Notes under the pieces: model-generated | Databases searched by the model: none | What the model was told of the DNA's origin: nothing | The model's input: the letters and a program-made list of their open reading frames with translations, nothing else | NCBI GenBank assembly: GCA_963733675.1 | Contig: CAVTET010000003.1 | Coordinates: 288,001-352,000 of the forward strand | Length of the DNA stretch: 64,000 bases | Reading direction: 5' to 3' | Source of the DNA: an uncultured Methanosarcinaceae archaeon | GTDB lineage: Archaea; Halobacteriota; Methanosarcinia; Methanosarcinales; Methanosarcinaceae | Part shown: positions 1 to 64,000 of the stretch, in pieces | How positions within the stretch are numbered: the first letter of the stretch is position 1 | Layout of the letters: each line of letters begins with the position of its first letter | Translations under genes and position numbers: made by a program

Positions 1-977
1 GCTTCGAGATCGTTCCCGATTCCTTCAAGCTTCTTATAAGCAACCGGAAGAGCAGTTCCGAGCTTGAATCCTAACGTCCCCGCTCTTGAGCCCGAAGCCA
101 AGTCCTCTCCCTGAGCTTCGAGCCTGAAATCGACTACAGGCAGTTTTTCTCCTGTCCAGGGTTCCTTGTAAAAGCGATCCCTGAACCTGATTTTAGGTCC
201 ATGTTTCCGAAAACCATGGCCTGGATAGTAACTGCCGTACCTCGAGCACCCTTGATATTGTGGATTTGTCGAAATTCCTTTGCTCTTGGACTCATCCAGG
301 AATCAAACACTGCCTTAACAGCAAGTTCAAGTTGTTCCTATGCATCTTCTGGGAAAGGTCTCCCGCTTTCATCGAAGAAAAATCGTTCATACTTCGCTGC
401 AAGTTTCCTTAACTCCATGTAATCCAGTTCTTTTTCTTCCGGAACTCCAGCAGCATCGATTGTGGAATTCAGCAGATTCCGATATATGGAAGGATCCTGG
501 GAAAACACTATTCTTCCAAATCCCTCTATTAGCCTCCGATACGAGTCCCAGGTAAAACTAGGGTTCCCTGTTCTAGCAATGAGGGATCTTACGTTATTCC
601 TGGAAAGCCCCACGTTCAGTAGAGTCTCCATAGAACCTGGCATGGAAGCTGCAGCCCCAGACCTGACAGAAACCATAAGGGGAGGAGAGCCCCCAAAATC
701 CTTTCCAGTTACACCTTCAATGAAAAGAATGCCCTGCCTGAGGAGGCTGGGTACTTCATCGGGAAGAGATCTTGAATTTTTGAAGTAATCTTCACATACA
801 GATACATTCAAGACAAAACCAGGGGGTATCGGGACACCCATAGAAGACATATCTATAAAGGATCGACCCTTTGTTCCCAAAGGATTCCTTGGAGGCATAT
901 TTTTCCTTTCCGTCTCCGAATTCAAGCATCTTTGCTTCTGTAATATTTTTTTCAGCTCCTAGCATATTTTCAGGCAT
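1..977 (-). pseudogene. Pyruvate phosphate dikinase N-terminal (ATP-grasp / PEP-pyruvate-binding)-like gene, disrupted; runs off the window
   Basis: Motifs GNKG, PIPPGF, LMVSVRSGAAASMPGSMETLLNVG, TWDSYRRLI, then [11 protein letters not shown] and [10 protein letters not shown] after an in-frame TAG at 338-340. Frameshifts near 857 and ~75. ATG at 977 directly follows the upstream gene's stop. Confidence 0.85.
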
Positions 978-978
978 T

Positions 979-2973
979 TCAATATCCCTTCCAGATGTGT
1001 ACTTCAAAAGCTCTATCCCTTACTGTAAAGGCTGCAAGCATCAGGAAATTTGAAGCATCCTCTATTTTTCTTGCAAGATCACGGGCAAGAATGGCTTCTT
1101 TGAAATCGGTGCTTCTTCAAAGATTACTCTGTTTGCCTCCCTGAAGGCCTCGTCACAGGTTCTTTCCAGGTTGATAACCTATGCTGTAGACCCGAAAAAT
1201 GCTTGCATTTCGTCAGGGGTGCAGATTCGGGTACTGCACTGGTAAGCGTAAACAATTTTCAGAAATTCTCGACTGCTTTCCAGGACTATCACTGCCATCT
1301 TTTCCAAGCTTTTCAGAATCTTCCGGGATATATTAACCAGAGGGATAAGACTTACAAAAAAGACAACATCTTCAAGGGCGTCAATAATGTCATCCATATG
1401 GAAGATCAGTTTTTCAAAGAACCCAGCGTTTTCGATCCTTTTTGAAATAGTTCGGATTTTGTTTACGAACTCATCAGCCTTGCTTTCCCAGATTTTGGCT
1501 CTCTTTGAGTTCCTGAGGACAAAGTTATTGTCTCTAATATAACTTATGTGGAAAAGGGAATCGTTTACAGCCCCTGCAGTTTCCACAATTAAGGATGCAT
1601 GTTCCAAGCATATTTCCATAAGATCTTCCTCAGCGGAGTGGAAGTATCTGAGAAGCTCAGCTCTAATTTCATCCTGTATAAGAAGAAGGGGATCTCCACT
1701 AAGCAGCCCCTTTGAGGCCCTATGTAGGACCCACTGGAAATATTCAGCTTTCTACCTTCCAATTATCTGGTAGAGTGACTCACCATAGGGAAGAGGCACC
1801 CTAGAAACAAGTTCAAGAGCCCCAAAGATCAGGTGTTCTCCTCCAAGTATCAGGTACGCCCTGTGCCCGCATTCATTTTCGGCTGCCCAGCGGAGTACTT
1901 TTATGCAATCTACATTAGGAACAAATTTTTGTAGGCTTTTCCTGGCGCGGTTCCAGTCGATGAGAAAAACGATCCTGGAACCTAGAAGAGCTAGAAAGTT
2001 CTTCAGCTCTTCCCTACCCTTTGCTCTGAAGCGACCCACTGAAAGGTGGTAGAGATCGTCTTCGAACTTCTTGCCTGCAACTCTGGAGACTGTATCCTCC
2101 CAGGAAATACCAGTCCCCTCGAAAAGGCTTTGGAAAAAAAGCAGCCTCCGCAAATGAACATCGGTATAAGTAACAGATACCTCAAATCCCATAACATGGA
2201 TCACGAGCACATGGGCCTCGGTCTCTCCTATGTCATTCTGGATCACAAGCTTGCCTGAAATGCGGGTTGCAGTCGTCCAAAGCCCTGGATGGTCAAATTT
2301 CAGGGAAAAAGTCCGGTTCACGCCAGCCATGAAAGCAATTATCAGTTCTTTGTCCCCTTCTGACACCAGATAAATTTTTGCCCCGTTGAGATTTTCAACA
2401 GCAAGCTCTTCTTGTATCATTATTTAAAATCCTGTGTATGTCCATGACTAGGATGTGGAGGCTATCGTCCTTTCCCCTGTCTCCGGAAGTTAGATCCCTT
2501 ATGAAATCCCCTCTCAGAATCCCGGATTCTCTAGCCGAAATTCCTGCCTCAATTTCGACGCCTTGGCTTTTTAACTCTTTTAACCTTGCCTCAAATTCCA
2601 TCCCCTCAACCCTACCTGTAGAAAGCAGAGGTTTCAGCATTTCGTCCATGCAACCCCATATCCTGGAGAGAATTTCTTCGGCAAAAGGAACAAAGTAAGT
2701 GTTTTGCTCTTTTTTAAAGGCTTCTGGAACAACTCTATCAAATTTTGAGTTTTCTTCTCCGACATTTTCCCTCTCGGTTGTGAGGGAAGGAAACTTCAGT
2801 TGTGGATGTTCTGCTTTTTCTCTGGCGGTCTGCAGTAGAGTCAAGTAATATTTGATTCTGTCATTTGCGGTGAGAGCAAAATTCACAAGCTCGGGAAGGA
2901 GAAGTTCCTCTTCTCCGAGTTCCCAGACGATAGATTTTTTCTTCAACCATGCCACATCCCGATAGAAGCTCAT
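979..2973 (-). pseudogene. Large protein with a C-terminal PhoU/DUF47-like (phosphate transport regulator) helical domain, disrupted
   Basis: ORFs 2395-2973, 1752-2420 and 1179-1619 join into one gene through a frameshift at ~2420, in-frame TAGs at 1752-1754 and 1179-1181, and a frameshift at ~1113. The C-terminal part (WESKADEFVNKIR...MDDIIDALED...LERTCDEAFR) fits DUF47/PhoU. Confidence 0.7.
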
Positions 2974-3034
2974 TGCTTCAATTTTCTTTGATTATAACCA
3001 GGAAAGAGAAAAACCTAATAGCTGAGTTCTTCTA

Positions 3035-3093
3035 ATGTCAGCTAATTCAAAATTATGTCAGCTAATTCGAATTAGCTCTATAGGATATATAAG
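3035..3093 (-). promoter_or_regulatory. TATA box plus operator-like palindrome and direct repeats upstream of the DUF47-PPDK pair
   Basis: TATA-like TTATATAT on the minus strand at ~3092-3085. Perfect 18-bp palindrome AGCTAATTCGAATTAGCT at 3060-3077. 20-bp tandem repeat ATGTCAGCTAATTC(A/G)AA. Confidence 0.5.
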
Positions 3094-3270
3094 AATTGTC
3101 CGTGAAAAAATTCAGAAGAGATATGTTTTTAAAGAGAAATAAACTGCACTGACTAAAAAAACTATAAGGAGAGAATACCGATCTTTAAGGTGCTGACTGA
3201 GGAAAGCACTGACTCGAGAGATCTTTCCTTATAAGAGCTGTAAAATATTTTCGGTTGAAATTTTTTAGTT

Positions 3271-4143
3271 TTACTTCTTCAGCTGGATGTACCCAACTTT
3301 ACTCACAATATTCTGCCCTTTCTGGCTCAGCATAAAGTCGCTCAATTCTTTTGTGAGTCCTGATGGTTCCCCATTCGTATAGATCTGGAGTGTTCTGGAG
3401 AGGGGGTATTCACCACTTAGAATAGTTTTCTGAGTTGGCAATACAGAGCCTTTTCCGTTATCCAGGCTTAAAACCTTTATGTCTTTATCGACGTACGCAA
3501 AGCCAATGTACCCGATTGCGTTAGGGTTTAGAGTTACTTCACTGACTATTCCGCCCGTAGTAGCTTGGGTAAGCGCATCAGGTCTGTATTCATTAAATCC
3601 AACATCTTTCTTGAAGTCTGCATAAGTTCCCGAACTACTGTCCCTAGAAATTATGGCTATTGGTTTATCTTCACCACCAACTTGCTTCCAGTTACTGATA
3701 CTCCCATCATAGATACCACGCAGCTGGTCAAAGGTAAGTTTTGAAACAGGATTCTTGGGGTTTACAATCACTGTAATACCGTCGTAAGCAATTACATGTT
3801 CTACTGGGTTGATTCCATTTGTATTGGCTTTTTTGATTTCGTCAGTTGTCATTTTTCTGGATGCGGTAGCAATGTCCACTTGCTTATCAATTAGAGCTGC
3901 AATTCCAACACCAGATCCGCCTCCGGTAACTGAGACGCTTTTTCCGGAGTTTTCTTTCAAAAATTCTTCCGCTTGAGCCTGTGCAAGAGGCAGAACTGAA
4001 TCAGAACCTTTCACAGAAATGCTCTGTGCTTGAGATGAAGTAGCTTTCTGCTCAGGAGCCGCTAAACTACATCCAATTCCCAGAACAACAAGTCCGATCG
4101 CTAGTAATATGAAGATTATACGATTTGTAAATTTTTTTGCCAT
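3271..4143 (-). CDS. pstS: Phosphate ABC transporter substrate-binding protein (lipoprotein-like signal)
   Basis: KGSDSV, GGGSGVG, DIATASR, AYDGITVIVN, RDSSSGT, GYIGFAY and YPLSR motifs. N-terminal hydrophobic segment ending IGC. Confidence 0.95.
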   Translation of the reverse strand: MAKKFTNRIIFILLAIGLVVLGIGCSLAAPEQKATSSQAQSISVKGSDSVLPLAQAQAEEFLKENSGKSVSVTGGGSGVGIAALIDKQVDIATASRKMTTDEIKKANTNGINPVEHVIAYDGITVIVNPKNPVSKLTFDQLRGIYDGSISNWKQVGGEDKPIAIISRDSSSGTYADFKKDVGFNEYRPDALTQATTGGIVSEVTLNPNAIGYIGFAYVDKDIKVLSLDNGKGSVLPTQKTILSGEYPLSRTLQIYTNGEPSGLTKELSDFMLSQKGQNIVSKVGYIQLKK

Positions 4144-4769
4144 ATTACAGTACTCCTTTTGAAAATCTCTTAATATGTTGTCAATATATAGATATTTAAT
4201 TTATTATCTATATTATATACACTACAATATAATTATATATAAATATTCCCACTATATACAATATAGATATATATCTGTATAAAGTATTTAGTAAAAATAA
4301 AGAACACTATATATATTACATATTATATCTAATATCAAAGTTCTATTCTGAAAGACTAAATAAGAATTGGGCAGTAGGTAAAAAGTTAAAAGTTGGTAGA
4401 ATAGACACAAATGAGTATAAAGTATAAAGACAAGTGCATCAGATAACAATGTCAATTTTACTATTTTGGCAGTTTAAGGTTTAATGCTATTTATCAGTTA
4501 AAGTTGGCAGTGTCACGAATTTATAGTTAATTCAAAGTTAAATTTTAGTATACTGTATGTAATTAGATTCTTCATAAATGGAATCATCTACACACTAACT
4601 TCTTGAGATTTGTGATTTTTCTTAAAAAATTCCACGTTGCCTTGAAATTCTATTTCCTAAACATTTTAGCCAAAATTCAAGGACATTATTACCTCAATTT
4701 GAAGAAAATATATAGCTTTTACTCAAATCAGTATAACAACTAAAGAAACCAAAATGTTGCGATTTTTAT

Positions 4770-5391
4770 TTCAGTCGAATACCCCGCAGCTTGCTGCGGG
4801 GATGGAAAACTTCCCCGATAACCGTTGTTAAATAACAAATTTATATTTTTTGCTACATTTGTACTGTAAATGGAACTAAGACGTGCAAACCATTGTGTAT
4901 ATAAAATAAGATACCACATGGTTTTTTGTTTGAAGTACCATAAAAATCTTTTTTTAGGGACAGAACTCATCAACTTTTTGAAAAACGTATGCTTTGAAAT
5001 TAGTGAAATGATACTGTTTTGAGTTTGATGCAATTAGTAATGATGGTAATCATGTACATCTTTTTGTTGGAGCTGAACCAAAGTATTCTCCTTCAAAAGT
5101 CATGCAAATTATAAAAAGTATTACAGCAAGATAAATCTTTAAACAATACCCTGAAATCAAAAAACAGCTTTAGGGTGGTGAACTGTGGAGTGATGGAGGT
5201 TACATTGGAACTATAGGAGATGGAACAACTTCAGATTCTATCAAAAACTATGTTGAAAATCAGGGAAACAAGGACGAAAAAGAAGCATATCAGCAAATGA
5301 AAATACTCGATTTTTAATAGCCATTACAACCATAACGGTGGCGCGAACATACCCCTTTGCTTGCAGCGGAGTGCGCCAGCGCAACTTTGAT
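4770..5391 (+). mobile_element. IS200-type element (tnpA only) with inactivated transposase
   Basis: Subterminal hairpins CCCCGCAGCTTGCTGCGGGG (left) and CCCCTTTGCTTGCAGCGGAG (right). Preceded by TTTAT, ends ACTTTGAT. Near-identical to the element at 25809. Confidence 0.9.
4870..5317 (+). pseudogene. tnpA: IS200/IS605 TnpA (Y1 HUH transposase), frameshifted, with internal stops
   Basis: MELRRANHCVYKIRYHMVF, HVHL (HUH), LWSDGGY and KNYVENQ (catalytic Tyr). +1 frameshift at ~5009, then TAA and TAG downstream. Confidence 0.9.
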
Positions 5392-5396
5392 TTATT

Positions 5397-5489
5397 AGAA
5401 AATTCCGATAAACCTCTTTTTTTACGAGTTATTTATGCACTATTTATTGGCATCTAACAAAATTTTGGGTTTATCGAAATAATCCTCAG
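5397..5489. repeat. MITE-like element copy (degenerate GAGGATTTCGATAAAC-type terminal inverted repeats, TIRs)
   Basis: GAAAATTCCGATAAACC...GGGTTTATCGAAATAATCCTC, ~90 bp, similar to the copies at 9407, 13171, 16769 and 34934. Confidence 0.55.
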
Positions 5490-5525
5490 TTTAATTGCAT
5501 TCATTTAATAAATTTTACATTTTTT

Positions 5526-6983
5526 TCATATTCCTATTATTGTGTTAATTTGTTTCATATCCAAATTCCTCTCAACAAAATTTGCGAGCTCATCGTAAGC
5601 GTCGTTTTCGGTCATAACATCTTCAGGCCTGAATTCGAGCCCTTTTATCTTATAGAGGTACTTCACAAGTGCATCTCTGATATTCTTGTTCTCAAAAAGC
5701 CCATGAATATACGTGCCAATTACCAGGCCTTCCTCGTCAATTGCACCATCGTCCCCAAATACGTTGCAGAAGGAATCGGTGATTCCCATATGGATTTCAT
5801 ATCCTTTTATTTCCTCCCCACCTATTGGAGTAAGGATCGGGCCACAGGGCTTTATTTTTTTTGTGACCTGAATCGTCTTCTTTTGATATGTTCCAAACTT
5901 TGTCACCACATCAAGAAGGCCAAGGCCTTTGACTTCTGCTTCAACCCCATTTTCAACCCCTGAATCGAAAATTGTTTTGCCCATTATCTGATACCCTCCA
6001 CATATCCCGAAAATAGGAATTTTTCCTTTAAAAGCTTTGATTTTTTCTGCCATTCCGCTTGCTTTTAAGTCGATCAGATCATTAACAGTATTTTTTGTAC
6101 CCGGGATCATGATTGCATCAGGGGTTCCGATTTCTTCGTAAAGGTTCACATAGCGAATTTGGGCTAGTTCCTCCAGGGGTTCGAAGTCAGTGAAGTTTGA
6201 TATTCTGGGCAGACGGATGACGACGATCTCTATACCCTTTTCATTTTTTGGATTTTTTTTATCCTCAAGTGAAACTGAATCTTCTGAGGGAATATGGAGC
6301 TTGAAATATGGAAGAACCCCAATCACTGGAATTCCAGTCTTCTCTTCAAGTTGTTTAAGGCCTGGCTTCAGGATTTCCAGGTCGCCTCGAAACTTATTAA
6401 TAATAAACCCTTTGATATTTTTCCGTACATCTTCAGGCAAAAGCGCAATTGTTCCATAAAGGCTTGCAAAAACGCCTCCTCTCTCTATATCGCCAACCAG
6501 TATTATTGGAGCTTGCGTAAGCCTCGCAGTGCCGATATTTACAATATCTCTTTCATACAGATTAATTTCAGCAGCTCCCCCTGCTCCTTCCATAACAATG
6601 ATGTCATATTTTACAGAAAGCCTTTCCAGAGCTGCTTCAAGGACTGCGTTCACTTCTGAGATGGAATCATAGTACTGGCCTGCACTTTTGTCAGAATAAG
6701 GCTCTCCGAGAAGAATTACCTGGGAAACAAAATCCCCTTTGGGTTTCAGGAGAACAGGATTCATATCAGCAGTTGGTTCGGAACCTGCAGCTTTTGCTTG
6801 GATTGCCTGAGCAATTCCAATTTCCTTTCCATCTTTTGTAATCCAGGAGTTTAGACTCATGTTCTGAGCCTTGAAAGGAGCAACTTTATATTTTCGTGAC
6901 AGTATCCTGCATAGGGCAGTCACTAATGAACTTTTTCCAACATGGGAGGCTGTTCCCAAGATCAAAACACTTTTCTTTTCCAT
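5526..6983 (-). CDS. cobQ: Cobyric acid synthase
   Basis: GTASHVGKS, PFKAQNMSLNS, MNPVLLKP, EGAGGAAEIN, GDIERGGVFA, RISNFTDF, GICGGYQ, GYEIH and GTYIHG motifs. Confidence 0.97.
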   Translation of the reverse strand: MEKKSVLILGTASHVGKSSLVTALCRILSRKYKVAPFKAQNMSLNSWITKDGKEIGIAQAIQAKAAGSEPTADMNPVLLKPKGDFVSQVILLGEPYSDKSAGQYYDSISEVNAVLEAALERLSVKYDIIVMEGAGGAAEINLYERDIVNIGTARLTQAPIILVGDIERGGVFASLYGTIALLPEDVRKNIKGFIINKFRGDLEILKPGLKQLEEKTGIPVIGVLPYFKLHIPSEDSVSLEDKKNPKNEKGIEIVVIRLPRISNFTDFEPLEELAQIRYVNLYEEIGTPDAIMIPGTKNTVNDLIDLKASGMAEKIKAFKGKIPIFGICGGYQIMGKTIFDSGVENGVEAEVKGLGLLDVVTKFGTYQKKTIQVTKKIKPCGPILTPIGGEEIKGYEIHMGITDSFCNVFGDDGAIDEEGLVIGTYIHGLFENKNIRDALVKYLYKIKGLEFRPEDVMTENDAYDELANFVERNLDMKQINTIIGI

Positions 6984-8400
6984 TTTTACCAGACCTTATG
7001 CTCTAATACGTCGTTTTTTATGTAATTAGGATTTGCAGTTGGATGCGAAATTATGAGGAATAGACTTTGTTGTAAAATCTGCATTTTAGACATTGATGGT
7101 TTTAATACTATTAATTTTTCAGTTCAACCACAAAAGTCTTAATAATTTCAAAATTTGATCACGATATTTTTTTTATGGATATTTAAATCAAGTAAAATTG
7201 TTTTTGATATTTATCCCCTTCTATTTTACCCTCTTATTCTTCAGCTAAATTAAATATTTTAAAATTCACAATAGTTACAAATTTTATCAGTTCCAAAATT
7301 ATTTCTACAAATAAGAAGAATATTATATAAATTATCTAAGGTAATAAACCGTTGGTTGTGAAACAAAAAATGACTCTAATTTTAGGATGGAAATAGCCAA
7401 TTTACAGTCTGAATCTGCTGGATTATGTAGTTTTGTTGATATAACAACTTACTTACTGAAACGAACTATGATTTTCAAAATGTTCATAATGTTTGATTTT
7501 CCGCTGTAACATCTTCTAACTGATTCTCTTGAATCTTCAATCAATGCTTCAAGTCAAAAATGTCAAAAATAAAAATTCCTCTTGAAGATAATATTTTTAA
7601 TTGCATAAAGTCCAATTACATTGAAAATATTTTTTTCTTCATTTGGGAAATAGACGATGAAGTTTTTAAGATGATATCTCATTAAGTTAAGGTAAAAAGC
7701 TCTGCTGTTGACTTACATTGTATCCATATTATGGTCGCAGATTACTTAACTTATAAATGAATTAAAATCAAAGAAGAGAACTGCTTGAGATACTAATTTT
7801 ACATTGTATAGTTTTATATATATACATATTAAAATCTCTAAGCTAACAATCGATGTTTATCAATATAAATGAGTTAGACAAAGGATTTTAGATCTTCATT
7901 CGTCTTGATCTTACCATTTTTTTTAGCTTCCTTGATGCTAAAATAGTCGATCAACTTATAGCTCACCAGGTCTAAAAACCATTGATGAGGATAAATTTCA
8001 TTTTGATAAATTTAAACTGATGTGTGGTACTATTTAAAACATATTTTTAGATCTAAAATGGAATGATTAATCTAATCAGTATCATGCACAACTGAATACA
8101 AAATTTGCTTAATATAGCTATGGAGATATAACTCAAAAGATATAGCGTAGATGAGTGATTATTCAATTTTTATTCTATACCAAAATAGGCATATTTGGTG
8201 TGCTTAAGGATAATTTCAAAAAGGTATTTTATTTTATCTATCAACTCGAATTTAGAAGAATACTATGGAAGAAAAAAATCAATATCACATTGTTTTTCCG
8301 TAAAATGGATGAATAATGTGTTGAATATTTGCTGAGTATCATTAGCAAGTTAGTGAAATACTTACTTTGATAGACTACTATGGCCAAGATCCTCCTTGAT

Positions 8401-9288
8401 TTATCCACCCTTAATTTCATTGACTTGTTCTTTAAGTTCTCTCTTAATTCCATACTTCCGTAAGAAATGGATCAGTATATTCGATATATCCCTTTCGAGG
8501 ATTTCATCAGCTTGAGGATGTTCTTGAGTGATATACTGGGGCCAATCAATGATCTGAATCCCCTCTTCGGAAACAAATATGTTAAACTCACTTAAATCGG
8601 CATGTATGATTCCCATTGAATAGATAATTTTTACCTGCTTGATAATCTCATCGAGATGCCATTCCGGATCAATAAGTTTTGTTTTTGAAAGGAGGCTACC
8701 TTTTGCAAGATCCATGACTATCAAATGCCTATTCTGATCAAAAGGTTTTGGGATTGAAACTTTAGGGTATAACCTGCTCATTATCTCATACTCTCTGTGG
8801 GCAGCAAGGCGAGCGGCATAAATACGTGAAAAGTTATCTCCTTTGCCCATGTGCTCACTAAATTTCGTTAGTTGATTGAAACCGGTTTTATTTCCCCTAT
8901 AAACTTTAATTATGACTGAAATGGATTTTTCAATTGCAAGTTTCGGCTGCCTGATTGCTTCAAAAATTACTGAATCCTTTCCAACTCCGATTTCACTTCC
9001 TATTTCACTGATACTTTTTCTCTTGACAAAGGCATTGAGGGCAAGGATGTCATATCCTTCGAAGTAAATCTGAAAACCTTCATATGATTTAGTGTTCTTG
9101 ATCACAAGCTTGTTCTTAACAAGCTTTTTTAGCCTATATTCCAACTTATCAAAGGGCAACTTGGTGTATTTATTTAATTCTTCTATTGGCACCCATTCAA
9201 AGCGTCTCATTCCTATTTCGATACCAGTTAGAATTCTTAAATTTTTTGAATCAAGCTCCTTAAAAATTCTTCGTGTTTCGTCTATCAT
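8401..9288 (-). CDS. rio2: RIO2-type serine/threonine kinase
   Basis: N-terminal winged helix (EIGMRRFEWVP), GVGKDS, HADLSEFNI and IIDWPQ. Confidence 0.92.
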   Translation of the reverse strand: MIDETRRIFKELDSKNLRILTGIEIGMRRFEWVPIEELNKYTKLPFDKLEYRLKKLVKNKLVIKNTKSYEGFQIYFEGYDILALNAFVKRKSISEIGSEIGVGKDSVIFEAIRQPKLAIEKSISVIIKVYRGNKTGFNQLTKFSEHMGKGDNFSRIYAARLAAHREYEIMSRLYPKVSIPKPFDQNRHLIVMDLAKGSLLSKTKLIDPEWHLDEIIKQVKIIYSMGIIHADLSEFNIFVSEEGIQIIDWPQYITQEHPQADEILERDISNILIHFLRKYGIKRELKEQVNEIKGG

Positions 9289-9406
9289 CCTTGTATTAAT
9301 TATAATCCTTCTATTTAAATAATAACCTAGAAACCCCTAATCCAGTTCCTACTTCTATAACTTCTGAGTCGTCTACTGTTGCCTTGACGCTGTTAAATGA
9401 ACTCAT

Positions 9407-9473
9407 GAGGATTTCGATGAATCCCTAAATTATATGAAATGACTCGCGAAAATCAAGGGCTTCTCGAGATCCT
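9407..9473. repeat. MITE-like element copy
   Basis: GAGGATTTCGATGAATCCCTAAAT...AAGGGCTTCTCGAGATCCT. The first 25 nt are identical to those at 13172. Confidence 0.65.
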
Positions 9474-9547
9474 ATAGAATTAATTTGAGTGACAATGGAT
9501 TGTTTTTACATTGTATGAGGCATTCAAAAAAAAGATTATAATAGACT

Positions 9548-10378
9548 TTACTCGTAGTAAATATTCCTGAGCAGAAGCCCATCTTCTTCGAGATTAGGAC
9601 TTTCACATATTGCCATTCCTGTAATTTTGAACTCTTTTATAGCGACTAAAAGTTCTGGGTAATTAAAGTCAGATTCTTTTAAAGTCAGATGCTTCTTTTC
9701 TCCGTTCCTGTTGTATTCTATTCCCGATATGTGCATATGCATGTTTAAAAGACCTTCTTTCCCAAGGGATTCTTCTACTTTCGCTAGTATTGCAATAAAC
9801 TCAGAGTAGGAATTTTGTCTCCCTTCCCTTGCATGCATATGAGAAAAGTCTAGACAAGGCATTATCCCTTCTATTTCTGAACTCAGGGAAAGTACCTCTT
9901 CAAGAGTCCCAAATTGAGTACGTTTGCCCATGGTTTCAGGGCGCAGGACTACAGAAATTCCTTCGTCCAGGAGTTGTTGTGTAATTTTTTGCAGAGCTTT
10001 TGATACCATATCGTAGGCTTCTTGGTTGCTGCTCTTTTGATAAAAAGCCGCATGTAAAACAATGGACTCAGCCCCGCAGAGGCTACCTATCCTGGCGGCT
10101 TGGTAAATTCTCTCTAAGCTCGCCTTGAGTTTTTTTTCTTCTAAAGAATTCAGGTTGACATAATAAGGTGCGTGGACACTGAGGAATACATTTTCTTTAT
10201 TTCCAGCCTCATGAACATTTTTTGCTCCTTTTTCGCTCATGCGAACTCCCTGGACGAACTCAAGTTCCATGCAGTCAAGGCCAAGTTCACGAACTCTTTC
10301 AATCCCTGAGATACTGTTTTTTCCTTTTGTACTTCTTGGAACTCCAGCAGTTCCGAAAAGCAGTTTTTTCGGGGGCAT
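9548..10378 (-). CDS. nfo: Endonuclease IV (AP endonuclease family 2)
   Basis: HAPYYVNL, VLHAAFY, RPETMGK, DFSHMHAR, HMHISGI, GEKKH and CESP motifs. Confidence 0.9.
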   Translation of the reverse strand: MPPKKLLFGTAGVPRSTKGKNSISGIERVRELGLDCMELEFVQGVRMSEKGAKNVHEAGNKENVFLSVHAPYYVNLNSLEEKKLKASLERIYQAARIGSLCGAESIVLHAAFYQKSSNQEAYDMVSKALQKITQQLLDEGISVVLRPETMGKRTQFGTLEEVLSLSSEIEGIMPCLDFSHMHAREGRQNSYSEFIAILAKVEESLGKEGLLNMHMHISGIEYNRNGEKKHLTLKESDFNYPELLVAIKEFKITGMAICESPNLEEDGLLLRNIYYE

Positions 10379-10390
10379 TTTATATCCTTT

Positions 10391-10726
10391 TCAGTGAGTT
10401 TCCACAAAGTCTTTTAACTGCTTTGTTCTCTCAGGAGATAGCTTTTCAAAAATTACTGCAACCAGCTCTTCAAGGTCTTCATCCACCATAGACTGGACGT
10501 CCTCCTTTCCTTCTAGTATCAGGCCTACAAGATAATCGAGTTCTTCAGGGTTCAGTCTCCTTAACCTTTCCCTGAAATCTTCAGGAGACTCGGCAAATTT
10601 GTGTGAAATTGGACGCAGGATGAAAGGGAACTGATGTCCTGCTTCTTTGGAAATGAGTTTATTCCCGGCTTCTGGAGCAAGCTTGTTAAAAATCTCAATA
10701 TCTTTTGTTGTAAATTCTCTTGGCAT
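10391..10726 (-). CDS. Hypothetical protein, probably co-transcribed with nfo
   Basis: 111-aa ORF ending 12 bp before nfo; protein-like composition. Confidence 0.75.
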   Translation of the reverse strand: MPREFTTKDIEIFNKLAPEAGNKLISKEAGHQFPFILRPISHKFAESPEDFRERLRRLNPEELDYLVGLILEGKEDVQSMVDEDLEELVAVIFEKLSPERTKQLKDFVETH

Positions 10727-10789
10727 ATTTTCACTTTATATTTCTTCCCTGATTTATAGATGTTTAAAAGTAAAACAATTCTGAGTTAT

Positions 10790-10866
10790 TCCAGTCGATA
10801 TCCTGCAGCTTGTTACGGGGATGTAAATTTCTCCAAGAGATTTTGTTAACTACTGATTTATATTTT
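10790..10866 (+). mobile_element. Degenerate IS200 left end with its promoter region
   Basis: TCCAGTCGATATCCTGCAGCTTGTTACGGGGATGTAAATTTCTCC...TTTATATTTT aligns with 4770-4850. Confidence 0.65.
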
Positions 10867-10899
10867 ATAGTTGATGTAGGAGAAACAGAATCGTGAATA

Positions 10900-11945
10900 A
10901 CTTGCATACGGCCTGATTTCTTCAACCTTGGAGGAAATATCAGCATACTATGGTTACTAAATATTTCTTGGAAATCCATAAAGAAACTCCCAAAGATACT
11001 GTTATCAAGAAGATGCAACTAACTTATGCTAAAGCATGGAATACCTATAATGAAACTCAAAAAGCAGAAGTCAAGTTATTTGTTGAGCTCATGAAAGACT
11101 AAGCTGAGGCAATACCTGAACCTAAGCAAATTATTGGAAGGTTGCATCTGTCAATCCACAGATCACTGTTTATGTACCATTCATAAGGTCTACTCTTAGT
11201 TATCAAGTCGCTCGAATGTAGCCTCTCTCAATGCAACCGAGAGAGGACAGATAGAACATACGCTGCATCTCATATACCCTTAAAGTTCTTCAACAATCCA
11301 AAAATTACACCAATTCTACACAAATTGATTTTCTTATCTGCATTTCCTGTTGCTGGATTGGAAATTTATTTCGCAGTAGAATATACTTGATTTAGAACTA
11401 CTATATTCAGAGCATACAATGGGATGAAGCACGGCCAGAGTAAAGAGTATCAGTGGTTGAAGGCTCATATGTTTGTAGGTGTAAATACTAACATAGTAGC
11501 AGCTATTACAATACCCAATGGAATAGCAGCGGCTTCACAGTTCAGGCCATTGATTCTACAGATATCAGAGGGCTTCACAATCATGAAGTTTCTCTGACCT
11601 AGCTGACTTATCTCGCAACAATCTTGAAATGGTAAACAGTATTGGAGGAAAACCTCACATGCCATTTAAGAAAAAAGCTACTAAAAGGACGGCAGGTTCA
11701 GCTATGGAAAAAGCTGTATCATTACTTCCAGCTTAACAGAGATTAATTCATGGAGCATTACCATAAGAGAAGCAGCCTTGAATCTATAAACTCAGCCCTG
11801 AAGAGGAAGTTTGGAGAGACTTTGAGGTATAAGAATTGCATTGCTTAGGTAAATGAACTGTTGGCAAAAATATTAGCTATAATTTAACCGTAGCAATTAA
11901 TGAGATTTCTGAGAATAGGATTAATTCAGAGTTTTTGAATGAAAA
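10900..11945 (+). pseudogene. DDE (IS4/IS5-like) transposase relic
   Basis: Fragments in several frames: AWNTYNETQKAEVKLF, PEPKQIIGR, WLKAHMFVGVNTNIV, YHYFQLNR, HYHKRSSLES and LKRKFGETLR. Many stops and frameshifts; boundaries approximate. Confidence 0.7.
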
Positions 11946-12195
11946 GTCAGAAAAAGCTGTAATTGTATAAAGTTTAAGCTTTGAGTTAAAAGACTTAAGT
12001 TTTCAATATTTTTTATTACTTTATTGTTCTTATTTTGTGAAAATTAGACGGTATACATTTATGTGGTTACAGTTGTTGTTTTCTGTCAATAATTTAAACA
12101 TCTGAAAACTGTCTAAATTTATTCAGTGAATCTTCAAATATCATTTTTAAGTCTGATCAACATAAATTTTCAAGATTTAAATGAATTGAAATTTT

Positions 12196-12837
12196 TTAAG
12201 GAATCAGAGTAGTTTGCTTACTCTTTGCTAGCAGACCCTCAAGGTTAATACTATGTTTTATCAAACCTGCAAATACTTCATTTGCAAGCCTTGTTACCTC
12301 TTCCCTGTGCTCCTTGATTTCATATGCAGGGTTACCTGTAGGAATCTCAATTTTAGTAATATCTGATCTTGCCTTTCTGAGGTGCGCATCTGAAACCTCG
12401 CAGACTAAGCTGGGTTTTTCCAGGTACTGATCAAGATGTTTTTGAGTGATTCCTATAAGTTTCAACTCCTTGCGGAAGCATGGCCTTTCAAATAATCTGG
12501 AAACTACGTATACTCCGACAGGGATCCTGAGTTCCAGGTCAATTTTGAGAAGCTGAGTTCTGAATATAGAATAAACATCTTCAGAATCCGAAGTCCTCAT
12601 GACCTTACCTTTTTGGGGCAAAGATTCATTGATTTTTTCAGGTAGATGATAAATTTTGGAGGGCGGGACTCCAATTTCCTCCAAAATTTTAAGGTCCCTG
12701 AGTGCCCTGAGGTAGCCAGTTAGAACCAGACGATGTTCATTTATGCCTTCAGCTTTCAATTCTCTAGATAGTCCACTAATTGAAAGCTGTTTCCCCTCAA
12801 GTAGTTCCAGAAGTTTAATGTTGAGCTTTTTTTCCAT
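12196..12837 (-). CDS. Hypothetical protein with probable N-terminal winged-helix domain
   Basis: LSISGLSRELK...HRLVLTGYLRAL...PPSKIY has a winged-helix-like pattern. Confidence 0.75.
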   Translation of the reverse strand: MEKKLNIKLLELLEGKQLSISGLSRELKAEGINEHRLVLTGYLRALRDLKILEEIGVPPSKIYHLPEKINESLPQKGKVMRTSDSEDVYSIFRTQLLKIDLELRIPVGVYVVSRLFERPCFRKELKLIGITQKHLDQYLEKPSLVCEVSDAHLRKARSDITKIEIPTGNPAYEIKEHREEVTRLANEVFAGLIKHSINLEGLLAKSKQTTLIP

Positions 12838-13170
12838 TTATACCGACATCAATGTTAATTGTTAGTAGTTCATTTATTAGGCTTTGGGGCAGAAAAAATA
12901 ATCGGCCGCTTGAGTAATTGAAACACACTCAACTTTATTTTCCGAAATTTGTGGCAAATGTAGAGACCTTCACCGTCCTGAAAGATAAGTTAGCACGAAA
13001 ATTAAAGGGAGTAATAAACACGGGTAATTCTTCAAGATAATATAAATCTTATGAAAAAGCTCGAAATTGTCTATTATTGAATAAATTCAAAATGTGACTA
13101 GTAAACTTATAGTGAATCTATCTTATTTGGTTACTTTAATATTAAATGGAAAAAATTATCGTGAAATTTG

Positions 13171-13261
13171 AGAGGATTTCGATGAATCCCTAAATTTCTT
13201 CCTATGCTTATAAATGGTATAGTTAATATTTGGCGGAAATCAGAGGTTTATTAATAATCCT
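13171..13261. repeat. MITE-like element copy
   Basis: AGAGGATTTCGATGAATCCC...GAGGTTTATTAATAATCCT, ~90 bp. Confidence 0.65.
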
Positions 13262-13756
13262 ATCTAATCTGCAAGTCTAGTAGAGAAACAAAATCGAAAA
13301 TAATATCACAAATATAGCTTGTATATTGATTATTACTTGAATAATTGAAAATTGAGTTTCTTTATGACAAAATTGAAGGACAATGCTTAAAAGTAATAAT
13401 TGCCATGTGGATTAAGCTTATATTTGTGATTTCATGAGGATACAAAGTTGATATCAGAGTTAGTTTGCAGAAAGGCATCAGATAGTGGAGTTGGTACAAA
13501 TCTAAAATATCTTGAATCGTTTGAAATTTGATTCCGAGATACGAGTATCTAAAAATTTAATTTTTTGACTGGAGCTCTATCCTGGTAATAAATGCAAAAT
13601 TGTGCCAAAAGGGAAGGTTTAAAACAATTAAATCCCTGATAGATCGTGATTTGCATAATTTCTGGAATATCTTTCAATTCATTGGAAATCCACTCATCAC
13701 TGCTGTGTGATACACACTACTATAAAGGGATAATTTCTATAAACTTCTGCTTTTGT

Positions 13757-13815
13757 GGAGTCGTCTAGATACCCTTATAAGCATATGTTAAATTTAGGGG
13801 GTCAGCTAAATCCTT
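13757..13815. repeat. Partial MITE-like copy
   Basis: TCTAGAT...TAAGCATATG...AAATTTAGGG...AAATCCT matches the 3' half of 34934-35022. Confidence 0.5.
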
Positions 13816-14335
13816 ATTATAATAAACACGACGATCATTTCTGAGAATTAACAGCATGATGATAAAGCATAAGACATCGAGGAACTTACAGGAAACTTAA
13901 TCGAAGCATGTACAGTAAGTGGATTAATTAGGTACTTATGAAGACCTTCAGCATTTCAAGACTATCTTTGCAAACTAGCAGAGAGATTGGGAAGCCTATG
14001 ATGTACATAGCAGTTTTCATAATCTGACTATATAATATGTATACTCACATTTATTTCCGATATTATTTTAGGCATTAATCTAAGAATACTGAAAGTGATA
14101 TCATCCTTTGAGATTATCTACTTTCGACCAAATTTATCGAACTCGGCAAATAAGTTCTCTTTAAAATTATTCATCTTTACCGTACATCATCCTGAGAGAG
14201 TCCACATATGTTAATATTTAATAAAATATATCTATCAATTAGCATTTTCGTGTTTCTTATCGTCTGTTGCCGAATGTCTGCAGGCTTTAGGAGTCACAGG
14301 TAACCATCATTATCTGTTTATTATGGAGAAATGGC

Positions 14336-15373
14336 ATGCATCATAATGTATTCACAAAAAATCCCACGGTCCCAGTAGATGTAAAGAAAAGATCAATAAG
14401 CGAATTGTTGGATGGGATGCTCAAAACAGGTTTTCAGGGACGGAAACTAGCAGAATCCGTACAAATATGGCACAAAATGTTGAATGAAAATTATATAACA
14501 GTGTTTATGGGCTTATCAGGGGCTATGGTTCCTGCTGGTATGCGCAAGGTCATTTCTTATATGATTGGGAAGAGGATGATAGATTGTTTGGTGAGCACAG
14601 GAGCGAATCTATTCCATGATTCACATGAAGCTCTAGGCAAAAATCATTACATGGGTTCCCATCTAGCTGATGATGAAAAACTATTCGATTCTGGTGTAGA
14701 CAGAATATACGATGTCTTTGCAGTGGAAGAGGAGTTCAGAGCAGCAGACAATCTGATTGCGGACTTTGCAGAAGAAATGGGCGAAATTTCCTGTTCATCA
14801 AGGGAGTTTATCTATTTGTTGGGAAAGAAACTTGTAGGCTGTGGAGCAGCAGAAGATTCTATAGTTGTAAGTGCATATAGGCATAACGTTCCAATCTTTG
14901 TTCCGGCACTTTCAGATAGTTCAATTGGCATCGGGCTTACGATTGCAAGAAGGAGAGGATTGAAACTTGAGGTAGACCAGATCAAAGATGTTGACGAGAT
15001 TACACAAATTGTAGAAAAATCAGGAAAAACCGGAGTCATCTATGTTGGAGGCGGAGTTCCAAAAAATTTTATTCAGCAAACCGAAGTCATAGCTTCCATT
15101 CTAGGAATAAATACTTGTGGGCACGATTATGCAATTCAGTATACTTCTGATTCTCCGCACTGGGGAGGGCTTTCAGGCTGTACGTTTGATGAAGCTGTTT
15201 CCTGGGGAAAAATCGCAGCCCAGGCAAAAAAAGTGCAAGTTTTTGTGGATGCTACAATTGCTCTTCCAATTGTTGCCCACGCCTTATATGAAAAATGTCA
15301 TGACCTCAAGCGCAATGCCCCTGTTTTTAATTGGGAAGGGTCCGAAGGGCTTAATATCGTATATAACGAATAA
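14336..15373 (+). CDS. dys: Deoxyhypusine synthase
   Basis: TGFQGRKL, GLSGAMVPAG, STGANLFHD, VDRIYDV, DSSIG, GGGVPKNF and GGLSGCTFDEAVSWGK motifs. Confidence 0.95.
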   Translation: MHHNVFTKNPTVPVDVKKRSISELLDGMLKTGFQGRKLAESVQIWHKMLNENYITVFMGLSGAMVPAGMRKVISYMIGKRMIDCLVSTGANLFHDSHEALGKNHYMGSHLADDEKLFDSGVDRIYDVFAVEEEFRAADNLIADFAEEMGEISCSSREFIYLLGKKLVGCGAAEDSIVVSAYRHNVPIFVPALSDSSIGIGLTIARRRGLKLEVDQIKDVDEITQIVEKSGKTGVIYVGGGVPKNFIQQTEVIASILGINTCGHDYAIQYTSDSPHWGGLSGCTFDEAVSWGKIAAQAKKVQVFVDATIALPIVAHALYEKCHDLKRNAPVFNWEGSEGLNIVYNE

Positions 15374-15435
15374 TCACATTACAAATCTTTATCATATTTG
15401 AAAACTTATCTATAAGACGAGAAGGAGAGGAATAA

Positions 15436-15957
15436 ATGGGTAAACGAACTCGAATAATTAACGATCCTTCCTATTTAGTACCATTACTCAGGACTTTTGG
15501 GTCAAGAACTCATAAAAAAATATTTGATACACTTTCAAATAAATGGATGACCAAAGCAGAAATAGATGAATTCATGGGTTCAGATTCATCAAAAAGTCTT
15601 CATATCTTGAAAAAAGCCGGACTTCTTGAGAGTCAGTGGAGAGTTCCCGAGGCAGGACAGAAACCCTCCAAAGAGTATCATAGTTCTTATTCCAAGGTTC
15701 AGGTCAACTTTCAGTGTTCTTTTGAAGATCTCAGCGACATCATAATGTTGACCTTTAAACCATATGAAGAGGTAAAAGATGCTATGGATGAACTGGAAAG
15801 GCTTGTTGATGAAGGTAATACTTCCATGAGCAACTTAACGAGGACCCTTAATAAAAATCCGTTCTATATATGTGCTGTAGCCCGAAGATCTGAAAAGCTT
15901 TCTGTAATGGGTCAAAGATTAAAATTAATTGAAGATGTTGAGGAGAATTACGATTGA
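15436..15957 (+). CDS. ArsR-like helix-turn-helix (HTH) protein
   Basis: HKKIFDTLSNKWMTKAEI...LHILKKAGLLESQW winged-helix pattern; RBS GGAGAGGA. Confidence 0.8.
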   Translation: MGKRTRIINDPSYLVPLLRTFGSRTHKKIFDTLSNKWMTKAEIDEFMGSDSSKSLHILKKAGLLESQWRVPEAGQKPSKEYHSSYSKVQVNFQCSFEDLSDIIMLTFKPYEEVKDAMDELERLVDEGNTSMSNLTRTLNKNPFYICAVARRSEKLSVMGQRLKLIEDVEENYD

Positions 15958-16745
15958 TGATAAAAATTCTCCAGACTAAAAGCGGAGTAACCAAATTTCA
16001 AGTCCTTATCGAAATTGCAGCACATCAGCCTAATGTAAAACAAAAAGAAATTGCCACAAAAATTGGAATAACTCCTCAAGCAGTTTCAGAATATATTAAA
16101 GATCTTGTAAATGATGGACTGATTATTACTGAGGGCCGGGTTAGGTATAGGATAACTAAAGAAGGTGTTGAATGGGTCCTTGAAAATGCTATAGAAATGA
16201 AGAAGTATGCTCTTTTTGTAATGGAGGATATAATAAGCCATGTTTCTACCTGGACAGCTATCACAAAGGAAGAAGTCAAAGAAGGTCAGCAGGTTTACCT
16301 GAAAATGGAAGAAGGACTTCTATATGTAAGTAGGACGGAAAATACAGGTGCATCAGGCAATGTAATCTCCGCTGCATCAATAGGAGAAGATGTCGGAGTA
16401 ACCAGTCTCCAAGGTCTCATTGACATGGAAAATGCGACCATTACGATATGCAAAGTTCCCAGAGTTGGGCGTGGAGGATCAAGAAAAGTGGAACTTGAAC
16501 GCCTGAAAATGCTAGCAAACTCAAAACCATATATAGCAGCTATTGGTGTGGAAGCGCTTATTGCTCTGCGCAAAGTTGGGATAAGCCCAAATGTTATGTT
16601 TGGAACCAATGAGTCAGTTATCGAAGCTGCATATCACGGACTTTCGTCTCTTGTAGTTTCGGTGGACGAGCAGGTTTCTTTGCTTCTTAGTAGATTAGAA
16701 ACCGAAAATCTTGAATATGAACTCGTAGATCTGACAGTTGAGTAA
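15954..16745 (+). CDS. MarR/Crp-like winged-HTH transcriptional regulator with C-terminal domain
   Basis: VKQKEIATKIGITPQAVSEYIKDL...YRITKEG HTH; overlaps the upstream stop codon. Confidence 0.85.
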   Translation: MMIKILQTKSGVTKFQVLIEIAAHQPNVKQKEIATKIGITPQAVSEYIKDLVNDGLIITEGRVRYRITKEGVEWVLENAIEMKKYALFVMEDIISHVSTWTAITKEEVKEGQQVYLKMEEGLLYVSRTENTGASGNVISAASIGEDVGVTSLQGLIDMENATITICKVPRVGRGGSRKVELERLKMLANSKPYIAAIGVEALIALRKVGISPNVMFGTNESVIEAAYHGLSSLVVSVDEQVSLLLSRLETENLEYELVDLTVE

Positions 16746-16768
16746 TTTACTTTGGATTTTTAAGTTAG

Positions 16769-16858
16769 AAGGGATCTCGATAAACCGCTGTTTTCACGAA
16801 TTATTATTATATACTATTTACAAAAAAATAACGAAATTTTGGTGTTTACAGATCCCTT
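16769..16858. repeat. MITE-like element copy
   Basis: AAGGGATCTCGATAAAC...GTTTACAGATCCCTT terminal inverted repeats, 90 bp. A further partial right end lies at ~16960-16993. Confidence 0.65.
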
Positions 16859-17099
16859 ATCGAGTTATATATTCCAAATCCTCAGTGTTGGAGCATCAAA
16901 GATTTAGTATTTGGATAATACTTACATTTTGTCACATGTCAATAATTTGCTTATTAATGACTCGTGAAAGTCAAAAGTTTATCGAAATCTTCTGCTATTC
17001 ATACAGAAAAGTTACATTTTCTGTATATTTAATATTTCTTGAGTTTAGTTCATATTGTAATATTCAAGGCCGTTTTATTTCAAAATCTGGAGATTCTCC

Positions 17100-17627
17100 A
17101 TGAAGCTTATTGCACTTTCCGATACTCATCTGAAAACAGGAAATATCCCCTTGCAGCTTCCCAAACTCCTTGATGAGTGTGACCTAATTGTCCATGCAGG
17201 AGATTTCAGCACTATGGAAGCCTATCAGTCCTTTAAAGCCTTCAGCAAACTAAAAGCTGTTTTTGGAAATGATGATGTTTCCGAGCTAAAAAGGCTTCTT
17301 CCAAAAAGGCTTATATTTGAAGTTGAAGGGTTGAAAATCGGCTTGGTGCACGAAGGAGGACTTTCACTGATTGATACAACTGCACAAAATTATCTCGCAA
17401 AAGAAATGGATGTAGATATCCTGATATTCGGGCATCTGCACCAGCCTTTGATTGAAAAAAATGAGTTTATGCTTGTCTGCCCTGGATCTCCTACTGAACC
17501 CAGGATGTCAAGTCCCAGTGTTGTGGAACTCACAATTGAAAATAGAAGTATATGTGGCAGAATAATTACTTTTGATGGAGACTCTTGCAAGTGTATGAAG
17601 TTCTTAAATGCTCGTAAAAACCACTGA
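17100..17627 (+). CDS. YfcE/Vps29-like metallophosphoesterase
   Basis: SDTH, HAGDF, GNDD, VHE, FGHLH and PGSPT motifs. Confidence 0.92.
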   Translation: MKLIALSDTHLKTGNIPLQLPKLLDECDLIVHAGDFSTMEAYQSFKAFSKLKAVFGNDDVSELKRLLPKRLIFEVEGLKIGLVHEGGLSLIDTTAQNYLAKEMDVDILIFGHLHQPLIEKNEFMLVCPGSPTEPRMSSPSVVELTIENRSICGRIITFDGDSCKCMKFLNARKNH

Positions 17628-17756
17628 ACTGAAAAAGATTAAATGAAACAAGACTTAGGAAATTTAAAATGGTGATAAAACCCTGCAAAGAAGTTAGAAT
17701 CGAAATTAAGCATTAATAATAGCTTTGTAATCTAAATATTCGATCAATTTTATTAT

Positions 17757-17803
17757 AGAGGATCTCGGCAAACACCAAAATATAGGGATTTATAGATATC
17801 CAC
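17757..17803. repeat. Internally deleted MITE-like copy
   Basis: AGAGGATCTCGGCAAAC...GGGATTTATAGATATCC. Confidence 0.45.
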
Positions 17804-19444
17804 TGCATAGTTTCTATTTGTTGTACTTCAGAATGATCATTCTTATTCGTTTATGATATTTCAGTAGTTCGCAAGAAAAAAAATTCATCAATACATCTAA
17901 GTTTTTTTCTTTTAATCGTCTCTAGAATTTGTATGTAGAGTTCTGAAGAAGGGATTATACAGGATCCTCTAAACTATTTTAAGATTTTTCTGAGTCTATT
18001 TTCAGTTTATGCATCTATTAAACTGAGAGCAAGAGTTATTTCTTTCTCTATCAAATTTCATTAAGTAATTCAGAATTAATCTTACTTGAATATTGTTTAA
18101 TACTTCAATTACGCATTTACACTCATATCACAACAATTTAATTATTGATCATTCGGATAAACTCTGAATTTCTCCCCCTCTTCATGTTAGAAATTAAATT
18201 TGAAACTGTTGATCTAAATTTTCTAATGAACTTTGTTAGAGAGGGATCTGAAAGAACAAGATTAATAACCAGATTCTATATTCTGCTACTGATAAATCAT
18301 AACAGAGAGGTACTAGATTACGAAAACATTCGGTTTTTTCAGGAATACTGTTTTAACAATAATGAAGAAATACGTTGAAGAAGGTCTCAAAAGTACTATT
18401 ATAAATAAAGTAGTACGTGTCAAACGAAAAAAGACACTGGAAATATTTTGTAGAATTAATAGCATTAGAATTCACCTGCTATTCTGATAAAAACAAAAGA
18501 TTACGGCTTAAACTGTTTACTGGATAAATGAGGAAAAAGAGGAATTTAAAACAATAAACAAGGAGATCACTAGGCTTATTCTAAAAAAACAAAAACAAAT
18601 TATGTTGAGATGTGTATGGTGAATAAGAACAACTATCCTGAAATCAAAACAGGATATACAGCATTATTGGCCATATGAAAAAAAATTAGAACCAAAAAAT
18701 TTCTTGCTCTGCCTTGAAGAGGTACCAATGTAACTTCTTCAGGATAAGAGAACGACCATTCCCATGAAGTCTGTAAACTCAGAAAATAAGATTATGAATA
18801 TATCATAAATAGAAAAGCAAATATATCCATAAAGTAGGGCTCAAACTGGGAAAAAGATGACTCAGATAACCAAAAAAGACCCATTCCAGATTTTGCGCAA
18901 TTAGTGAATACTCTGGATATGGGAAAACATCTAAAGTCGAAATCATACTATTGGTTATGTTAATCGTAAGAATTTTGATAAACATTAGATTTCAACATAT
19001 ATCAAATATAGGCTTTATAAGAGACCATCTAAAAAATTGGTATATCGAAATCATCTCAACATCCACAAGGGAAATTTTTTTATGAAACATTAAGTGAAGA
19101 TGAAGAATATAGATTTTGGATAAAATAGAGTTTCTTTAAACCCCCAAACATACACAATCAATGCTGCTAAGTATAAATCAATGTAATGGTATTAATGTAA
19201 TGGAATATGGATCAGTTATATAAGAAAACTCACCCTGAAACAGTTGTGTTAACGAAGAGAAAGGATGACCATTGAAAGAAAATGATCTGGGTATTTACAA
19301 TTAAGGATGCTGATTAAAAGATTATCTAAGTATTACACTCAGTAATTGAAATCCCATAAAATGAAATCATTTTTTGTCGAAATCCCAACAAAGACCTAGC
19401 TAATTGATGTATCAGTAACTCCAGTTTTTGTGATTTTTATCATT

Positions 19445-19666
19445 TCACAATGTTTCAAGTTTGAACATGACACCTGTGCCCTGAAGGCTAAGGTATACTT
19501 TGTCCCCGAACTCGAGAATTTTGTCGATACTAAAGTTGCTATTCCAGTTATATACAAAGTCATAGGTACCTTGCATTGGTTCGAAACCCAGAGACATAAG
19601 TCTTCGGTTGATCTCTGACGGACGAGCTCCTTCACTGCTGAACCAGACCAGAAGATATGTTTTCAC
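19445..19666 (-). CDS. Small hypothetical protein
   Basis: 73 aa, MKTYLLVWFSSEGARPSEI...GTYDFVYNW...FKLET; GTG start with an upstream TATA-like sequence. Confidence 0.75.
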   Translation of the reverse strand: MKTYLLVWFSSEGARPSEINRRLMSLGFEPMQGTYDFVYNWNSNFSIDKILEFGDKVYLSLQGTGVMFKLETL

Positions 19667-20821
19667 GGGATCATCTCACATATAAATTATTTAATTTTAT
19701 TGCAACTATTTAAAATTGATGAAACAACATCATAACAACCATAGTTATTCTTATTATTATGGTAAATTTTTTAAGCTCATTTTCGTCGATTATTGGCTAG
19801 ATTGTGTTTTTTCTTTTTGAATGGTTTAAGAATTGCGTATTTTAAACAATTCGAAGCAATCATGAATATACCTTTTAGGGGATAATTATATTTAATTTAA
19901 CATTAATTCTCTGCCAAACATATTATTACTCACTTCTTATTATGTCTCGTTTATTTATCTACATTTTGGCTCTTCTTACCTGAGATTAACATGCAAAGAA
20001 AAATATTTCCTAAAAAAATTAAAACTCAGAAAAATTAAATTGCGAAGAGGTCTGAACAGAAGAAAAGATCAAATAGTAGAAAACGTTTTCTAAAAATTGG
20101 TTAGATTTTTCATTTATCAAACATGAAAAATGAGCATAATTCAAATTTTTTGGAGGAGGTAATGAGATTCTTACATTTACAATTTTCAATACCTCATGGA
20201 CATGACTGATAAATCAAATTACTTGTGTCCATTCTACCCTAAATGGTGGAATATGCTTAGAGTTTCTCTCTCAGTTTGTCGAAACTTAGAAATCATCGAT
20301 TCATTTTGTGACCCCATTTCTTTGATCTAGATGATTCAAACTCTTTTTCTGGTCTCCTCTAAGACAACTGATGTAGTGTTTTATTGTATCAGTTGTCGCA
20401 TTTATAACGGATCAAAAAAATTAATACTTGATCATAGACTTCCATCAAAATTCATTTTTTTCAGTTAATGATGAAGCTTAAAAAATCTATATGAATCACC
20501 TCCTTTCAAGTATTGAACTGCTTCTGATGAGAGTTGCTTGGATGGAACTCCAGGAATAGGTGAGCGCTATATCTACCACTTTCGTACCATGAATTTTGTA
20601 ACCTGGATAATAATGGATCTATAATCCATAGACATCAACACTAGATGATTGATAATCTGATAATAATCATGACTAAAGTTGTTCAGTTCCAATGAATGTT
20701 CACATCCCCGCCAGAGGGAAGCGGCACTACCTCTGGAATGACGCTAAAAACAAACCCATTTCACAAAGGAGTCATAACTGAGAGGGTTAGAAGGATACAA
20801 AAATAGTTGATATTTTATGTG

Positions 20822-20847
20822 ATCCCCACTCTAAAGTATGGGGGATT
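20822..20847. mobile_element. Solo IS200/IS605-type end hairpin
   Basis: ATCCCCACTCTAAAGTATGGGGGAT; the CTAAAG loop resembles the other IS605 ends in this window. Confidence 0.4.
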
Positions 20848-21408
20848 CTGGACCCTGCACTAAAGAGGTCATCAATAGTACAATACATGATGAGCTTTCA
20901 CATATCTCGAATTTGCTGTAACTTGGGAATTAAATGTTTTCATGCTGTCTAAAATTTTCTTCCTATGTGTGGAATTTTCTTCTCATCAACTTCTCGAGAT
21001 TTGCGATCTTCTTAAAAATCGGCACTCTTCTGTGTTTTCTTAATAAAAAACTATTTTAATTAGTGAAGTTTGTCAAATTTGGGTTAAAATTACAAAGAAA
21101 ATCCCCCTAAAAGTAGATTATTGTATAATTGCCATGCATAAAAAGACTCTAAGTACAAGCATAAGGGAATTTATCATGAAAAAGATTTCAACTGTTTTTT
21201 CAATAGCTATTTAACTAGCAGTTAACTGTAAATTAAATACATAAGTTCATTCCTCGATTTAACTACGCAATTCATAAAAAAGATAAGATCAAACTAAAGA
21301 TTCGAGGACAAAAATTAATTTTAGGAGGATTCAACACCTTCTTTATACTGCCAAGTCCTCAAAAAAATTAAATAGTATGATTGGAAGTAAGTTTCGTCCT
21401 TTGCGAAT

Positions 21409-21816
21409 TCAGGCAGCAGTTTCCTTTGTCAATATATATGCAACCATCTCAGGGCTCAGCTTTCTCTCCCTCGATATCTTTGCTTCAATATCTTCAGTAG
21501 ATTTACCTTCATGTTTCATCATCCTTATTTTTTCAACCACTGAGGAGGGTATGCTGTAATATTCATTAATGTCTTTTCTGTGACCCCATACATCACCTTC
21601 GATAAGTCTTATTCTCTGCATTCCAAGAAACATCAAAATAGACTTTGAGACTGTGCACATGTAAGATTTAGGTAATTGAATTACCTCAACTTTTGGACAG
21701 GTTTCGATCAATCCAAATATGTCCTTATTCGAAGGCCTAAAAGCCATGTGAACAATACGTTCATTAGGATTAAGTGTAAATATTTCTTCTCTGGAACTAA
21801 CTACTCTAATTTTCAT
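21409..21816 (-). CDS. DUF1699 family protein
   Basis: MKIRVVSSREEI...VHMAFRPSNKD...GDVWGHRKDINEYY signature. Confidence 0.9.
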   Translation of the reverse strand: MKIRVVSSREEIFTLNPNERIVHMAFRPSNKDIFGLIETCPKVEVIQLPKSYMCTVSKSILMFLGMQRIRLIEGDVWGHRKDINEYYSIPSSVVEKIRMMKHEGKSTEDIEAKISRERKLSPEMVAYILTKETAA

Positions 21817-22052
21817 GTTTTTCCCCCACTGTAAAGTTTTTTCGTTTTTGCTTTAATATAAGTACGTTATACTTACTATAAATATTTATCTTAGTTATCT
21901 AATATTACTTTGATTGTATACTGGATTCTCTATTTCATATTATAGGCCATAAATTAGCTTTAAAAAGAATTAAAAAGATAATAATCAATTTTTATGAGTT
22001 ATTTTTCTAATTTAATTTTGATTTTTTCGATCCGATTATTGGTCATCTACTC

Positions 22053-23519
22053 TCAGTAATTTATGAATTCGAATCCCTTTTCTAAAGCAATCCTCCTGAG
22101 ATACTTTTCAATATATTTTTCATCCCTTTGTGAAAAACCCGCGTCTTTGGCAAGCTTGTTGAGTATTTTTTGAACTCCTGTTCCATACTGAATTGCTTTT
22201 TTTTCTTTCCAGAGAAGTTCCGGTGGGAGGAGATCCTCTGCTGTTTTTCTGAAAATATATTTCCTTATATACAAGCTACCTTTTTTCAGCACTTTTAACT
22301 CTGGGATGATGGATAGGCCTGTTTTAATTACATCCTTATCTAGAAAAGGTACTCTGAGCTCTATAGAGTTAGCCATAGTAACCATATCATCCCTTTCAAG
22401 ATTGACCACTGAAATTTTTTTAATATCCGAATAAATTTCTCTATCAAGTACTTCAGATCCTTGTTCAAGGAAAACCTCATGCCTCCTGTACCCGCCGAAA
22501 AGCTCATCTGCACCTTGCCCTGTAAGGATGACCCTCTTTCCATCTTCTCTCGCAATTTTAGCAACAACGTATAGAGGAATTCCGATTGCAATTTTCATAG
22601 GGTCAACGGATTCAGTTGCGCGAATAATCTGCGGAATTAAGTTTTCGATTTCTTTGACAGACAAGAGATGTATTCTCAGAGAATCCTTCATACCAATAGC
22701 TTCAGCAGCTTTCTCTGCCTGTGTAATATCATGGGAATCTGGAAGCCCTACAGCATAAAGAGGAGTAGCCGGATTAATTCTCTTTGCAAGGACTGCTAAA
22801 AATGTGCTGTCAATACCACCGGAAAATGCAATTCCTGAAGTTGATGTAAGCCGGAGTTCCAAGGCCTTTTCAATAACAGCCTTCAGATGAAAAACAGCTT
22901 CAAATTCACCCGAGATCCTTTTTTGCGGAGGCTTTATTTTGAGGGATCGTTCTTCAAAACTTCCATTCTTCATATTAAAACTCAGGATGCTGCCGGGGGG
23001 TAAAGGTTTAATATCTCTTCCTGTAGTAAAGAGGGCCTTTTTTTCGGATGCGAAAATTATTTTTCGTTTTCCTTTTCTTTTTTTGGCGGAATAAAAAAGA
23101 GGTTTGACACCTACAGGGTCTCTGGCCAACACAAGTTCGTTATCACAGGCATATGCTAGAGCATAGTCTCCGTTTACTGAGGAAAGTACCGAAAAGACAG
23201 CGTTTATCGGTATACATCCCTTACTAATTCGGGTTTCTATCAGGGAAAAAAGCGCTTCAGTATCAGAATCTGTTATTATCCCGGATTCAGATGCAAGTTC
23301 CTTGAAATTGAATATTTCTCCATTTACTGCGAGAGCCCCTTTTCCTGCCAAAGGCTGGGCCATATCTCCTGTAATTTTAAGCAAAGTATTCCCTATACTC
23401 AGATTTTTTGCCTGATAAGTTCCGCAGGCATCAGGTCCCCTATGTTCCAGAGCTACAAGCATTTTTTTCACTTTAATGTTCGTATCAGGAGTTCCGGTTG
23501 CTCCTGCTATTCCGCACAT
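22053..23519 (-). CDS. asnB: Asparagine synthase (glutamine-hydrolysing)
   Basis: MCGIAG, HRGPD, NGEIFN, SDTE, RDPVGVKPL, SGGIDS, TGQGADELFGGY and ELRVPFLD motifs. Confidence 0.95.
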   Translation of the reverse strand: MCGIAGATGTPDTNIKVKKMLVALEHRGPDACGTYQAKNLSIGNTLLKITGDMAQPLAGKGALAVNGEIFNFKELASESGIITDSDTEALFSLIETRISKGCIPINAVFSVLSSVNGDYALAYACDNELVLARDPVGVKPLFYSAKKRKGKRKIIFASEKKALFTTGRDIKPLPPGSILSFNMKNGSFEERSLKIKPPQKRISGEFEAVFHLKAVIEKALELRLTSTSGIAFSGGIDSTFLAVLAKRINPATPLYAVGLPDSHDITQAEKAAEAIGMKDSLRIHLLSVKEIENLIPQIIRATESVDPMKIAIGIPLYVVAKIAREDGKRVILTGQGADELFGGYRRHEVFLEQGSEVLDREIYSDIKKISVVNLERDDMVTMANSIELRVPFLDKDVIKTGLSIIPELKVLKKGSLYIRKYIFRKTAEDLLPPELLWKEKKAIQYGTGVQKILNKLAKDAGFSQRDEKYIEKYLRRIALEKGFEFINY

Positions 23520-24785
23520 GTTTACTCCTTTTTCATCCTTTTTAGAATATCCACGTGCTCTATTTCTATTTAGCAGTTTGCCAATTAGAGGGAATTATTT
23601 TGTCTTCATTTGGATTCGTTTTTACCAGAATTTACGCATTTGAATTTTGCAAGCTTAAATCCAATTGAAATACAATTAACTTTAACAAGATGATATAAAT
23701 AGTTAAATTCATGTTTATAATTTGCCAAAATTTACTGACTTTGGTTTACATTAATTTATCATCCTGTATCTATATTTTTTTGATTCATCTAAGCTGTTCG
23801 CTGTTATGCTCCTATAATCAATGTTCATAACATGATTGTTTTGCTTACCTCCTTAATAAACACTCAGATGCACAATCTTTATGGGCTCAAGCAAGGGAAT
23901 TCGCAACTCTTAACGAGAGTTACCTGATTGTCGATGAAAAGATATCTATGATTTTTTTTGAGAAAAATACATTTTGTTTGTATAGGTGGAGTTGCAATCA
24001 TCATCTATCGATTGAGGTAATTGGTATGATTTCTTGGTCTAGACAGATGATAAGTTTATCTTACATTATATTTTGTATATAGGATACCACCATAAATACC
24101 TGTATTGTTTACAGCTTGGTTTAGTATTACTTAAAAACATGATAATATGTATCTAGTAAAATAAAATATATGTAATTATTTTATGACTCCGCAAGACAGC
24201 AAGTAAAATATACTCACCCAATATCTCTCTGAGTCATGAATATCTTTTTGATCGTATGTAACTGGTTACGATCTGTTTCCGGTTGCTGATCAAAAAATAA
24301 TTAAGAATGTATTTTTGCTTTTTGTGGTTGCAATAAATTTTGTGCGGAATTATTTTTTGTTTAGAAACTATTTTTCATATAATTAATTTGAAATAAATAA
24401 TAGATAATTGTATATTGTAACTTAATCTGAACAAATTTCGACAGTTTTAGGTTTAAAAAGCTGCTCGATTTTGATCCTTAAGCGCACATATTATAAATTT
24501 CTTTGTTCAATTGCGTATGTCCTACTGTATATGACAGGTCTATAATGAATCTATAGGAATGGTGAGTCTCAAAATTTAACACAAACTCGAATTGTAATAA
24601 CCTAATCAGCACAGGAATTTGAGTTATTTTGCTTCAGAGGGATCTAGCAAGATGGCGAAAATATATCCAATAATTGATCATATTAGATATATCGGATTCT
24701 TGTCTTCTATGAAATCTGATGTCCATTATGATTCATTAAATCATTCTGATTACTAATTTGTGTAAAAATTTTCGAGGAATAGCTG

Positions 24786-25337
24786 ATGAAAACTGGATTG
24801 TTATTAGTAGTGATGATCTCTGCGATGCTGATGGCTTCAACTACGATTTATGCTTATGAAGGTTCCACACATGATGCAATAGCTACCTTGAAAGATGCGA
24901 AGGGCAATACAGTGGGACTGGCCAACTTTACAGAGGACGCTAGTGGCCTGGTCCGTATCAACGTCAACGCGAGCGGCTTGACTCCATGTTTGCACGGCAT
25001 CCATATTCATAATAAAGGAAACCGTACCGGGTAGTCGTTCATCTCGGCCGGCGGACACTACAATCCTTTGAGCAAAGAGCATGGCCTAAACAATCCGAAA
25101 GGCCCCCATGCAGGTGACTTGCCCAACCTAGAAGTGAGCGAGGATGGTATGGGACATATGAATATCACCACCACCCTTGTGACATTGTCACCAGGGCCGA
25201 CCACGTTATTCACAGCCAACGGTACTTCACTGGTTGCCATGCTTAATCCTGATGATGAAATGATAAATCCTGCTGGAAACAGTGGCTTGCGGGTTATCTG
25301 TGGAATCATCAATAAAGCTAGAAGTGAGAAAAGATAA
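24786..25337 (+). pseudogene. sodC: Cu/Zn superoxide dismutase (secreted) with an in-frame TAG and active-site erosion
   Basis: Signal peptide, HGIHIH, AGGHYNP, KEHG, PHAGDLPNL and GNSGLRVICG. ORFs 24786-25034 and 25068-25337 are in the same frame, separated only by TAG at 25032-25034. Confidence 0.88.
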
Positions 25338-25808
25338 CGTTCAGGACGATGAAGCAGCGTGATTTATCTACGCACAATTGCCGGGGTCGCTGACTAAATG
25401 AACGAATAGACTGGCGAACGAGTCTATATTTACCCATGCTACCGCTTGGCAATGAATTCTAAAAGAAATGAGCATAAGGTAACTTGGTAGCCATATTGTT
25501 ACTTATTCACTTCATATCCCTTATCAGGACAAATCCTTCAAATTAACCTTCAGATTTTTTAGTGTGTAGTATTAATCTTGAAGATATAATAAGGGTGTAC
25601 AATGTCTCAGGATTGAAGTGTAGAGTCCTATAAAAGCTATGAGGGAAACATCCCTTTTCAAAGAGACGTTTTCACGGGACCGTTTACTAAAGCAATTATT
25701 GCAAGCACTCCAAACGCGGTTCGAAACAAGAGATCAACGCCACCTACATTTTCTTCCAGAATCCATTTTTGAAATCCGTCGGATAAACTCTCTTCTAAAT
25801 CATTTTAT

Positions 25809-26279
25809 TTCAATCGAATACCTCGCAGCTTGCTGCGGGGATGGAAAATTTCCCCGATAACCGTTGTTAAATAATAAATTTATATTTTTTGCTACATTTG
25901 TACTGTAAATGGAATTAAGACGTGCAAATCATTGTGTATATAAAATCAGATATCACATGGTTTTTTGTTTGAAGTACCGTAAAAATCTTTTTTTAGGGAC
26001 AGAACTCATAAATTTTTTGAAAAATGTATGCTTTGAAATTAGTGAAAGATACTATTTTGAGTTTGAGGTAATTGGTAGTGATGGTGATCATGTAGATCTT
26101 TTTGTTGGAGCTGAACCAAAGTATTCTCCTTCAAAAGTCATGCAAATTATAAAGAGTAGGGAAGAAAAAGAAGCATATCAGCAAATGAAAATACTAGATT
26201 TTTAATAGCCATTACAACCAGAACGGTGGTGTGAACATACCCCGTTGCTTGCAGCGGGGTGCGCCAGCACAACTTTGAT
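25809..26279 (+). mobile_element. IS200-type element, internal deletion derivative
   Basis: Same ends as 4770-5391, also preceded by TTTAT. The tnpA ORF (25909-26205) has HUH changed to HVD and lacks ~150 bp including the catalytic Tyr helix. Confidence 0.9.
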
Positions 26280-26304
26280 TTGTTAGCTATGTTTACCCTA
26301 TCGC

Positions 26305-26643
26305 TTACTTGTTTACTTGGTTTTCAATTTCGGTTTGAGTTTGTGTATATTCGATTTGTAAGCTGTTGTACTCACTGGGCATTATTTCAAGCTCTAACTT
26401 TATTAATTTGGCTCTTGCTTTTTTTATTAAAATTTTGTCTTCTGCTATAATTTTGAGATTTTTAACATCACTTATATACTTTTTTATTTCATCTTTTGCA
26501 AGAAGTTTATTTTCTTTCGCTTCTTTTAATATATTCATTTTAATATCTTTTATGCTATTTGCTTTTTTTACGATCTCTTCTAGTTTTTCAAGGTTTTTCT
26601 TAAGCTTATTGATTTCTTCTGATATCTTTGTGTCTTCAGCCAT
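26305..26643 (-). CDS. Hypothetical coiled-coil protein
   Basis: 112-aa K/E-rich helical ORF with a GAGGG RBS-like sequence. Confidence 0.65.
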   Translation of the reverse strand: MAEDTKISEEINKLKKNLEKLEEIVKKANSIKDIKMNILKEAKENKLLAKDEIKKYISDVKNLKIIAEDKILIKKARAKLIKLELEIMPSEYNSLQIEYTQTQTEIENQVNK

Positions 26644-26913
26644 CTTAGCCCTCTTAAATTGTTGTATTCGTAGACTCTTTTATAGTACTATATAGTATAA
26701 AGGAGTTGTATTCTTAAATATAAGTAATTAAGGATAGGAATAATAATATGATTGAGATCATCGAGTATAAAGTTCATATTGAATCAGCAATAAAAATAAT
26801 TCATTTTACATCTAATTTTCCTCGGAACGAGGGAAACTGTGTAGTTACTCACAAAACGACCTAAATCGTTATACGAATAATCCTATTTTATGTGTAGAAC
26901 ATTAGGGGGAAAT

Positions 26914-29500
26914 ATGGAGATCGAATCAAAGTTTATGGTATTAGGCGAAACAGATATTCAAGACCTTGAAGCGCTATCTCAACTGGGAGATTATTCTATT
27001 TCCGAAGCTGCAGTACAGATGATAGAAGATACATTCCTGGACACAAAAAAAATGTCTTTAATGGCTGAGGGTTATTATCTGCGACTACGGAAAGAGATTG
27101 GACAAGAAGGACAGTGGTTGACCATCAAGAGCCTGGGCGGGTTCGAAGATGGAGTGCACAGAAGAGAAGAATATAACAGTTTTCTACCAAAAGAGGTTTC
27201 TGCTTTTGAATGTCCAGATATCAGGATAAAGGAACTGATTTTCGAACTTAGTTCAGGATTCGACTTGCTCCCATTCCTGAAACTTAAACAAAAGAGGATT
27301 TTACACCAGGTGAAACTGGGAGAAAGACAAATAGCCGAATTATCTTTGGATCAAGTGAGCCTTAAAAGCGAAAAAGGGGAAAAGCTCTACAACGAACTTG
27401 AAGTTGAACTGAAGACGGAAGGAACATCTCAAGATCTGCAGGTTATTGTGGAATACCTAATGGAAAATTATAACCTTGTAGAAAATCCCTTTTCAAAATT
27501 CGAAAGAGCACTTCTCTTCAAGGATAATCTGCCGGAAAAAACAGTTTTGAGCTTCAAGGAAAGGGCTTTTTGTATGCAACTTTCAGACCAAGAAAATGTG
27601 TATGGAAAGCAGGCTAGAATTCTCCTTTCGCTGGATAAGGGTTCAAATACGGCAGAATTAAGCCTTTTTCTAAAAATCCCTGAGCTAGAGATCAAAACTC
27701 TATACTCTAGGTTTGAAAAAGAAAGGCTTTTCATCTTCCCTTTTAGCTCTGAAAAGAATGGAGCAAGAGAATTTCATTTTCAGGCAAGGCGCTGCTCACT
27801 GGGCAAAAGTCAAGAATATATCAGCTCCAAGGAGTGGACCCTTGAAACCCTCTTTGAGCTCTATGGAGTAAATAAAGACAGGGCAGAAAATATTAGAACC
27901 AATGCATTCATACTTTTTGATGGACTATTCCCCTACCACAAATTAGGGCAGGAAGAGAAAGAAATACTGGGCTTTGCAGCTCCTTTTCATGAGATCGGAA
28001 TCACGGTTTCACTGAAAGAGAAAGCCAAGGTTGGTAAAGAAATCATCTTGACCCATCCTCTTAAAGGGTTAAAGCCCCACGAACTCGGGATGCTCTCTCT
28101 TATCATGGAACTCCAGTCTCCAGAAATCAACGTAAAAAATCTGTCATCAGCTCTTGAGAAATCAAATATCATGTTACCTCCAGAAATCAAGAACAAAGCA
28201 TTAATTCTTGCTTCTCTTGTTCGGATTGTGTATTCTCTTGATAAAAGGGACTGGAAGTTCTTACCAGGCAAGATCAAGCAGGTCGAGGAAGCAGTTGAAG
28301 TAAACATTTTCGGGCAGGATGCGAAAAAAGCTGTAAAAAGAGTCGAAAAAGAAAGTGAATTATGGGAATACCTTTTTGGCACAAAACTCCTCTTTACTCA
28401 TGGAGAAAAAATTAGTGAAGTAGGGTTTATTGAAAAAAAGGCCAGAAGAATCTGGTGAAAGAACGGAAATAAAGGATGAAAGTAAAAAAGAGAAAGGAGA
28501 TCTAAAATTTGCAGTTAGACCTGAACACTCTATGTCTATGGTAGCTCATAAGGTTTTTTCCCAGCAGTTTGCTAGAATGCTTGCCCATGAGAAAGGAACA
28601 CGGAAGGGAGAAAATATAGAAGAACTTCACGATATGAGGGTTGCGATCCGCAGGATGAGGGCTGCTGCAAAAATCTTTGAAGCATATATTGATTCAGAAA
28701 AGCTTGGACCTCACCTGAAAGAACTCAGAAGTACCCTTGGAGCACTCAGAGATGTCAGGGATTTGGATGTTTTTCGGGAAAAAGCTGAAGAGTATCTAAA
28801 AAAACTTCCTACTGAGAACAAAAATGATCTTGAACCCCTGTTTACTGTTCTTGCCGAAGAGAGGAAAAAAGCTCTGAAAAACATGCTTCTCTATATGGAC
28901 AGGGAAAAATATGCTAATTTCAAAAAAAAGTTCTCAGATTTTCTTTCTGTTTCAGAATACTGGGCTCTGCCAACTACAACCAGAAAAAGCGACGCACTGC
29001 CACATCGAATTAAGGATGTGCTTCCTTCGATCTTATATTCCAATTTCGCAGACATCTGTGCCTATTCTGAATGGGTAGAAGGACCATATGTCTCTGTAGA
29101 GAGACTGCATAGACTGAGGATTGCAGCCAAAGGACTGCGATATACACTTGAGTTCTTTGAAGACACGTTAGAAAAGGAAGCAGAAACAATGATCAAAGAA
29201 TTTAAAATTCTTCAGGATCATCTTGGAGATATACAAGACAATGTTGTTGCAATTGATTTGTTGGGATCTTATCTACGGACAGGAGATTGGGACCTTTCAA
29301 AAAGGTTGCAGTATTCTGCAGAAAAGAAAATTCCTGACTTCCTGAAAGGAGTAGAAGCCTACAAGACATATAGGGAAGAAGAACTCCACACGCTACTTGA
29401 TACTTTCCTAGAAGCCTGGATAAAAATCCAGAGCGAGGAGTTCAGACAGAAAATTGAAAGCGCAATCAAAAACCTGTATAGAGAGCCAATGTTTTTATAA
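26914..29500 (+). pseudogene. CYTH (triphosphate tunnel)-HTH-Ppx/HD-like-CHAD multidomain protein, split by one frameshift
   Basis: MEIESKF (CYTH ExExK), DTFLDT, LRLRKE, ELEVEL, FHEIG (HD-like). CHAD motifs LHDMRVAIRRMR, LHRLRIAAKGLRY and LQDHLGDIQD. The two ORFs overlap at the A7 run 28433-28439. Confidence 0.85.
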
Positions 29501-29868
29501 GGGAAAGTAGGGGCCATTTATAGTCCTCACATTAAAAATGAACACTTGATAAAATGAAGAAAATGTGGTTCTGGGCACGTATAATATTTTTGCATTAATT
29601 GTAACTATTTAGGTAGCTTGTGAGTGAATAATTTTCATTGCTGAATTATTGGCAAACATATTCGTTACATGAAGATACTTACTCATGAATTATTATGGGT
29701 GGACGAAAAGAAGAAGCGCCAACGAAAAAATAAACTGGAAATTTATGAGGAAAAATGTTAATGAGGATATTCTCCAGTATTAAATGTTGAAGAATTGAAT
29801 TGCTAGCACACTAGTAATGACAACTAAAATAGGAAGTTATATCTCTAACAAATTTCTTTTACTTTTCC

Positions 29869-30288
29869 ATGTACACAGAGAGCTGGAAAAAAATTAAAAC
29901 AAAGGTACCTGGAGACCTTTGGGAAAAAATAGAAGATTTGGGTTTTGATAGTCCTAATAAAGCAGTTATTACCGCCTTAGAAAAGCTAATAGGTGAACCC
30001 GAATTAAAACGTTCTGGGAAAGAGCAGGAAATTAAGATACAAGAATTGGGAAATAAGCTTGAGGAGGAACAAAAGCGTACTCGAGAATTACAAAGAGAGC
30101 TTGAAATAAAAGTGGAAGAGACACAGAAGCGAATCAAAGACTTGGAAAAAAATATTGAGAAAGCGGAGAGGAGGGAAATATATCTTGAAGAAATTCACAA
30201 TAATTACATGCTCCAGGTTCAAACTTTGATTAAGCAAAAACAGATTTTAGCGCCTGGAGAAAATAAACCATGGTGGAGATTCTGGTAA
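29869..30288 (+). CDS. Hypothetical protein: ribbon-helix-helix (RHH)-like N-terminus, coiled coil, C-terminal KPWWRFW tail
   Basis: 139-aa ORF with a heptad-rich middle region and an aromatic C-terminal motif. Confidence 0.75.
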   Translation: MYTESWKKIKTKVPGDLWEKIEDLGFDSPNKAVITALEKLIGEPELKRSGKEQEIKIQELGNKLEEEQKRTRELQRELEIKVEETQKRIKDLEKNIEKAERREIYLEEIHNNYMLQVQTLIKQKQILAPGENKPWWRFW

Positions 30289-30439
30289 AATCTGAAAGGT
30301 CTTTTTTTTAAATAGGTATTTTGAAGCGTGAACTATCACTCAGCTGAAGACTAAGCGACTTCTTGGTTCATTCCTTTCTCTTTCGAGAACAATTCTCCAT
30401 ACCCATCCTCCGCATTTCACAGGTGTCAGATTACAATTA

Positions 30440-31530
30440 GATAGTAATCAATTATAGAAAATTCTTTGATATTAATTGCAGTAGTAATGTGTCTATCATG
30501 TTTGGTCTTGCAATCAGGACAATTCCATTCTCTGTCTTTTAGTGTTAACTCATAGAACTCATAGTTATGTTATCCACAAAAATGAAAGATCTTAGATGAT
30601 GGTTCAAATTTACCTATCATAAGAATGTTTTTCCTGCTCATTCTGATACATATTCGAATTTTGTTACAAAACTACTCCACACCGAATCACATATAACCTG
30701 TGTTAATGGTGATTCTTAATATGTCTTTAACATTCAGAGTTTCAACAGCTATTGCTTAGTTATCGCTAAAAAATTTAAAGGAGAATTTGTATTGAAAATC
30801 ATTTCTCTAATTTGTTATTTTCTCATGAAGTACAGCAAGTTCTTATATAACCTGTTCTCTTTTTTATAACAGTTCTGTTTTTTGACTAACTCTATTAAGG
30901 GTACTTTAAGCCTCTCCGAATAGTTTTTCAAGTGCTTAGGAGTTTTAATTTTTTTTCCAGTTGATATAATAGCAAAATCTTTTTTCCCAGAGCCCATCCC
31001 GGTAGTCGTGGATTTCGAAAACATAGTTTAACTGAAGTTCTCTTCCATCGTCCACTAAAATGTTGATGCAGTAATCTCCTGTGCGAGACTTCGAAATGGT
31101 AGCGGTTTTAATTCCCCTTCAAATGTTTTATGAAGAACTTCTTTGATTTCTCCAATTTTAGGAAGCTTAAAAGTATCGTTTTCAAAATTCACATTGCAGT
31201 GTTCTGGTATCGGAAATAACTGAATTGAGTTCTTCTTTAATTTGAATTTAAGAAAATCATTTTTTCTCGAAAAAATCTATTGAATGCAGATTCCATAAGT
31301 TTAATCATGCCCTGAAATAATTTAGAATTGACTTCTCCTAACCATAGATTTTGCTTTTCTAGAGTCGGATTTAATTCTGTTAAGTCAAACATAGAAATGA
31401 TTTTCAGATTTGCTCACATATTTCTATTTTCTGATCAAAAGCCGACTATAAACAAACATCCAACTATCTATATGTTGATTAAGTTGATTCAATTTGTCAA
31501 TTGTTGGATATAGTCTAAAATTGAATTTTT
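30440..31530 (-). pseudogene. tnpB: IS605 TnpB relic
   Basis: Fragments YPTIDKLNQLNQH (HTH_OrfB), FKLPKIGEIK, KDFAIISTGKKIKTPKHL, EWNCPDC and KHDRHITTAINIK; many stops. Confidence 0.8.
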
Positions 31531-31539
31531 TCAGACAAG

Positions 31540-31762
31540 AACCACATCCATATACCCTTTAAGAACATACCAAAGTCAGCACTCTTGCGATCATTCGAGA
31601 ACTGAAACCAGAGACGACAATTAAGCTACGGAAAATTCAAAAAGAATAATTGAAAAATACTATTGGAAAGAACATACACTATGGAATGATGGATATTTCA
31701 CATATTCTATCGACAATGGTAGCAAAGAAGCAGCCGAAAATTGCATGCTGAACCAGAGTTAA
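31540..31762 (+). pseudogene. tnpA: IS200 TnpA C-terminal relic
   Basis: PKVSTLAIIRELK, YYWKEHTLWNDGYFTYSI and SKEAAENCMLNQ; the catalytic Tyr is lost. Confidence 0.7.
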
Positions 31763-32002
31763 AGTTGACGCTTACCCACTAGGCTAAAGATCCAATGATT
31801 TTATGCTTTGCCATATAAAAAATGGATTAGCCCCTAACTTTGAAAACTTATATAAAACCTAAAAGATTTTATTGTATTAAACTCACGAATTAATTACACA
31901 TTTTAAATCAATTCGAAGGGAAGAGGTATTAATAAAAACAGGAGAAAAAAATTTTCACCTGAAGGAACGGAAGCTCATTATAGAAAGCATGCCGGAAAAT
32001 TT

Positions 32003-32573
32003 GTGATCGAACTGGAACTCGATAGCCTGGAGCAACTTAGTAATTCTTTTGACCCTGCTCCATTCCATGAAAAAGAGCTGAATCCAGATGCAGAAGATTA
32101 TATTTACAACGCTGTGGATGAATTTCCCTTGAAAAAATCTCTTGAAATAATGATACATCTTCCTCCTAACGAAATCAGTACAGAAATCGAAGTTAACCTC
32201 ACAAGAGCTATACAGAATCACTTCTCTTACAAGAATCTCCTTACTGAAATCGAACTAAGAAGAATTCTTTATCAAGGAAGAACAAACTTCCTAATAGCTC
32301 TTATTTTTCTTTTTTTTGTGTCTACTTACAATTCGACTGTTTTCGAACTTTGAAGAAAGTTTGATGAAATCTCTTTTCTCTGAGGGGCTCCTTATAATTG
32401 GGTGGGTTGCCATGTGGGAGCCAATAAACACTTTGTTATACGGTTGGTGGCCTATTGTCCACAAACGCAATATATATCAAAAAATAATTGATATGGATAT
32501 ATCTATAAGGACAGTCTCTCAAGCAGCAGAGAACACTTTTTATTACCGTTTTACTCAAAATAAAGAATTATGA
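32003..32573 (+). pseudogene. Hypothetical membrane protein split by a frameshift in a T8 run
   Basis: FDPAPFHEKELNPDAEDYI...; the second frame continues EGLLIIGWVAMWEP. T8 run at 32310-32317. Confidence 0.75.
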
Positions 32574-33296
32574 GATCTTTAGAACATAATTAGAACATAA
32601 AATTTATGCGGTTGAACTAAGAATCAACAGTGGTAAATATTTAACTTCCAAAAATAAAAAAAGTCTTTCACCATGGGATCTTTGGAGCAAGATCAAGTAT
32701 ACAGTTAAGACTCCCAGTTTTGGATGATCTTTTCGATTATATGAAAAAAAGAGGTTTTAAAGATTTCTCAAGTTAATCTTTTCTAATGAGCACAAAAAGA
32801 AGAGGACAAAAAGCAATCAGATAATTTTTTTATTGAATCAAGCTGAACGATGTGTTATGTACATCTGATAAAGCAAGTTCTTAGGAAAGTGCAAAAAAAG
32901 TGAAAATAAATGGTTGAGAAGTTAAAAAAGCATTTGTGGATCGTCATAAAACATATAACTCGATAGGGGGAATTGGGGAAATTTTATCAAGTATCTGAGC
33001 TTAGTTAGTGGAGTATCAAATAATACTAAAAGAATAGATATGGCCTTGATTAAAAATTAGTGAAGTACTATATTTTGCCGTACTTCATGTGAACTAAATT
33101 TATTGAGGCTTTATATCTAAAATCAGATAAATTCTCTATTTTTGCGGTTTTTCTATTGACTTTTTGCTAAACTAAGTGATTTGTATCTGGAGGGGACGAT
33201 GAAAATTTTTAATACTGTCCAAACATAATATATTTTTTTATTACATTGGTTGAACCATCTTTTCTAATTCCTGTTCCCACCTTCTAAGGACTATTT

Positions 33297-33347
33297 ACTA
33301 AATAGTTCATGGTAGAAATAAATAAAGACTATACAAAAGGTATATAA
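33297..33347 (+). promoter_or_regulatory. Promoter of repeat cassette A (ACTAWWTAGT box, BRE, TATA)
   Basis: ACTAAATAGT at 33297 and TATATAA at 33341, 44 bp apart, the same spacing as in copies B and C. Confidence 0.65.
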
Positions 33348-33367
33348 TAAAATAAATCTAACAATAA

Positions 33368-33577
33368 ATTAAAGGTTCTTAAATACCTTTACACAGAACT
33401 CTATGAGCTGCAGGTATCTTTGCCATGCTTTTTCAATGCAGCTCATAAGATTAACGTTTGGACATCTACCATCGTTGATGACCACCAGATTTAGAGGATT
33501 TCACAAAGACAGTAGCTGTAATATCTCCAAATAGGTCTTCGAGGGTAGGTATGGAAAAGCCTGTATTCAGGATCATG
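33368..33577 (+). ncRNA. Candidate structured RNA or 5' leader, copy A (long form)
   Basis: Stem-loop 1 (SL1) AAAGGT/ACCTTT. SL2 has an 11-bp perfect stem TATGAGCTGCA/TGCAGCTCATA. SL3 is imperfect. Homologous to 49445-49630. Confidence 0.55.
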
Positions 33578-33625
33578 AAAAAATTTTCAATCAAATCTTT
33601 AAAATATACCTAGTGAGGAAATTTC

Positions 33626-34006
33626 ATGAAAGTACTACTCGTAGATAATGATCCCTTATTTCTGGAGCTGTCAAAGACTTTCCTTGAAGTATTTCACGGA
33701 ATAACATCCGATACTGTGAATTCTGCAAGGGAAGCACTCGCCAAATTGGAGAAAGATTCCTATGATGTGATAGTTTCGGATTATGATATGCCTTTTATTG
33801 ATGGCATCACATTCTTGAGAAGTATACGTAATAAGAAAATTAGCATTCCTTTTATTCTTTTTACTGGATTCGGAAAAGAAGAAATCATGCACTTGGCAAT
33901 AGAAAATGGTGCAAATTCTTTTGTACATAAAACAAGTAACCTAAAAATCCAGTATTCAGAGCTGTCAAAGAAAATATTGCAGATTGTAAGTAGTAGTACA
34001 GGTTAG
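33626..34006 (+). CDS. Stand-alone response regulator receiver (CheY-like)
   Basis: VLLVDND, DVIVSDYDMP, DGITF, FILFTG and HK; ends in TAG. Confidence 0.92.
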   Translation: MKVLLVDNDPLFLELSKTFLEVFHGITSDTVNSAREALAKLEKDSYDVIVSDYDMPFIDGITFLRSIRNKKISIPFILFTGFGKEEIMHLAIENGANSFVHKTSNLKIQYSELSKKILQIVSSSTG

Positions 34007-34014
34007 CTAATTAC

Positions 34015-34668
34015 ACACAAAAATCGATTTTAAAACGATCCACTACCGAAAAATGCAAGAAATGATCTATTGACAAGTTGAAAACTACAAGCTTGCTTTA
34101 GAGTAAGAGGAGATGAAAACCTGAATCCATCAGAATTTGCATCGATTATGTTTACAATAGTACAGAATATAGATGAATACGAAGATTCAGATGCATACCA
34201 CGAAACTTTAGTAGAACTAATGAGCAATGCGATTAAGTCCGTTGCCGAGTGACCATAAAATAGTGACTGATAAAGAAAAGAACAAAATTTTCATGCTACT
34301 GGGCCTTCGACTCCCTTTTGATTTATGATTTTTGAAGCAGTAAGATGTAATTATTATACACGATTCTGAGTTTTTCTAGGTCAGATCATAAGCTGAGGGG
34401 ATAATAAAGTAAATAAAATCTTTAAATTGGTGTACCAAACAAATGCTAACTTTGAAAAGACTAACCTTCAAGAACCTAACCTTGAAAGAGTTAATCTTAC
34501 AAAGGCTAACATTAAAAGGGTTCTTGTAGATAGATACAAAACAAGTCGTAAAGAATGTCTTGAGAATATAATCGAAAAGAGGGGGAGACACATTTGATTT
34601 GACACATTTGATTTTAAACAAACATGTTTTTTCAGTCCAATTTGCTCTTCTGTTTACAAATCTAAATG
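34015..34668 (+). repeat. ~640-bp direct repeat, copy 1 (small-ORF relic plus pentapeptide-repeat relic)
   Basis: Colinear with 36236-36861. Contains ANFEK/TNLQE/PNLER/VNLTK pentapeptide codons at ~34444-34512. Confidence 0.85.
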
Positions 34669-34933
34669 TTGTTTCATTTCCATGATCACAATGTAGGATG
34701 CCCATTGCTTTAGGTGTGGATACCATTCCTTATAGTCGTGATATGCAATATAACTAATCCTTTACATATCTATTTTTGCCACAACTAGAATGTAAAGTCA
34801 TCATCATTTGCGATCGATTATTGTTATTGTACACAATGGTGTTGCTGATGTTGTCAACAAGTCTCCAACCTCACTCCCCAAATTTTGATAATATTATAAA
34901 CGTTTAATTGCCTAAATACAAATTTAAACCACC

Positions 34934-35022
34934 GAGGATTCTGATGAACCTTTCATTTTCACGAGTAATCTAGATATCATATCTAAGCATATGACAAAAT
35001 TTAGGGACTGATAAAAATCCTC
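34934..35022. repeat. MITE-like element copy
   Basis: GAGGATTCTGATGAACC...GGGACTGATAAAAATCCTC, 89 bp. Confidence 0.65.
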
Positions 35023-35229
35023 TATAGTGTCATATAGTACGTATTTTTATACTTCAAGTACATAATGTCTACATTAATTCCACTGGAAGTTAATCACAAT
35101 CAATCAAAAACCTAGTAATAATAAATAATCTTTCATTTTATCATTTTCGACATGTTTCATTTATACATTCATATATTGTTGCAGAATATAAATTGCATAG
35201 AGATGAATAAAGATATTCAAGTAATTTAT

Positions 35230-35784
35230 ATGATCCCAAGAAAAGCTTTTGTGACAAAAGGTACCGGAGTTCATAAGGCCAGATTAGCATCTTTTGAGCT
35301 TGCATTGAGAGCTGCAGGAATAGAGAAATACAACCTTGTATGTGTTTCAAGCATTCTACCTCCCAATTGCAAAATTATATCTAAAGAAGAAGGACTTTTA
35401 AAGCTAAAACCTGGTGGCATTGTTCATTGTGTACTTGGAAGGAACGATGCCAACGAACCACATCGTTTGATGGCTTCAGCTATAGGAACTGCTGTTCCAG
35501 TGAATGAAGAAAATTACGGCTATATTTCTGAGCATCATTCTTTTGGAGAAGAAGAAATTATTGCGGGAGAATACGCTGAAGATCTGGCAGCAACAATGCT
35601 TGCAACGACGCTCGGCATAGAATTTAATGCTGAAATGGCCTGGCATGAGAGAGAACAGGTATACAAAGCTAGCGGGTATATCTTTGACTCATTTCATATT
35701 TGCCAGACTGCAAAAGGTGACAAAGATGGTAAATGGACAACGGTTGTAGCAGCAATGGTCTTTGTTACTACAGACTATAGATAA
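35230..35784 (+). CDS. pdaD: Pyruvoyl-dependent arginine decarboxylase
   Basis: MIPRKAFVTKG, SFELALRAAGIEKYNLVCVSSILPP (SS autocleavage site), YGYISEHH and WTTVVAA. Start assigned by family pattern. Confidence 0.93.
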   Translation: MIPRKAFVTKGTGVHKARLASFELALRAAGIEKYNLVCVSSILPPNCKIISKEEGLLKLKPGGIVHCVLGRNDANEPHRLMASAIGTAVPVNEENYGYISEHHSFGEEEIIAGEYAEDLAATMLATTLGIEFNAEMAWHEREQVYKASGYIFDSFHICQTAKGDKDGKWTTVVAAMVFVTTDYR

Positions 35785-36235
35785 ACTCCAATCTTTGGCT
35801 GTTTGTTTATAATATCTACATAAGCAATTTGTTGAAATCTGAAGTTTATCGAAATTCTCCACATACATTTCCCATGTTCAAATAAAATGTGGAGAAATTC
35901 TTATGCCCATTGTTTTCAATAATCTAATTCACAACTCTTTCTCGGTCAAATGTGATAAGTGCTGATTCTTTGAGCAGGGCCACCTACTTTAGAGACTTGT
36001 TGAAACTTTTGTTTCGATTGAAACTTTTGTTCAGAAACAAATTTTCATATAATAAATATTAAATAAAGAATCTGAATAATTACATTATCTGTATTAGGGA
36101 TTTAGATTGAATCCTTATTGATGTGTTTTGGACCCGAAATATCTCTCTTCAAAAACACAGATTTTACATCAGGATTGGCTTAAAATGAATGTGAGAACGC
36201 ATTAATAATCATTAAAAGTAAGATAGTTGATTAGA

Positions 36236-36861
36236 ACACATAAAAATTGATTTTAGAACTATTGCTACCGAAAAATGCAAGAAATGATTTATTGACAAGT
36301 TGAAAACTGCAAGCTTGCTTTAGAGTTAACAGGAGATGAAAAACCTGAATCCATCAGAATTTGCGTCGATTATGCTTACAATAGTACAGAATATAGATGA
36401 ATACAAAGATCCAGATGAATACCACGAAACTTTAGTAGAAATAATGAGCAATGTGATTAAGTCCGTTGCCGAGTAATCATAAACTAGTGACTAATAAAGA
36501 AAATGACAAAATATTCATGCTCAGAGGTCTTCGATTCCCTTTTGGTTTATGACGTTTTGAAGCAGTAATATGTAATTGTTATACACGGTTCTGAGTTTCT
36601 CCGGATCAGATAATAAGCTGAGGGGATAATAAAGTAAATAAAATTTTCAAATTGATGCAACAAACAAATGCTAACCTTCAAGAACCCAATTTTGAAAGAG
36701 TTAATCTTAAAAAGCAGCATTAAAGGGTTTTCCTAGATAGGTATAAAGAAAGTCGTAAAGAATTTCTGAGAATATAACCAAAAAGGACTGCAGACCGATT
36801 TGATTTTAAACAAACAAGTTTTTTCAACCTAATTTGCTTTTCTGTTTTCAAATATAAATGT
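36236..36861 (+). repeat. ~630-bp direct repeat, copy 2
   Basis: Colinear with 34015-34668. Confidence 0.85.
36336..36476 (+). CDS. Possible 46-aa small protein, or the C-terminal relic of a longer gene
   Basis: AGGAG immediately before the ATG; MKNLNPSEFASIMLTIVQNIDEYKDPDEYHETLVEIMSNVIKSVAE. The paralogous frame is conserved in repeat copy 1. Confidence 0.35.
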   Translation: MKNLNPSEFASIMLTIVQNIDEYKDPDEYHETLVEIMSNVIKSVAE

Positions 36862-37140
36862 AATTAAATCTAGTTATATTTCATTGACTATCAAAACCTT
36901 TAAACGGATTCTCTATCAAATTGCATGCAACGACCCCCTTAGTCACAAAATCAACTTTTTTGACATTTTAGACCAACCTTATCCTCTAAGCTAATAAAAT
37001 AAAAGAGCTCACATTTTGGAATTTACGCAATAATCGATCAATATCATCTCTTTGTGTTTATATAACTCTACAAAAATCTGCTGCGGATACTGGTGCAAGG
37101 ATATTGGATGGTCCAAAGATCAGGACTTGATAATTTTCTT

Positions 37141-37305
37141 ACTATTTAGTTAAAGTTAGTGCTATTTAGAGTATATGCAAAAAGTATATAACAAATCAAA
37201 CGGGGTTATAATTAATAGGTTTCCCCACTTCTAGTAGAGACTTTCCATTGGGCTGTAGGTAATTTCCCCCGCAGCTCATAATATCAACTTTTCTGACATT
37301 TTAGA
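37141..37305 (+). ncRNA. Candidate structured RNA cassette, copy B (promoter plus short form)
   Basis: ACTATTTAGT at 37141, TATATAA at 37185. SL2 TGGGCTGT/GCAGCTCA with a C-rich loop, followed by ATCAACTTTTCTGACAT. Confidence 0.5.
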
Positions 37306-37498
37306 TAGCTTGCTCACGTACGCTAATTAAATGAAGTAGATTTGACCCATTCTGGGGAGATTTCAGGCATTTTCTTGAGTAGAGGAGGGGTATTTTCTTC
37401 ATTGGGTAGATTATAACCATGTGTAGGGACTGAGAATTAATCAGTTCATAATGAGCTTGATCGGCTTCATCATGAAACTAATGTTATTTAATATATAT

Positions 37499-37665
37499 AC
37501 TAATTAGTTCAAGTTATTATTATTTAGTATATATGCAAAAACTATATAATAAATCAAATATATTTATAATTCATAGGTATTGCTCATACCTTACAATAGA
37601 CTTTCCGACAAGCTGCAGGCATCTCTTCACCTGCAGCTAACAAGATCAACTTTTTGGCATCTAGG
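37499..37665 (+). ncRNA. Candidate structured RNA cassette, copy C (promoter plus short form)
   Basis: ACTAATTAGT at 37499, TATATAA at 37543. SL1 AGGTAT/ATACCT; SL2 AGCTGCAGG/CCTGCAGCT; followed by AGATCAACTTTTTGGCAT. Confidence 0.55.
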
Positions 37666-37708
37666 ATCAGCCAGATCATTTAAATTAATAAAAAAAACTA
37701 AGTAATTT

Positions 37709-37918
37709 ATGGCTTTCGACGATGCGGTGGTTGTTATTTACATGCTCGATGACAAAATAAAGGCAAAACAAGCAGTACATATTATGGGTACTGGTATAGT
37801 TGGCGGTGCATTTTGGGATATTTTGATAGGAATATTTGCTTTGTTTCTCTTAATCGCGGAATGGACTGAAGATAAGGCATTCGAGAGATTAAACAAGTTC
37901 AAAGGATTGATTAAATAA
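37709..37918 (+). pseudogene. DUF1269-like membrane protein, internally deleted
   Basis: DDAVVV...KIKAKQAV...GIVGGAFWDILIG joined directly to ALFLLI...TEDK. Confidence 0.6.
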
Positions 37919-38556
37919 AAGCCAACCCATCGAAATCTGCTCAATCAATCTTAGTGAAGATTACTATTAAGAATATTTTCGTGGGTTGAATAATTGGCTT
38001 ATCCTGAAATATAATTTTCAATCCGTGAGTGTCTTTAAATTTGCGAGTTTACAGAAAAAATAGCTTGCTGTCAATCTGCTTAATTAAGTTAAATCACAAT
38101 CATAAATAGAAAAATTCCAAAAGGTCATTGCCATGGTTCACAAGATTAGGATTACATGCATCTAGTAATGTTTAGTTATATTTATTAATATATTGACTAT
38201 TTGCAAAAGGCATATATTGAATCATATCCAACTAAATATTATGATATATAAATGCACTATAACATAAATCCTGGAATAAAATATTTTAGTGTAACTATAC
38301 ATTGCTATATACCTGAAAATGAAAGCTTATCAAGAAGCTGAATTAATAGATACCCCAAGCAGAAGGATCTTAGATCTTTATTTACTCAATCTTAAGATAA
38401 TAGATCTTAAGTAAGACCTTTATATTACATAGGTCCTATTCATGGAGCTTTTCAGCTACTTCTAATATTTTCTTATGTCCAAGCCTTTGCTCGTATTCTG
38501 GATCATGACTAAATTTTCAAGCGAAGCTTCAAAATATAATCTAGGGAGGGAATTTC

Positions 38557-38724
38557 ATGAAAGTGGTACTCGTATATGATGATCTCTTATTTCATAAGCT
38601 GTCAAATAATTTCCTAGAAGTATTTCACGAAATAACATCCAATATTGTGAATTTTGCAAAGGAAGCACTCATTAAATTGTAGAAAGATTCCTATGCTATC
38701 ATAGTTTCGGATTATGATTATACC
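38557..38724 (+). pseudogene. Truncated duplicate of the 33626 response regulator
   Basis: MKVVLVYDDLLFHKLSNNFLEVFHEITS...; internal TAG; truncated after SDYD. The upstream ~65 bp are also duplicated. Confidence 0.85.
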
Positions 38725-38931
38725 TTTTTAGTACGATATACTCTGTGATCAAGGCTGAAATCTTGTTTAATCTGATAGTAATACTTTATATTTTTGTGAT
38801 ACCTTTACTTGTGCACCATTGTTTGAGCAATTTGAGAATATATTTTAGAATGTTAAACTATAGAGATAGTGCATAAGAACTTATAAATTCATTTAGCTCC
38901 GTAGAGGGTCAAACTATGGAGAGAATCAATC

Positions 38932-40206
38932 ATGGAAGGTTCATGGTATTACTACAAATATCGCCGGTTCATAAAATGGTTGGGTTTATACTTGGCACTT
39001 GCTGGGCCAGGCATAATTGTGATGGTAGCGGATAATGATGCAGGGGGTATCACAACCTATGCTGCAACAGGAGCCAAATTTGGCTTTAACTTAATCTGGC
39101 TCTTGGTACTACTTGGCCCAGTAGCATATGTTGTTCAGGAAATGACTGTGCGATTAGGCGCGGTCACCAAGCGAGGACATGCAGAAGCTATATTCGATGC
39201 TTTTGGCTCTTTTTGGGGCTGGTTCTCGCTAATAGACTTGGGCATCTTGGATTTTCTTACGATGGTAACTGAGTTTATAGGAATGACAGCTGCTCTACAG
39301 ATATTTGGCGTGCCGCCTATATTAACGATAATTGGTGTCTCCATCTTGATGATCTCAATATTCATTCACGGAAGATACTGGACATGGTAAAAGATAGTAC
39401 TCCTTTTCTGTGTGCTCAATCTGATCTATATTCCTGCGATTCTGCTTATTCACCCCAATTTTAGCGATGTTACCAAAGGTTTGATTCCAAGTATTCCCAT
39501 AAACGGGTTCACAGGTGATTTTTTCTTCTTTTTCATGGCGAATATAGGAACTACCATAGCCCCCTGGATGATATTCTTCCAACAGAGCTCTGTAGTAGAT
39601 AAGGGTATGACTGAGAAAGATATTTCCTTTGGAAAATTCGATACTGCAGTTGGTGCATTCTTTACAGTATTAGTTGCAATAGCGTGTGTAATTATCACAG
39701 GCACGTTGCTCTTCAAGCCCGGTGGAATAGATATCGAAAGTGCTGCTCAAGCTGCAATTGCGATTATGGGCAGCTCCCCAATCGTTGGTTCTGCTCTTGC
39801 CATCGGACTCTTCGATGCCGGACTTCTTGGTGCTATGTGCATATCATTGGCAAGTTCATGGGCTATGGGTGAGGTTTTTGGATGGGCTCATTCTATCAAC
39901 AACAAGGTTTCAGAGGTACCTATGTTCTATGCCTTTTATTTCCTGAGCTTGATCTTCGCGGGCATAGTTGTAATAACCCCAGGAGCTCCATTGGTGTTGA
40001 TAACTCTTTTCGTGCAGGTGGTAGCTGTTACTCTTCTTCCTGCAGCTCTGGTTTTTCTGCTACTTCTGCTAAACAATGAAGAGATGATGGGGAAATATAA
40101 GAATACCCTTACACAAAATATTATGGGTTTTTTAATTGTATTTACTATAATTATTGTCTCTACTCTTTACGCCTTAAGCGTGATCTTCCCGGAGATGTTT
40201 AAATGA
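38932..40206 (+). pseudogene. NRAMP-family (Nramp-related Mg2+ transporter-type) divalent cation transporter with a nonsense codon
   Basis: GPGIIVMVADNDAGGITTY, QEMTVRLG and IGTTIAPWM. One in-frame TAA at 39388-39390, probably from GAA. Confidence 0.88.
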
Positions 40207-40254
40207 GCGTAGATAACATGGAAAACTATCAGGAGACGAAAAATATGGTAGACT

Positions 40255-40458
40255 ATGTTGATTGACAGATGTGAGAAGGGAAAGATCAGCCATGTGCTAA
40301 GAGGATGGAGAAAAGCAGTAAACGATATAAACAAAAAATACAGCAAGCCACGATTGAAGATGACACCTTTGGTCAGGTTTTCACTCTTTGCTCTCAGACT
40401 TTATCTAATAATGTTGGTTGTTATATTAAGTTATAAATTCTACACAATGGTGAGGTAA
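40255..40458 (+). CDS. Small membrane protein in the NRAMP-MgtE operon; start uncertain
   Basis: KYSKPRLKMTPLVRFSLFALRLY followed by a hydrophobic helix; sits between operon genes. Confidence 0.65.
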   Translation: MLIDRCEKGKISHVLRGWRKAVNDINKKYSKPRLKMTPLVRFSLFALRLYLIMLVVILSYKFYTMVR

Positions 40459-40473
40459 GCTGGAGGCAGATAT

Positions 40474-41748
40474 ATGAAAGACGAATCAAATAACAACAAA
40501 ACTGAAAGCATCCTTTTTTTGAGTGAGGTGATGAATGCTAAAGTCCTCCTTAAAGGCAAAAAAATAGGAAAGCTCTTGGACCTGATCATACTTGAAAAAC
40601 ATAAGGCTGCAGAGGTCACATACGTAGTAATAAGTCGACCTTTTGGTTATCCTTCATTAGTAGTACCATGGAATAATGTCAGTTCATTCAATGAAAAGTC
40701 TGTAACTATAGATATCGATGATGTAGAAAAGTTTGCATACAAAATTCCCGAGGGATTTATTCTTCTGAAGGATTACATTCTAGATAAGAAGATTTTAGAT
40801 TTAGAGGATACTGAGGTTGAGGTTGTCTACGATATCAAGATGGTTATGAGTAAAAACAAACTTTATATTACTGATGTAGACCCCTCCAAAAATGCGCGTT
40901 ATCGTAGGCTAGGTCTTGATAAATTTACTCATTTGATTCTCAAGGATAGTGATAAAAGTGAGGACGAGCTTATTCCATGGTCATACGTCCAAGCTCTACC
41001 CTCCAATATTGGAAGCTTTAAGGGAGATGTAAAGTTAAATATACTGAAAGAGAAGCTAAACGATCTTCCACCTGTGGATATTGTGGAAATTTTGGAGGAT
41101 TTGGATCACGATCAGAGGCTGACTGTTATCAATCAGCTCGAAGAAGAGCATGCATCTGATACCTTGGAGGAAATTAGTCCGAATATGCAAAGGGAGATTA
41201 TCTCCTCTCTGACTAAGGAAAAAGTTGCATACTTGATTGATATGATGACTCCGGGCCAGGCGGCTGATGTACTGTCGGCTTTGACTTTGGAGGATCAAGA
41301 AGCTATAATGGAACTGATGGATGAAGAAAATCTCAATAAAATAAAATCTATCCTTGAGACGCGACAGGATACGATAATCAACCTCATAACTGAGAGATAT
41401 CTAAAAGCTCAGCCTGATGAAACAGTAGAGATTGTGGAGAATGCGTACCCCAAAAGAGCAAAAGGTAAAGATGAAATAATGTACATCCACGTAACCGATA
41501 AGGATAATACGCTATTGGGTGTGATTGATGTGAAGGAGCTTCTTCAGGCAGATAGTCAGGCACTTTTAAAGGACATCATGAATAAAAATGTCATAACCTT
41601 GGATAAAGAGAGTAGTATTGGAGAAGCCACGAAGATGTTCTCTAGATACGGCTTCAGATCGCTTCCCGTAACGGATAATGACTATAAAATAGTTGGAGTT
41701 GTCAGTCAACGAGATGTCGTGAAGCTAACACTTCACTTTTCGGAATGA
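40474..41748 (+). CDS. PRC-barrel / MgtE N-terminal / CBS-pair protein (soluble MgtE-like regulator)
   Basis: ILDKKILDLEDTEVEVVYD, LPPVDIVEILEDL, MTPGQAADVL and a CBS pair (YGFRSLPVTD). Confidence 0.88.
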   Translation: MKDESNNNKTESILFLSEVMNAKVLLKGKKIGKLLDLIILEKHKAAEVTYVVISRPFGYPSLVVPWNNVSSFNEKSVTIDIDDVEKFAYKIPEGFILLKDYILDKKILDLEDTEVEVVYDIKMVMSKNKLYITDVDPSKNARYRRLGLDKFTHLILKDSDKSEDELIPWSYVQALPSNIGSFKGDVKLNILKEKLNDLPPVDIVEILEDLDHDQRLTVINQLEEEHASDTLEEISPNMQREIISSLTKEKVAYLIDMMTPGQAADVLSALTLEDQEAIMELMDEENLNKIKSILETRQDTIINLITERYLKAQPDETVEIVENAYPKRAKGKDEIMYIHVTDKDNTLLGVIDVKELLQADSQALLKDIMNKNVITLDKESSIGEATKMFSRYGFRSLPVTDNDYKIVGVVSQRDVVKLTLHFSE

Positions 41749-42066
41749 AAGACGATTTTCTTGATACCAACTACCCAGAGTAATCGCTGAAGATTTATAG
41801 TAAGAGATCTAAAAGGATTTGAGGGAACAAAAGAAAGTTTAGAAATTTAGTTCTGATTTTTTTCTCCCAATTTTCTGCAGATCTTTCATCAAAAGTAGTA
41901 TTTTTCACGATTTTTCTCATTGAACATTATAGAGTACCTACTTTTCCCTATACCATAGACCCAGGTTTTCTATTCTATATGGTGTCAAGATCTATTTTGT
42001 GACTGAGCTCTCTTAGGAAAGCTTCAGTTATTCAGAACATCGACAGTTATATAATAAAAAATTCAC

Positions 42067-42924
42067 TCAAATTTTTAGTTTTTGACGGTAATGTCTGCGG
42101 ATTAAAACTGCTATGGTGTTCAAAATAAGTACGATAATCAATAAAACCAGAGCTGTTCCATATTGAATAGACCTGGTTTTAGTAATATTCGTTCCTGCAG
42201 TGGCCAGCACAAAGAGATGGTAGGGAAGGGCCATGAACTGGGAATAGATTGATTCAGGCAGCTTTGGCAAGAAGTATGCAGCTCCTGTTAAAAGGATAGG
42301 AGCTGTTTCACCTGCAATCCTTCCTATGCTCAGGATAGAACCGGTAACCATTCCTGGGATGGCTGATGGTAGTACCACATGCCTGATGGTCTGCCATTTG
42401 CTAATTCCAAGTGCAAGGGAGGATTCTCGGTACTCACTAGGAACTGCAAGAAGTGCTTCCTCGCTTGAACGAATAATCACGGGGAGAACTAGGAGAGAAA
42501 GGGTAAGAGATGCCGAAAGTATAGAAGGGCCAAAACCAAAGTATTTAACAAACAGTGCCAACCCGAAAAGCCCAAAAACCACAGATGGAGTTCCGGCTAA
42601 ATTACTGATTGCCATTTCTATAGGCCAGGTTATTAAATTGTTTTCTGCATATTCTTTAAGGTAGATAGCAGCCATAATTCCCATTGGAAGGGCTATAGAC
42701 ATTGATCCTATGATAAGTAGTAATGTGCCCACAATTGCTGGATAGATCCCACCTTGAGTCATCATATTGCTGGGCATTTCAGTAAGGAACTCAATGCTAA
42801 TTGCATTATATCCATTGTAAATAATATAGCCAAGGATAATTAGAACAAACCCGACTACTGTCAATGCTGCAAGGCTGAGTAGTGCAAAAGCAATTTTTTC
42901 ACTCGTTTTTGCATTAAATCTCAC
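42067..42924 (-). CDS. pstA: Phosphate ABC transporter permease PstA
   Basis: GGIYPAIVGT, LAGTPSVVFGLFG, RESSLALG, GRIAGETAP and ALPYHLF motifs. Confidence 0.95.
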   Translation of the reverse strand: MRFNAKTSEKIAFALLSLAALTVVGFVLIILGYIIYNGYNAISIEFLTEMPSNMMTQGGIYPAIVGTLLLIIGSMSIALPMGIMAAIYLKEYAENNLITWPIEMAISNLAGTPSVVFGLFGLALFVKYFGFGPSILSASLTLSLLVLPVIIRSSEEALLAVPSEYRESSLALGISKWQTIRHVVLPSAIPGMVTGSILSIGRIAGETAPILLTGAAYFLPKLPESIYSQFMALPYHLFVLATAGTNITKTRSIQYGTALVLLIIVLILNTIAVLIRRHYRQKLKI

Positions 42925-42926
42925 GC

Positions 42927-43817
42927 TTATTCCACCTTAAAACTATATCTTGTTTTGATATAATCCGCAATTAGGTTAATCAGGAGAGTCATGATGAAAA
43001 GCACTGATCCTACTGCAAAGAGTGCATGAAACTGGGTACTTCCTTGGGAAACTTCTCCCATTTCAAGTGCAATGGTAGCAGTCATTGTCCTCACAGAATG
43101 CAGAAAGCCCCCTGGAAAAGAAGGGATTATTGCAGCGTTTCCGGTTACCATCATAAGCGTCATAGTCTCCCCTATAGCTCTACCCAAGCCCAGCATTACT
43201 GCCGCTGAAATTCCAGAAAACGATGCAGGGATTATGACCTTATACATAGTTTGCCATCTTGTAGCTCCAAGAGCAAGTGACCCTTCCTTAATAATGCTGG
43301 GTATCGAACTGATAGCATCCTCTGAGATAGTTATAATTGTGGGAAGTGCAACAAGCCCAACCATAATAGAACCTGTAAGGGCGGTTTGTCCCGTAGGCAA
43401 GTTGAATGTATTTTGTATATAGGGGACCAGCACAACGAGTCCGAAGAATCCAAATACAACAGAAGGAATCCCTGCGAGAATCTCGATAAAGGGTTTCAGG
43501 AAATCTGCAACCTTTGGATGTGCGACCTCGGAAATGTATACTGCACAAGCGATTCCCAAAGGCACTGAAAAAATAATTGAGCCAGCAGTTACGAGAAGGG
43601 AACCAAGAAACAAAGGTAATAACCCAAACTGTTGGTGTATGGATGTCGGGTACCAAAACTTTCCTGTGAGAAAGTTCCAAATTGAAATATTTTTAAATAG
43701 AAGTAAACTGTCACTGAATATAAAATAGCACATCAGTAAAAGGACGATGACTGTAAGGGCACTGACCAAAAAGAACATTGATTCAATTACTTTTTCCTTA
43801 TGATTCCTGTTAGACAT
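42927..43817 (-). CDS. pstC: Phosphate ABC transporter permease PstC
   Basis: FGLLPLFLGS, LAGIPSVVFG, EGSLALGATRWQT, GRAIGETM and RTMTATIALE motifs. Confidence 0.95.
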   Translation of the reverse strand: MSNRNHKEKVIESMFFLVSALTVIVLLLMCYFIFSDSLLLFKNISIWNFLTGKFWYPTSIHQQFGLLPLFLGSLLVTAGSIIFSVPLGIACAVYISEVAHPKVADFLKPFIEILAGIPSVVFGFFGLVVLVPYIQNTFNLPTGQTALTGSIMVGLVALPTIITISEDAISSIPSIIKEGSLALGATRWQTMYKVIIPASFSGISAAVMLGLGRAIGETMTLMMVTGNAAIIPSFPGGFLHSVRTMTATIALEMGEVSQGSTQFHALFAVGSVLFIMTLLINLIADYIKTRYSFKVE

Positions 43818-43929
43818 ATTTTCCTCTTGAAATAACCTCTACTTATTTACTTCTTTAGTGGATGTATCCTACTCTACTCGTCAAATATATAACTAAACTT
43901 CCATGGCATCTAGTGATTAAAAACTCTGT

Positions 43930-44580
43930 TTAGTTTAATTTGACGCGCTCAGAAGTAGCAAGATAAACTACACTTTCACAAATATTACAGCAGTGATCAG
44001 CAATCCTTTCAATGTAGCGAATCATGAAAAGTAAATATGTGGCTTTGGAAATAATATTTTTATCTTTTGCCATCATTTCTATCAACTCAACCTGAACTGT
44101 GTAAAAAAGCTTATCTACTTCATCATCTCGAGCTGCTATCTCTCTTGCGAGTTCTTGGTCACGTGTCTCGAAAGCCTTGAGGGAATTCTCAAGCATGTAT
44201 GCTGCAATATCTGCCATTTTTTTAGAATCTACAAGAGGTTTTATATGACCACCTTCGATTTTTCTGGGAATTTTTGCAATATTTATTGATAGCCCCATAA
44301 TCCTTCTGAGATCTGCTGAGATCTTGAGAGCGGATATTACAAGCCGAAGATCACTGGCTATCGGCTGCTGAAGCGCGAGTAAATCAAGGATAGAAACTTC
44401 AATTTCGTCTTCAAATTCATTCACTTTTGCTTCAAAGTCAAGTACTTTTTCAGCCATTTTGATATCTAGATCTATAACTGCCACCATCGAATCGCTGAAC
44501 ATCAATTCAACTGTCTTTCCGAATGAAAGCACCGCCTCCTTGAGCATTTCCAAATGTTTTAGGTATCTTTCTCTCGCCAT
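43930..44580 (-). CDS. phoU: Phosphate signalling protein PhoU
   Basis: LALQQPIASDLR, DDEVDKL and ERIADHCCNICE motifs. Confidence 0.95.
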   Translation of the reverse strand: MARERYLKHLEMLKEAVLSFGKTVELMFSDSMVAVIDLDIKMAEKVLDFEAKVNEFEDEIEVSILDLLALQQPIASDLRLVISALKISADLRRIMGLSINIAKIPRKIEGGHIKPLVDSKKMADIAAYMLENSLKAFETRDQELAREIAARDDEVDKLFYTVQVELIEMMAKDKNIISKATYLLFMIRYIERIADHCCNICESVVYLATSERVKLN

Positions 44581-44587
44581 TTTTTAA

Positions 44588-45385
44588 TCACCCAAACCTA
44601 CCGGTGATGTAATCCTCAGTAAGTTTTTCTCGAGGATTATGAAAAATCTTTCTGGTTTGGTCGAATTCAACCAATTCCCCCATTAAGAAAAAGCCCGTAT
44701 AGTCTGATACTCTGGCTGCTTGTTGCATATTATGAGTTACAATTACTATGGTATAATCTTTTTTAAGGTCCATGATAAGCTCTTCAATCTTTGAAGTGGA
44801 AATTGGATCAAGAGCGCTGCATGGTTCATCTAAAAGAATAATTGTGGGCCTTACTGCTAGAGTCCTGGCTATGCAGAGTCTCTGCTGCTGCCCTCCACTT
44901 AGGGAAAAAGCAGGAGACTTGAGCCTTGATGATGTTTCCTCCCAGAGTGCAGCTGACTGAAGTGAACTCTCGACAAGACTATTTATATCTTTTTTAGTTA
45001 CACCATGGATACGCGGACCATATGCGATATTATCATAAATAGACATTGGAAAGGGGTTTGGTTTTTGGAAAACCATTCCTACCTTTTTCCGGAGGTCAAC
45101 AACATCCACGCCTTTTCCGTAGATATTTTTGCTTTCAATCAGAATTTTTCCTTCAACTTTGCAGTTTTTGATAAGATCATTCATTCTGTTTAAGCAACGT
45201 AGGAAAGTGGACTTTCCGCAACCTGAAGGACCTATAAGAGCTGTTACACTGTTTTTAGTTATCTGCATGGAGATATTCTTAAGAGCCTGTTTTTCTCCAT
45301 ACCATAAATTGAGGTTTTCTATTATTATATGGGATTGAGATATGTTTTGGGGTTGAGTTGATACATTTAATAACGTTTCAGTCAT
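44588..45385 (-). CDS. pstB: Phosphate ABC transporter ATP-binding protein
   Basis: [50 protein letters not shown] and YITGRFG motifs. Confidence 0.97.
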
Positions 45386-45542
45386 CTAGAACCTCAGTTT
45401 CATCTATATTGTATAAAAATATGAACAAGTTTAGATATGAGTAGTGTAATTTTTCTAAATAAGGGAATGGTTCAATGAATTTGGATGAAATTTCATCGTT
45501 TTTTAAAAATTGGAGAAGAACCAGAAAAAACTAAAAAACTCT

Positions 45543-45803
45543 TTATTTATTATTTTTTAACATCTCAGTTAGCTCGCTTTTTATAAGATTCTGCAGATAC
45601 ACATGGTTATAGCACCTTTTTGTGCATCTTTCGTCCTTTAAGCACATGTTGACAAGTTTTTGATGTGTATTTTCGTCTATACATGCGATATCGAGAAGTA
45701 CAAAAACTGCGGTAATCGCTAGTTCGATTTCTTTTATTAAATCAATATCTTGTTTCACTTCTCCTGCGAATTCGTTAAGTTCAGGGTTTATGCTAAAATC
45801 CAA
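45543..45803 (-). CDS. Hypothetical protein upstream of pstB
   Basis: 86-aa ORF with a TTG start preceded by GAGGAG. Confidence 0.6.
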   Translation of the reverse strand: MDFSINPELNEFAGEVKQDIDLIKEIELAITAVFVLLDIACIDENTHQKLVNMCLKDERCTKRCYNHVYLQNLIKSELTEMLKNNK

Positions 45804-46218
45804 CTCCTCTATATTCTTAACTCCCCTTTATTTTCCGTTTGATTTCGACGCGTTTCAATCCAATATCTGAAATACAAGTTTTTATGAACTTGTCTTCATT
45901 CCATTATTCTAAATTATACTTCCCTCTGATTTAGTATATATTTTCTGTATATATTCTAAATAGTACTAACTTAAACTAAATAAACTAAAATTACGTGGTT
46001 CTGACCCCACAAACTATGACAGTGACAATAAATAACTGAAGCATTGTGGTTATCAAACGACATTGAATGTCACAAATAGTCGTGTGGAATATATAAGGAA
46101 AATTATAAAACAATAAAGTTATTCATTCTAAACTATAGCACGTTGAAAATACTGACTTTGACAAAATGCTTAAATATTATTATGACGATTATGTATATAG
46201 AAACTAAACAAAAGCTAT

Positions 46219-47688
46219 ATGATTTTTCAAAAGTATTTATATTATGAAAAAAATATGAATCAGATTGAGCATGGGGCAATAACCAGAATGCTACTCACCT
46301 ATAAAATAAAGCATAATCGGGATTTTTCGGAGGAACTCCAAAAAGCTCGACAGGTTGTTGAATTTTGTATCAAACATAGGATTCAAAATCGAAATCTTGA
46401 TTCACTTCCCACTCCAGAATCTGTTTCTTATGATTATAATTTTCCTGTTTCTCCTTTCCATTCAAAGCAATTGGGAAATTATGAGAAAAATCTGAAGAAG
46501 AGGCAGAGAAATAGGACGAAAGTAAATTCTCTGTCTGTATCTAATTTATTTCCAATGTCTGATTTTCTTTATCCCGGAGATGTTAAGCACATAGGCTTGA
46601 AGTCAACGATTTCCAGCCCGATTCTTAGGAAATATTCCCGAAACCAGGACCTCAAATCCGTTAAGAATGTGAAATTAATCATCCCTTCGAAAGCTGTTAG
46701 TGTATTAAAGAAGGAGAAAACTCTCATAATCCCTTGCCTGAAACTTCTACTTAACTATCATTTTTCCAATAATTTTAACAAAATCTCCCAGATTGAAATA
46801 GATAACATCTATGCTTATGTGGCAGTTGTCTTTCCAAACGAAGAACCCAAAAGTTCCGAGCACCACATAGGAGTTGATCTCAATACCAGAGGACATATTG
46901 CTGTTGTAGCAGATCCAGAGTCGGGTAAAGTTTGGAAATTAGGGAAAATGCGCTACCATATACATAAAAAATACGAGAATATAAAAAAGAGACTCTATGA
47001 TATGGGCAAATACAAACAACTAAAAGCTGTAAGAAATAGGGAAAAAAATATTGTAAATAATCTAAATCATAAAATTAGCAGAAAGATTGTGAATGTTGCC
47101 CTGTATAATGGGTGTGGAATCAAACTCGAAAATTTAAATGGACTCCGGAAACTCAATGTCAAAATTGGAGATGCAGAAGATGGTGAGAAAAATAAACACG
47201 AAAACAAAAAAAGGGAACATAAAAGAGATAACAGCAGAAACAAAGAAATAAACGAAAAGTCTCTCAAAAACAAAAGTAAACTCCTAAAACACTTGTGTCT
47301 AGATGAATACTCCCTGAACAGCTGGTCTTTTCATCAGCTTCGTCAATTTATTGAATACAAAGCCAGGCTGCTCGGAGTAGAGGTAGCTTATATTGATCCC
47401 CATGCAACTAGTAAGAAGTGTAGTCGCTGTGGACATACAGGCAACCGACACAGTAAACAATTTGAATGTCCACACTGTGGTCATGTTGATCATGCCGATG
47501 TCAATGCCGCCTTTAACATAGCGTTGACGCCAAAAAGCAATGGTCAATTCTCTGCAGAAAGAGATGCAGAGAAAGGGAATACTGACCCCCCTCTAAGAAT
47601 CCTGGGCCGTACAATTTTCAGTAAACGGATTGCCAGAAAAGAAACTTCTCCACAGTTTGCGTGGGAAGTATGTCAGTTTTTAGCCTAA
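46219..47688 (+). CDS. tnpB: TnpB-family RNA-guided endonuclease with two large insertions; the true start may be ~46288 (MLLTYKIKH)
   Basis: RuvC-I IGVDLN, RuvC-II IKLENL, YSLNSWSFHQL, zinc finger CSRC/CPHC and RuvC-III HADVNAAFNIA. Confidence 0.92.
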   Translation: MIFQKYLYYEKNMNQIEHGAITRMLLTYKIKHNRDFSEELQKARQVVEFCIKHRIQNRNLDSLPTPESVSYDYNFPVSPFHSKQLGNYEKNLKKRQRNRTKVNSLSVSNLFPMSDFLYPGDVKHIGLKSTISSPILRKYSRNQDLKSVKNVKLIIPSKAVSVLKKEKTLIIPCLKLLLNYHFSNNFNKISQIEIDNIYAYVAVVFPNEEPKSSEHHIGVDLNTRGHIAVVADPESGKVWKLGKMRYHIHKKYENIKKRLYDMGKYKQLKAVRNREKNIVNNLNHKISRKIVNVALYNGCGIKLENLNGLRKLNVKIGDAEDGEKNKHENKKREHKRDNSRNKEINEKSLKNKSKLLKHLCLDEYSLNSWSFHQLRQFIEYKARLLGVEVAYIDPHATSKKCSRCGHTGNRHSKQFECPHCGHVDHADVNAAFNIALTPKSNGQFSAERDAEKGNTDPPLRILGRTIFSKRIARKETSPQFAWEVCQFLA

Positions 47689-47695
47689 GAAGCAT
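47530..47695 (+). ncRNA. Putative omega-RNA overlapping the tnpB 3' end; element right end at ~47675, followed by the guide
   Basis: Hairpin ACTTCTCCAC-AGTTTGC-GTGGGAAGT then ATGTCA. TnpB omega-RNAs are known to come from the element's right end. Boundaries are inferred. Confidence 0.55.
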
Positions 47696-47732
47696 TTTTA
47701 GACTTTTGAACTCTAAGGAGAGCATTCTTCTT

Positions 47733-47771
47733 CCCCGGAGGGCATCAATCCGGTATGGTAGGGTAGTTCAC
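47733..47771 (+). mobile_element. Second, different IS605-type right end
   Basis: Hairpin CCGGA...TCCGG, ending GGGTAGTTCAC; same TAGTTCAC terminus as at 30328 and 49360. Confidence 0.45.
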
Positions 47772-48089
47772 TATATGTGTCTGAAGATATCTGTTCTAAC
47801 ATTGACCATTGAGAACCCGTAACTTTCTGATCGTACAGAGAGATCCTGCTCATGAAGTGCAGCTGGAAACTATCAAACTAAATTCAACTCTTTTTTGCGA
47901 AATGTTTGTTTCGAATTGATGCGGTTAGTATTAATATAAATATACTGTTATATATAGTACTATTTAGCCTTACTATAGCTATTATGATAACACCTATATA
48001 TCTAAACGATTAACTAATTAGTAATTAATAATTGCTATATGTAAATCCAAAATCATATATGTCACAAAGAAATTATAAGAAAGATTTCT

Positions 48090-48743
48090 ATGCTTCAAAA
48101 TGGAAAAATTAAAGGCTTAATCTTTGATTGCTACAAAACCCTTATTGATATCAGGACCGATGAGCGAAGCTGGGAAACAAATAAAAGGGTAAGCGATTGG
48201 TTACTCTATAATGGGGTGCGTATTAGCCCTGATAGATTAAGGGAAGAATACAAGTGGAAAGTCATAGGTAGGCTGGGCAATTCGGATCAAAAGCACCCAG
48301 ATATTCGTATCGAAGAAATTTTTGCTGAGATTTGTGCTGATTATGCTTTTAGAAAAATAGATCCATATTGGCTTGGGATTGAAACCGCGAAAGCTTTCAG
48401 AACTGCGTCCTTAAGAAAACTGAATGTCTACCCCCAAAGTCTGCGTTTACTTGAAAAATACCGAAGTGTACCTAAGTGCATTGTTTCTAACGCTCAGAGA
48501 GTTTTTACGGAACAAGAACTTCGCTTTTTTAGCTTATACGACCGCTTTAATTTCACAATTATGTCTTCTGATTATTATATCAAGAAACCCGACCCCAAGC
48601 TCTTCAAGATGGCTCTTGATCGACTTGGACTTGAGCCCTGGGAAGTGCTTTCTATTGGTGATACGCCGGAAAATGATATTTATCCACCTCAAAGTCTTGG
48701 GATGAATGCAATGCTTATAAGTGATGCCTGGAAGTATGGATAA
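48090..48743 (+). CDS. HAD-superfamily hydrolase
   Basis: LIFDCYKTL (motif I variant), VSNAQ, KKPDP and IGDTPENDI. Confidence 0.9.
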   Translation: MLQNGKIKGLIFDCYKTLIDIRTDERSWETNKRVSDWLLYNGVRISPDRLREEYKWKVIGRLGNSDQKHPDIRIEEIFAEICADYAFRKIDPYWLGIETAKAFRTASLRKLNVYPQSLRLLEKYRSVPKCIVSNAQRVFTEQELRFFSLYDRFNFTIMSSDYYIKKPDPKLFKMALDRLGLEPWEVLSIGDTPENDIYPPQSLGMNAMLISDAWKYG

Positions 48744-49325
48744 ATCCCACAAAAATGATTAATGTTTCAATAAATCATACATCAGTAAATCATTTAATTT
48801 AAAGGATTATGAGATATCTTTGATTTTTTCCTTCGTAAGAATCCTGTTTAAATTTTTTCAGATAATTTTGTTGCCAATGGACGTTTAATTTCCCCCACCC
48901 TGGTCAGTTTAGATGTATTCACATTGTGATATAAATTTTATTTAATATTTAATGAATCCACTTGAGACTATTGGTAGATATTTCTCATTTCTACATCCGA
49001 TTTCTTTTTTTAACCGTAATTTTCCTCCTCAATGTTAATTGTTGTATAATGATGGAATATTCGAGATATTATCGGTTGATGGCCGTATAAAATAATTAAT
49101 GGAATAATCGCAATTATATGAAAAAAGGAAGTGGCGTGCACATTGATTAATCCAAAAAACAAATTCAATAATTATATCTTTAGCAAATCAAACTGTTGGA
49201 AGGGACGTTCTATTCTGTAGTCATAAAAAAAGTGAAAAATTGTATTATCTAAACTTTCCAAAAAAAGAAAAATACGATGGATGGGCTTAGGGACTTATTT
49301 TCAACAGAGAGCGATATGAACCATT

Positions 49326-49360
49326 AAGCCACTTAGCCTTTAGTGAGTGGTGTAGTTCAC
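49326..49360 (+). mobile_element. Solo IS605-type right end
   Basis: AAGCCACTTAGCCTTTAGTGAGTGGTGTAGTTCAC; resembles the 30328 end. Confidence 0.65.
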
Positions 49361-49373
49361 CTAAGGACAAGGT

Positions 49374-49630
49374 ACTAATCAATTAGGTTATAACTATATA
49401 GAATATGTGCAAAAACTATATAAAGTATTGAATCTCTTTATAATTTAGAGGTGCTCAAGCACCTTTAAACAAACCTTCTATCGGCTGCAGGTATCTCTTC
49501 ACTTGCAGTCCACAAGATTAACTTTAGGACATTACTGTCGTTGATTATCACAAGATCTAGAAGATTTCACATAGACAGTAGTATCTAATTAAATATGCAT
49601 TTGAGGTTCAGGTAGGAAAAGTCCTGTATT
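49374..49630 (+). ncRNA. Candidate structured RNA cassette, copy D (promoter plus long form)
   Basis: TATATAA at 49417. SL1 AGGTGC/GCACCT; SL2 GGCTGCAGGT/ACTTGCAGTC; SL3 TACTGTC/GACAGTA. The 3' motif CCTGTATTCAG..CATGA is shared with copy A. Confidence 0.6.
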
Positions 49631-49715
49631 CAGAAACATGATTATATGGCTTCTTTTAATTCCCACTTGACACAAGACAAACAAAAATTTTGGGGTAAAG
49701 AAAAGAGGTTATGGA

Positions 49716-50432
49716 ATGAATGAGATTGAAGAAGCTAACTTTAACGAAGGTAACTTTGAAAGAGCTAATCTTAAAAGAGCTAACTTTAAAGAGTATAAAC
49801 TTGAAAGATCTAATCTTATCGGAACTGACTTTATAAAAGCTAACCTTAAAGAATTCTACTTTGAAGGAGCTAACCTTAGGGAAGCTAATCTTGAAGGAGC
49901 TAATCTTGAGGGGGCCAAACTTAGAGAAACTAATCTTAAATGGTGTAACCTTAGAGGAGCTAACCTTCATAAAGCTGATCTTAGAGAAGCAAATCTCAAA
50001 GAAACTAATCTTGAAAGAGCTAACCTCATAAGGGCCAACCTTATAAAGGCTAACCTGCAAGTAGCTGATCTTGGGGAAGCTAACCTTCAAGGGGCTAATC
50101 TTAGAGAAGTTAACCTTGAAGGAGCTGACCTTAATTGGGCTATACTCAGAGGGGCTAACCTTGCAGGGGCTAACCTTGCAGGGGCTAATTTTACAGGGGC
50201 TAACCTTGAATGGGCTAACCTTATAAAGGCTAACCTTCAAAGGGCTAACCTTACATGGGCTAACCTTGAAGGAACTAACCTTGAAGGAGCTAATTTTGAA
50301 GGAGCTAACCTTAGTGGGGCTCATTATTTATCATTTGGGCAGCTTTCTAAAGTGAAAACACTTCGTAATACAAAATTAAATGGAGATATCTTCAAATCAC
50401 TAAAAGAGCAACATCCCACCCTTTTTGAATAA
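49716..50432 (+). CDS. Pentapeptide repeat protein
   Basis: About 40 tandem A(N/D)L-x-x units; C-terminal cap QLSKVKTL. Confidence 0.93.
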   Translation: MNEIEEANFNEGNFERANLKRANFKEYKLERSNLIGTDFIKANLKEFYFEGANLREANLEGANLEGAKLRETNLKWCNLRGANLHKADLREANLKETNLERANLIRANLIKANLQVADLGEANLQGANLREVNLEGADLNWAILRGANLAGANLAGANFTGANLEWANLIKANLQRANLTWANLEGTNLEGANFEGANLSGAHYLSFGQLSKVKTLRNTKLNGDIFKSLKEQHPTLFE

Positions 50433-51496
50433 CCAATGTTACAGGTCTTCAAGGATCTTAATAGGTTATAAAACCCAAAACGAATATTTGAAAAAGTATT
50501 ATCGGAGCGAAAGCACATTATGGAGGATCTCTACTTACCTCTGCTTTTTTTCTTCGCAATAATCCTGTTTTAAATCTTTCGTGCTAATTTCTCTATTTAG
50601 TTCTAGTGCCTCTAATTACTAGGGTCTGCAGCATGAATGCTTAAAATGCATTATCTTGGCATGGAACTCTAGAATGTAGCTTTTTTTCTAGCTATAATCG
50701 CTATAAATTTGAATTTTACCGAAAATTATGCACACTGTCCTAAAATATATTCGAGGACTAGTTTTAAGCAATAGTTTAAATTCAGGATCCTGAGGTCACA
50801 TGACTGAGTTAAGTGGTTTATAAGATGATTAGTTTCCTCTTTTGGATTACATTAAACTAGTAATAGTTTCTTGGGTTTCCAAACATCAACAATTTGCAAA
50901 GTGTAAAAAATACTAACTGTTTGCTCACATTTTCCAAACTTTTGATTAATAAAAACTATATGCTCAAATCTACCATAGAGCCTAACGGAAGGTCGATAGT
51001 TACAATTACAAAATTACAGTAAGTACACTACTTTTAGGGTAGGCCCGATACTAATACTATTTATGATCAAACTTATCAGTAATAAGATAAATTTAATTTT
51101 TAAAACTAGATAAAAATAACATATATATTCTAGTTTTTGAATATAAGCTGAAAGGAAGAGATTCTAAGGACTTAAAGCTCCAATCTTTAGAAATTGAAAT
51201 CAAACAAACATCCCAAATTTACCTATTTTCACTTTAAAACCCATTACCGAGTCAATCAGAGTTTACAGAACTTTTGGTACACTACATAAAAAAGAGATAA
51301 AAATTAAATAGCTACTTAATAGTTATATGTAATTTATTCAATCTGTTTGCATAAAGTTCCTTTATTGTACCGAGCTTAATCTGCATTTTAGATAGTTGAA
51401 GGTTTAATGCTATTGATTTACTAGTTAAACTGTATAAGTTATATAATTCATATATTATTCATCTTTCAATTTTAGTTAGTTAGCCAGCCTTTCGAT

Positions 51497-51529
51497 GCTA
51501 TCCAGGCACGATGTCTGTGCCTGGATAGC
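51497..51529 (-). terminator. 13-bp perfect hairpin downstream of the sulfatase fragment
   Basis: GCTATCCAGGCAC-GATGTCT-GTGCCTGGATAGC. Confidence 0.45.
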
Positions 51530-51560
51530 CATTCAAAACCGTCAATATGAAATTTCGATC

Positions 51561-51866
51561 TCATTGTAGGGTCATGATAATACGCATCTCAGCTTCCTCG
51601 TCTCCTATCTGATGGTTGCCCACCTCCACAGTCACACTATGGATCTTGCCGGTGAACTCAAAGGGAGGCTGATAGTCAGGCGTGGCTGGTGATCTATAAA
51701 CTGATCCGCAGGTTAACCCGCCGGATAACCAAAATGAAAGCGGATTAGTCACAGGTACATCAGCTTGAGCTACTAACTTTCCGTCTATGAAGAGTTTAAC
51801 CATTCCAGATAAGCCTTTTCCACTAGCAATATCTGGCTTATCGGTTACTTCAAACTCGAAGCCGAG
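51561..51866 (-). pseudogene. Arylsulfatase C-terminal fragment
   Basis: FEFEVTDKPDIASGKG...KLFIDGKLV...DYQPPFEFTGKIHSVTV; no upstream catalytic domain remains. Confidence 0.7.
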
Positions 51867-52620
51867 TTGATGTCCCCCTTCAGGAATAATTTCACTGGAG
51901 TCTACATGAAGATGACCAATATGTTCGGTTTCTTTCCCGTCATTTTTTCACCTTCCCTTGATAGATTGATATCCCATAACAGCACCTTGATGAGTATTAT
52001 TAAACAAACACAATTAATTACTTTTTTTGATCTGTTTATTTTCAGCCATAAAACAATTACCTTCAAGATTATCTTAAATGAATGATGATAATAATCGTTT
52101 CTGACTAAAACTTATTTCGACATAAAATTTTTTAAAGTCTAACAAAATCAAATATTAATCATATTTTTATTATTCCTGGAGATCAACACTCATTCTCTAG
52201 ATTTCACTAAAGATTTAAGTGATGTATAGGAACCTTCATTGAGATTTTCTTGTAGATAAGGCTAAATAGGGGTCAAGTCCACTCGATCTTGTAGGAAGGT
52301 TTCATAGTTCAAGAGTGGTCTTTTTGTTGAGATATTTCCTTATAATTTTTCAATTATAACCTATTTTTTGGATATTTCACTCCTGATCAACCTTGTGAAT
52401 GCAAATCTCATATCAACAGATCTTTCTCCATTTTCAGTATTATTCCTAATCTTCTAACTTTTCTCAAGGATTGAGAATTAGGGATCTTTAAACTGACGAA
52501 CTGGGATAATTTGTAACCCATTGACGTAGACTCCTAAATTAGGTCATATACTTCTAAATGGCGCGTGTATAACCCATGAAAATCAGTAGTTTATTGAGAA
52601 TCCAACGTGACATACATTTA

Positions 52621-54711
52621 TTAATAAAATTTCAAGATTGTGATGACAAGCAGAATCCCCACGATAACAGGCCAGTACAGGGCTTTCATGTACATGTTGT
52701 CTTTTGTATCAATGAAGGGAATACTCCTATGTGACGCAAAAGCTATTGAATTCAAGGAAATAACCAAAATTGCAATGTACATTACAAAGTAAAAATACTC
52801 AAGATATATGATCCCACCGATGGGAATTCTAGTTCTGAGAGAAGAGTGGGCAATTATAAGAGTAAAAAGAATAGATGTACAGTAGCCCAGGACTCCATGT
52901 GAACTGAATCCAAAATGAGTTTTGCTTTCACCCTTGGTAATCATTGTAAGTATTGCAAAAAGAAGAATGAGTACTACTGCTATGAGTAGAAGATTGGAAT
53001 TAAATGTGGCTTCAAGGTTCCTTTTGACATCTACGTTGAAGTGAAATTCGGGTGCATTGGAATTTGCAAAATTCCCTAACCCAATGTTGGTATTATTAGA
53101 ATTAACTCTATAACTGAAAAAGGTCTTTTGTGGCTCCCAGCCATCAAGTACGAAAGAACGTCCCAAACCTGGAAGGCTTTCTGGAATCAAGCTATTATAG
53201 GAATCAAAGTCCGGAACCAAGACGTTTCCTGCAGAATTGTTACTCAATACTCTGATCCATACATCTTCCCTGTCAAAAGGATATTTTGAATAATCTAACT
53301 GTTGGTGCAGAGTAGTCTTAAAACGCCAGCCAATAACACCGCTTTCCTTATTCACATAAGCTTTTTCAATTATGGTTTCTTTTGAATCCGGAAAAACAAA
53401 GTCAGTAACATCCTTCCAAGTCCCTAGGCCTGAAATATTTTGCCAAATATATCCGGTTATTAAGACGTCATTAGCGTTCAAGAACTCCATTGACTGAAGA
53501 AAAAATCCGGTAGGAATCCTGTGAGTTGTAGAGCTCGTATTGACGTGTTGCAACACCGTTTCAACATCTTCCCTGTCAAAGACAACAAGGTCCCTATTCC
53601 TGCTATCAAGAGAGGAATTATTCATAGTAAGGTGCCACATAAAGCCTATTCCCAGGACACAAAGTAATGAAAAAATAACCGCTAGCATCCAGAGCCCTTT
53701 ATGGTCATGCCTGTAAATGGCTACAAAAAGCAGACACAGAGAGAATAAAAAAACAAAAGTCGCGAACACTACAAGAATAATGGAGTGAGTTTGCTCTGCT
53801 TTTCTGTTCAGCAGGGTTTCTTGCTGTGGGATGACAAACCCCAGGATCCAGTCTGTAGACGGGATATTTTGTTGAAATACCCAGTAGGATTTCCCTGTAA
53901 AGGAATTTGTCGCTAAGTAATCTTGTTTTTTTATGTTCTCATTTATGAAGTAGAGAGTGGGATCTTTTTTTGCAAGGTCGTGAATATTTTTGGTAAGATA
54001 CTCTTGGATAGGATAAGAAATAATCACCCCTTTTCCAGAGATCATGAAACCATAACCCGTATTTCCTATATTGAGGCTATTTATATACGCTCTTATTCCT
54101 TCAAGAGATTGCCTTACACTTACTACTCCTGCAGCTTTGTCCCCATTCCCGGATTCGGCAAGATAAAAAGGAGCTGAATAATCTATCTGATAATTGTGGT
54201 CTGCAATCCCAAAATAAGGTGAAATCCATACTTTTGATCCTTTTTTCAGGACATCATTGTACCATGCGGTTTGTTCACTATCCTTCGTGTAGTCATTTGT
54301 GAGCGGAGCATACAAGACTTCTGAACCGTTTCTCTTGAAATGAGGTGCATAAAGCTTCCCTGCATTTGTATCAGGAGAATATGCAACGGCAATGCTAAAA
54401 ATATGGTAATTGTTTTTCATTTCAGCCAAAAGTCGCTCTCGTAGTATGGAATCATTTTTCAATTTTCCAGAACTCAGATCCTTTGCAACCCCATCAGCAA
54501 AGGAGCTAGTAGAATTAAGTTCCATATCAATGTTTTTTATGGCATCTTCGGCTTTTTGGAGCGCATCTTCCTTTGCATCTTCCAAAATGATTTCGTTTGT
54601 CTTGCTACTTTTGTACTCATATCCGAGATGTATCAATAGCAAAAAACTAAGTAGGCAAAATAGTGATGCAATACAAACTGTTTGTTTTCTACGTTTATTC
54701 AAGTCGGTCAT
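52621..54711 (-). CDS. dCache sensor domain fused to a pentameric ligand-gated ion channel (pLGIC, Pro-loop)-like domain
   Basis: TM, then Cache (AWYNDV, WISPYF, YSAPF, GYGFMISGKG.IISYP), two TMs, then IPTGFFLQSMEF, ITGYIWQ, DYSKYPFD and LDGW, then four C-terminal TMs. Confidence 0.8.
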   Translation of the reverse strand: MTDLNKRRKQTVCIASLFCLLSFLLLIHLGYEYKSSKTNEIILEDAKEDALQKAEDAIKNIDMELNSTSSFADGVAKDLSSGKLKNDSILRERLLAEMKNNYHIFSIAVAYSPDTNAGKLYAPHFKRNGSEVLYAPLTNDYTKDSEQTAWYNDVLKKGSKVWISPYFGIADHNYQIDYSAPFYLAESGNGDKAAGVVSVRQSLEGIRAYINSLNIGNTGYGFMISGKGVIISYPIQEYLTKNIHDLAKKDPTLYFINENIKKQDYLATNSFTGKSYWVFQQNIPSTDWILGFVIPQQETLLNRKAEQTHSIILVVFATFVFLFSLCLLFVAIYRHDHKGLWMLAVIFSLLCVLGIGFMWHLTMNNSSLDSRNRDLVVFDREDVETVLQHVNTSSTTHRIPTGFFLQSMEFLNANDVLITGYIWQNISGLGTWKDVTDFVFPDSKETIIEKAYVNKESGVIGWRFKTTLHQQLDYSKYPFDREDVWIRVLSNNSAGNVLVPDFDSYNSLIPESLPGLGRSFVLDGWEPQKTFFSYRVNSNNTNIGLGNFANSNAPEFHFNVDVKRNLEATFNSNLLLIAVVLILLFAILTMITKGESKTHFGFSSHGVLGYCTSILFTLIIAHSSLRTRIPIGGIIYLEYFYFVMYIAILVISLNSIAFASHRSIPFIDTKDNMYMKALYWPVIVGILLVITILKFY

Positions 54712-55502
54712 TTTCAGCTCTTAAGCAATCAGTACAGTTCTCAGCCAGTAGCACTTATTATCGTTGTATTCCCTTTATTTGGATTATCTATTGTTTTATT
54801 CCGTATAAATCATTTTCATTTTTATAAAATACTTTCTGTATTAATATCATGTAGATTATCAGTACTCAAGCAAATGAGGAAGCCTCTTTTGGCAGTGCGT
54901 AAACTTTTCTGTAAAATTGCAAATCTCAAGAAATTAGCGGATAGAGGATCCATGTTTAAAGAATCTAATCATATGTAGTATGCAAAAATTTGAATTTGAA
55001 TTGATATCAAATTCGTAACGCTACCCCCTTAATATATATGTTCAGAGCTAGTTTGCTGTATATAAATAATTTTTAGATTTTAGCGGCAATGATGCCCTTT
55101 CAGGAAAGCCATATCTTCCAGAAATAAATATATTTCAATCTTCAATCTTTGTATAAATTTCTTAGTGAAAGAGTGAATATTTTAAAAAATAGAAGATATA
55201 GTGAGATTTCCGAGAACCTCAAACTATTATTCTTCTGAAAGGAAAATTGGAGCGGTAATAATAATTTTTATGTCATCATCTGAAATAGTACTTCATTTCT
55301 TTCACCAAAAAGGTTGAATCCCAAAGTGTGTATATACATTGACTAACTCATCACAGGTTAAAGATAATTCTTCTTTATCAAAGCCTTCTGTTTTTCTGGA
55401 CAGATTTATCAACTCTAGGATACGATTGTTCATTCTAGACTAAAGAGCTTCTCAAAGGATGGCAAATAATTTATCCCTTAAAAAGAAATTTCCGGAATAT
55501 TT

Positions 55503-56052
55503 TCAGGTTCTCATTTTTATTCCTCCGATAACTGCTCCAAGTCCACCGAAAAAAAGGAAAAATCCAAATACCCATGGCAGAACCAGGACCCCTACTAGGG
55601 AGTTAGTTAGTAAAAGTAAGCCCAAGATTATAGTAAGCACACCAAGAATTCCCATACCCAACCCTCCTCCTTTAAGTGCCAAAGTAAATCTCACCGCACC
55701 GTTGACAAGAACTAAAACTCCTATCAAGAGAATGAGAAGGTTAAGAACTATGGAAGGACTGATGATAGGATACATAAGTATAACAACTCCTGCAATAATG
55801 CTCAAGATACCTGAAATCAGGTTCCACATCCATTTTTTTCGTAAAAATCAGCACCTCTATAACAGAAACAATTCCTTGTGCTAGCCAGAAAATGGCTAAG
55901 ATTTGTATTAGCAGAATGGTAGTTTCTATAGGCTCGTATATGAGAAATATGCCTATAATAATAGCAATAATCCCTTCCAAAAGAACCGATCACCAAGGTG
56001 GCTGCACTACTTCTAACTTTATTTTCGACTCAGTATAAATTTGTTGTTCCAA
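55503..56052 (-). pseudogene. HdeD/DUF308 membrane protein, disrupted
   Basis: PPW*SVLLEGIIAII (TGA nonsense); frameshift in A7 at 55833-55839; repeated G-rich TM hairpins. Confidence 0.8.
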
Positions 56053-56297
56053 ATTAATCCTCTCCCGAACTCCTTTGATTAGTTATGCAGACATTGCTCC
56101 TACCGAGATATGAGGTATAGGCACAGATATACAAAATAAAAAAAATCCCTGAAAATTTTATAATATAATAAATAAATCAATATTTATGCAAATATATAAA
56201 TAATTAGTTCGTGTGAATATATATTCTACTTTTACGATTTATGTTACACAAATTTTATTTTAGGGAAAGTACTATGTAAAATACAGTAGGTAAATAA

Positions 56298-56854
56298 ATG
56301 ATAATTAAACCTAAATTGTATAAAATAGCCTTCGTTTCAATAGCTATGGTTTTAATGTTGATAAGTATCACAGGTGCATTCCCATTCTGTGGATGTGGGG
56401 ATCACTCCTACAATGATAAGTCGTTTAGTAATGATAATTCGTGTAATAAGGCAAGTAATTCGAATGATAAGTGTTCAGTTTTTATATGCCAAACTTGTAA
56501 TTGTCCAACTTGTACTTGCCCAACTTTTCCAGCTCCAGCTCTGAGCATAAACAAGGCAGGAAATGTATATCAAAATATCTCAATCATATACAGATACAAT
56601 CTAACTAACACAGGAAATGTGCCCCTCACAGGAATTGTGATTTATGACAACAAAACTAGCCCAACTGGAATGCCTGTAACCACAATTACTACTCTTGACC
56701 CAGATGCCAGCGTTATAGTAAATACTACATACACCGCATCAGCTGCAGATATTTTTCTGGTTCTGTGACCAATTCAGTGTATGCAACAGCATTAGGCAAT
56801 CTCACTCATATAATCTCAAACACAGTTATTGCGACACTAAAGTTAGGACCATGA
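56298..56854 (+). pseudogene. Secreted surface protein: signal peptide, Cys-rich linker, DUF11/DUF7507-like Ig domain; frameshifted near the end
   Basis: PALSINK...YRYNLTNTGNVPLTGIVIYD...YTASAADI; after a frameshift at ~56755 it continues GSVTNSVYATA to TGA at 56854. Confidence 0.7.
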
Positions 56855-57542
56855 TTGAAAAGTGATCAAGTGATTTTTATAATCAGTGATTTTTTTATAC
56901 TTCTTTTTCTTTTCTATTTTTGTTACTATCTATTTTTTGTATTCTTTGAGAATGTCATTATCAAAGTCTCTAGATAAAATTTTAATAAAAAAATTCAGTA
57001 GTTTTTTTCTGACTTCAGCTTCACTGGTAATTTTCATGAAATATTCATCTACTTAAGCTGATTTATAGATGCGATTAGATATACCTTCAGTCTGAAAAAA
57101 CTTGGATACGAGAATTCCCGTGAAACTATTCAAGGGAGTCATATAATGAAAAAATTATAGAGTTTATAGCTATAAAAATCCATTGTGACGTGCAGGACAG
57201 GCTTTTTTATCAAAAAACGCTTTATTTTATAAATAAATTATAATAACCATTTAATATGATTATTTTTTTAATATAATTATTCTTAATATATATATATACC
57301 TCTTTAATCCGAAATCACAATGGATATACACTATTTAGCAGTATCTTTTTGATATACTAAAAATGGAGTTTATCGAAACTAATGATAAGATTGAACAATA
57401 GTTTGGAGTATAGACAATTGGAAAACAAACAGGAGGGAGAATATAAATCCCAAGGAAATATATAAGATAAGGGATTTTTTGTCGAATTTCGATACTCAAT
57501 TATCATGGGGATGGTAAAAGGACATTAGAAAATTTAGAAGGC

Positions 57543-57854
57543 TTGTTATTGAATGCATTCTCTTATCTTTTCAATTTAGCAGGCTCGTTACTTATCATAT
57601 ATGGTGGCCTTCGGGCAATTGTAGAGATAGTTTTGTGTGAAGTTTTGAAGAAACCATATAGTTACCAGCAAATGAGAAAAGGGCTTACGGGCAAAATTGT
57701 CTTTGGGCTTGAGTTTTTCATTGCAGCCGATGTACTGGAGACCACAAGGCATCCCATGCAGGAAAAACTGATCATTCTTGGCACCGTCGTGTTGATAAGA
57801 ACAGTTCTTGGTTATTTCCTCAGCAAGGAAGTTTCAGAATACCAGCTGGATTAA
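57543..57854 (+). CDS. DUF1622 membrane protein
   Basis: GLEFFIAADVLET...LIRTVLGYFLSKE signature. The true start may lie upstream. Confidence 0.85.
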   Translation: MLLNAFSYLFNLAGSLLIIYGGLRAIVEIVLCEVLKKPYSYQQMRKGLTGKIVFGLEFFIAADVLETTRHPMQEKLIILGTVVLIRTVLGYFLSKEVSEYQLD

Positions 57855-58885
57855 AATAGGGCTAAAAAGCCTGATAACATGCTTAGCACTCTGGATCTCT
57901 TGATAGTTTATATTTCTCTGCTATCTTCTGTGATCGCATCAATTATTTTAACATTAATTTTTTTTGCTAACTCTGCCCCCTTTGATACTAATTAACGAAT
58001 ATTAAACACAACTTTGAGTATCACGTGTATAGATATTTTCTAACTGGAATGTTAATTATATTAGTATGAAAAATAACATTTTAAACATTTCATAACTTAA
58101 TCATTTTCGATTTTTTTGCCAAAATTTTTTGAGTACCATTGTAAAGTCAAAATAACCGTTATCTCCACCCCCAAAGTTTCAGGAATGAAGGAGAGTTTCG
58201 AGTTGAAAGTAAATGAATTTTAAGCCAGCATTAAATAAATATTCCAGCTAATTAATATATATAGACTAATTTGGGAATTTAAATCCACGGAAAAGCCAAC
58301 AAACATGGCCTGGAGCAGGCAGTAGGAGAGGAAAATAAGTTACTGGCACGGTGCTGACCTAAGTTGGCTCCATCAAGAGGGTCGATGACTGGTTCTACCC
58401 CCCGACGACTCCGAGACGAGTTGACCTGTATCCTCACACGTGAGCGGAAAAGAAAATACACACCATGTTTTAGGCAGTAAATTCGGTGACTCATAGATAA
58501 ACCGAGAAGTTTTGGAATTGAACCCCTTGTCATTTTCTCCTGGCTACGAAATTGATCTGCCAGAAATGAAGTCACTCCAGAAGCTCACTTACTGCATATG
58601 GCGAATGTTTAAGCGCCAGAAAGCAATTTGTTTTCCTTTTACTTAGTCAGCATTTTGTTAAGAAAAAAGGCCCATTGCAGCCTGGAAAAATTAATGGTCA
58701 GGGACATTTCACGGTAAGCTATTGTGAACTCCCTTCCAGAGCCTTCCAGGCAAATCATGAAAAACGATTGATTCGAGAAAGAGAAAGAAATTGATTCAAA
58801 TAAACGATTAAAAGGGTATGACAAAGATCCCTAATTTCTTTGGGCTATTTCTGCCCCTTAAAGATATCAACTAAAGGAGTCTTAT

Positions 58886-59267
58886 ATGCGTTCGATTGTA
58901 CCAAATGATGAAGAATCGAGTGCCCTGGCATCAAATCCTGACGAGGGCATCATTGTTATGCTGAATCCGCTGAAGTTCAAGGGTGAAGAAGGAGCAGAGG
59001 CATATGATCGCTATGCTACAAGCGGCTCGAGGATTCTTGAAGCAGGTGCCACACGCACAATCTATGCTAATAAGGCGGTTGAATTGCTTGTGGGCGATAA
59101 AACATGGGATGTCATTGTGCTTGTTGAGTATCCTTCGAGCAAAGTCTTTCTGGAGATAGTGAACAGTCCAGAATATCGCAAAGCACATGTGGATCGTGAA
59201 CAAGGCATGGAGCTACTGTGTTGTATGCAACGTCACCAATGGGAGCTGGGGCACGATTCTCTGAGTA
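58886..59267 (+). pseudogene. DUF1330 family protein with a frameshifted C-terminus
   Basis: IVMLNPLKFK, AYDRY, WDVIVLVEYPS and EYRKAHVDR. The natural tail TVLYATSP is in another frame after ~59212. Confidence 0.7.
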
Positions 59268-60033
59268 AAAGTCGTATCTTGTTCCTGTATATGCTACAAC
59301 AAGTATGGTGTTATTATCCATCACTTGCGGTACATTCACAACAAAGACGTCTCGTCAGCATACAGCTTTGACTGGAATAAACTTTCGTTCGTTTGCACAG
59401 GGGACTGAAGACCTGATGAGCTGACTGCCAAGCTGGCGAAGGTTGAGAATATGCTTGTCACCGAGATGTTAAAGGACACGATTAATCTCTTAACTCTAAG
59501 TTAGAGCTACGTATAATCATCGACACTACTACCATCGAGCAGGGGCATACAGTCTCCATTATGCAGCAGGCTACCTTTTCAAGCAGTTATAGCCACTCAT
59601 TGCAATGATAACTCACATGCAATACGACTAACAAATGCCTACCGGAATCATTGTAGGTGTCAGAACTTATTGAGACGTATTATTCAGTTCAGCGCGGAGG
59701 ATGGCTTCGTGGTCAAGGTTACGAAGGGTGCAATCCGGACGCTCAAAGCTATACTTTCAGAATCTGCAGACCTACTTAGACTCATCTCCATGATAACGTT
59801 GAACTTGACCTTCAGGCTTCACTGTAAGTTTAACGGTAAACTCGATAGCTTGATCGTGGATGTCACTGGCGAGCTGATAGAGGGCCAGGAAGTTCAGACT
59901 GGAGTATATAAGGCATGACAATAATATAAATAGCAAGGCAGTTTTTTTATCCCAATGTTGCCTGCTTGTCAGGCCATTATTGCAAAGATCGAAAGAATAG
60001 TATTGAACATCAATCCTAGTAAAGGAAGTAAAA

Positions 60034-61359
60034 ATGGCACAAGACTATCCACCTACACGCATTCACATACTTGCAAAGCCAGTAGGATCAATTTGCAACC
60101 TTAAATGTTCCTACTGCTTTTTTCTTGACAAGGAACTGCTTTATCCCAGCAGCACGTTTCGTATGTCAGAAGAAGTGCTTGAGAACTATATCCAACAGCT
60201 TATCGCAGCTCACCGTACCCAGCAGGTAACAGTTGCCTGGCAGGGAGGTGAACCCACGCTTATGGGTATTGAATTTTATCGACGTGCCATCGAACTGCAG
60301 GAAAAGTACAAAAAGCCTGGAATGACTTTCGAAAACACTATGCAAACCAACGGTACACTCCTTGATGACAAATGGTGCCTATTTTTCAAGGAAAATTATT
60401 TTCTCGTTGGGATCAGCATCGATGGCCCGCATGAACTGCATGACTCCTATCGGGTAGACAAAAAGGGGGAGGGGACCTTCGACAAAGTTATGAGAGGGCT
60501 TCGCCTGTTGCAAAAACACAGTGTTGAATACAACGTCCTGACCACAGTTAATCGGATTAATGCTGATTACCCACTCGAAGTCTATCGCTTTATGCGGGAT
60601 GAAGTAAGTACAGACTGGATTCAGTTTATTCCAGTTGTAGAGCGAATTAATGAGGAGGGAAATACCCTTTACCAAAAAGGAGATAGAGTTTCAGATCGTT
60701 CAGTGCTGCCTGAACAGTTTGGCAATTTCCTGAACATCATTTTCGACGAGTGGATAAGAAATGATGTGGGGAAAATATTCGTGCAAACTTTTGAAGCTTC
60801 TGCACGCAGGTGGCTTAGAATGCCTTCAGGAATGTGTGTTTTTGAAGAAACGTGTGGCATAGGGCTTGCTTTGGAACACAACGGGGATCTTTACTCTTGT
60901 GATCATTTTGTTGAGCCCAACTATATGTTAGGCAATATCATGGAAAAAGAAATTATCGAGCTCGCAGGTTCGAAAAGGCAGTACAAGTTTGGACAGGATA
61001 AGCGTGATTTCCTCCCGAAGGTATGCCGTGAATGCGACGTGCTATTCGCTTGCAGAGGAGAATGTCCAAAGAACCGCTTCTTGACCACTTCTACAGGAGA
61101 ACAAGGTATGAATTATCTCTGTGATGGTTTTAAAGCTTTTTTTCATCACATTGATTTTCCGATGCAGATCCTTGCAGAGTTGATACTTCATGGTCTCCCT
61201 GCTTCGGAGGTTATGTGGATTCTGGTCATGGAAGAAGCTTTCGTTAATGCAAAACGCAATGATCCTTGCCCCTGTGGGAGTGGCAAAAAGTTCAAGAGCT
61301 GTCATAGTAAGCGGAAAGGTATGGGTCAGAAGAAAAGAAATCATATCACTGTGCAATAA
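60034..61359 (+). CDS. Anaerobic sulfatase maturase (radical SAM-SPASM) with C-terminal SEC-C motif
   Basis: AKPVGSICNLKCSYC, WQGGEPTLMG, QTNGTLL, SIDGP, YSCDHFV, CRGECPKNR and RNDPCPCGSGKKFKSCH. Confidence 0.95.
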   Translation: MAQDYPPTRIHILAKPVGSICNLKCSYCFFLDKELLYPSSTFRMSEEVLENYIQQLIAAHRTQQVTVAWQGGEPTLMGIEFYRRAIELQEKYKKPGMTFENTMQTNGTLLDDKWCLFFKENYFLVGISIDGPHELHDSYRVDKKGEGTFDKVMRGLRLLQKHSVEYNVLTTVNRINADYPLEVYRFMRDEVSTDWIQFIPVVERINEEGNTLYQKGDRVSDRSVLPEQFGNFLNIIFDEWIRNDVGKIFVQTFEASARRWLRMPSGMCVFEETCGIGLALEHNGDLYSCDHFVEPNYMLGNIMEKEIIELAGSKRQYKFGQDKRDFLPKVCRECDVLFACRGECPKNRFLTTSTGEQGMNYLCDGFKAFFHHIDFPMQILAELILHGLPASEVMWILVMEEAFVNAKRNDPCPCGSGKKFKSCHSKRKGMGQKKRNHITVQ

Positions 61360-61404
61360 CTGATTGATACTTAGAGGAGTTGCAATTACATTAATAGTAA
61401 TTCT

Positions 61405-62080
61405 GTCCGTGGTAAGAGTTTAGTATAAAGTACTTTTGCTGTAATCCTGACGCTGGGGATGCTGGAGCTCGCTCCTATCTTCACACCCGTTTTTCCTCCA
61501 TTTTTGCTGCCTTGATCTTTATCCCGCATATCCGCTGGCTCAAAAGAAAGGGTATTCCTGTTGGATTGAGTGTTTTTCTAGTGATTCTTTTATTTGCTTG
61601 CATTGTTGCGATTCTTAGTATTGTTGTTGTAAAAGGTACAATTCAACTTAGGAACAAGATCCCTATCTACCGAACTAATTAGTAGGGTTCACAGATACTC
61701 TTACACATTAGTTTCCTCCACAAGAAGAGATACTCCCTTGAATTCAATTTTACGCAGTATTACCTCAATCATGATCTTTCTTATGAGAAATAGTAGTGGA
61801 CTTGTGAATACTGGTACAACAGCTATAATTATCATATTTACGACAGCGTTTTTGTTAATAGATGTCTTCAATGATCATGAAAAAAAATTCGACACTTGAA
61901 AAACAATCCGAACTCCAAATGAGGATGAGTAAATTGGGCAAAAATCTGGTAGGTTTTTTGGCTATAAGAGCAGAAACAAACCTTATCACAGCCGTTGGAA
62001 TTACCTTCGTTCTCCTTATAGGAGGCATTGACGTTGCGATTCTCTGGGGCGTCCTTATATATCTCCTACATTGGAATTGA
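61405..62080 (+). pseudogene. AI-2E/PerM family transporter relic
   Basis: ILTLGM...APIFTP, IRWLKRKGIP, IRAETNLITAVGI and DVAILWG; several frameshifts and stops, truncated. Confidence 0.7.
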
Positions 62081-62151
62081 TTGATCCACCAGATATAGTG
62101 GGAAATGAAAAATAGCTTAGAGCGGTAGGAATAAATTGCACTTTTTTCAGC

Positions 62152-62604
62152 TTATGATGTAATGATTTTTGGTGGTAATATTACCGTTTTAAGCCAAAAG
62201 TTTTCTATGGATCCAATTGCTTTCGTGAATTCGTCAAAGTCAATAGGTTTAACGATATAGGCATTGGCACTAAGTTCATAAGCTTTGGATATGTCCTTTT
62301 CAGCGCTGGAAGTAGTTAAAATGATTACAGGTATGGTTTTAAGGTTACTATTATCTTTTATTTCTTTAAGAACTTCATGTCCATCTTTTTTTGGTAAATT
62401 CCAATCCAAAATAATTATATCTGGACGCTGAGAACCTAAAAACGGATTTTCACCCAATAAAAAACGGATTGCTTCTTCTCCATCTTCTGTAACATGAAAA
62501 CTAATTCTAATTTTTGCATCTTCGAAGAATTCTGTTATTAATCCAACGTCTCCTTTGTTGTCTTCAACTAAAAGAATTTCAAAAGGCTTATCTGACATTT
62601 TCAT
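62152..62604 (-). CDS. Response regulator receiver (Rcp1-like)
   Basis: ILLVEDN, PDIIILDWNLPKKDG, IPVIILTTS and ANAYIVKP motifs. Confidence 0.93.
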   Translation of the reverse strand: MKMSDKPFEILLVEDNKGDVGLITEFFEDAKIRISFHVTEDGEEAIRFLLGENPFLGSQRPDIIILDWNLPKKDGHEVLKEIKDNSNLKTIPVIILTTSSAEKDISKAYELSANAYIVKPIDFDEFTKAIGSIENFWLKTVILPPKIITS

Positions 62605-63043
62605 TTACCAAAGCTCCATAATAAAACTGGGAAAAGTTTATTGAGAGATCGGCTTGAAAGGGCTAGCATCAATAGTCATCTGTTTTGAAATTTGATGATC
62701 AAGATTTTAGGACGTTGCTATTAATTGTGAAGTATCTTATTTGGATCCCTTTCAGTTTTACCTATAGCGAAAGACGCATATTTAATATTTCACGACCCAA
62801 AATTGTTGGCGATTATTTAACAAAGAATTTTTATTTGATATACTTAAATATATCTAAATATTATCTTTAAATAATTATCATGGAATCTTAAATAACTAAT
62901 TGGATCCAAAATCACCAAAGGTCAAACTTGAATAAAAAACTTGCTACAAAATCGGGCTGATGCAGTTCTGAATTCAGTGATATATATAAATTCAAAATGA
63001 TTAAATGGTGAGTTTCAACTGTGTACATCTGCAAAATGTTTAT

Positions 63044-63095
63044 TTCAGTCGAATACCCCGCAGCTTGCTGCGGGGTGCGCCAGCGCAACTTTGAT
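63044..63095 (+). mobile_element. 52-bp minimal IS200 derivative (left-end start, one hairpin, right-end tail)
   Basis: TTCAGTCGAATACCCCGCAGCTTGCTGCGGGGTGCGCCAGCGCAACTTTGAT, preceded by TTTAT. Confidence 0.9.
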
Positions 63096-63170
63096 TGAAA
63101 TCCTCTATAGTAGATGAAATGTACATTATGTTGGCTAAATAATCACCAATCTCAACCAAGATTTTACTGC

Positions 63171-64000
63171 TTACATGAATAGGCTTAGTATCCTGAATGC
63201 GATACCACCTATCATGATCGCTGTGCCGATTTCCGCTATCGTTACAGCAGTTGCTTTTTTCCACCCGAACTCCGATGCCAAGGCCAATATATTGGCTAGG
63301 CATGGGACGTAAATCATGCTGATCAGCGCCAAGACTATTAATTGTACCGGAGTCATGATCGAGCCAAAGTTTGTGGTATGAAAAATTACAGCCAACGTCA
63401 ATAGGGTCATTTCTTTCCTAACGATTCCGAATATCAACAATATACCAGATACTGCTGGTAATCCAAGCCACCAGACCGTTAGCGGCATTAGCGCATTATT
63501 AATTGGAGTTAGTACTCCCAATGCATATAATGCTTGCACTGCTGCGCTGCCGATTATGTAAGCTGGGAATACGATCATGATCAATGATTTGGTGCGTGCC
63601 CACGTCTGTTTGAGTATAACGTTGAAAGAGGGTACGTGATAATCTGCCATCTCTATGATAAGACCAACGGATTCTCCAGGCATTACCTTGAACGCTATGC
63701 GACCTACCACGATAATGAGTAGTATATCAAATACATATAGAGCCAGACCCCACCAAATACTTACGAATGTAGCTACCAATCCTAGGATAACGACAGTCCT
63801 TGCCGTACAGGGTATTAGTGTGACCAAGTATGCCAAGAGTGTTTTTTGCTTCGGAGTTTCCATTATCCTACAAGAGTAAACTGCTGGCACATTGCACCCA
63901 TACCCTAGGATGAGTGGAATGACTGCCTTGCCATGCAACCCGAGTTTGTGCATACCGCGATCTAGCATGAATGATATCCTAGTCAAGTATCCAGAATCCT
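63171..64000 (-). CDS. feoB: Ferrous iron transporter FeoB, C-terminal part (5' end outside the window)
   Basis: DSGYLTR, GLHGKAVIPLILGYGCNVPA, IPCTAR, VRKE and IYVPCLA motifs. Confidence 0.93.
   Translation of the reverse strand, partial: DSGYLTRISFMLDRGMHKLGLHGKAVIPLILGYGCNVPAVYSCRIMETPKQKTLLAYLVTLIPCTARTVVILGLVATFVSIWWGLALYVFDILLIIVVGRIAFKVMPGESVGLIIEMADYHVPSFNVILKQTWARTKSLIMIVFPAYIIGSAAVQALYALGVLTPINNALMPLTVWWLGLPAVSGILLIFGIVRKEMTLLTLAVIFHTTNFGSIMTPVQLIVLALISMIYVPCLANILALASEFGWKKATAVTIAEIGTAIMIGGIAFRILSLFM

Follow-up and report, generated by a model that had tools for sequence, protein, structure and literature searches.

Results

Structured units and their neighbours at the locus

Four cassettes, A to D, lie on the forward strand of the 64,000-nucleotide stretch of DNA analysed here (the window), which also holds a degenerate relative, two promoters of the same kind and the genes that follow them (Table 1). 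In the complete unit, pentamers in an operator-like array and a BRE/TATA promoter precede two hairpins, the 5' one (SL1) variable in sequence with its pairing retained, the other (SL2) conserved in sequence; then come the linker ACAAGATCAAC, a T-run and a small GATC hairpin. The four copies, recognized in the initial annotation, are real, and every feature then named is present in the sequence: the BRE/TATA element, whose coordinates could be located in each of them, the SL1 stems of A, C and D and the weak SL1 of B, SL2 with its pyrimidine-rich loops, the AGAT(T/C)AAC..GACAT linker and the longer 3' block common to A and D, which leads into a response-regulator gene and a pentapeptide-repeat gene. 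The supposed 3' fragment at about 36940 is instead a degenerate whole copy, whose match to the family model (36871-37010, 71.8 bits) covers model positions 1-143, that is, all 143. The tail of copy B, which comprises a second hairpin and a T-run, is common to 10 other copies.

Table 1. Cassette copies, isolated promoters and associated genes in the window
Feature	Position	Strand	Remarks
Copy A, long form	33297..33625	+	Pentamer array, BRE/TATA, SL1, SL2, weakened T-run (TTT), long leader to response-regulator start; model match 33359-33514, 65.4 bits; fold z -3.54
Copy A BRE/TATA	33333-33347	+	TATATAA 33341-33347
Copy A hairpins	SL1 33371-33390; SL2 33402-33447	+
Response-regulator receiver gene behind copy A	33626..34006	+	126 aa; Pfam PF00072, E 1.6e-22
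Degenerate whole copy	36840..37010	+	Decayed promoter; SL2 arms pair poorly now
Copy B, non-coding 'type 3' form	37141..37430	+	Promoter, weak SL1, SL2 with G-U pairs, T4, tail; model match 37203-37342, 100.5 bits; fold z -1.68
Copy B promoter and SL2	BRE/TATA ~37179-37191; SL2 37249-37279	+	TATATAA 37185-37191
Copy C	37499..37708	+	Best family-model match (37561-37704, 144.6 bits); promoter, SL1, SL2, T5, GATC hairpin; fold z -2.77
Copy C parts	BRE/TATA ~37537-37549; SL1 37575-37591; SL2 37611-37638; T5 37651-37655	+	TATATAA 37543-37549
Small hydrophobic ORF directly behind copy C	37709..37918	+	69 aa; no Pfam family
Promoter module without SL1/SL2	38161..38300	+	HMM match 38161-38234, E 2e-4; then a different shared leader; a response-regulator pseudogene and a split Nramp gene (38932-40206) lie downstream
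Promoter module without SL1/SL2	45913..45995	-	HMM match 45913-45982, E 6.2e-9; upstream of an 86-aa ORF (45543-45803) and pstB (44588-45385)
Copy D, long form	49374..49715	+	Promoter, SL1, SL2, weakened T-run (TTT), long-range helix, leader of ~270 nt; model match 49435-49595, 92.1 bits; fold z -4.49
Copy D parts	BRE/TATA 49411-49423; SL1 49449-49464; SL2 49483-49510	+	TATATAA 49417-49423
Pentapeptide-repeat protein gene behind copy D	49716..50432	+	238 aa; Pfam PF00805, E 5e-91

Relatives of the 69-aa ORF stand behind copies at five other loci, where one of them is broken, and a further relative lies at C4:357123. Pentapeptide-repeat genes follow copy D and its orthologue; in species with few copies, the full cassette is found mostly upstream of such genes (L045, L046, L047, L050, L053, L115 and L121) or of a 46-aa zinc-ribbon ORF. 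Most copies stand alone inside large, repeat-rich intergenic islands (median span 2.4 kb, compared with 0.53 kb), none of the 61 lying within a crude gene. A gene is found within 1.5 kb downstream of 46 copies, and for only 14 of these is it on the same strand, so that most copies are without an obvious role in cis. An association of weak T-runs with ORFs behind them was considered and dropped, as it is not significant in this genome (7/14 versus 11/41, p 0.19). In the window, some copies have decayed pentapeptide repeats or a response-regulator pseudogene beside them.

Size, age and distribution of the family

A hidden Markov model built from the four copies gives 61 matches in the genome and recovers its founders at E 1e-35 to 1e-41, a resemblance far above chance. 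The covariance model of the RNA part likewise gives 61 matches, 55 of them distinct sequences, so the four-copy family of the initial annotation was drawn too small. In the model search, six of the 59 genomes of the genus are amplified, with 27 to at least 54 copies each, 18 others carry 1-4 copies, and the remaining 35 are without a match to the covariance model. The high-copy state (about 60) belongs to a soil and peat clade, and 1-4 copies occur in some complete genomes of the genus. Tandem arrays comprise just 2-3 units and are found at many loci.

Judged by its divergence, this family is an old one, since paralogues of the same genome (G000) are at most about 0.82 identical, cross-genome identity reaches 0.93, and copies A and D have syntenic orthologues in a second genome, G019 (90% and 89% mean column identity, respectively). 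One pair in G066 reaches 0.89, and near-identical copies are assembly duplicates only. Copies A to D belong to this old family, whose roughly 60 self-contained units are hosted by a soil Methanosarcina. The search of Rfam suggested in the initial annotation shows the family to be absent from Rfam 15, with 0 matches for the whole window at gathering score and 0 for nine copies at E up to 1. The literature on Methanosarcina repeats, MITEs, mobile promoters and pentapeptide leaders yielded nothing specific to it, and the accessible text of a preprint on spRNA/asRNA (10.1101/2025.10.28.685009) holds no sequences usable for comparison.

Conservation of RNA structure and presence in RNA libraries

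Among 47 distinct copies, conservation reaches at least 80% in BRE/TATA, the SL2 stems, ACAAGATCAAC and the T-run, and 50-70% in the SL1 stems; the SL2 loops are variable in sequence and mostly rich in C and U. RNAalifold returned no consensus structure, either on the gappy MAFFT alignment or on its gap-trimmed version, and the structure stated by us and in the initial annotation was tested instead. Over 100 copies, which are related sequences and not independent of each other, pairing is kept in 79.8% of cells, and sliding the partners lowers it to 34-41%; two-sided changes occur at 19 of 22 pairs, a number reached in 6/500 shuffles, and fill 95 cells, against 44 +/- 5 in the shuffles. An alignment not fitted to the structure still gives 76.3% pairing and two-sided changes at 15/22 pairs. 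These compensatory changes bear out the original observation that stem sequences differ while pairing is kept. SL2 varies little, and its support therefore comes mainly from conservation and from G-U pairs, which outnumber A-C mismatches by 253 to 166, many of the G-U cases belonging to one subfamily. Stems also evolve more slowly than loops, with 30/351 versus 23/127 sites changed (p 0.005) in eight reciprocal-best cross-genome pairs of putative orthologues, and single-copy folds have z of -2.5 or lower in 8/10 cases. A structured, promoter-bearing, non-coding family with short and long forms, as first proposed, is supported by all this.

The units are present in RNA libraries, which are metatranscriptome contigs of related strains at 92-99% identity in which DNA carry-over is possible. 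An 871-nt contig covers 33396-34265, that is, the leader of copy A and its gene, and the bin that holds copy C (37464-38021) has a depth of 88, 16 and 48 in three runs, against 0-10 in neighbouring bins. One bin is silent in three of four runs, uncovered bins not being read in general as silence. The start and end points of the transcripts are predictions: a short RNA would be bounded by its own promoter and terminator signals, as indicated at sequence level by BRE/TATA and by a T-run of at least five T in 62/100 copies.

The promoter as a separable module

A model restricted to the promoter gives 60 matches, 11 of them with no RNA module attached: the two modules are separable. The promoter stands by itself upstream of Nramp at three of five loci in this genome and at two of three in G019, and also ahead of pentapeptide-like ORFs. 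Highly similar promoters thus precede non-homologous genes, namely Nramp, the ORF upstream of pstB, the response regulator, the pentapeptide protein and genes of small peptides.

Discussion

The model towards which we lean combines two separable modules, P and R, in archaeal transcription units that are self-contained and form an old family amplified within a clade. Module P is an array of about 30 bp of TTAGT/ACTAA-like pentamers beside the BRE/TATA promoter, and would constitute the operator and promoter for one DNA-binding regulator; read in this way, it would make all units one regulon. Module R would be the first ~140 nt of the transcript: SL1 lies at the extreme 5' end, and after a spacer of ~20 nt come SL2, ACAAGAUCAAC, the U-tract and the small GAUC hairpin. 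At a long U-tract (at least five, as in 62/100 copies), transcription would probably terminate, and the ~95-nt product, one of a set of sibling small RNAs, would be protected by the hairpin at its 5' end and closed at its 3' end by another hairpin with a U-tail. U-tracts are given as archaeal terminator signals in the accessible part of PMC8716108. A U-tract that is weak or read through would turn module R into the structured 5' leader of the downstream sequence, in particular that of pentapeptide-repeat proteins, the response regulator and membrane peptides of 52-69 aa. SL2 and its conserved 3' flank would act as a recognition and termination element deciding read-through or stability, most likely via a protein. 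The units thus look, from their organization, like co-regulated small RNAs or gene leaders.

The same dispersal could result from an ancient, non-autonomous, MITE-like element with a chance outward promoter, whose copies would be selfish or decaying DNA and form no regulon. We regard this as unlikely, although several observations agree with it: the copies are dispersed, multi-copy in just 6/59 genomes of the genus, arranged in tandem arrays with mosaic flanks and confined to the repeat-rich islands described above, and transposase relics abound in the genome (70 Y1_Tnp and 20 TnpB-domain matches). A weak inverted repeat of the TAATTAGTTTAAGT / ACCTAAGCTAATTA type surrounds the unit in three of five copies examined; it is imperfect, 12-25 nt long, and lies in AT-rich regions that hold 3-27 inverted pairs each. 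However, homology extends beyond this repeat in subfamilies, flank alignments reveal neither sharp ends nor target-site duplications (the divergence being too high for short duplications to survive), and the near-identical copies within a genome that would mark recent insertion are missing save for the assembly duplicates, A and D being syntenic in G019. The one empty-site comparison, for copy C1:486299, met a mosaic of other repeats, with homology in four relatives beginning 260 nt downstream of the copy. The link to a Y1 transposase that marks REP/PATE elements of the IS200/IS605 group was looked for and not found: of the 61 copies, four have one of the 63 listed Y1_Tnp relics within 2 kb, against a random mean of 3.6, and 482/1000 simulations reach four. 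A selfish element is also at odds with the concentration of conservation in the promoter and stems, with stems slower than loops, and with the conservation of gene-linked copies across distant species.

A family of upstream remnants of decayed paralogous pentapeptide-repeat genes, whose hairpins would have mattered only to the lost genes, is improbable. The cassette does precede such genes in other species, and the decayed repeats and response-regulator pseudogene of the window are suggestive, but pentapeptide-like sequence lies within 1.2 kb downstream of just 4/61 copies, one of them on the opposite strand, and orphan copies retain the conserved promoter and stems. Gene decay was consequently discarded as the general origin.

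The initial annotation had also proposed that the RNAs act in trans as anti-Shine-Dalgarno small RNAs. The pyrimidine-rich SL2 loops or the GAUCACCU tail would then mask ribosome-binding sites, a role to which we give very little credence. The mechanism itself is known, sRNA41 and loop 2 of sRNA154 of M. mazei being reported to mask ribosome-binding sites in the accessible part of PMC5867862. In the present family, the C/U-rich loops agree with it, and GATCACCT, the same sequence as the 16S 3' end of this genome, is found in some copies, its complement being enriched at starts (37 versus ~8 expected). Yet exact GATCACCT occurs in only 6/55 distinct copies and is half buried within the GATC hairpin in the fold, and complements of the loop consensus (7-mers) occur at 45 starts against 38.8 expected among 2356 crude genes, so that the role proposed for the SL2 loops is not supported. 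The 7-mer complement test revealed no trans targets at translation starts, and pairing via the SL2 loop, linker or spacer was rejected for want of enrichment there. An origin in the 3' end of 16S rRNA (helix 45 plus tail) was likewise abandoned, the family HMM having no significant match at the rRNA locus; its best hit there (E 0.73) falls in another part of it. Least probable of all is a ligand-sensing, riboswitch-like long form: a long, conserved, structured 5' UTR does precede homologous genes in several species and the T-run after SL2 might be an expression platform, but the same module stands before unrelated genes or nothing, Rfam gives no match, and a sequence-free SL1 with a plain SL2 of variable loop leaves little room for a conserved pocket.

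Returning to the two-module model, the pentamer array might mark an archaeal ion-homeostasis regulon, in which one regulator would switch on transporter genes (Nramp, and the promoter copy upstream of pstB) along with some fifty sibling small RNAs and leaders. We consider this conjecture rather unlikely; if true, it would be an archaeal counterpart of the Fur/RyhB-type circuits of regulator plus small RNA, with a small-RNA arm expanded to some 60 copies. Only a small number of archaeal regulatory RNAs are understood and, to our knowledge, none forms a family this large. For study, the cassette has the advantage that its operator, promoter and RNA module are all defined. If its units are transcribed and co-regulated, they provide a direct route to an archaeal regulator and to an RNA-binding or termination factor, and would illustrate both the spread of a promoter-leader cassette and the rewiring it brings to genes, Nramp among them. 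Should they be merely old selfish repeats, they would still account for a large share of the extensive gene-poor islands of these methanogens.

Several known systems resemble parts of this organization. The CiaR-dependent csRNAs of Streptococcus are encoded by several paralogous genes with a common operator and promoter, and each RNA closes in a hairpin with a U-tail. The cassette units appear to be built likewise, in an archaeal host and with a copy number ten times higher. Correia, BOX and REP/REPIN elements are dispersed intergenic hairpin repeats, amplified in clades and able to supply promoters or terminators. The cassette is similarly dispersed, intergenic, hairpin-forming and clade-amplified, but it differs from them in having no clear terminal repeats, target duplications, recent copies or linked transposase, and in carrying a complete promoter in nearly every copy. 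Integron cassettes form one long array beside an integrase, with attC-type imperfect palindromes; the arrays of the present family comprise only 2-3 units at many loci. Closer to the host, sRNA41, sRNA154 and sRNA162 of M. mazei (PMC5867862, in the part available) are small stem-loop RNAs of the same genus with their own promoters, some of which act by their loops on ribosome-binding sites, a mode of pairing unsupported for the cassette family. No relation to them was found in Rfam 15, which may lack those sRNAs, and 35/59 genomes are without a model match; the cassette moreover has about 60 copies instead of one and would double as a leader. Finally, the reused, putatively mobile promoters described in the accessible part of PMC3575422 also place one highly similar promoter before unrelated genes; to such a promoter, the cassette, most of whose copies are geneless, adds an array resembling an operator and, in most cases, a structured RNA module.

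Organization and scale of the family

The window's four named copies A, B, C and D, with their promoter-like motif, the two RNA hairpins behind it (SL1 and SL2) and the linker, are all present where the initial annotation placed them, as is the longer 3' block common to A and D; Pfam domains identify the genes behind these two as a response-regulator receiver gene (A) and a pentapeptide-repeat gene (D). The scale of the family is another matter. A profile HMM built from the four copies alone, which recovers them at E values of 1e-35 to 1e-41, finds 61 places in the 3.9-Mb genome holding the window (51 close to full length), and R1, a covariance model of the RNA part trained on 44 copies, also yields 61 matches there, 55 of them distinct and the remainder assembly duplicates on contigs C13 and C2. 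The description as a four-copy family is therefore wrong in scale. Inside the window R1 matches A, B, C, D and a fifth region, 36871-37010, so that what had been taken for a 3' fragment is a degenerate whole copy. Contig C13 carries identical cassette copies at both ends, in inverted orientation, with exact repeats in C2; this arrangement reflects assembly duplication or else a long terminal inverted repeat.

Conservation along the unit, whose anatomy is given in the table, is uneven: among 47 distinct copies it reaches 80-90% in the pentamer core, the BRE/TATA, the SL2 stems, the linker and the T-run, and is lower in the SL1 stems (50-70%) and the SL2 loop (40-50%). The T-run counts at least five T in 62 of 100 copies, four in 15 and fewer in 23. 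In all copies the family core is dense in short palindromes: SL2 contains two CTGCAG words, and a stretch of 70 nt has three or four GATC words; both words are typical restriction or methylation sites.

Cassette anatomy, tail types and neighbouring features of the window
Feature	Position	Strand	Description
Pentamer array	5'-most part of unit		about 30 bp of TTAGT/ACTAA-like pentamers
BRE/TATA	after pentamer array		ATATATGC-AAAAA-G-TATATAA
Conserved stretch	BRE/TATA to likely start		20-25 nt
SL1	after likely start		6-bp hairpin, sequence varying from copy to copy
Spacer	SL1 to SL2		about 20 nt
SL2	after spacer		GCTGCAGG / CCTGCAGC, loop 7-12 nt, mostly C/U-rich
3' elements, in order	3' of SL2		ACAAGATCAAC, T-run, then GACATCTAA with small hairpin of two GATC words
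Tail, small hydrophobic ORFs	copy C and five other loci		52-69 aa, that of C 69 aa; one broken
Tail, long leader	A, D and two more		into pentapeptide-repeat or response-regulator genes
Tail, non-coding	B and ten more		second hairpin and T-run, usually straight into next unit
Tail, ORF family			41-47 aa
Promoter-only module	45913-45982	minus	ahead of 86-aa ORF and pstB
Promoter-only module	38161-38234		ahead of response-regulator pseudogene and split Nramp gene
Second leader	38235-38300		behind promoter module
Response-regulator pseudogene	38557-38718		upstream of Nramp; 86% like gene behind A; in-frame stop
Nramp gene	38932-40206		split by stop into 152-aa and 264-aa ORFs
Segmental duplication	34043-34669 and 36265-36861		76-97% identity in pieces, with decayed pentapeptide-repeat sequence; second duplicate ends at degenerate cassette (36871)
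25-codon ORF	49630-49740		upstream of annotated pentapeptide gene start; homologous to N-terminus of pentapeptide proteins in other species; one base out of frame here, stop-interrupted in G019 (genome with syntenic A and D)
Y1 transposase matches	4764-5398 and 25803-26286		inside 600-bp repeat pair, 92-95% alike, with own GC-rich hairpin
TnpB/Cas12f-like ORF	46219-47688	plus	intact, 489 aa, between pst genes and copy D

Upstream of the pentamer array, some 110 nt falling into two classes are common to many copies, and the sequence 3' of the core sorts into seven or more tail types, with 25 singletons besides. Tandem units are frequent in the window genome and a sister genome, two or three per row on one strand at a spacing of 340-460 nt. 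None of the 61 copies lies inside a crude gene (an ORF of 110 aa or more), and the intergenic spans that hold copies have a median length of 2.4 kb, the genome-wide value being 0.53 kb. Among the 46 copies having any gene within 1.5 kb downstream, that gene faces the same way in only 14, which argues that most units are stand-alone and not leaders.

Pairing of the RNA part

RNAalifold returned no structure on the gappy MAFFT alignment or on its trimmed version, and the stated structure was therefore tested by pair counting, SL1 and SL2 of the initial annotation together with the GATC hairpin being written out by hand. Pairing is kept. The 44 copies aligned with MAFFT have 76.3% of their cells paired, compared with 30-40% when the partners are slid by one to three columns, and both-sided changes occur in 15 of the 22 pairs. 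In the model-fitted alignment (100 copies from twelve or more genomes) the corresponding values are 79.8% and 34-41%, with double changes in 19 of the 22 pairs. That number of pairs is reached by 6 of 500 shuffles, and double-changed cells amount to 95 against 44 +/- 5 in the shuffles, figures that are not probabilities, since this alignment leans to the structure and the sequences are related.

True compensation resides mostly in SL1, where G-C becomes A-U in 16 cells and U-A in 7; SL2 is for the most part conserved and shows G-U wobbles. The G-U pairs (253, many of them from one subfamily) exceed the A-C mismatches (166), an excess consistent with an RNA transcribed from the promoter strand. 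In eight reciprocal-best cross-genome pairs, changes affect 30 of 351 stem sites and 23 of 127 loop sites (p 0.005). The fold z-scores of ten single copies are -2.8, -1.7, -3.5, -4.5, -2.5, -4.0, +1.4, -4.1, -4.0 and -3.6.

The promoter as a separate module

The promoter and the RNA part are two separable modules. An HMM of the pentamer array and promoter gives 60 genome matches, eleven of which have no SL1/SL2 behind them. The module lies within about 1 kb upstream of Nramp loci, on the same strand, in three of five cases in the window genome and two of three in G019; a rough estimate of the chance expectation is about 0.008 per locus. A search of four further genomes of the genus found no Nramp, which indicates that the promoter was attached to genes gained by this clade. 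These observations agree with the promoter reuse in prokaryotes described in PMC3575422 and make a single regulator likely. The pentamer array may resemble the operators of metal-dependent repressors.

Behind the promoter module, five or six loci, including the one in the window, have another leader in common; the other regions in this genome are C3:241621, C4:405100, C1:1150371, C1:109670 and C1:746000, and two of the loci are modules linked to Nramp. This leader may be an RNA element in its own right.

Presence in RNA libraries

The family is present in RNA libraries. Four metatranscriptome contig sets, from related strains 92-99% alike, were compared over 33000-49720. One contig of 871 nt spans 33396-34265, that is, A's leader from SL2 on and the response-regulator gene, and the bin that contains copy C with its small ORF (37464-38021) reaches a summed depth of 88, 16 and 48 in three runs, compared with 0-10 in the flanking bins. 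A loose end at 37624 joins C (3' half) and another variant of the family (5' half). Since three of the four runs leave bin 34674-35231 without coverage, these libraries are not simply DNA. We infer transcription from the predicted promoters, the contigs themselves carrying no start, end or strand information.

Spread, age and mobility

The DNA runs holding the stretch are soil and peat metagenomes. R1 at E values up to 1e-4 matches 24 of the 59 genomes of the genus and gives no match in the other 35. In 16 genomes from other genera of the order it finds none. Six of the matching genomes hold from 27 to at least 54 matches and eighteen hold one to four. In the low-copy species, the complete cassette (pentamer array, BRE/TATA, SL1 and SL2) stands upstream of pentapeptide-repeat genes (loci L045, L046, L047, L050, L053, L115 and L121) and also of a zinc-ribbon ORF of 46 aa with a HAD hydrolase behind it (L043, L049, L055, L056 and L116-L118), and the SL2 sequence is nearly invariant among these species. 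SL2 with a T-run, devoid of promoter and SL1, occurs in three genomes (L044, L054 and L060) about 30 nt past the stop of a PstS-like gene, and SL2 with a T-run alone in a 5.8-Mb genome (L119 and L122). SL2, its 3' flank and the U-tract are therefore the most widely kept piece, placed where one would look for a terminator, intercistronic behind the PstS-like genes, or for a 3' stabiliser.

Copies of the same genome are of old vertical descent. Their best same-genome identity in the window genome is 0.5-0.82, identity to the closest partner from a different genome is as high as 0.84-0.93, and A and D occupy syntenic positions in G019 with 89-90% identity across leader and flanks, so that there is no sign of recent transposition. 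An ancient MITE-like element, mobile in the distant past, would account for an amplification limited to the clade, for the gene-poor islands and mosaic flanks, and for the weak inverted repeat that flanks the unit in three of five copies, in a host genome with 70 Y1-transposase and 20 TnpB-domain matches. We nevertheless consider this origin unlikely: neither recent copies nor sharp ends are seen, Y1 relics lie within 2 kb of 4 of the 61 copies (random mean 3.6), and the uneven conservation and the slower change of stems than of loops resemble the effect of selection.

The Y1 domains are of the IS200 type and most are stop-broken. Another repeat family, with dozens of copies of 66-83% identity in four sister genomes, lies at L058:600-1260 (C1:485400-486060 of the window genome), beside one cassette copy.

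A model for the cassette

The model we propose is that of sibling RNAs issued from a common promoter. One regulator would act at the pentamer array; the transcript would start about 25 nt past the TATA box and terminate at the U-tract some 12 nt past SL2, with SL1 as a protective hairpin at its extreme 5' end. U-tracts are reported as archaeal terminator signals (PMC8716108). Sibling RNAs of the short form would then measure about 95 nt, bounded by one hairpin at the 5' end and another, carrying a U-tail, at the 3' end; in the long forms the same module would be reused as a leader. The run counts only one to four T in A, D and most pentapeptide-linked copies of other species; within the window genome, the association of a weak T-run with a following ORF is not significant (7/14 vs 11/41, p 0.19). 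As a guess, read-through or stability might be governed at SL2 together with ACAAGAUCAAC by a factor that is probably a protein.

Could the units instead be the remains of sequences upstream of decayed pentapeptide genes? This is improbable, such remnants lying within 1.2 kb downstream of only 4 of the 61 copies. Still less credit can be given to the anti-Shine-Dalgarno role that the initial annotation had proposed for the short form: the 16S rRNA of the window genome ends in GGATCACCTCCT, but the exact GATCACCT occurs in only 6 of the 55 copies, the rRNA locus has no significant match to the family HMM, and the complement of the SL2 loop is not enriched at starts (45 vs 38.8 expected). A putative riboswitch is the least probable: SL2 is a plain hairpin whose loop varies and SL1 is sequence-free, so that little is left for a pocket.

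Rfam 15 holds no match to the family, and our full-text search of the published literature (Methanosarcina repeats, MITEs, mobile promoters, sRNA41, pentapeptide leaders) found no description of the element; related transcripts may figure among the published M. mazei sRNAs and small proteins, although R1 has no match in 35 of the 59 genomes of the genus. In conclusion, the family is new and its kind is already known, that of promoter-bearing sibling sRNAs or leaders with promoter reuse; what is notable in an archaeon is the copy number and the modular build of the cassette.
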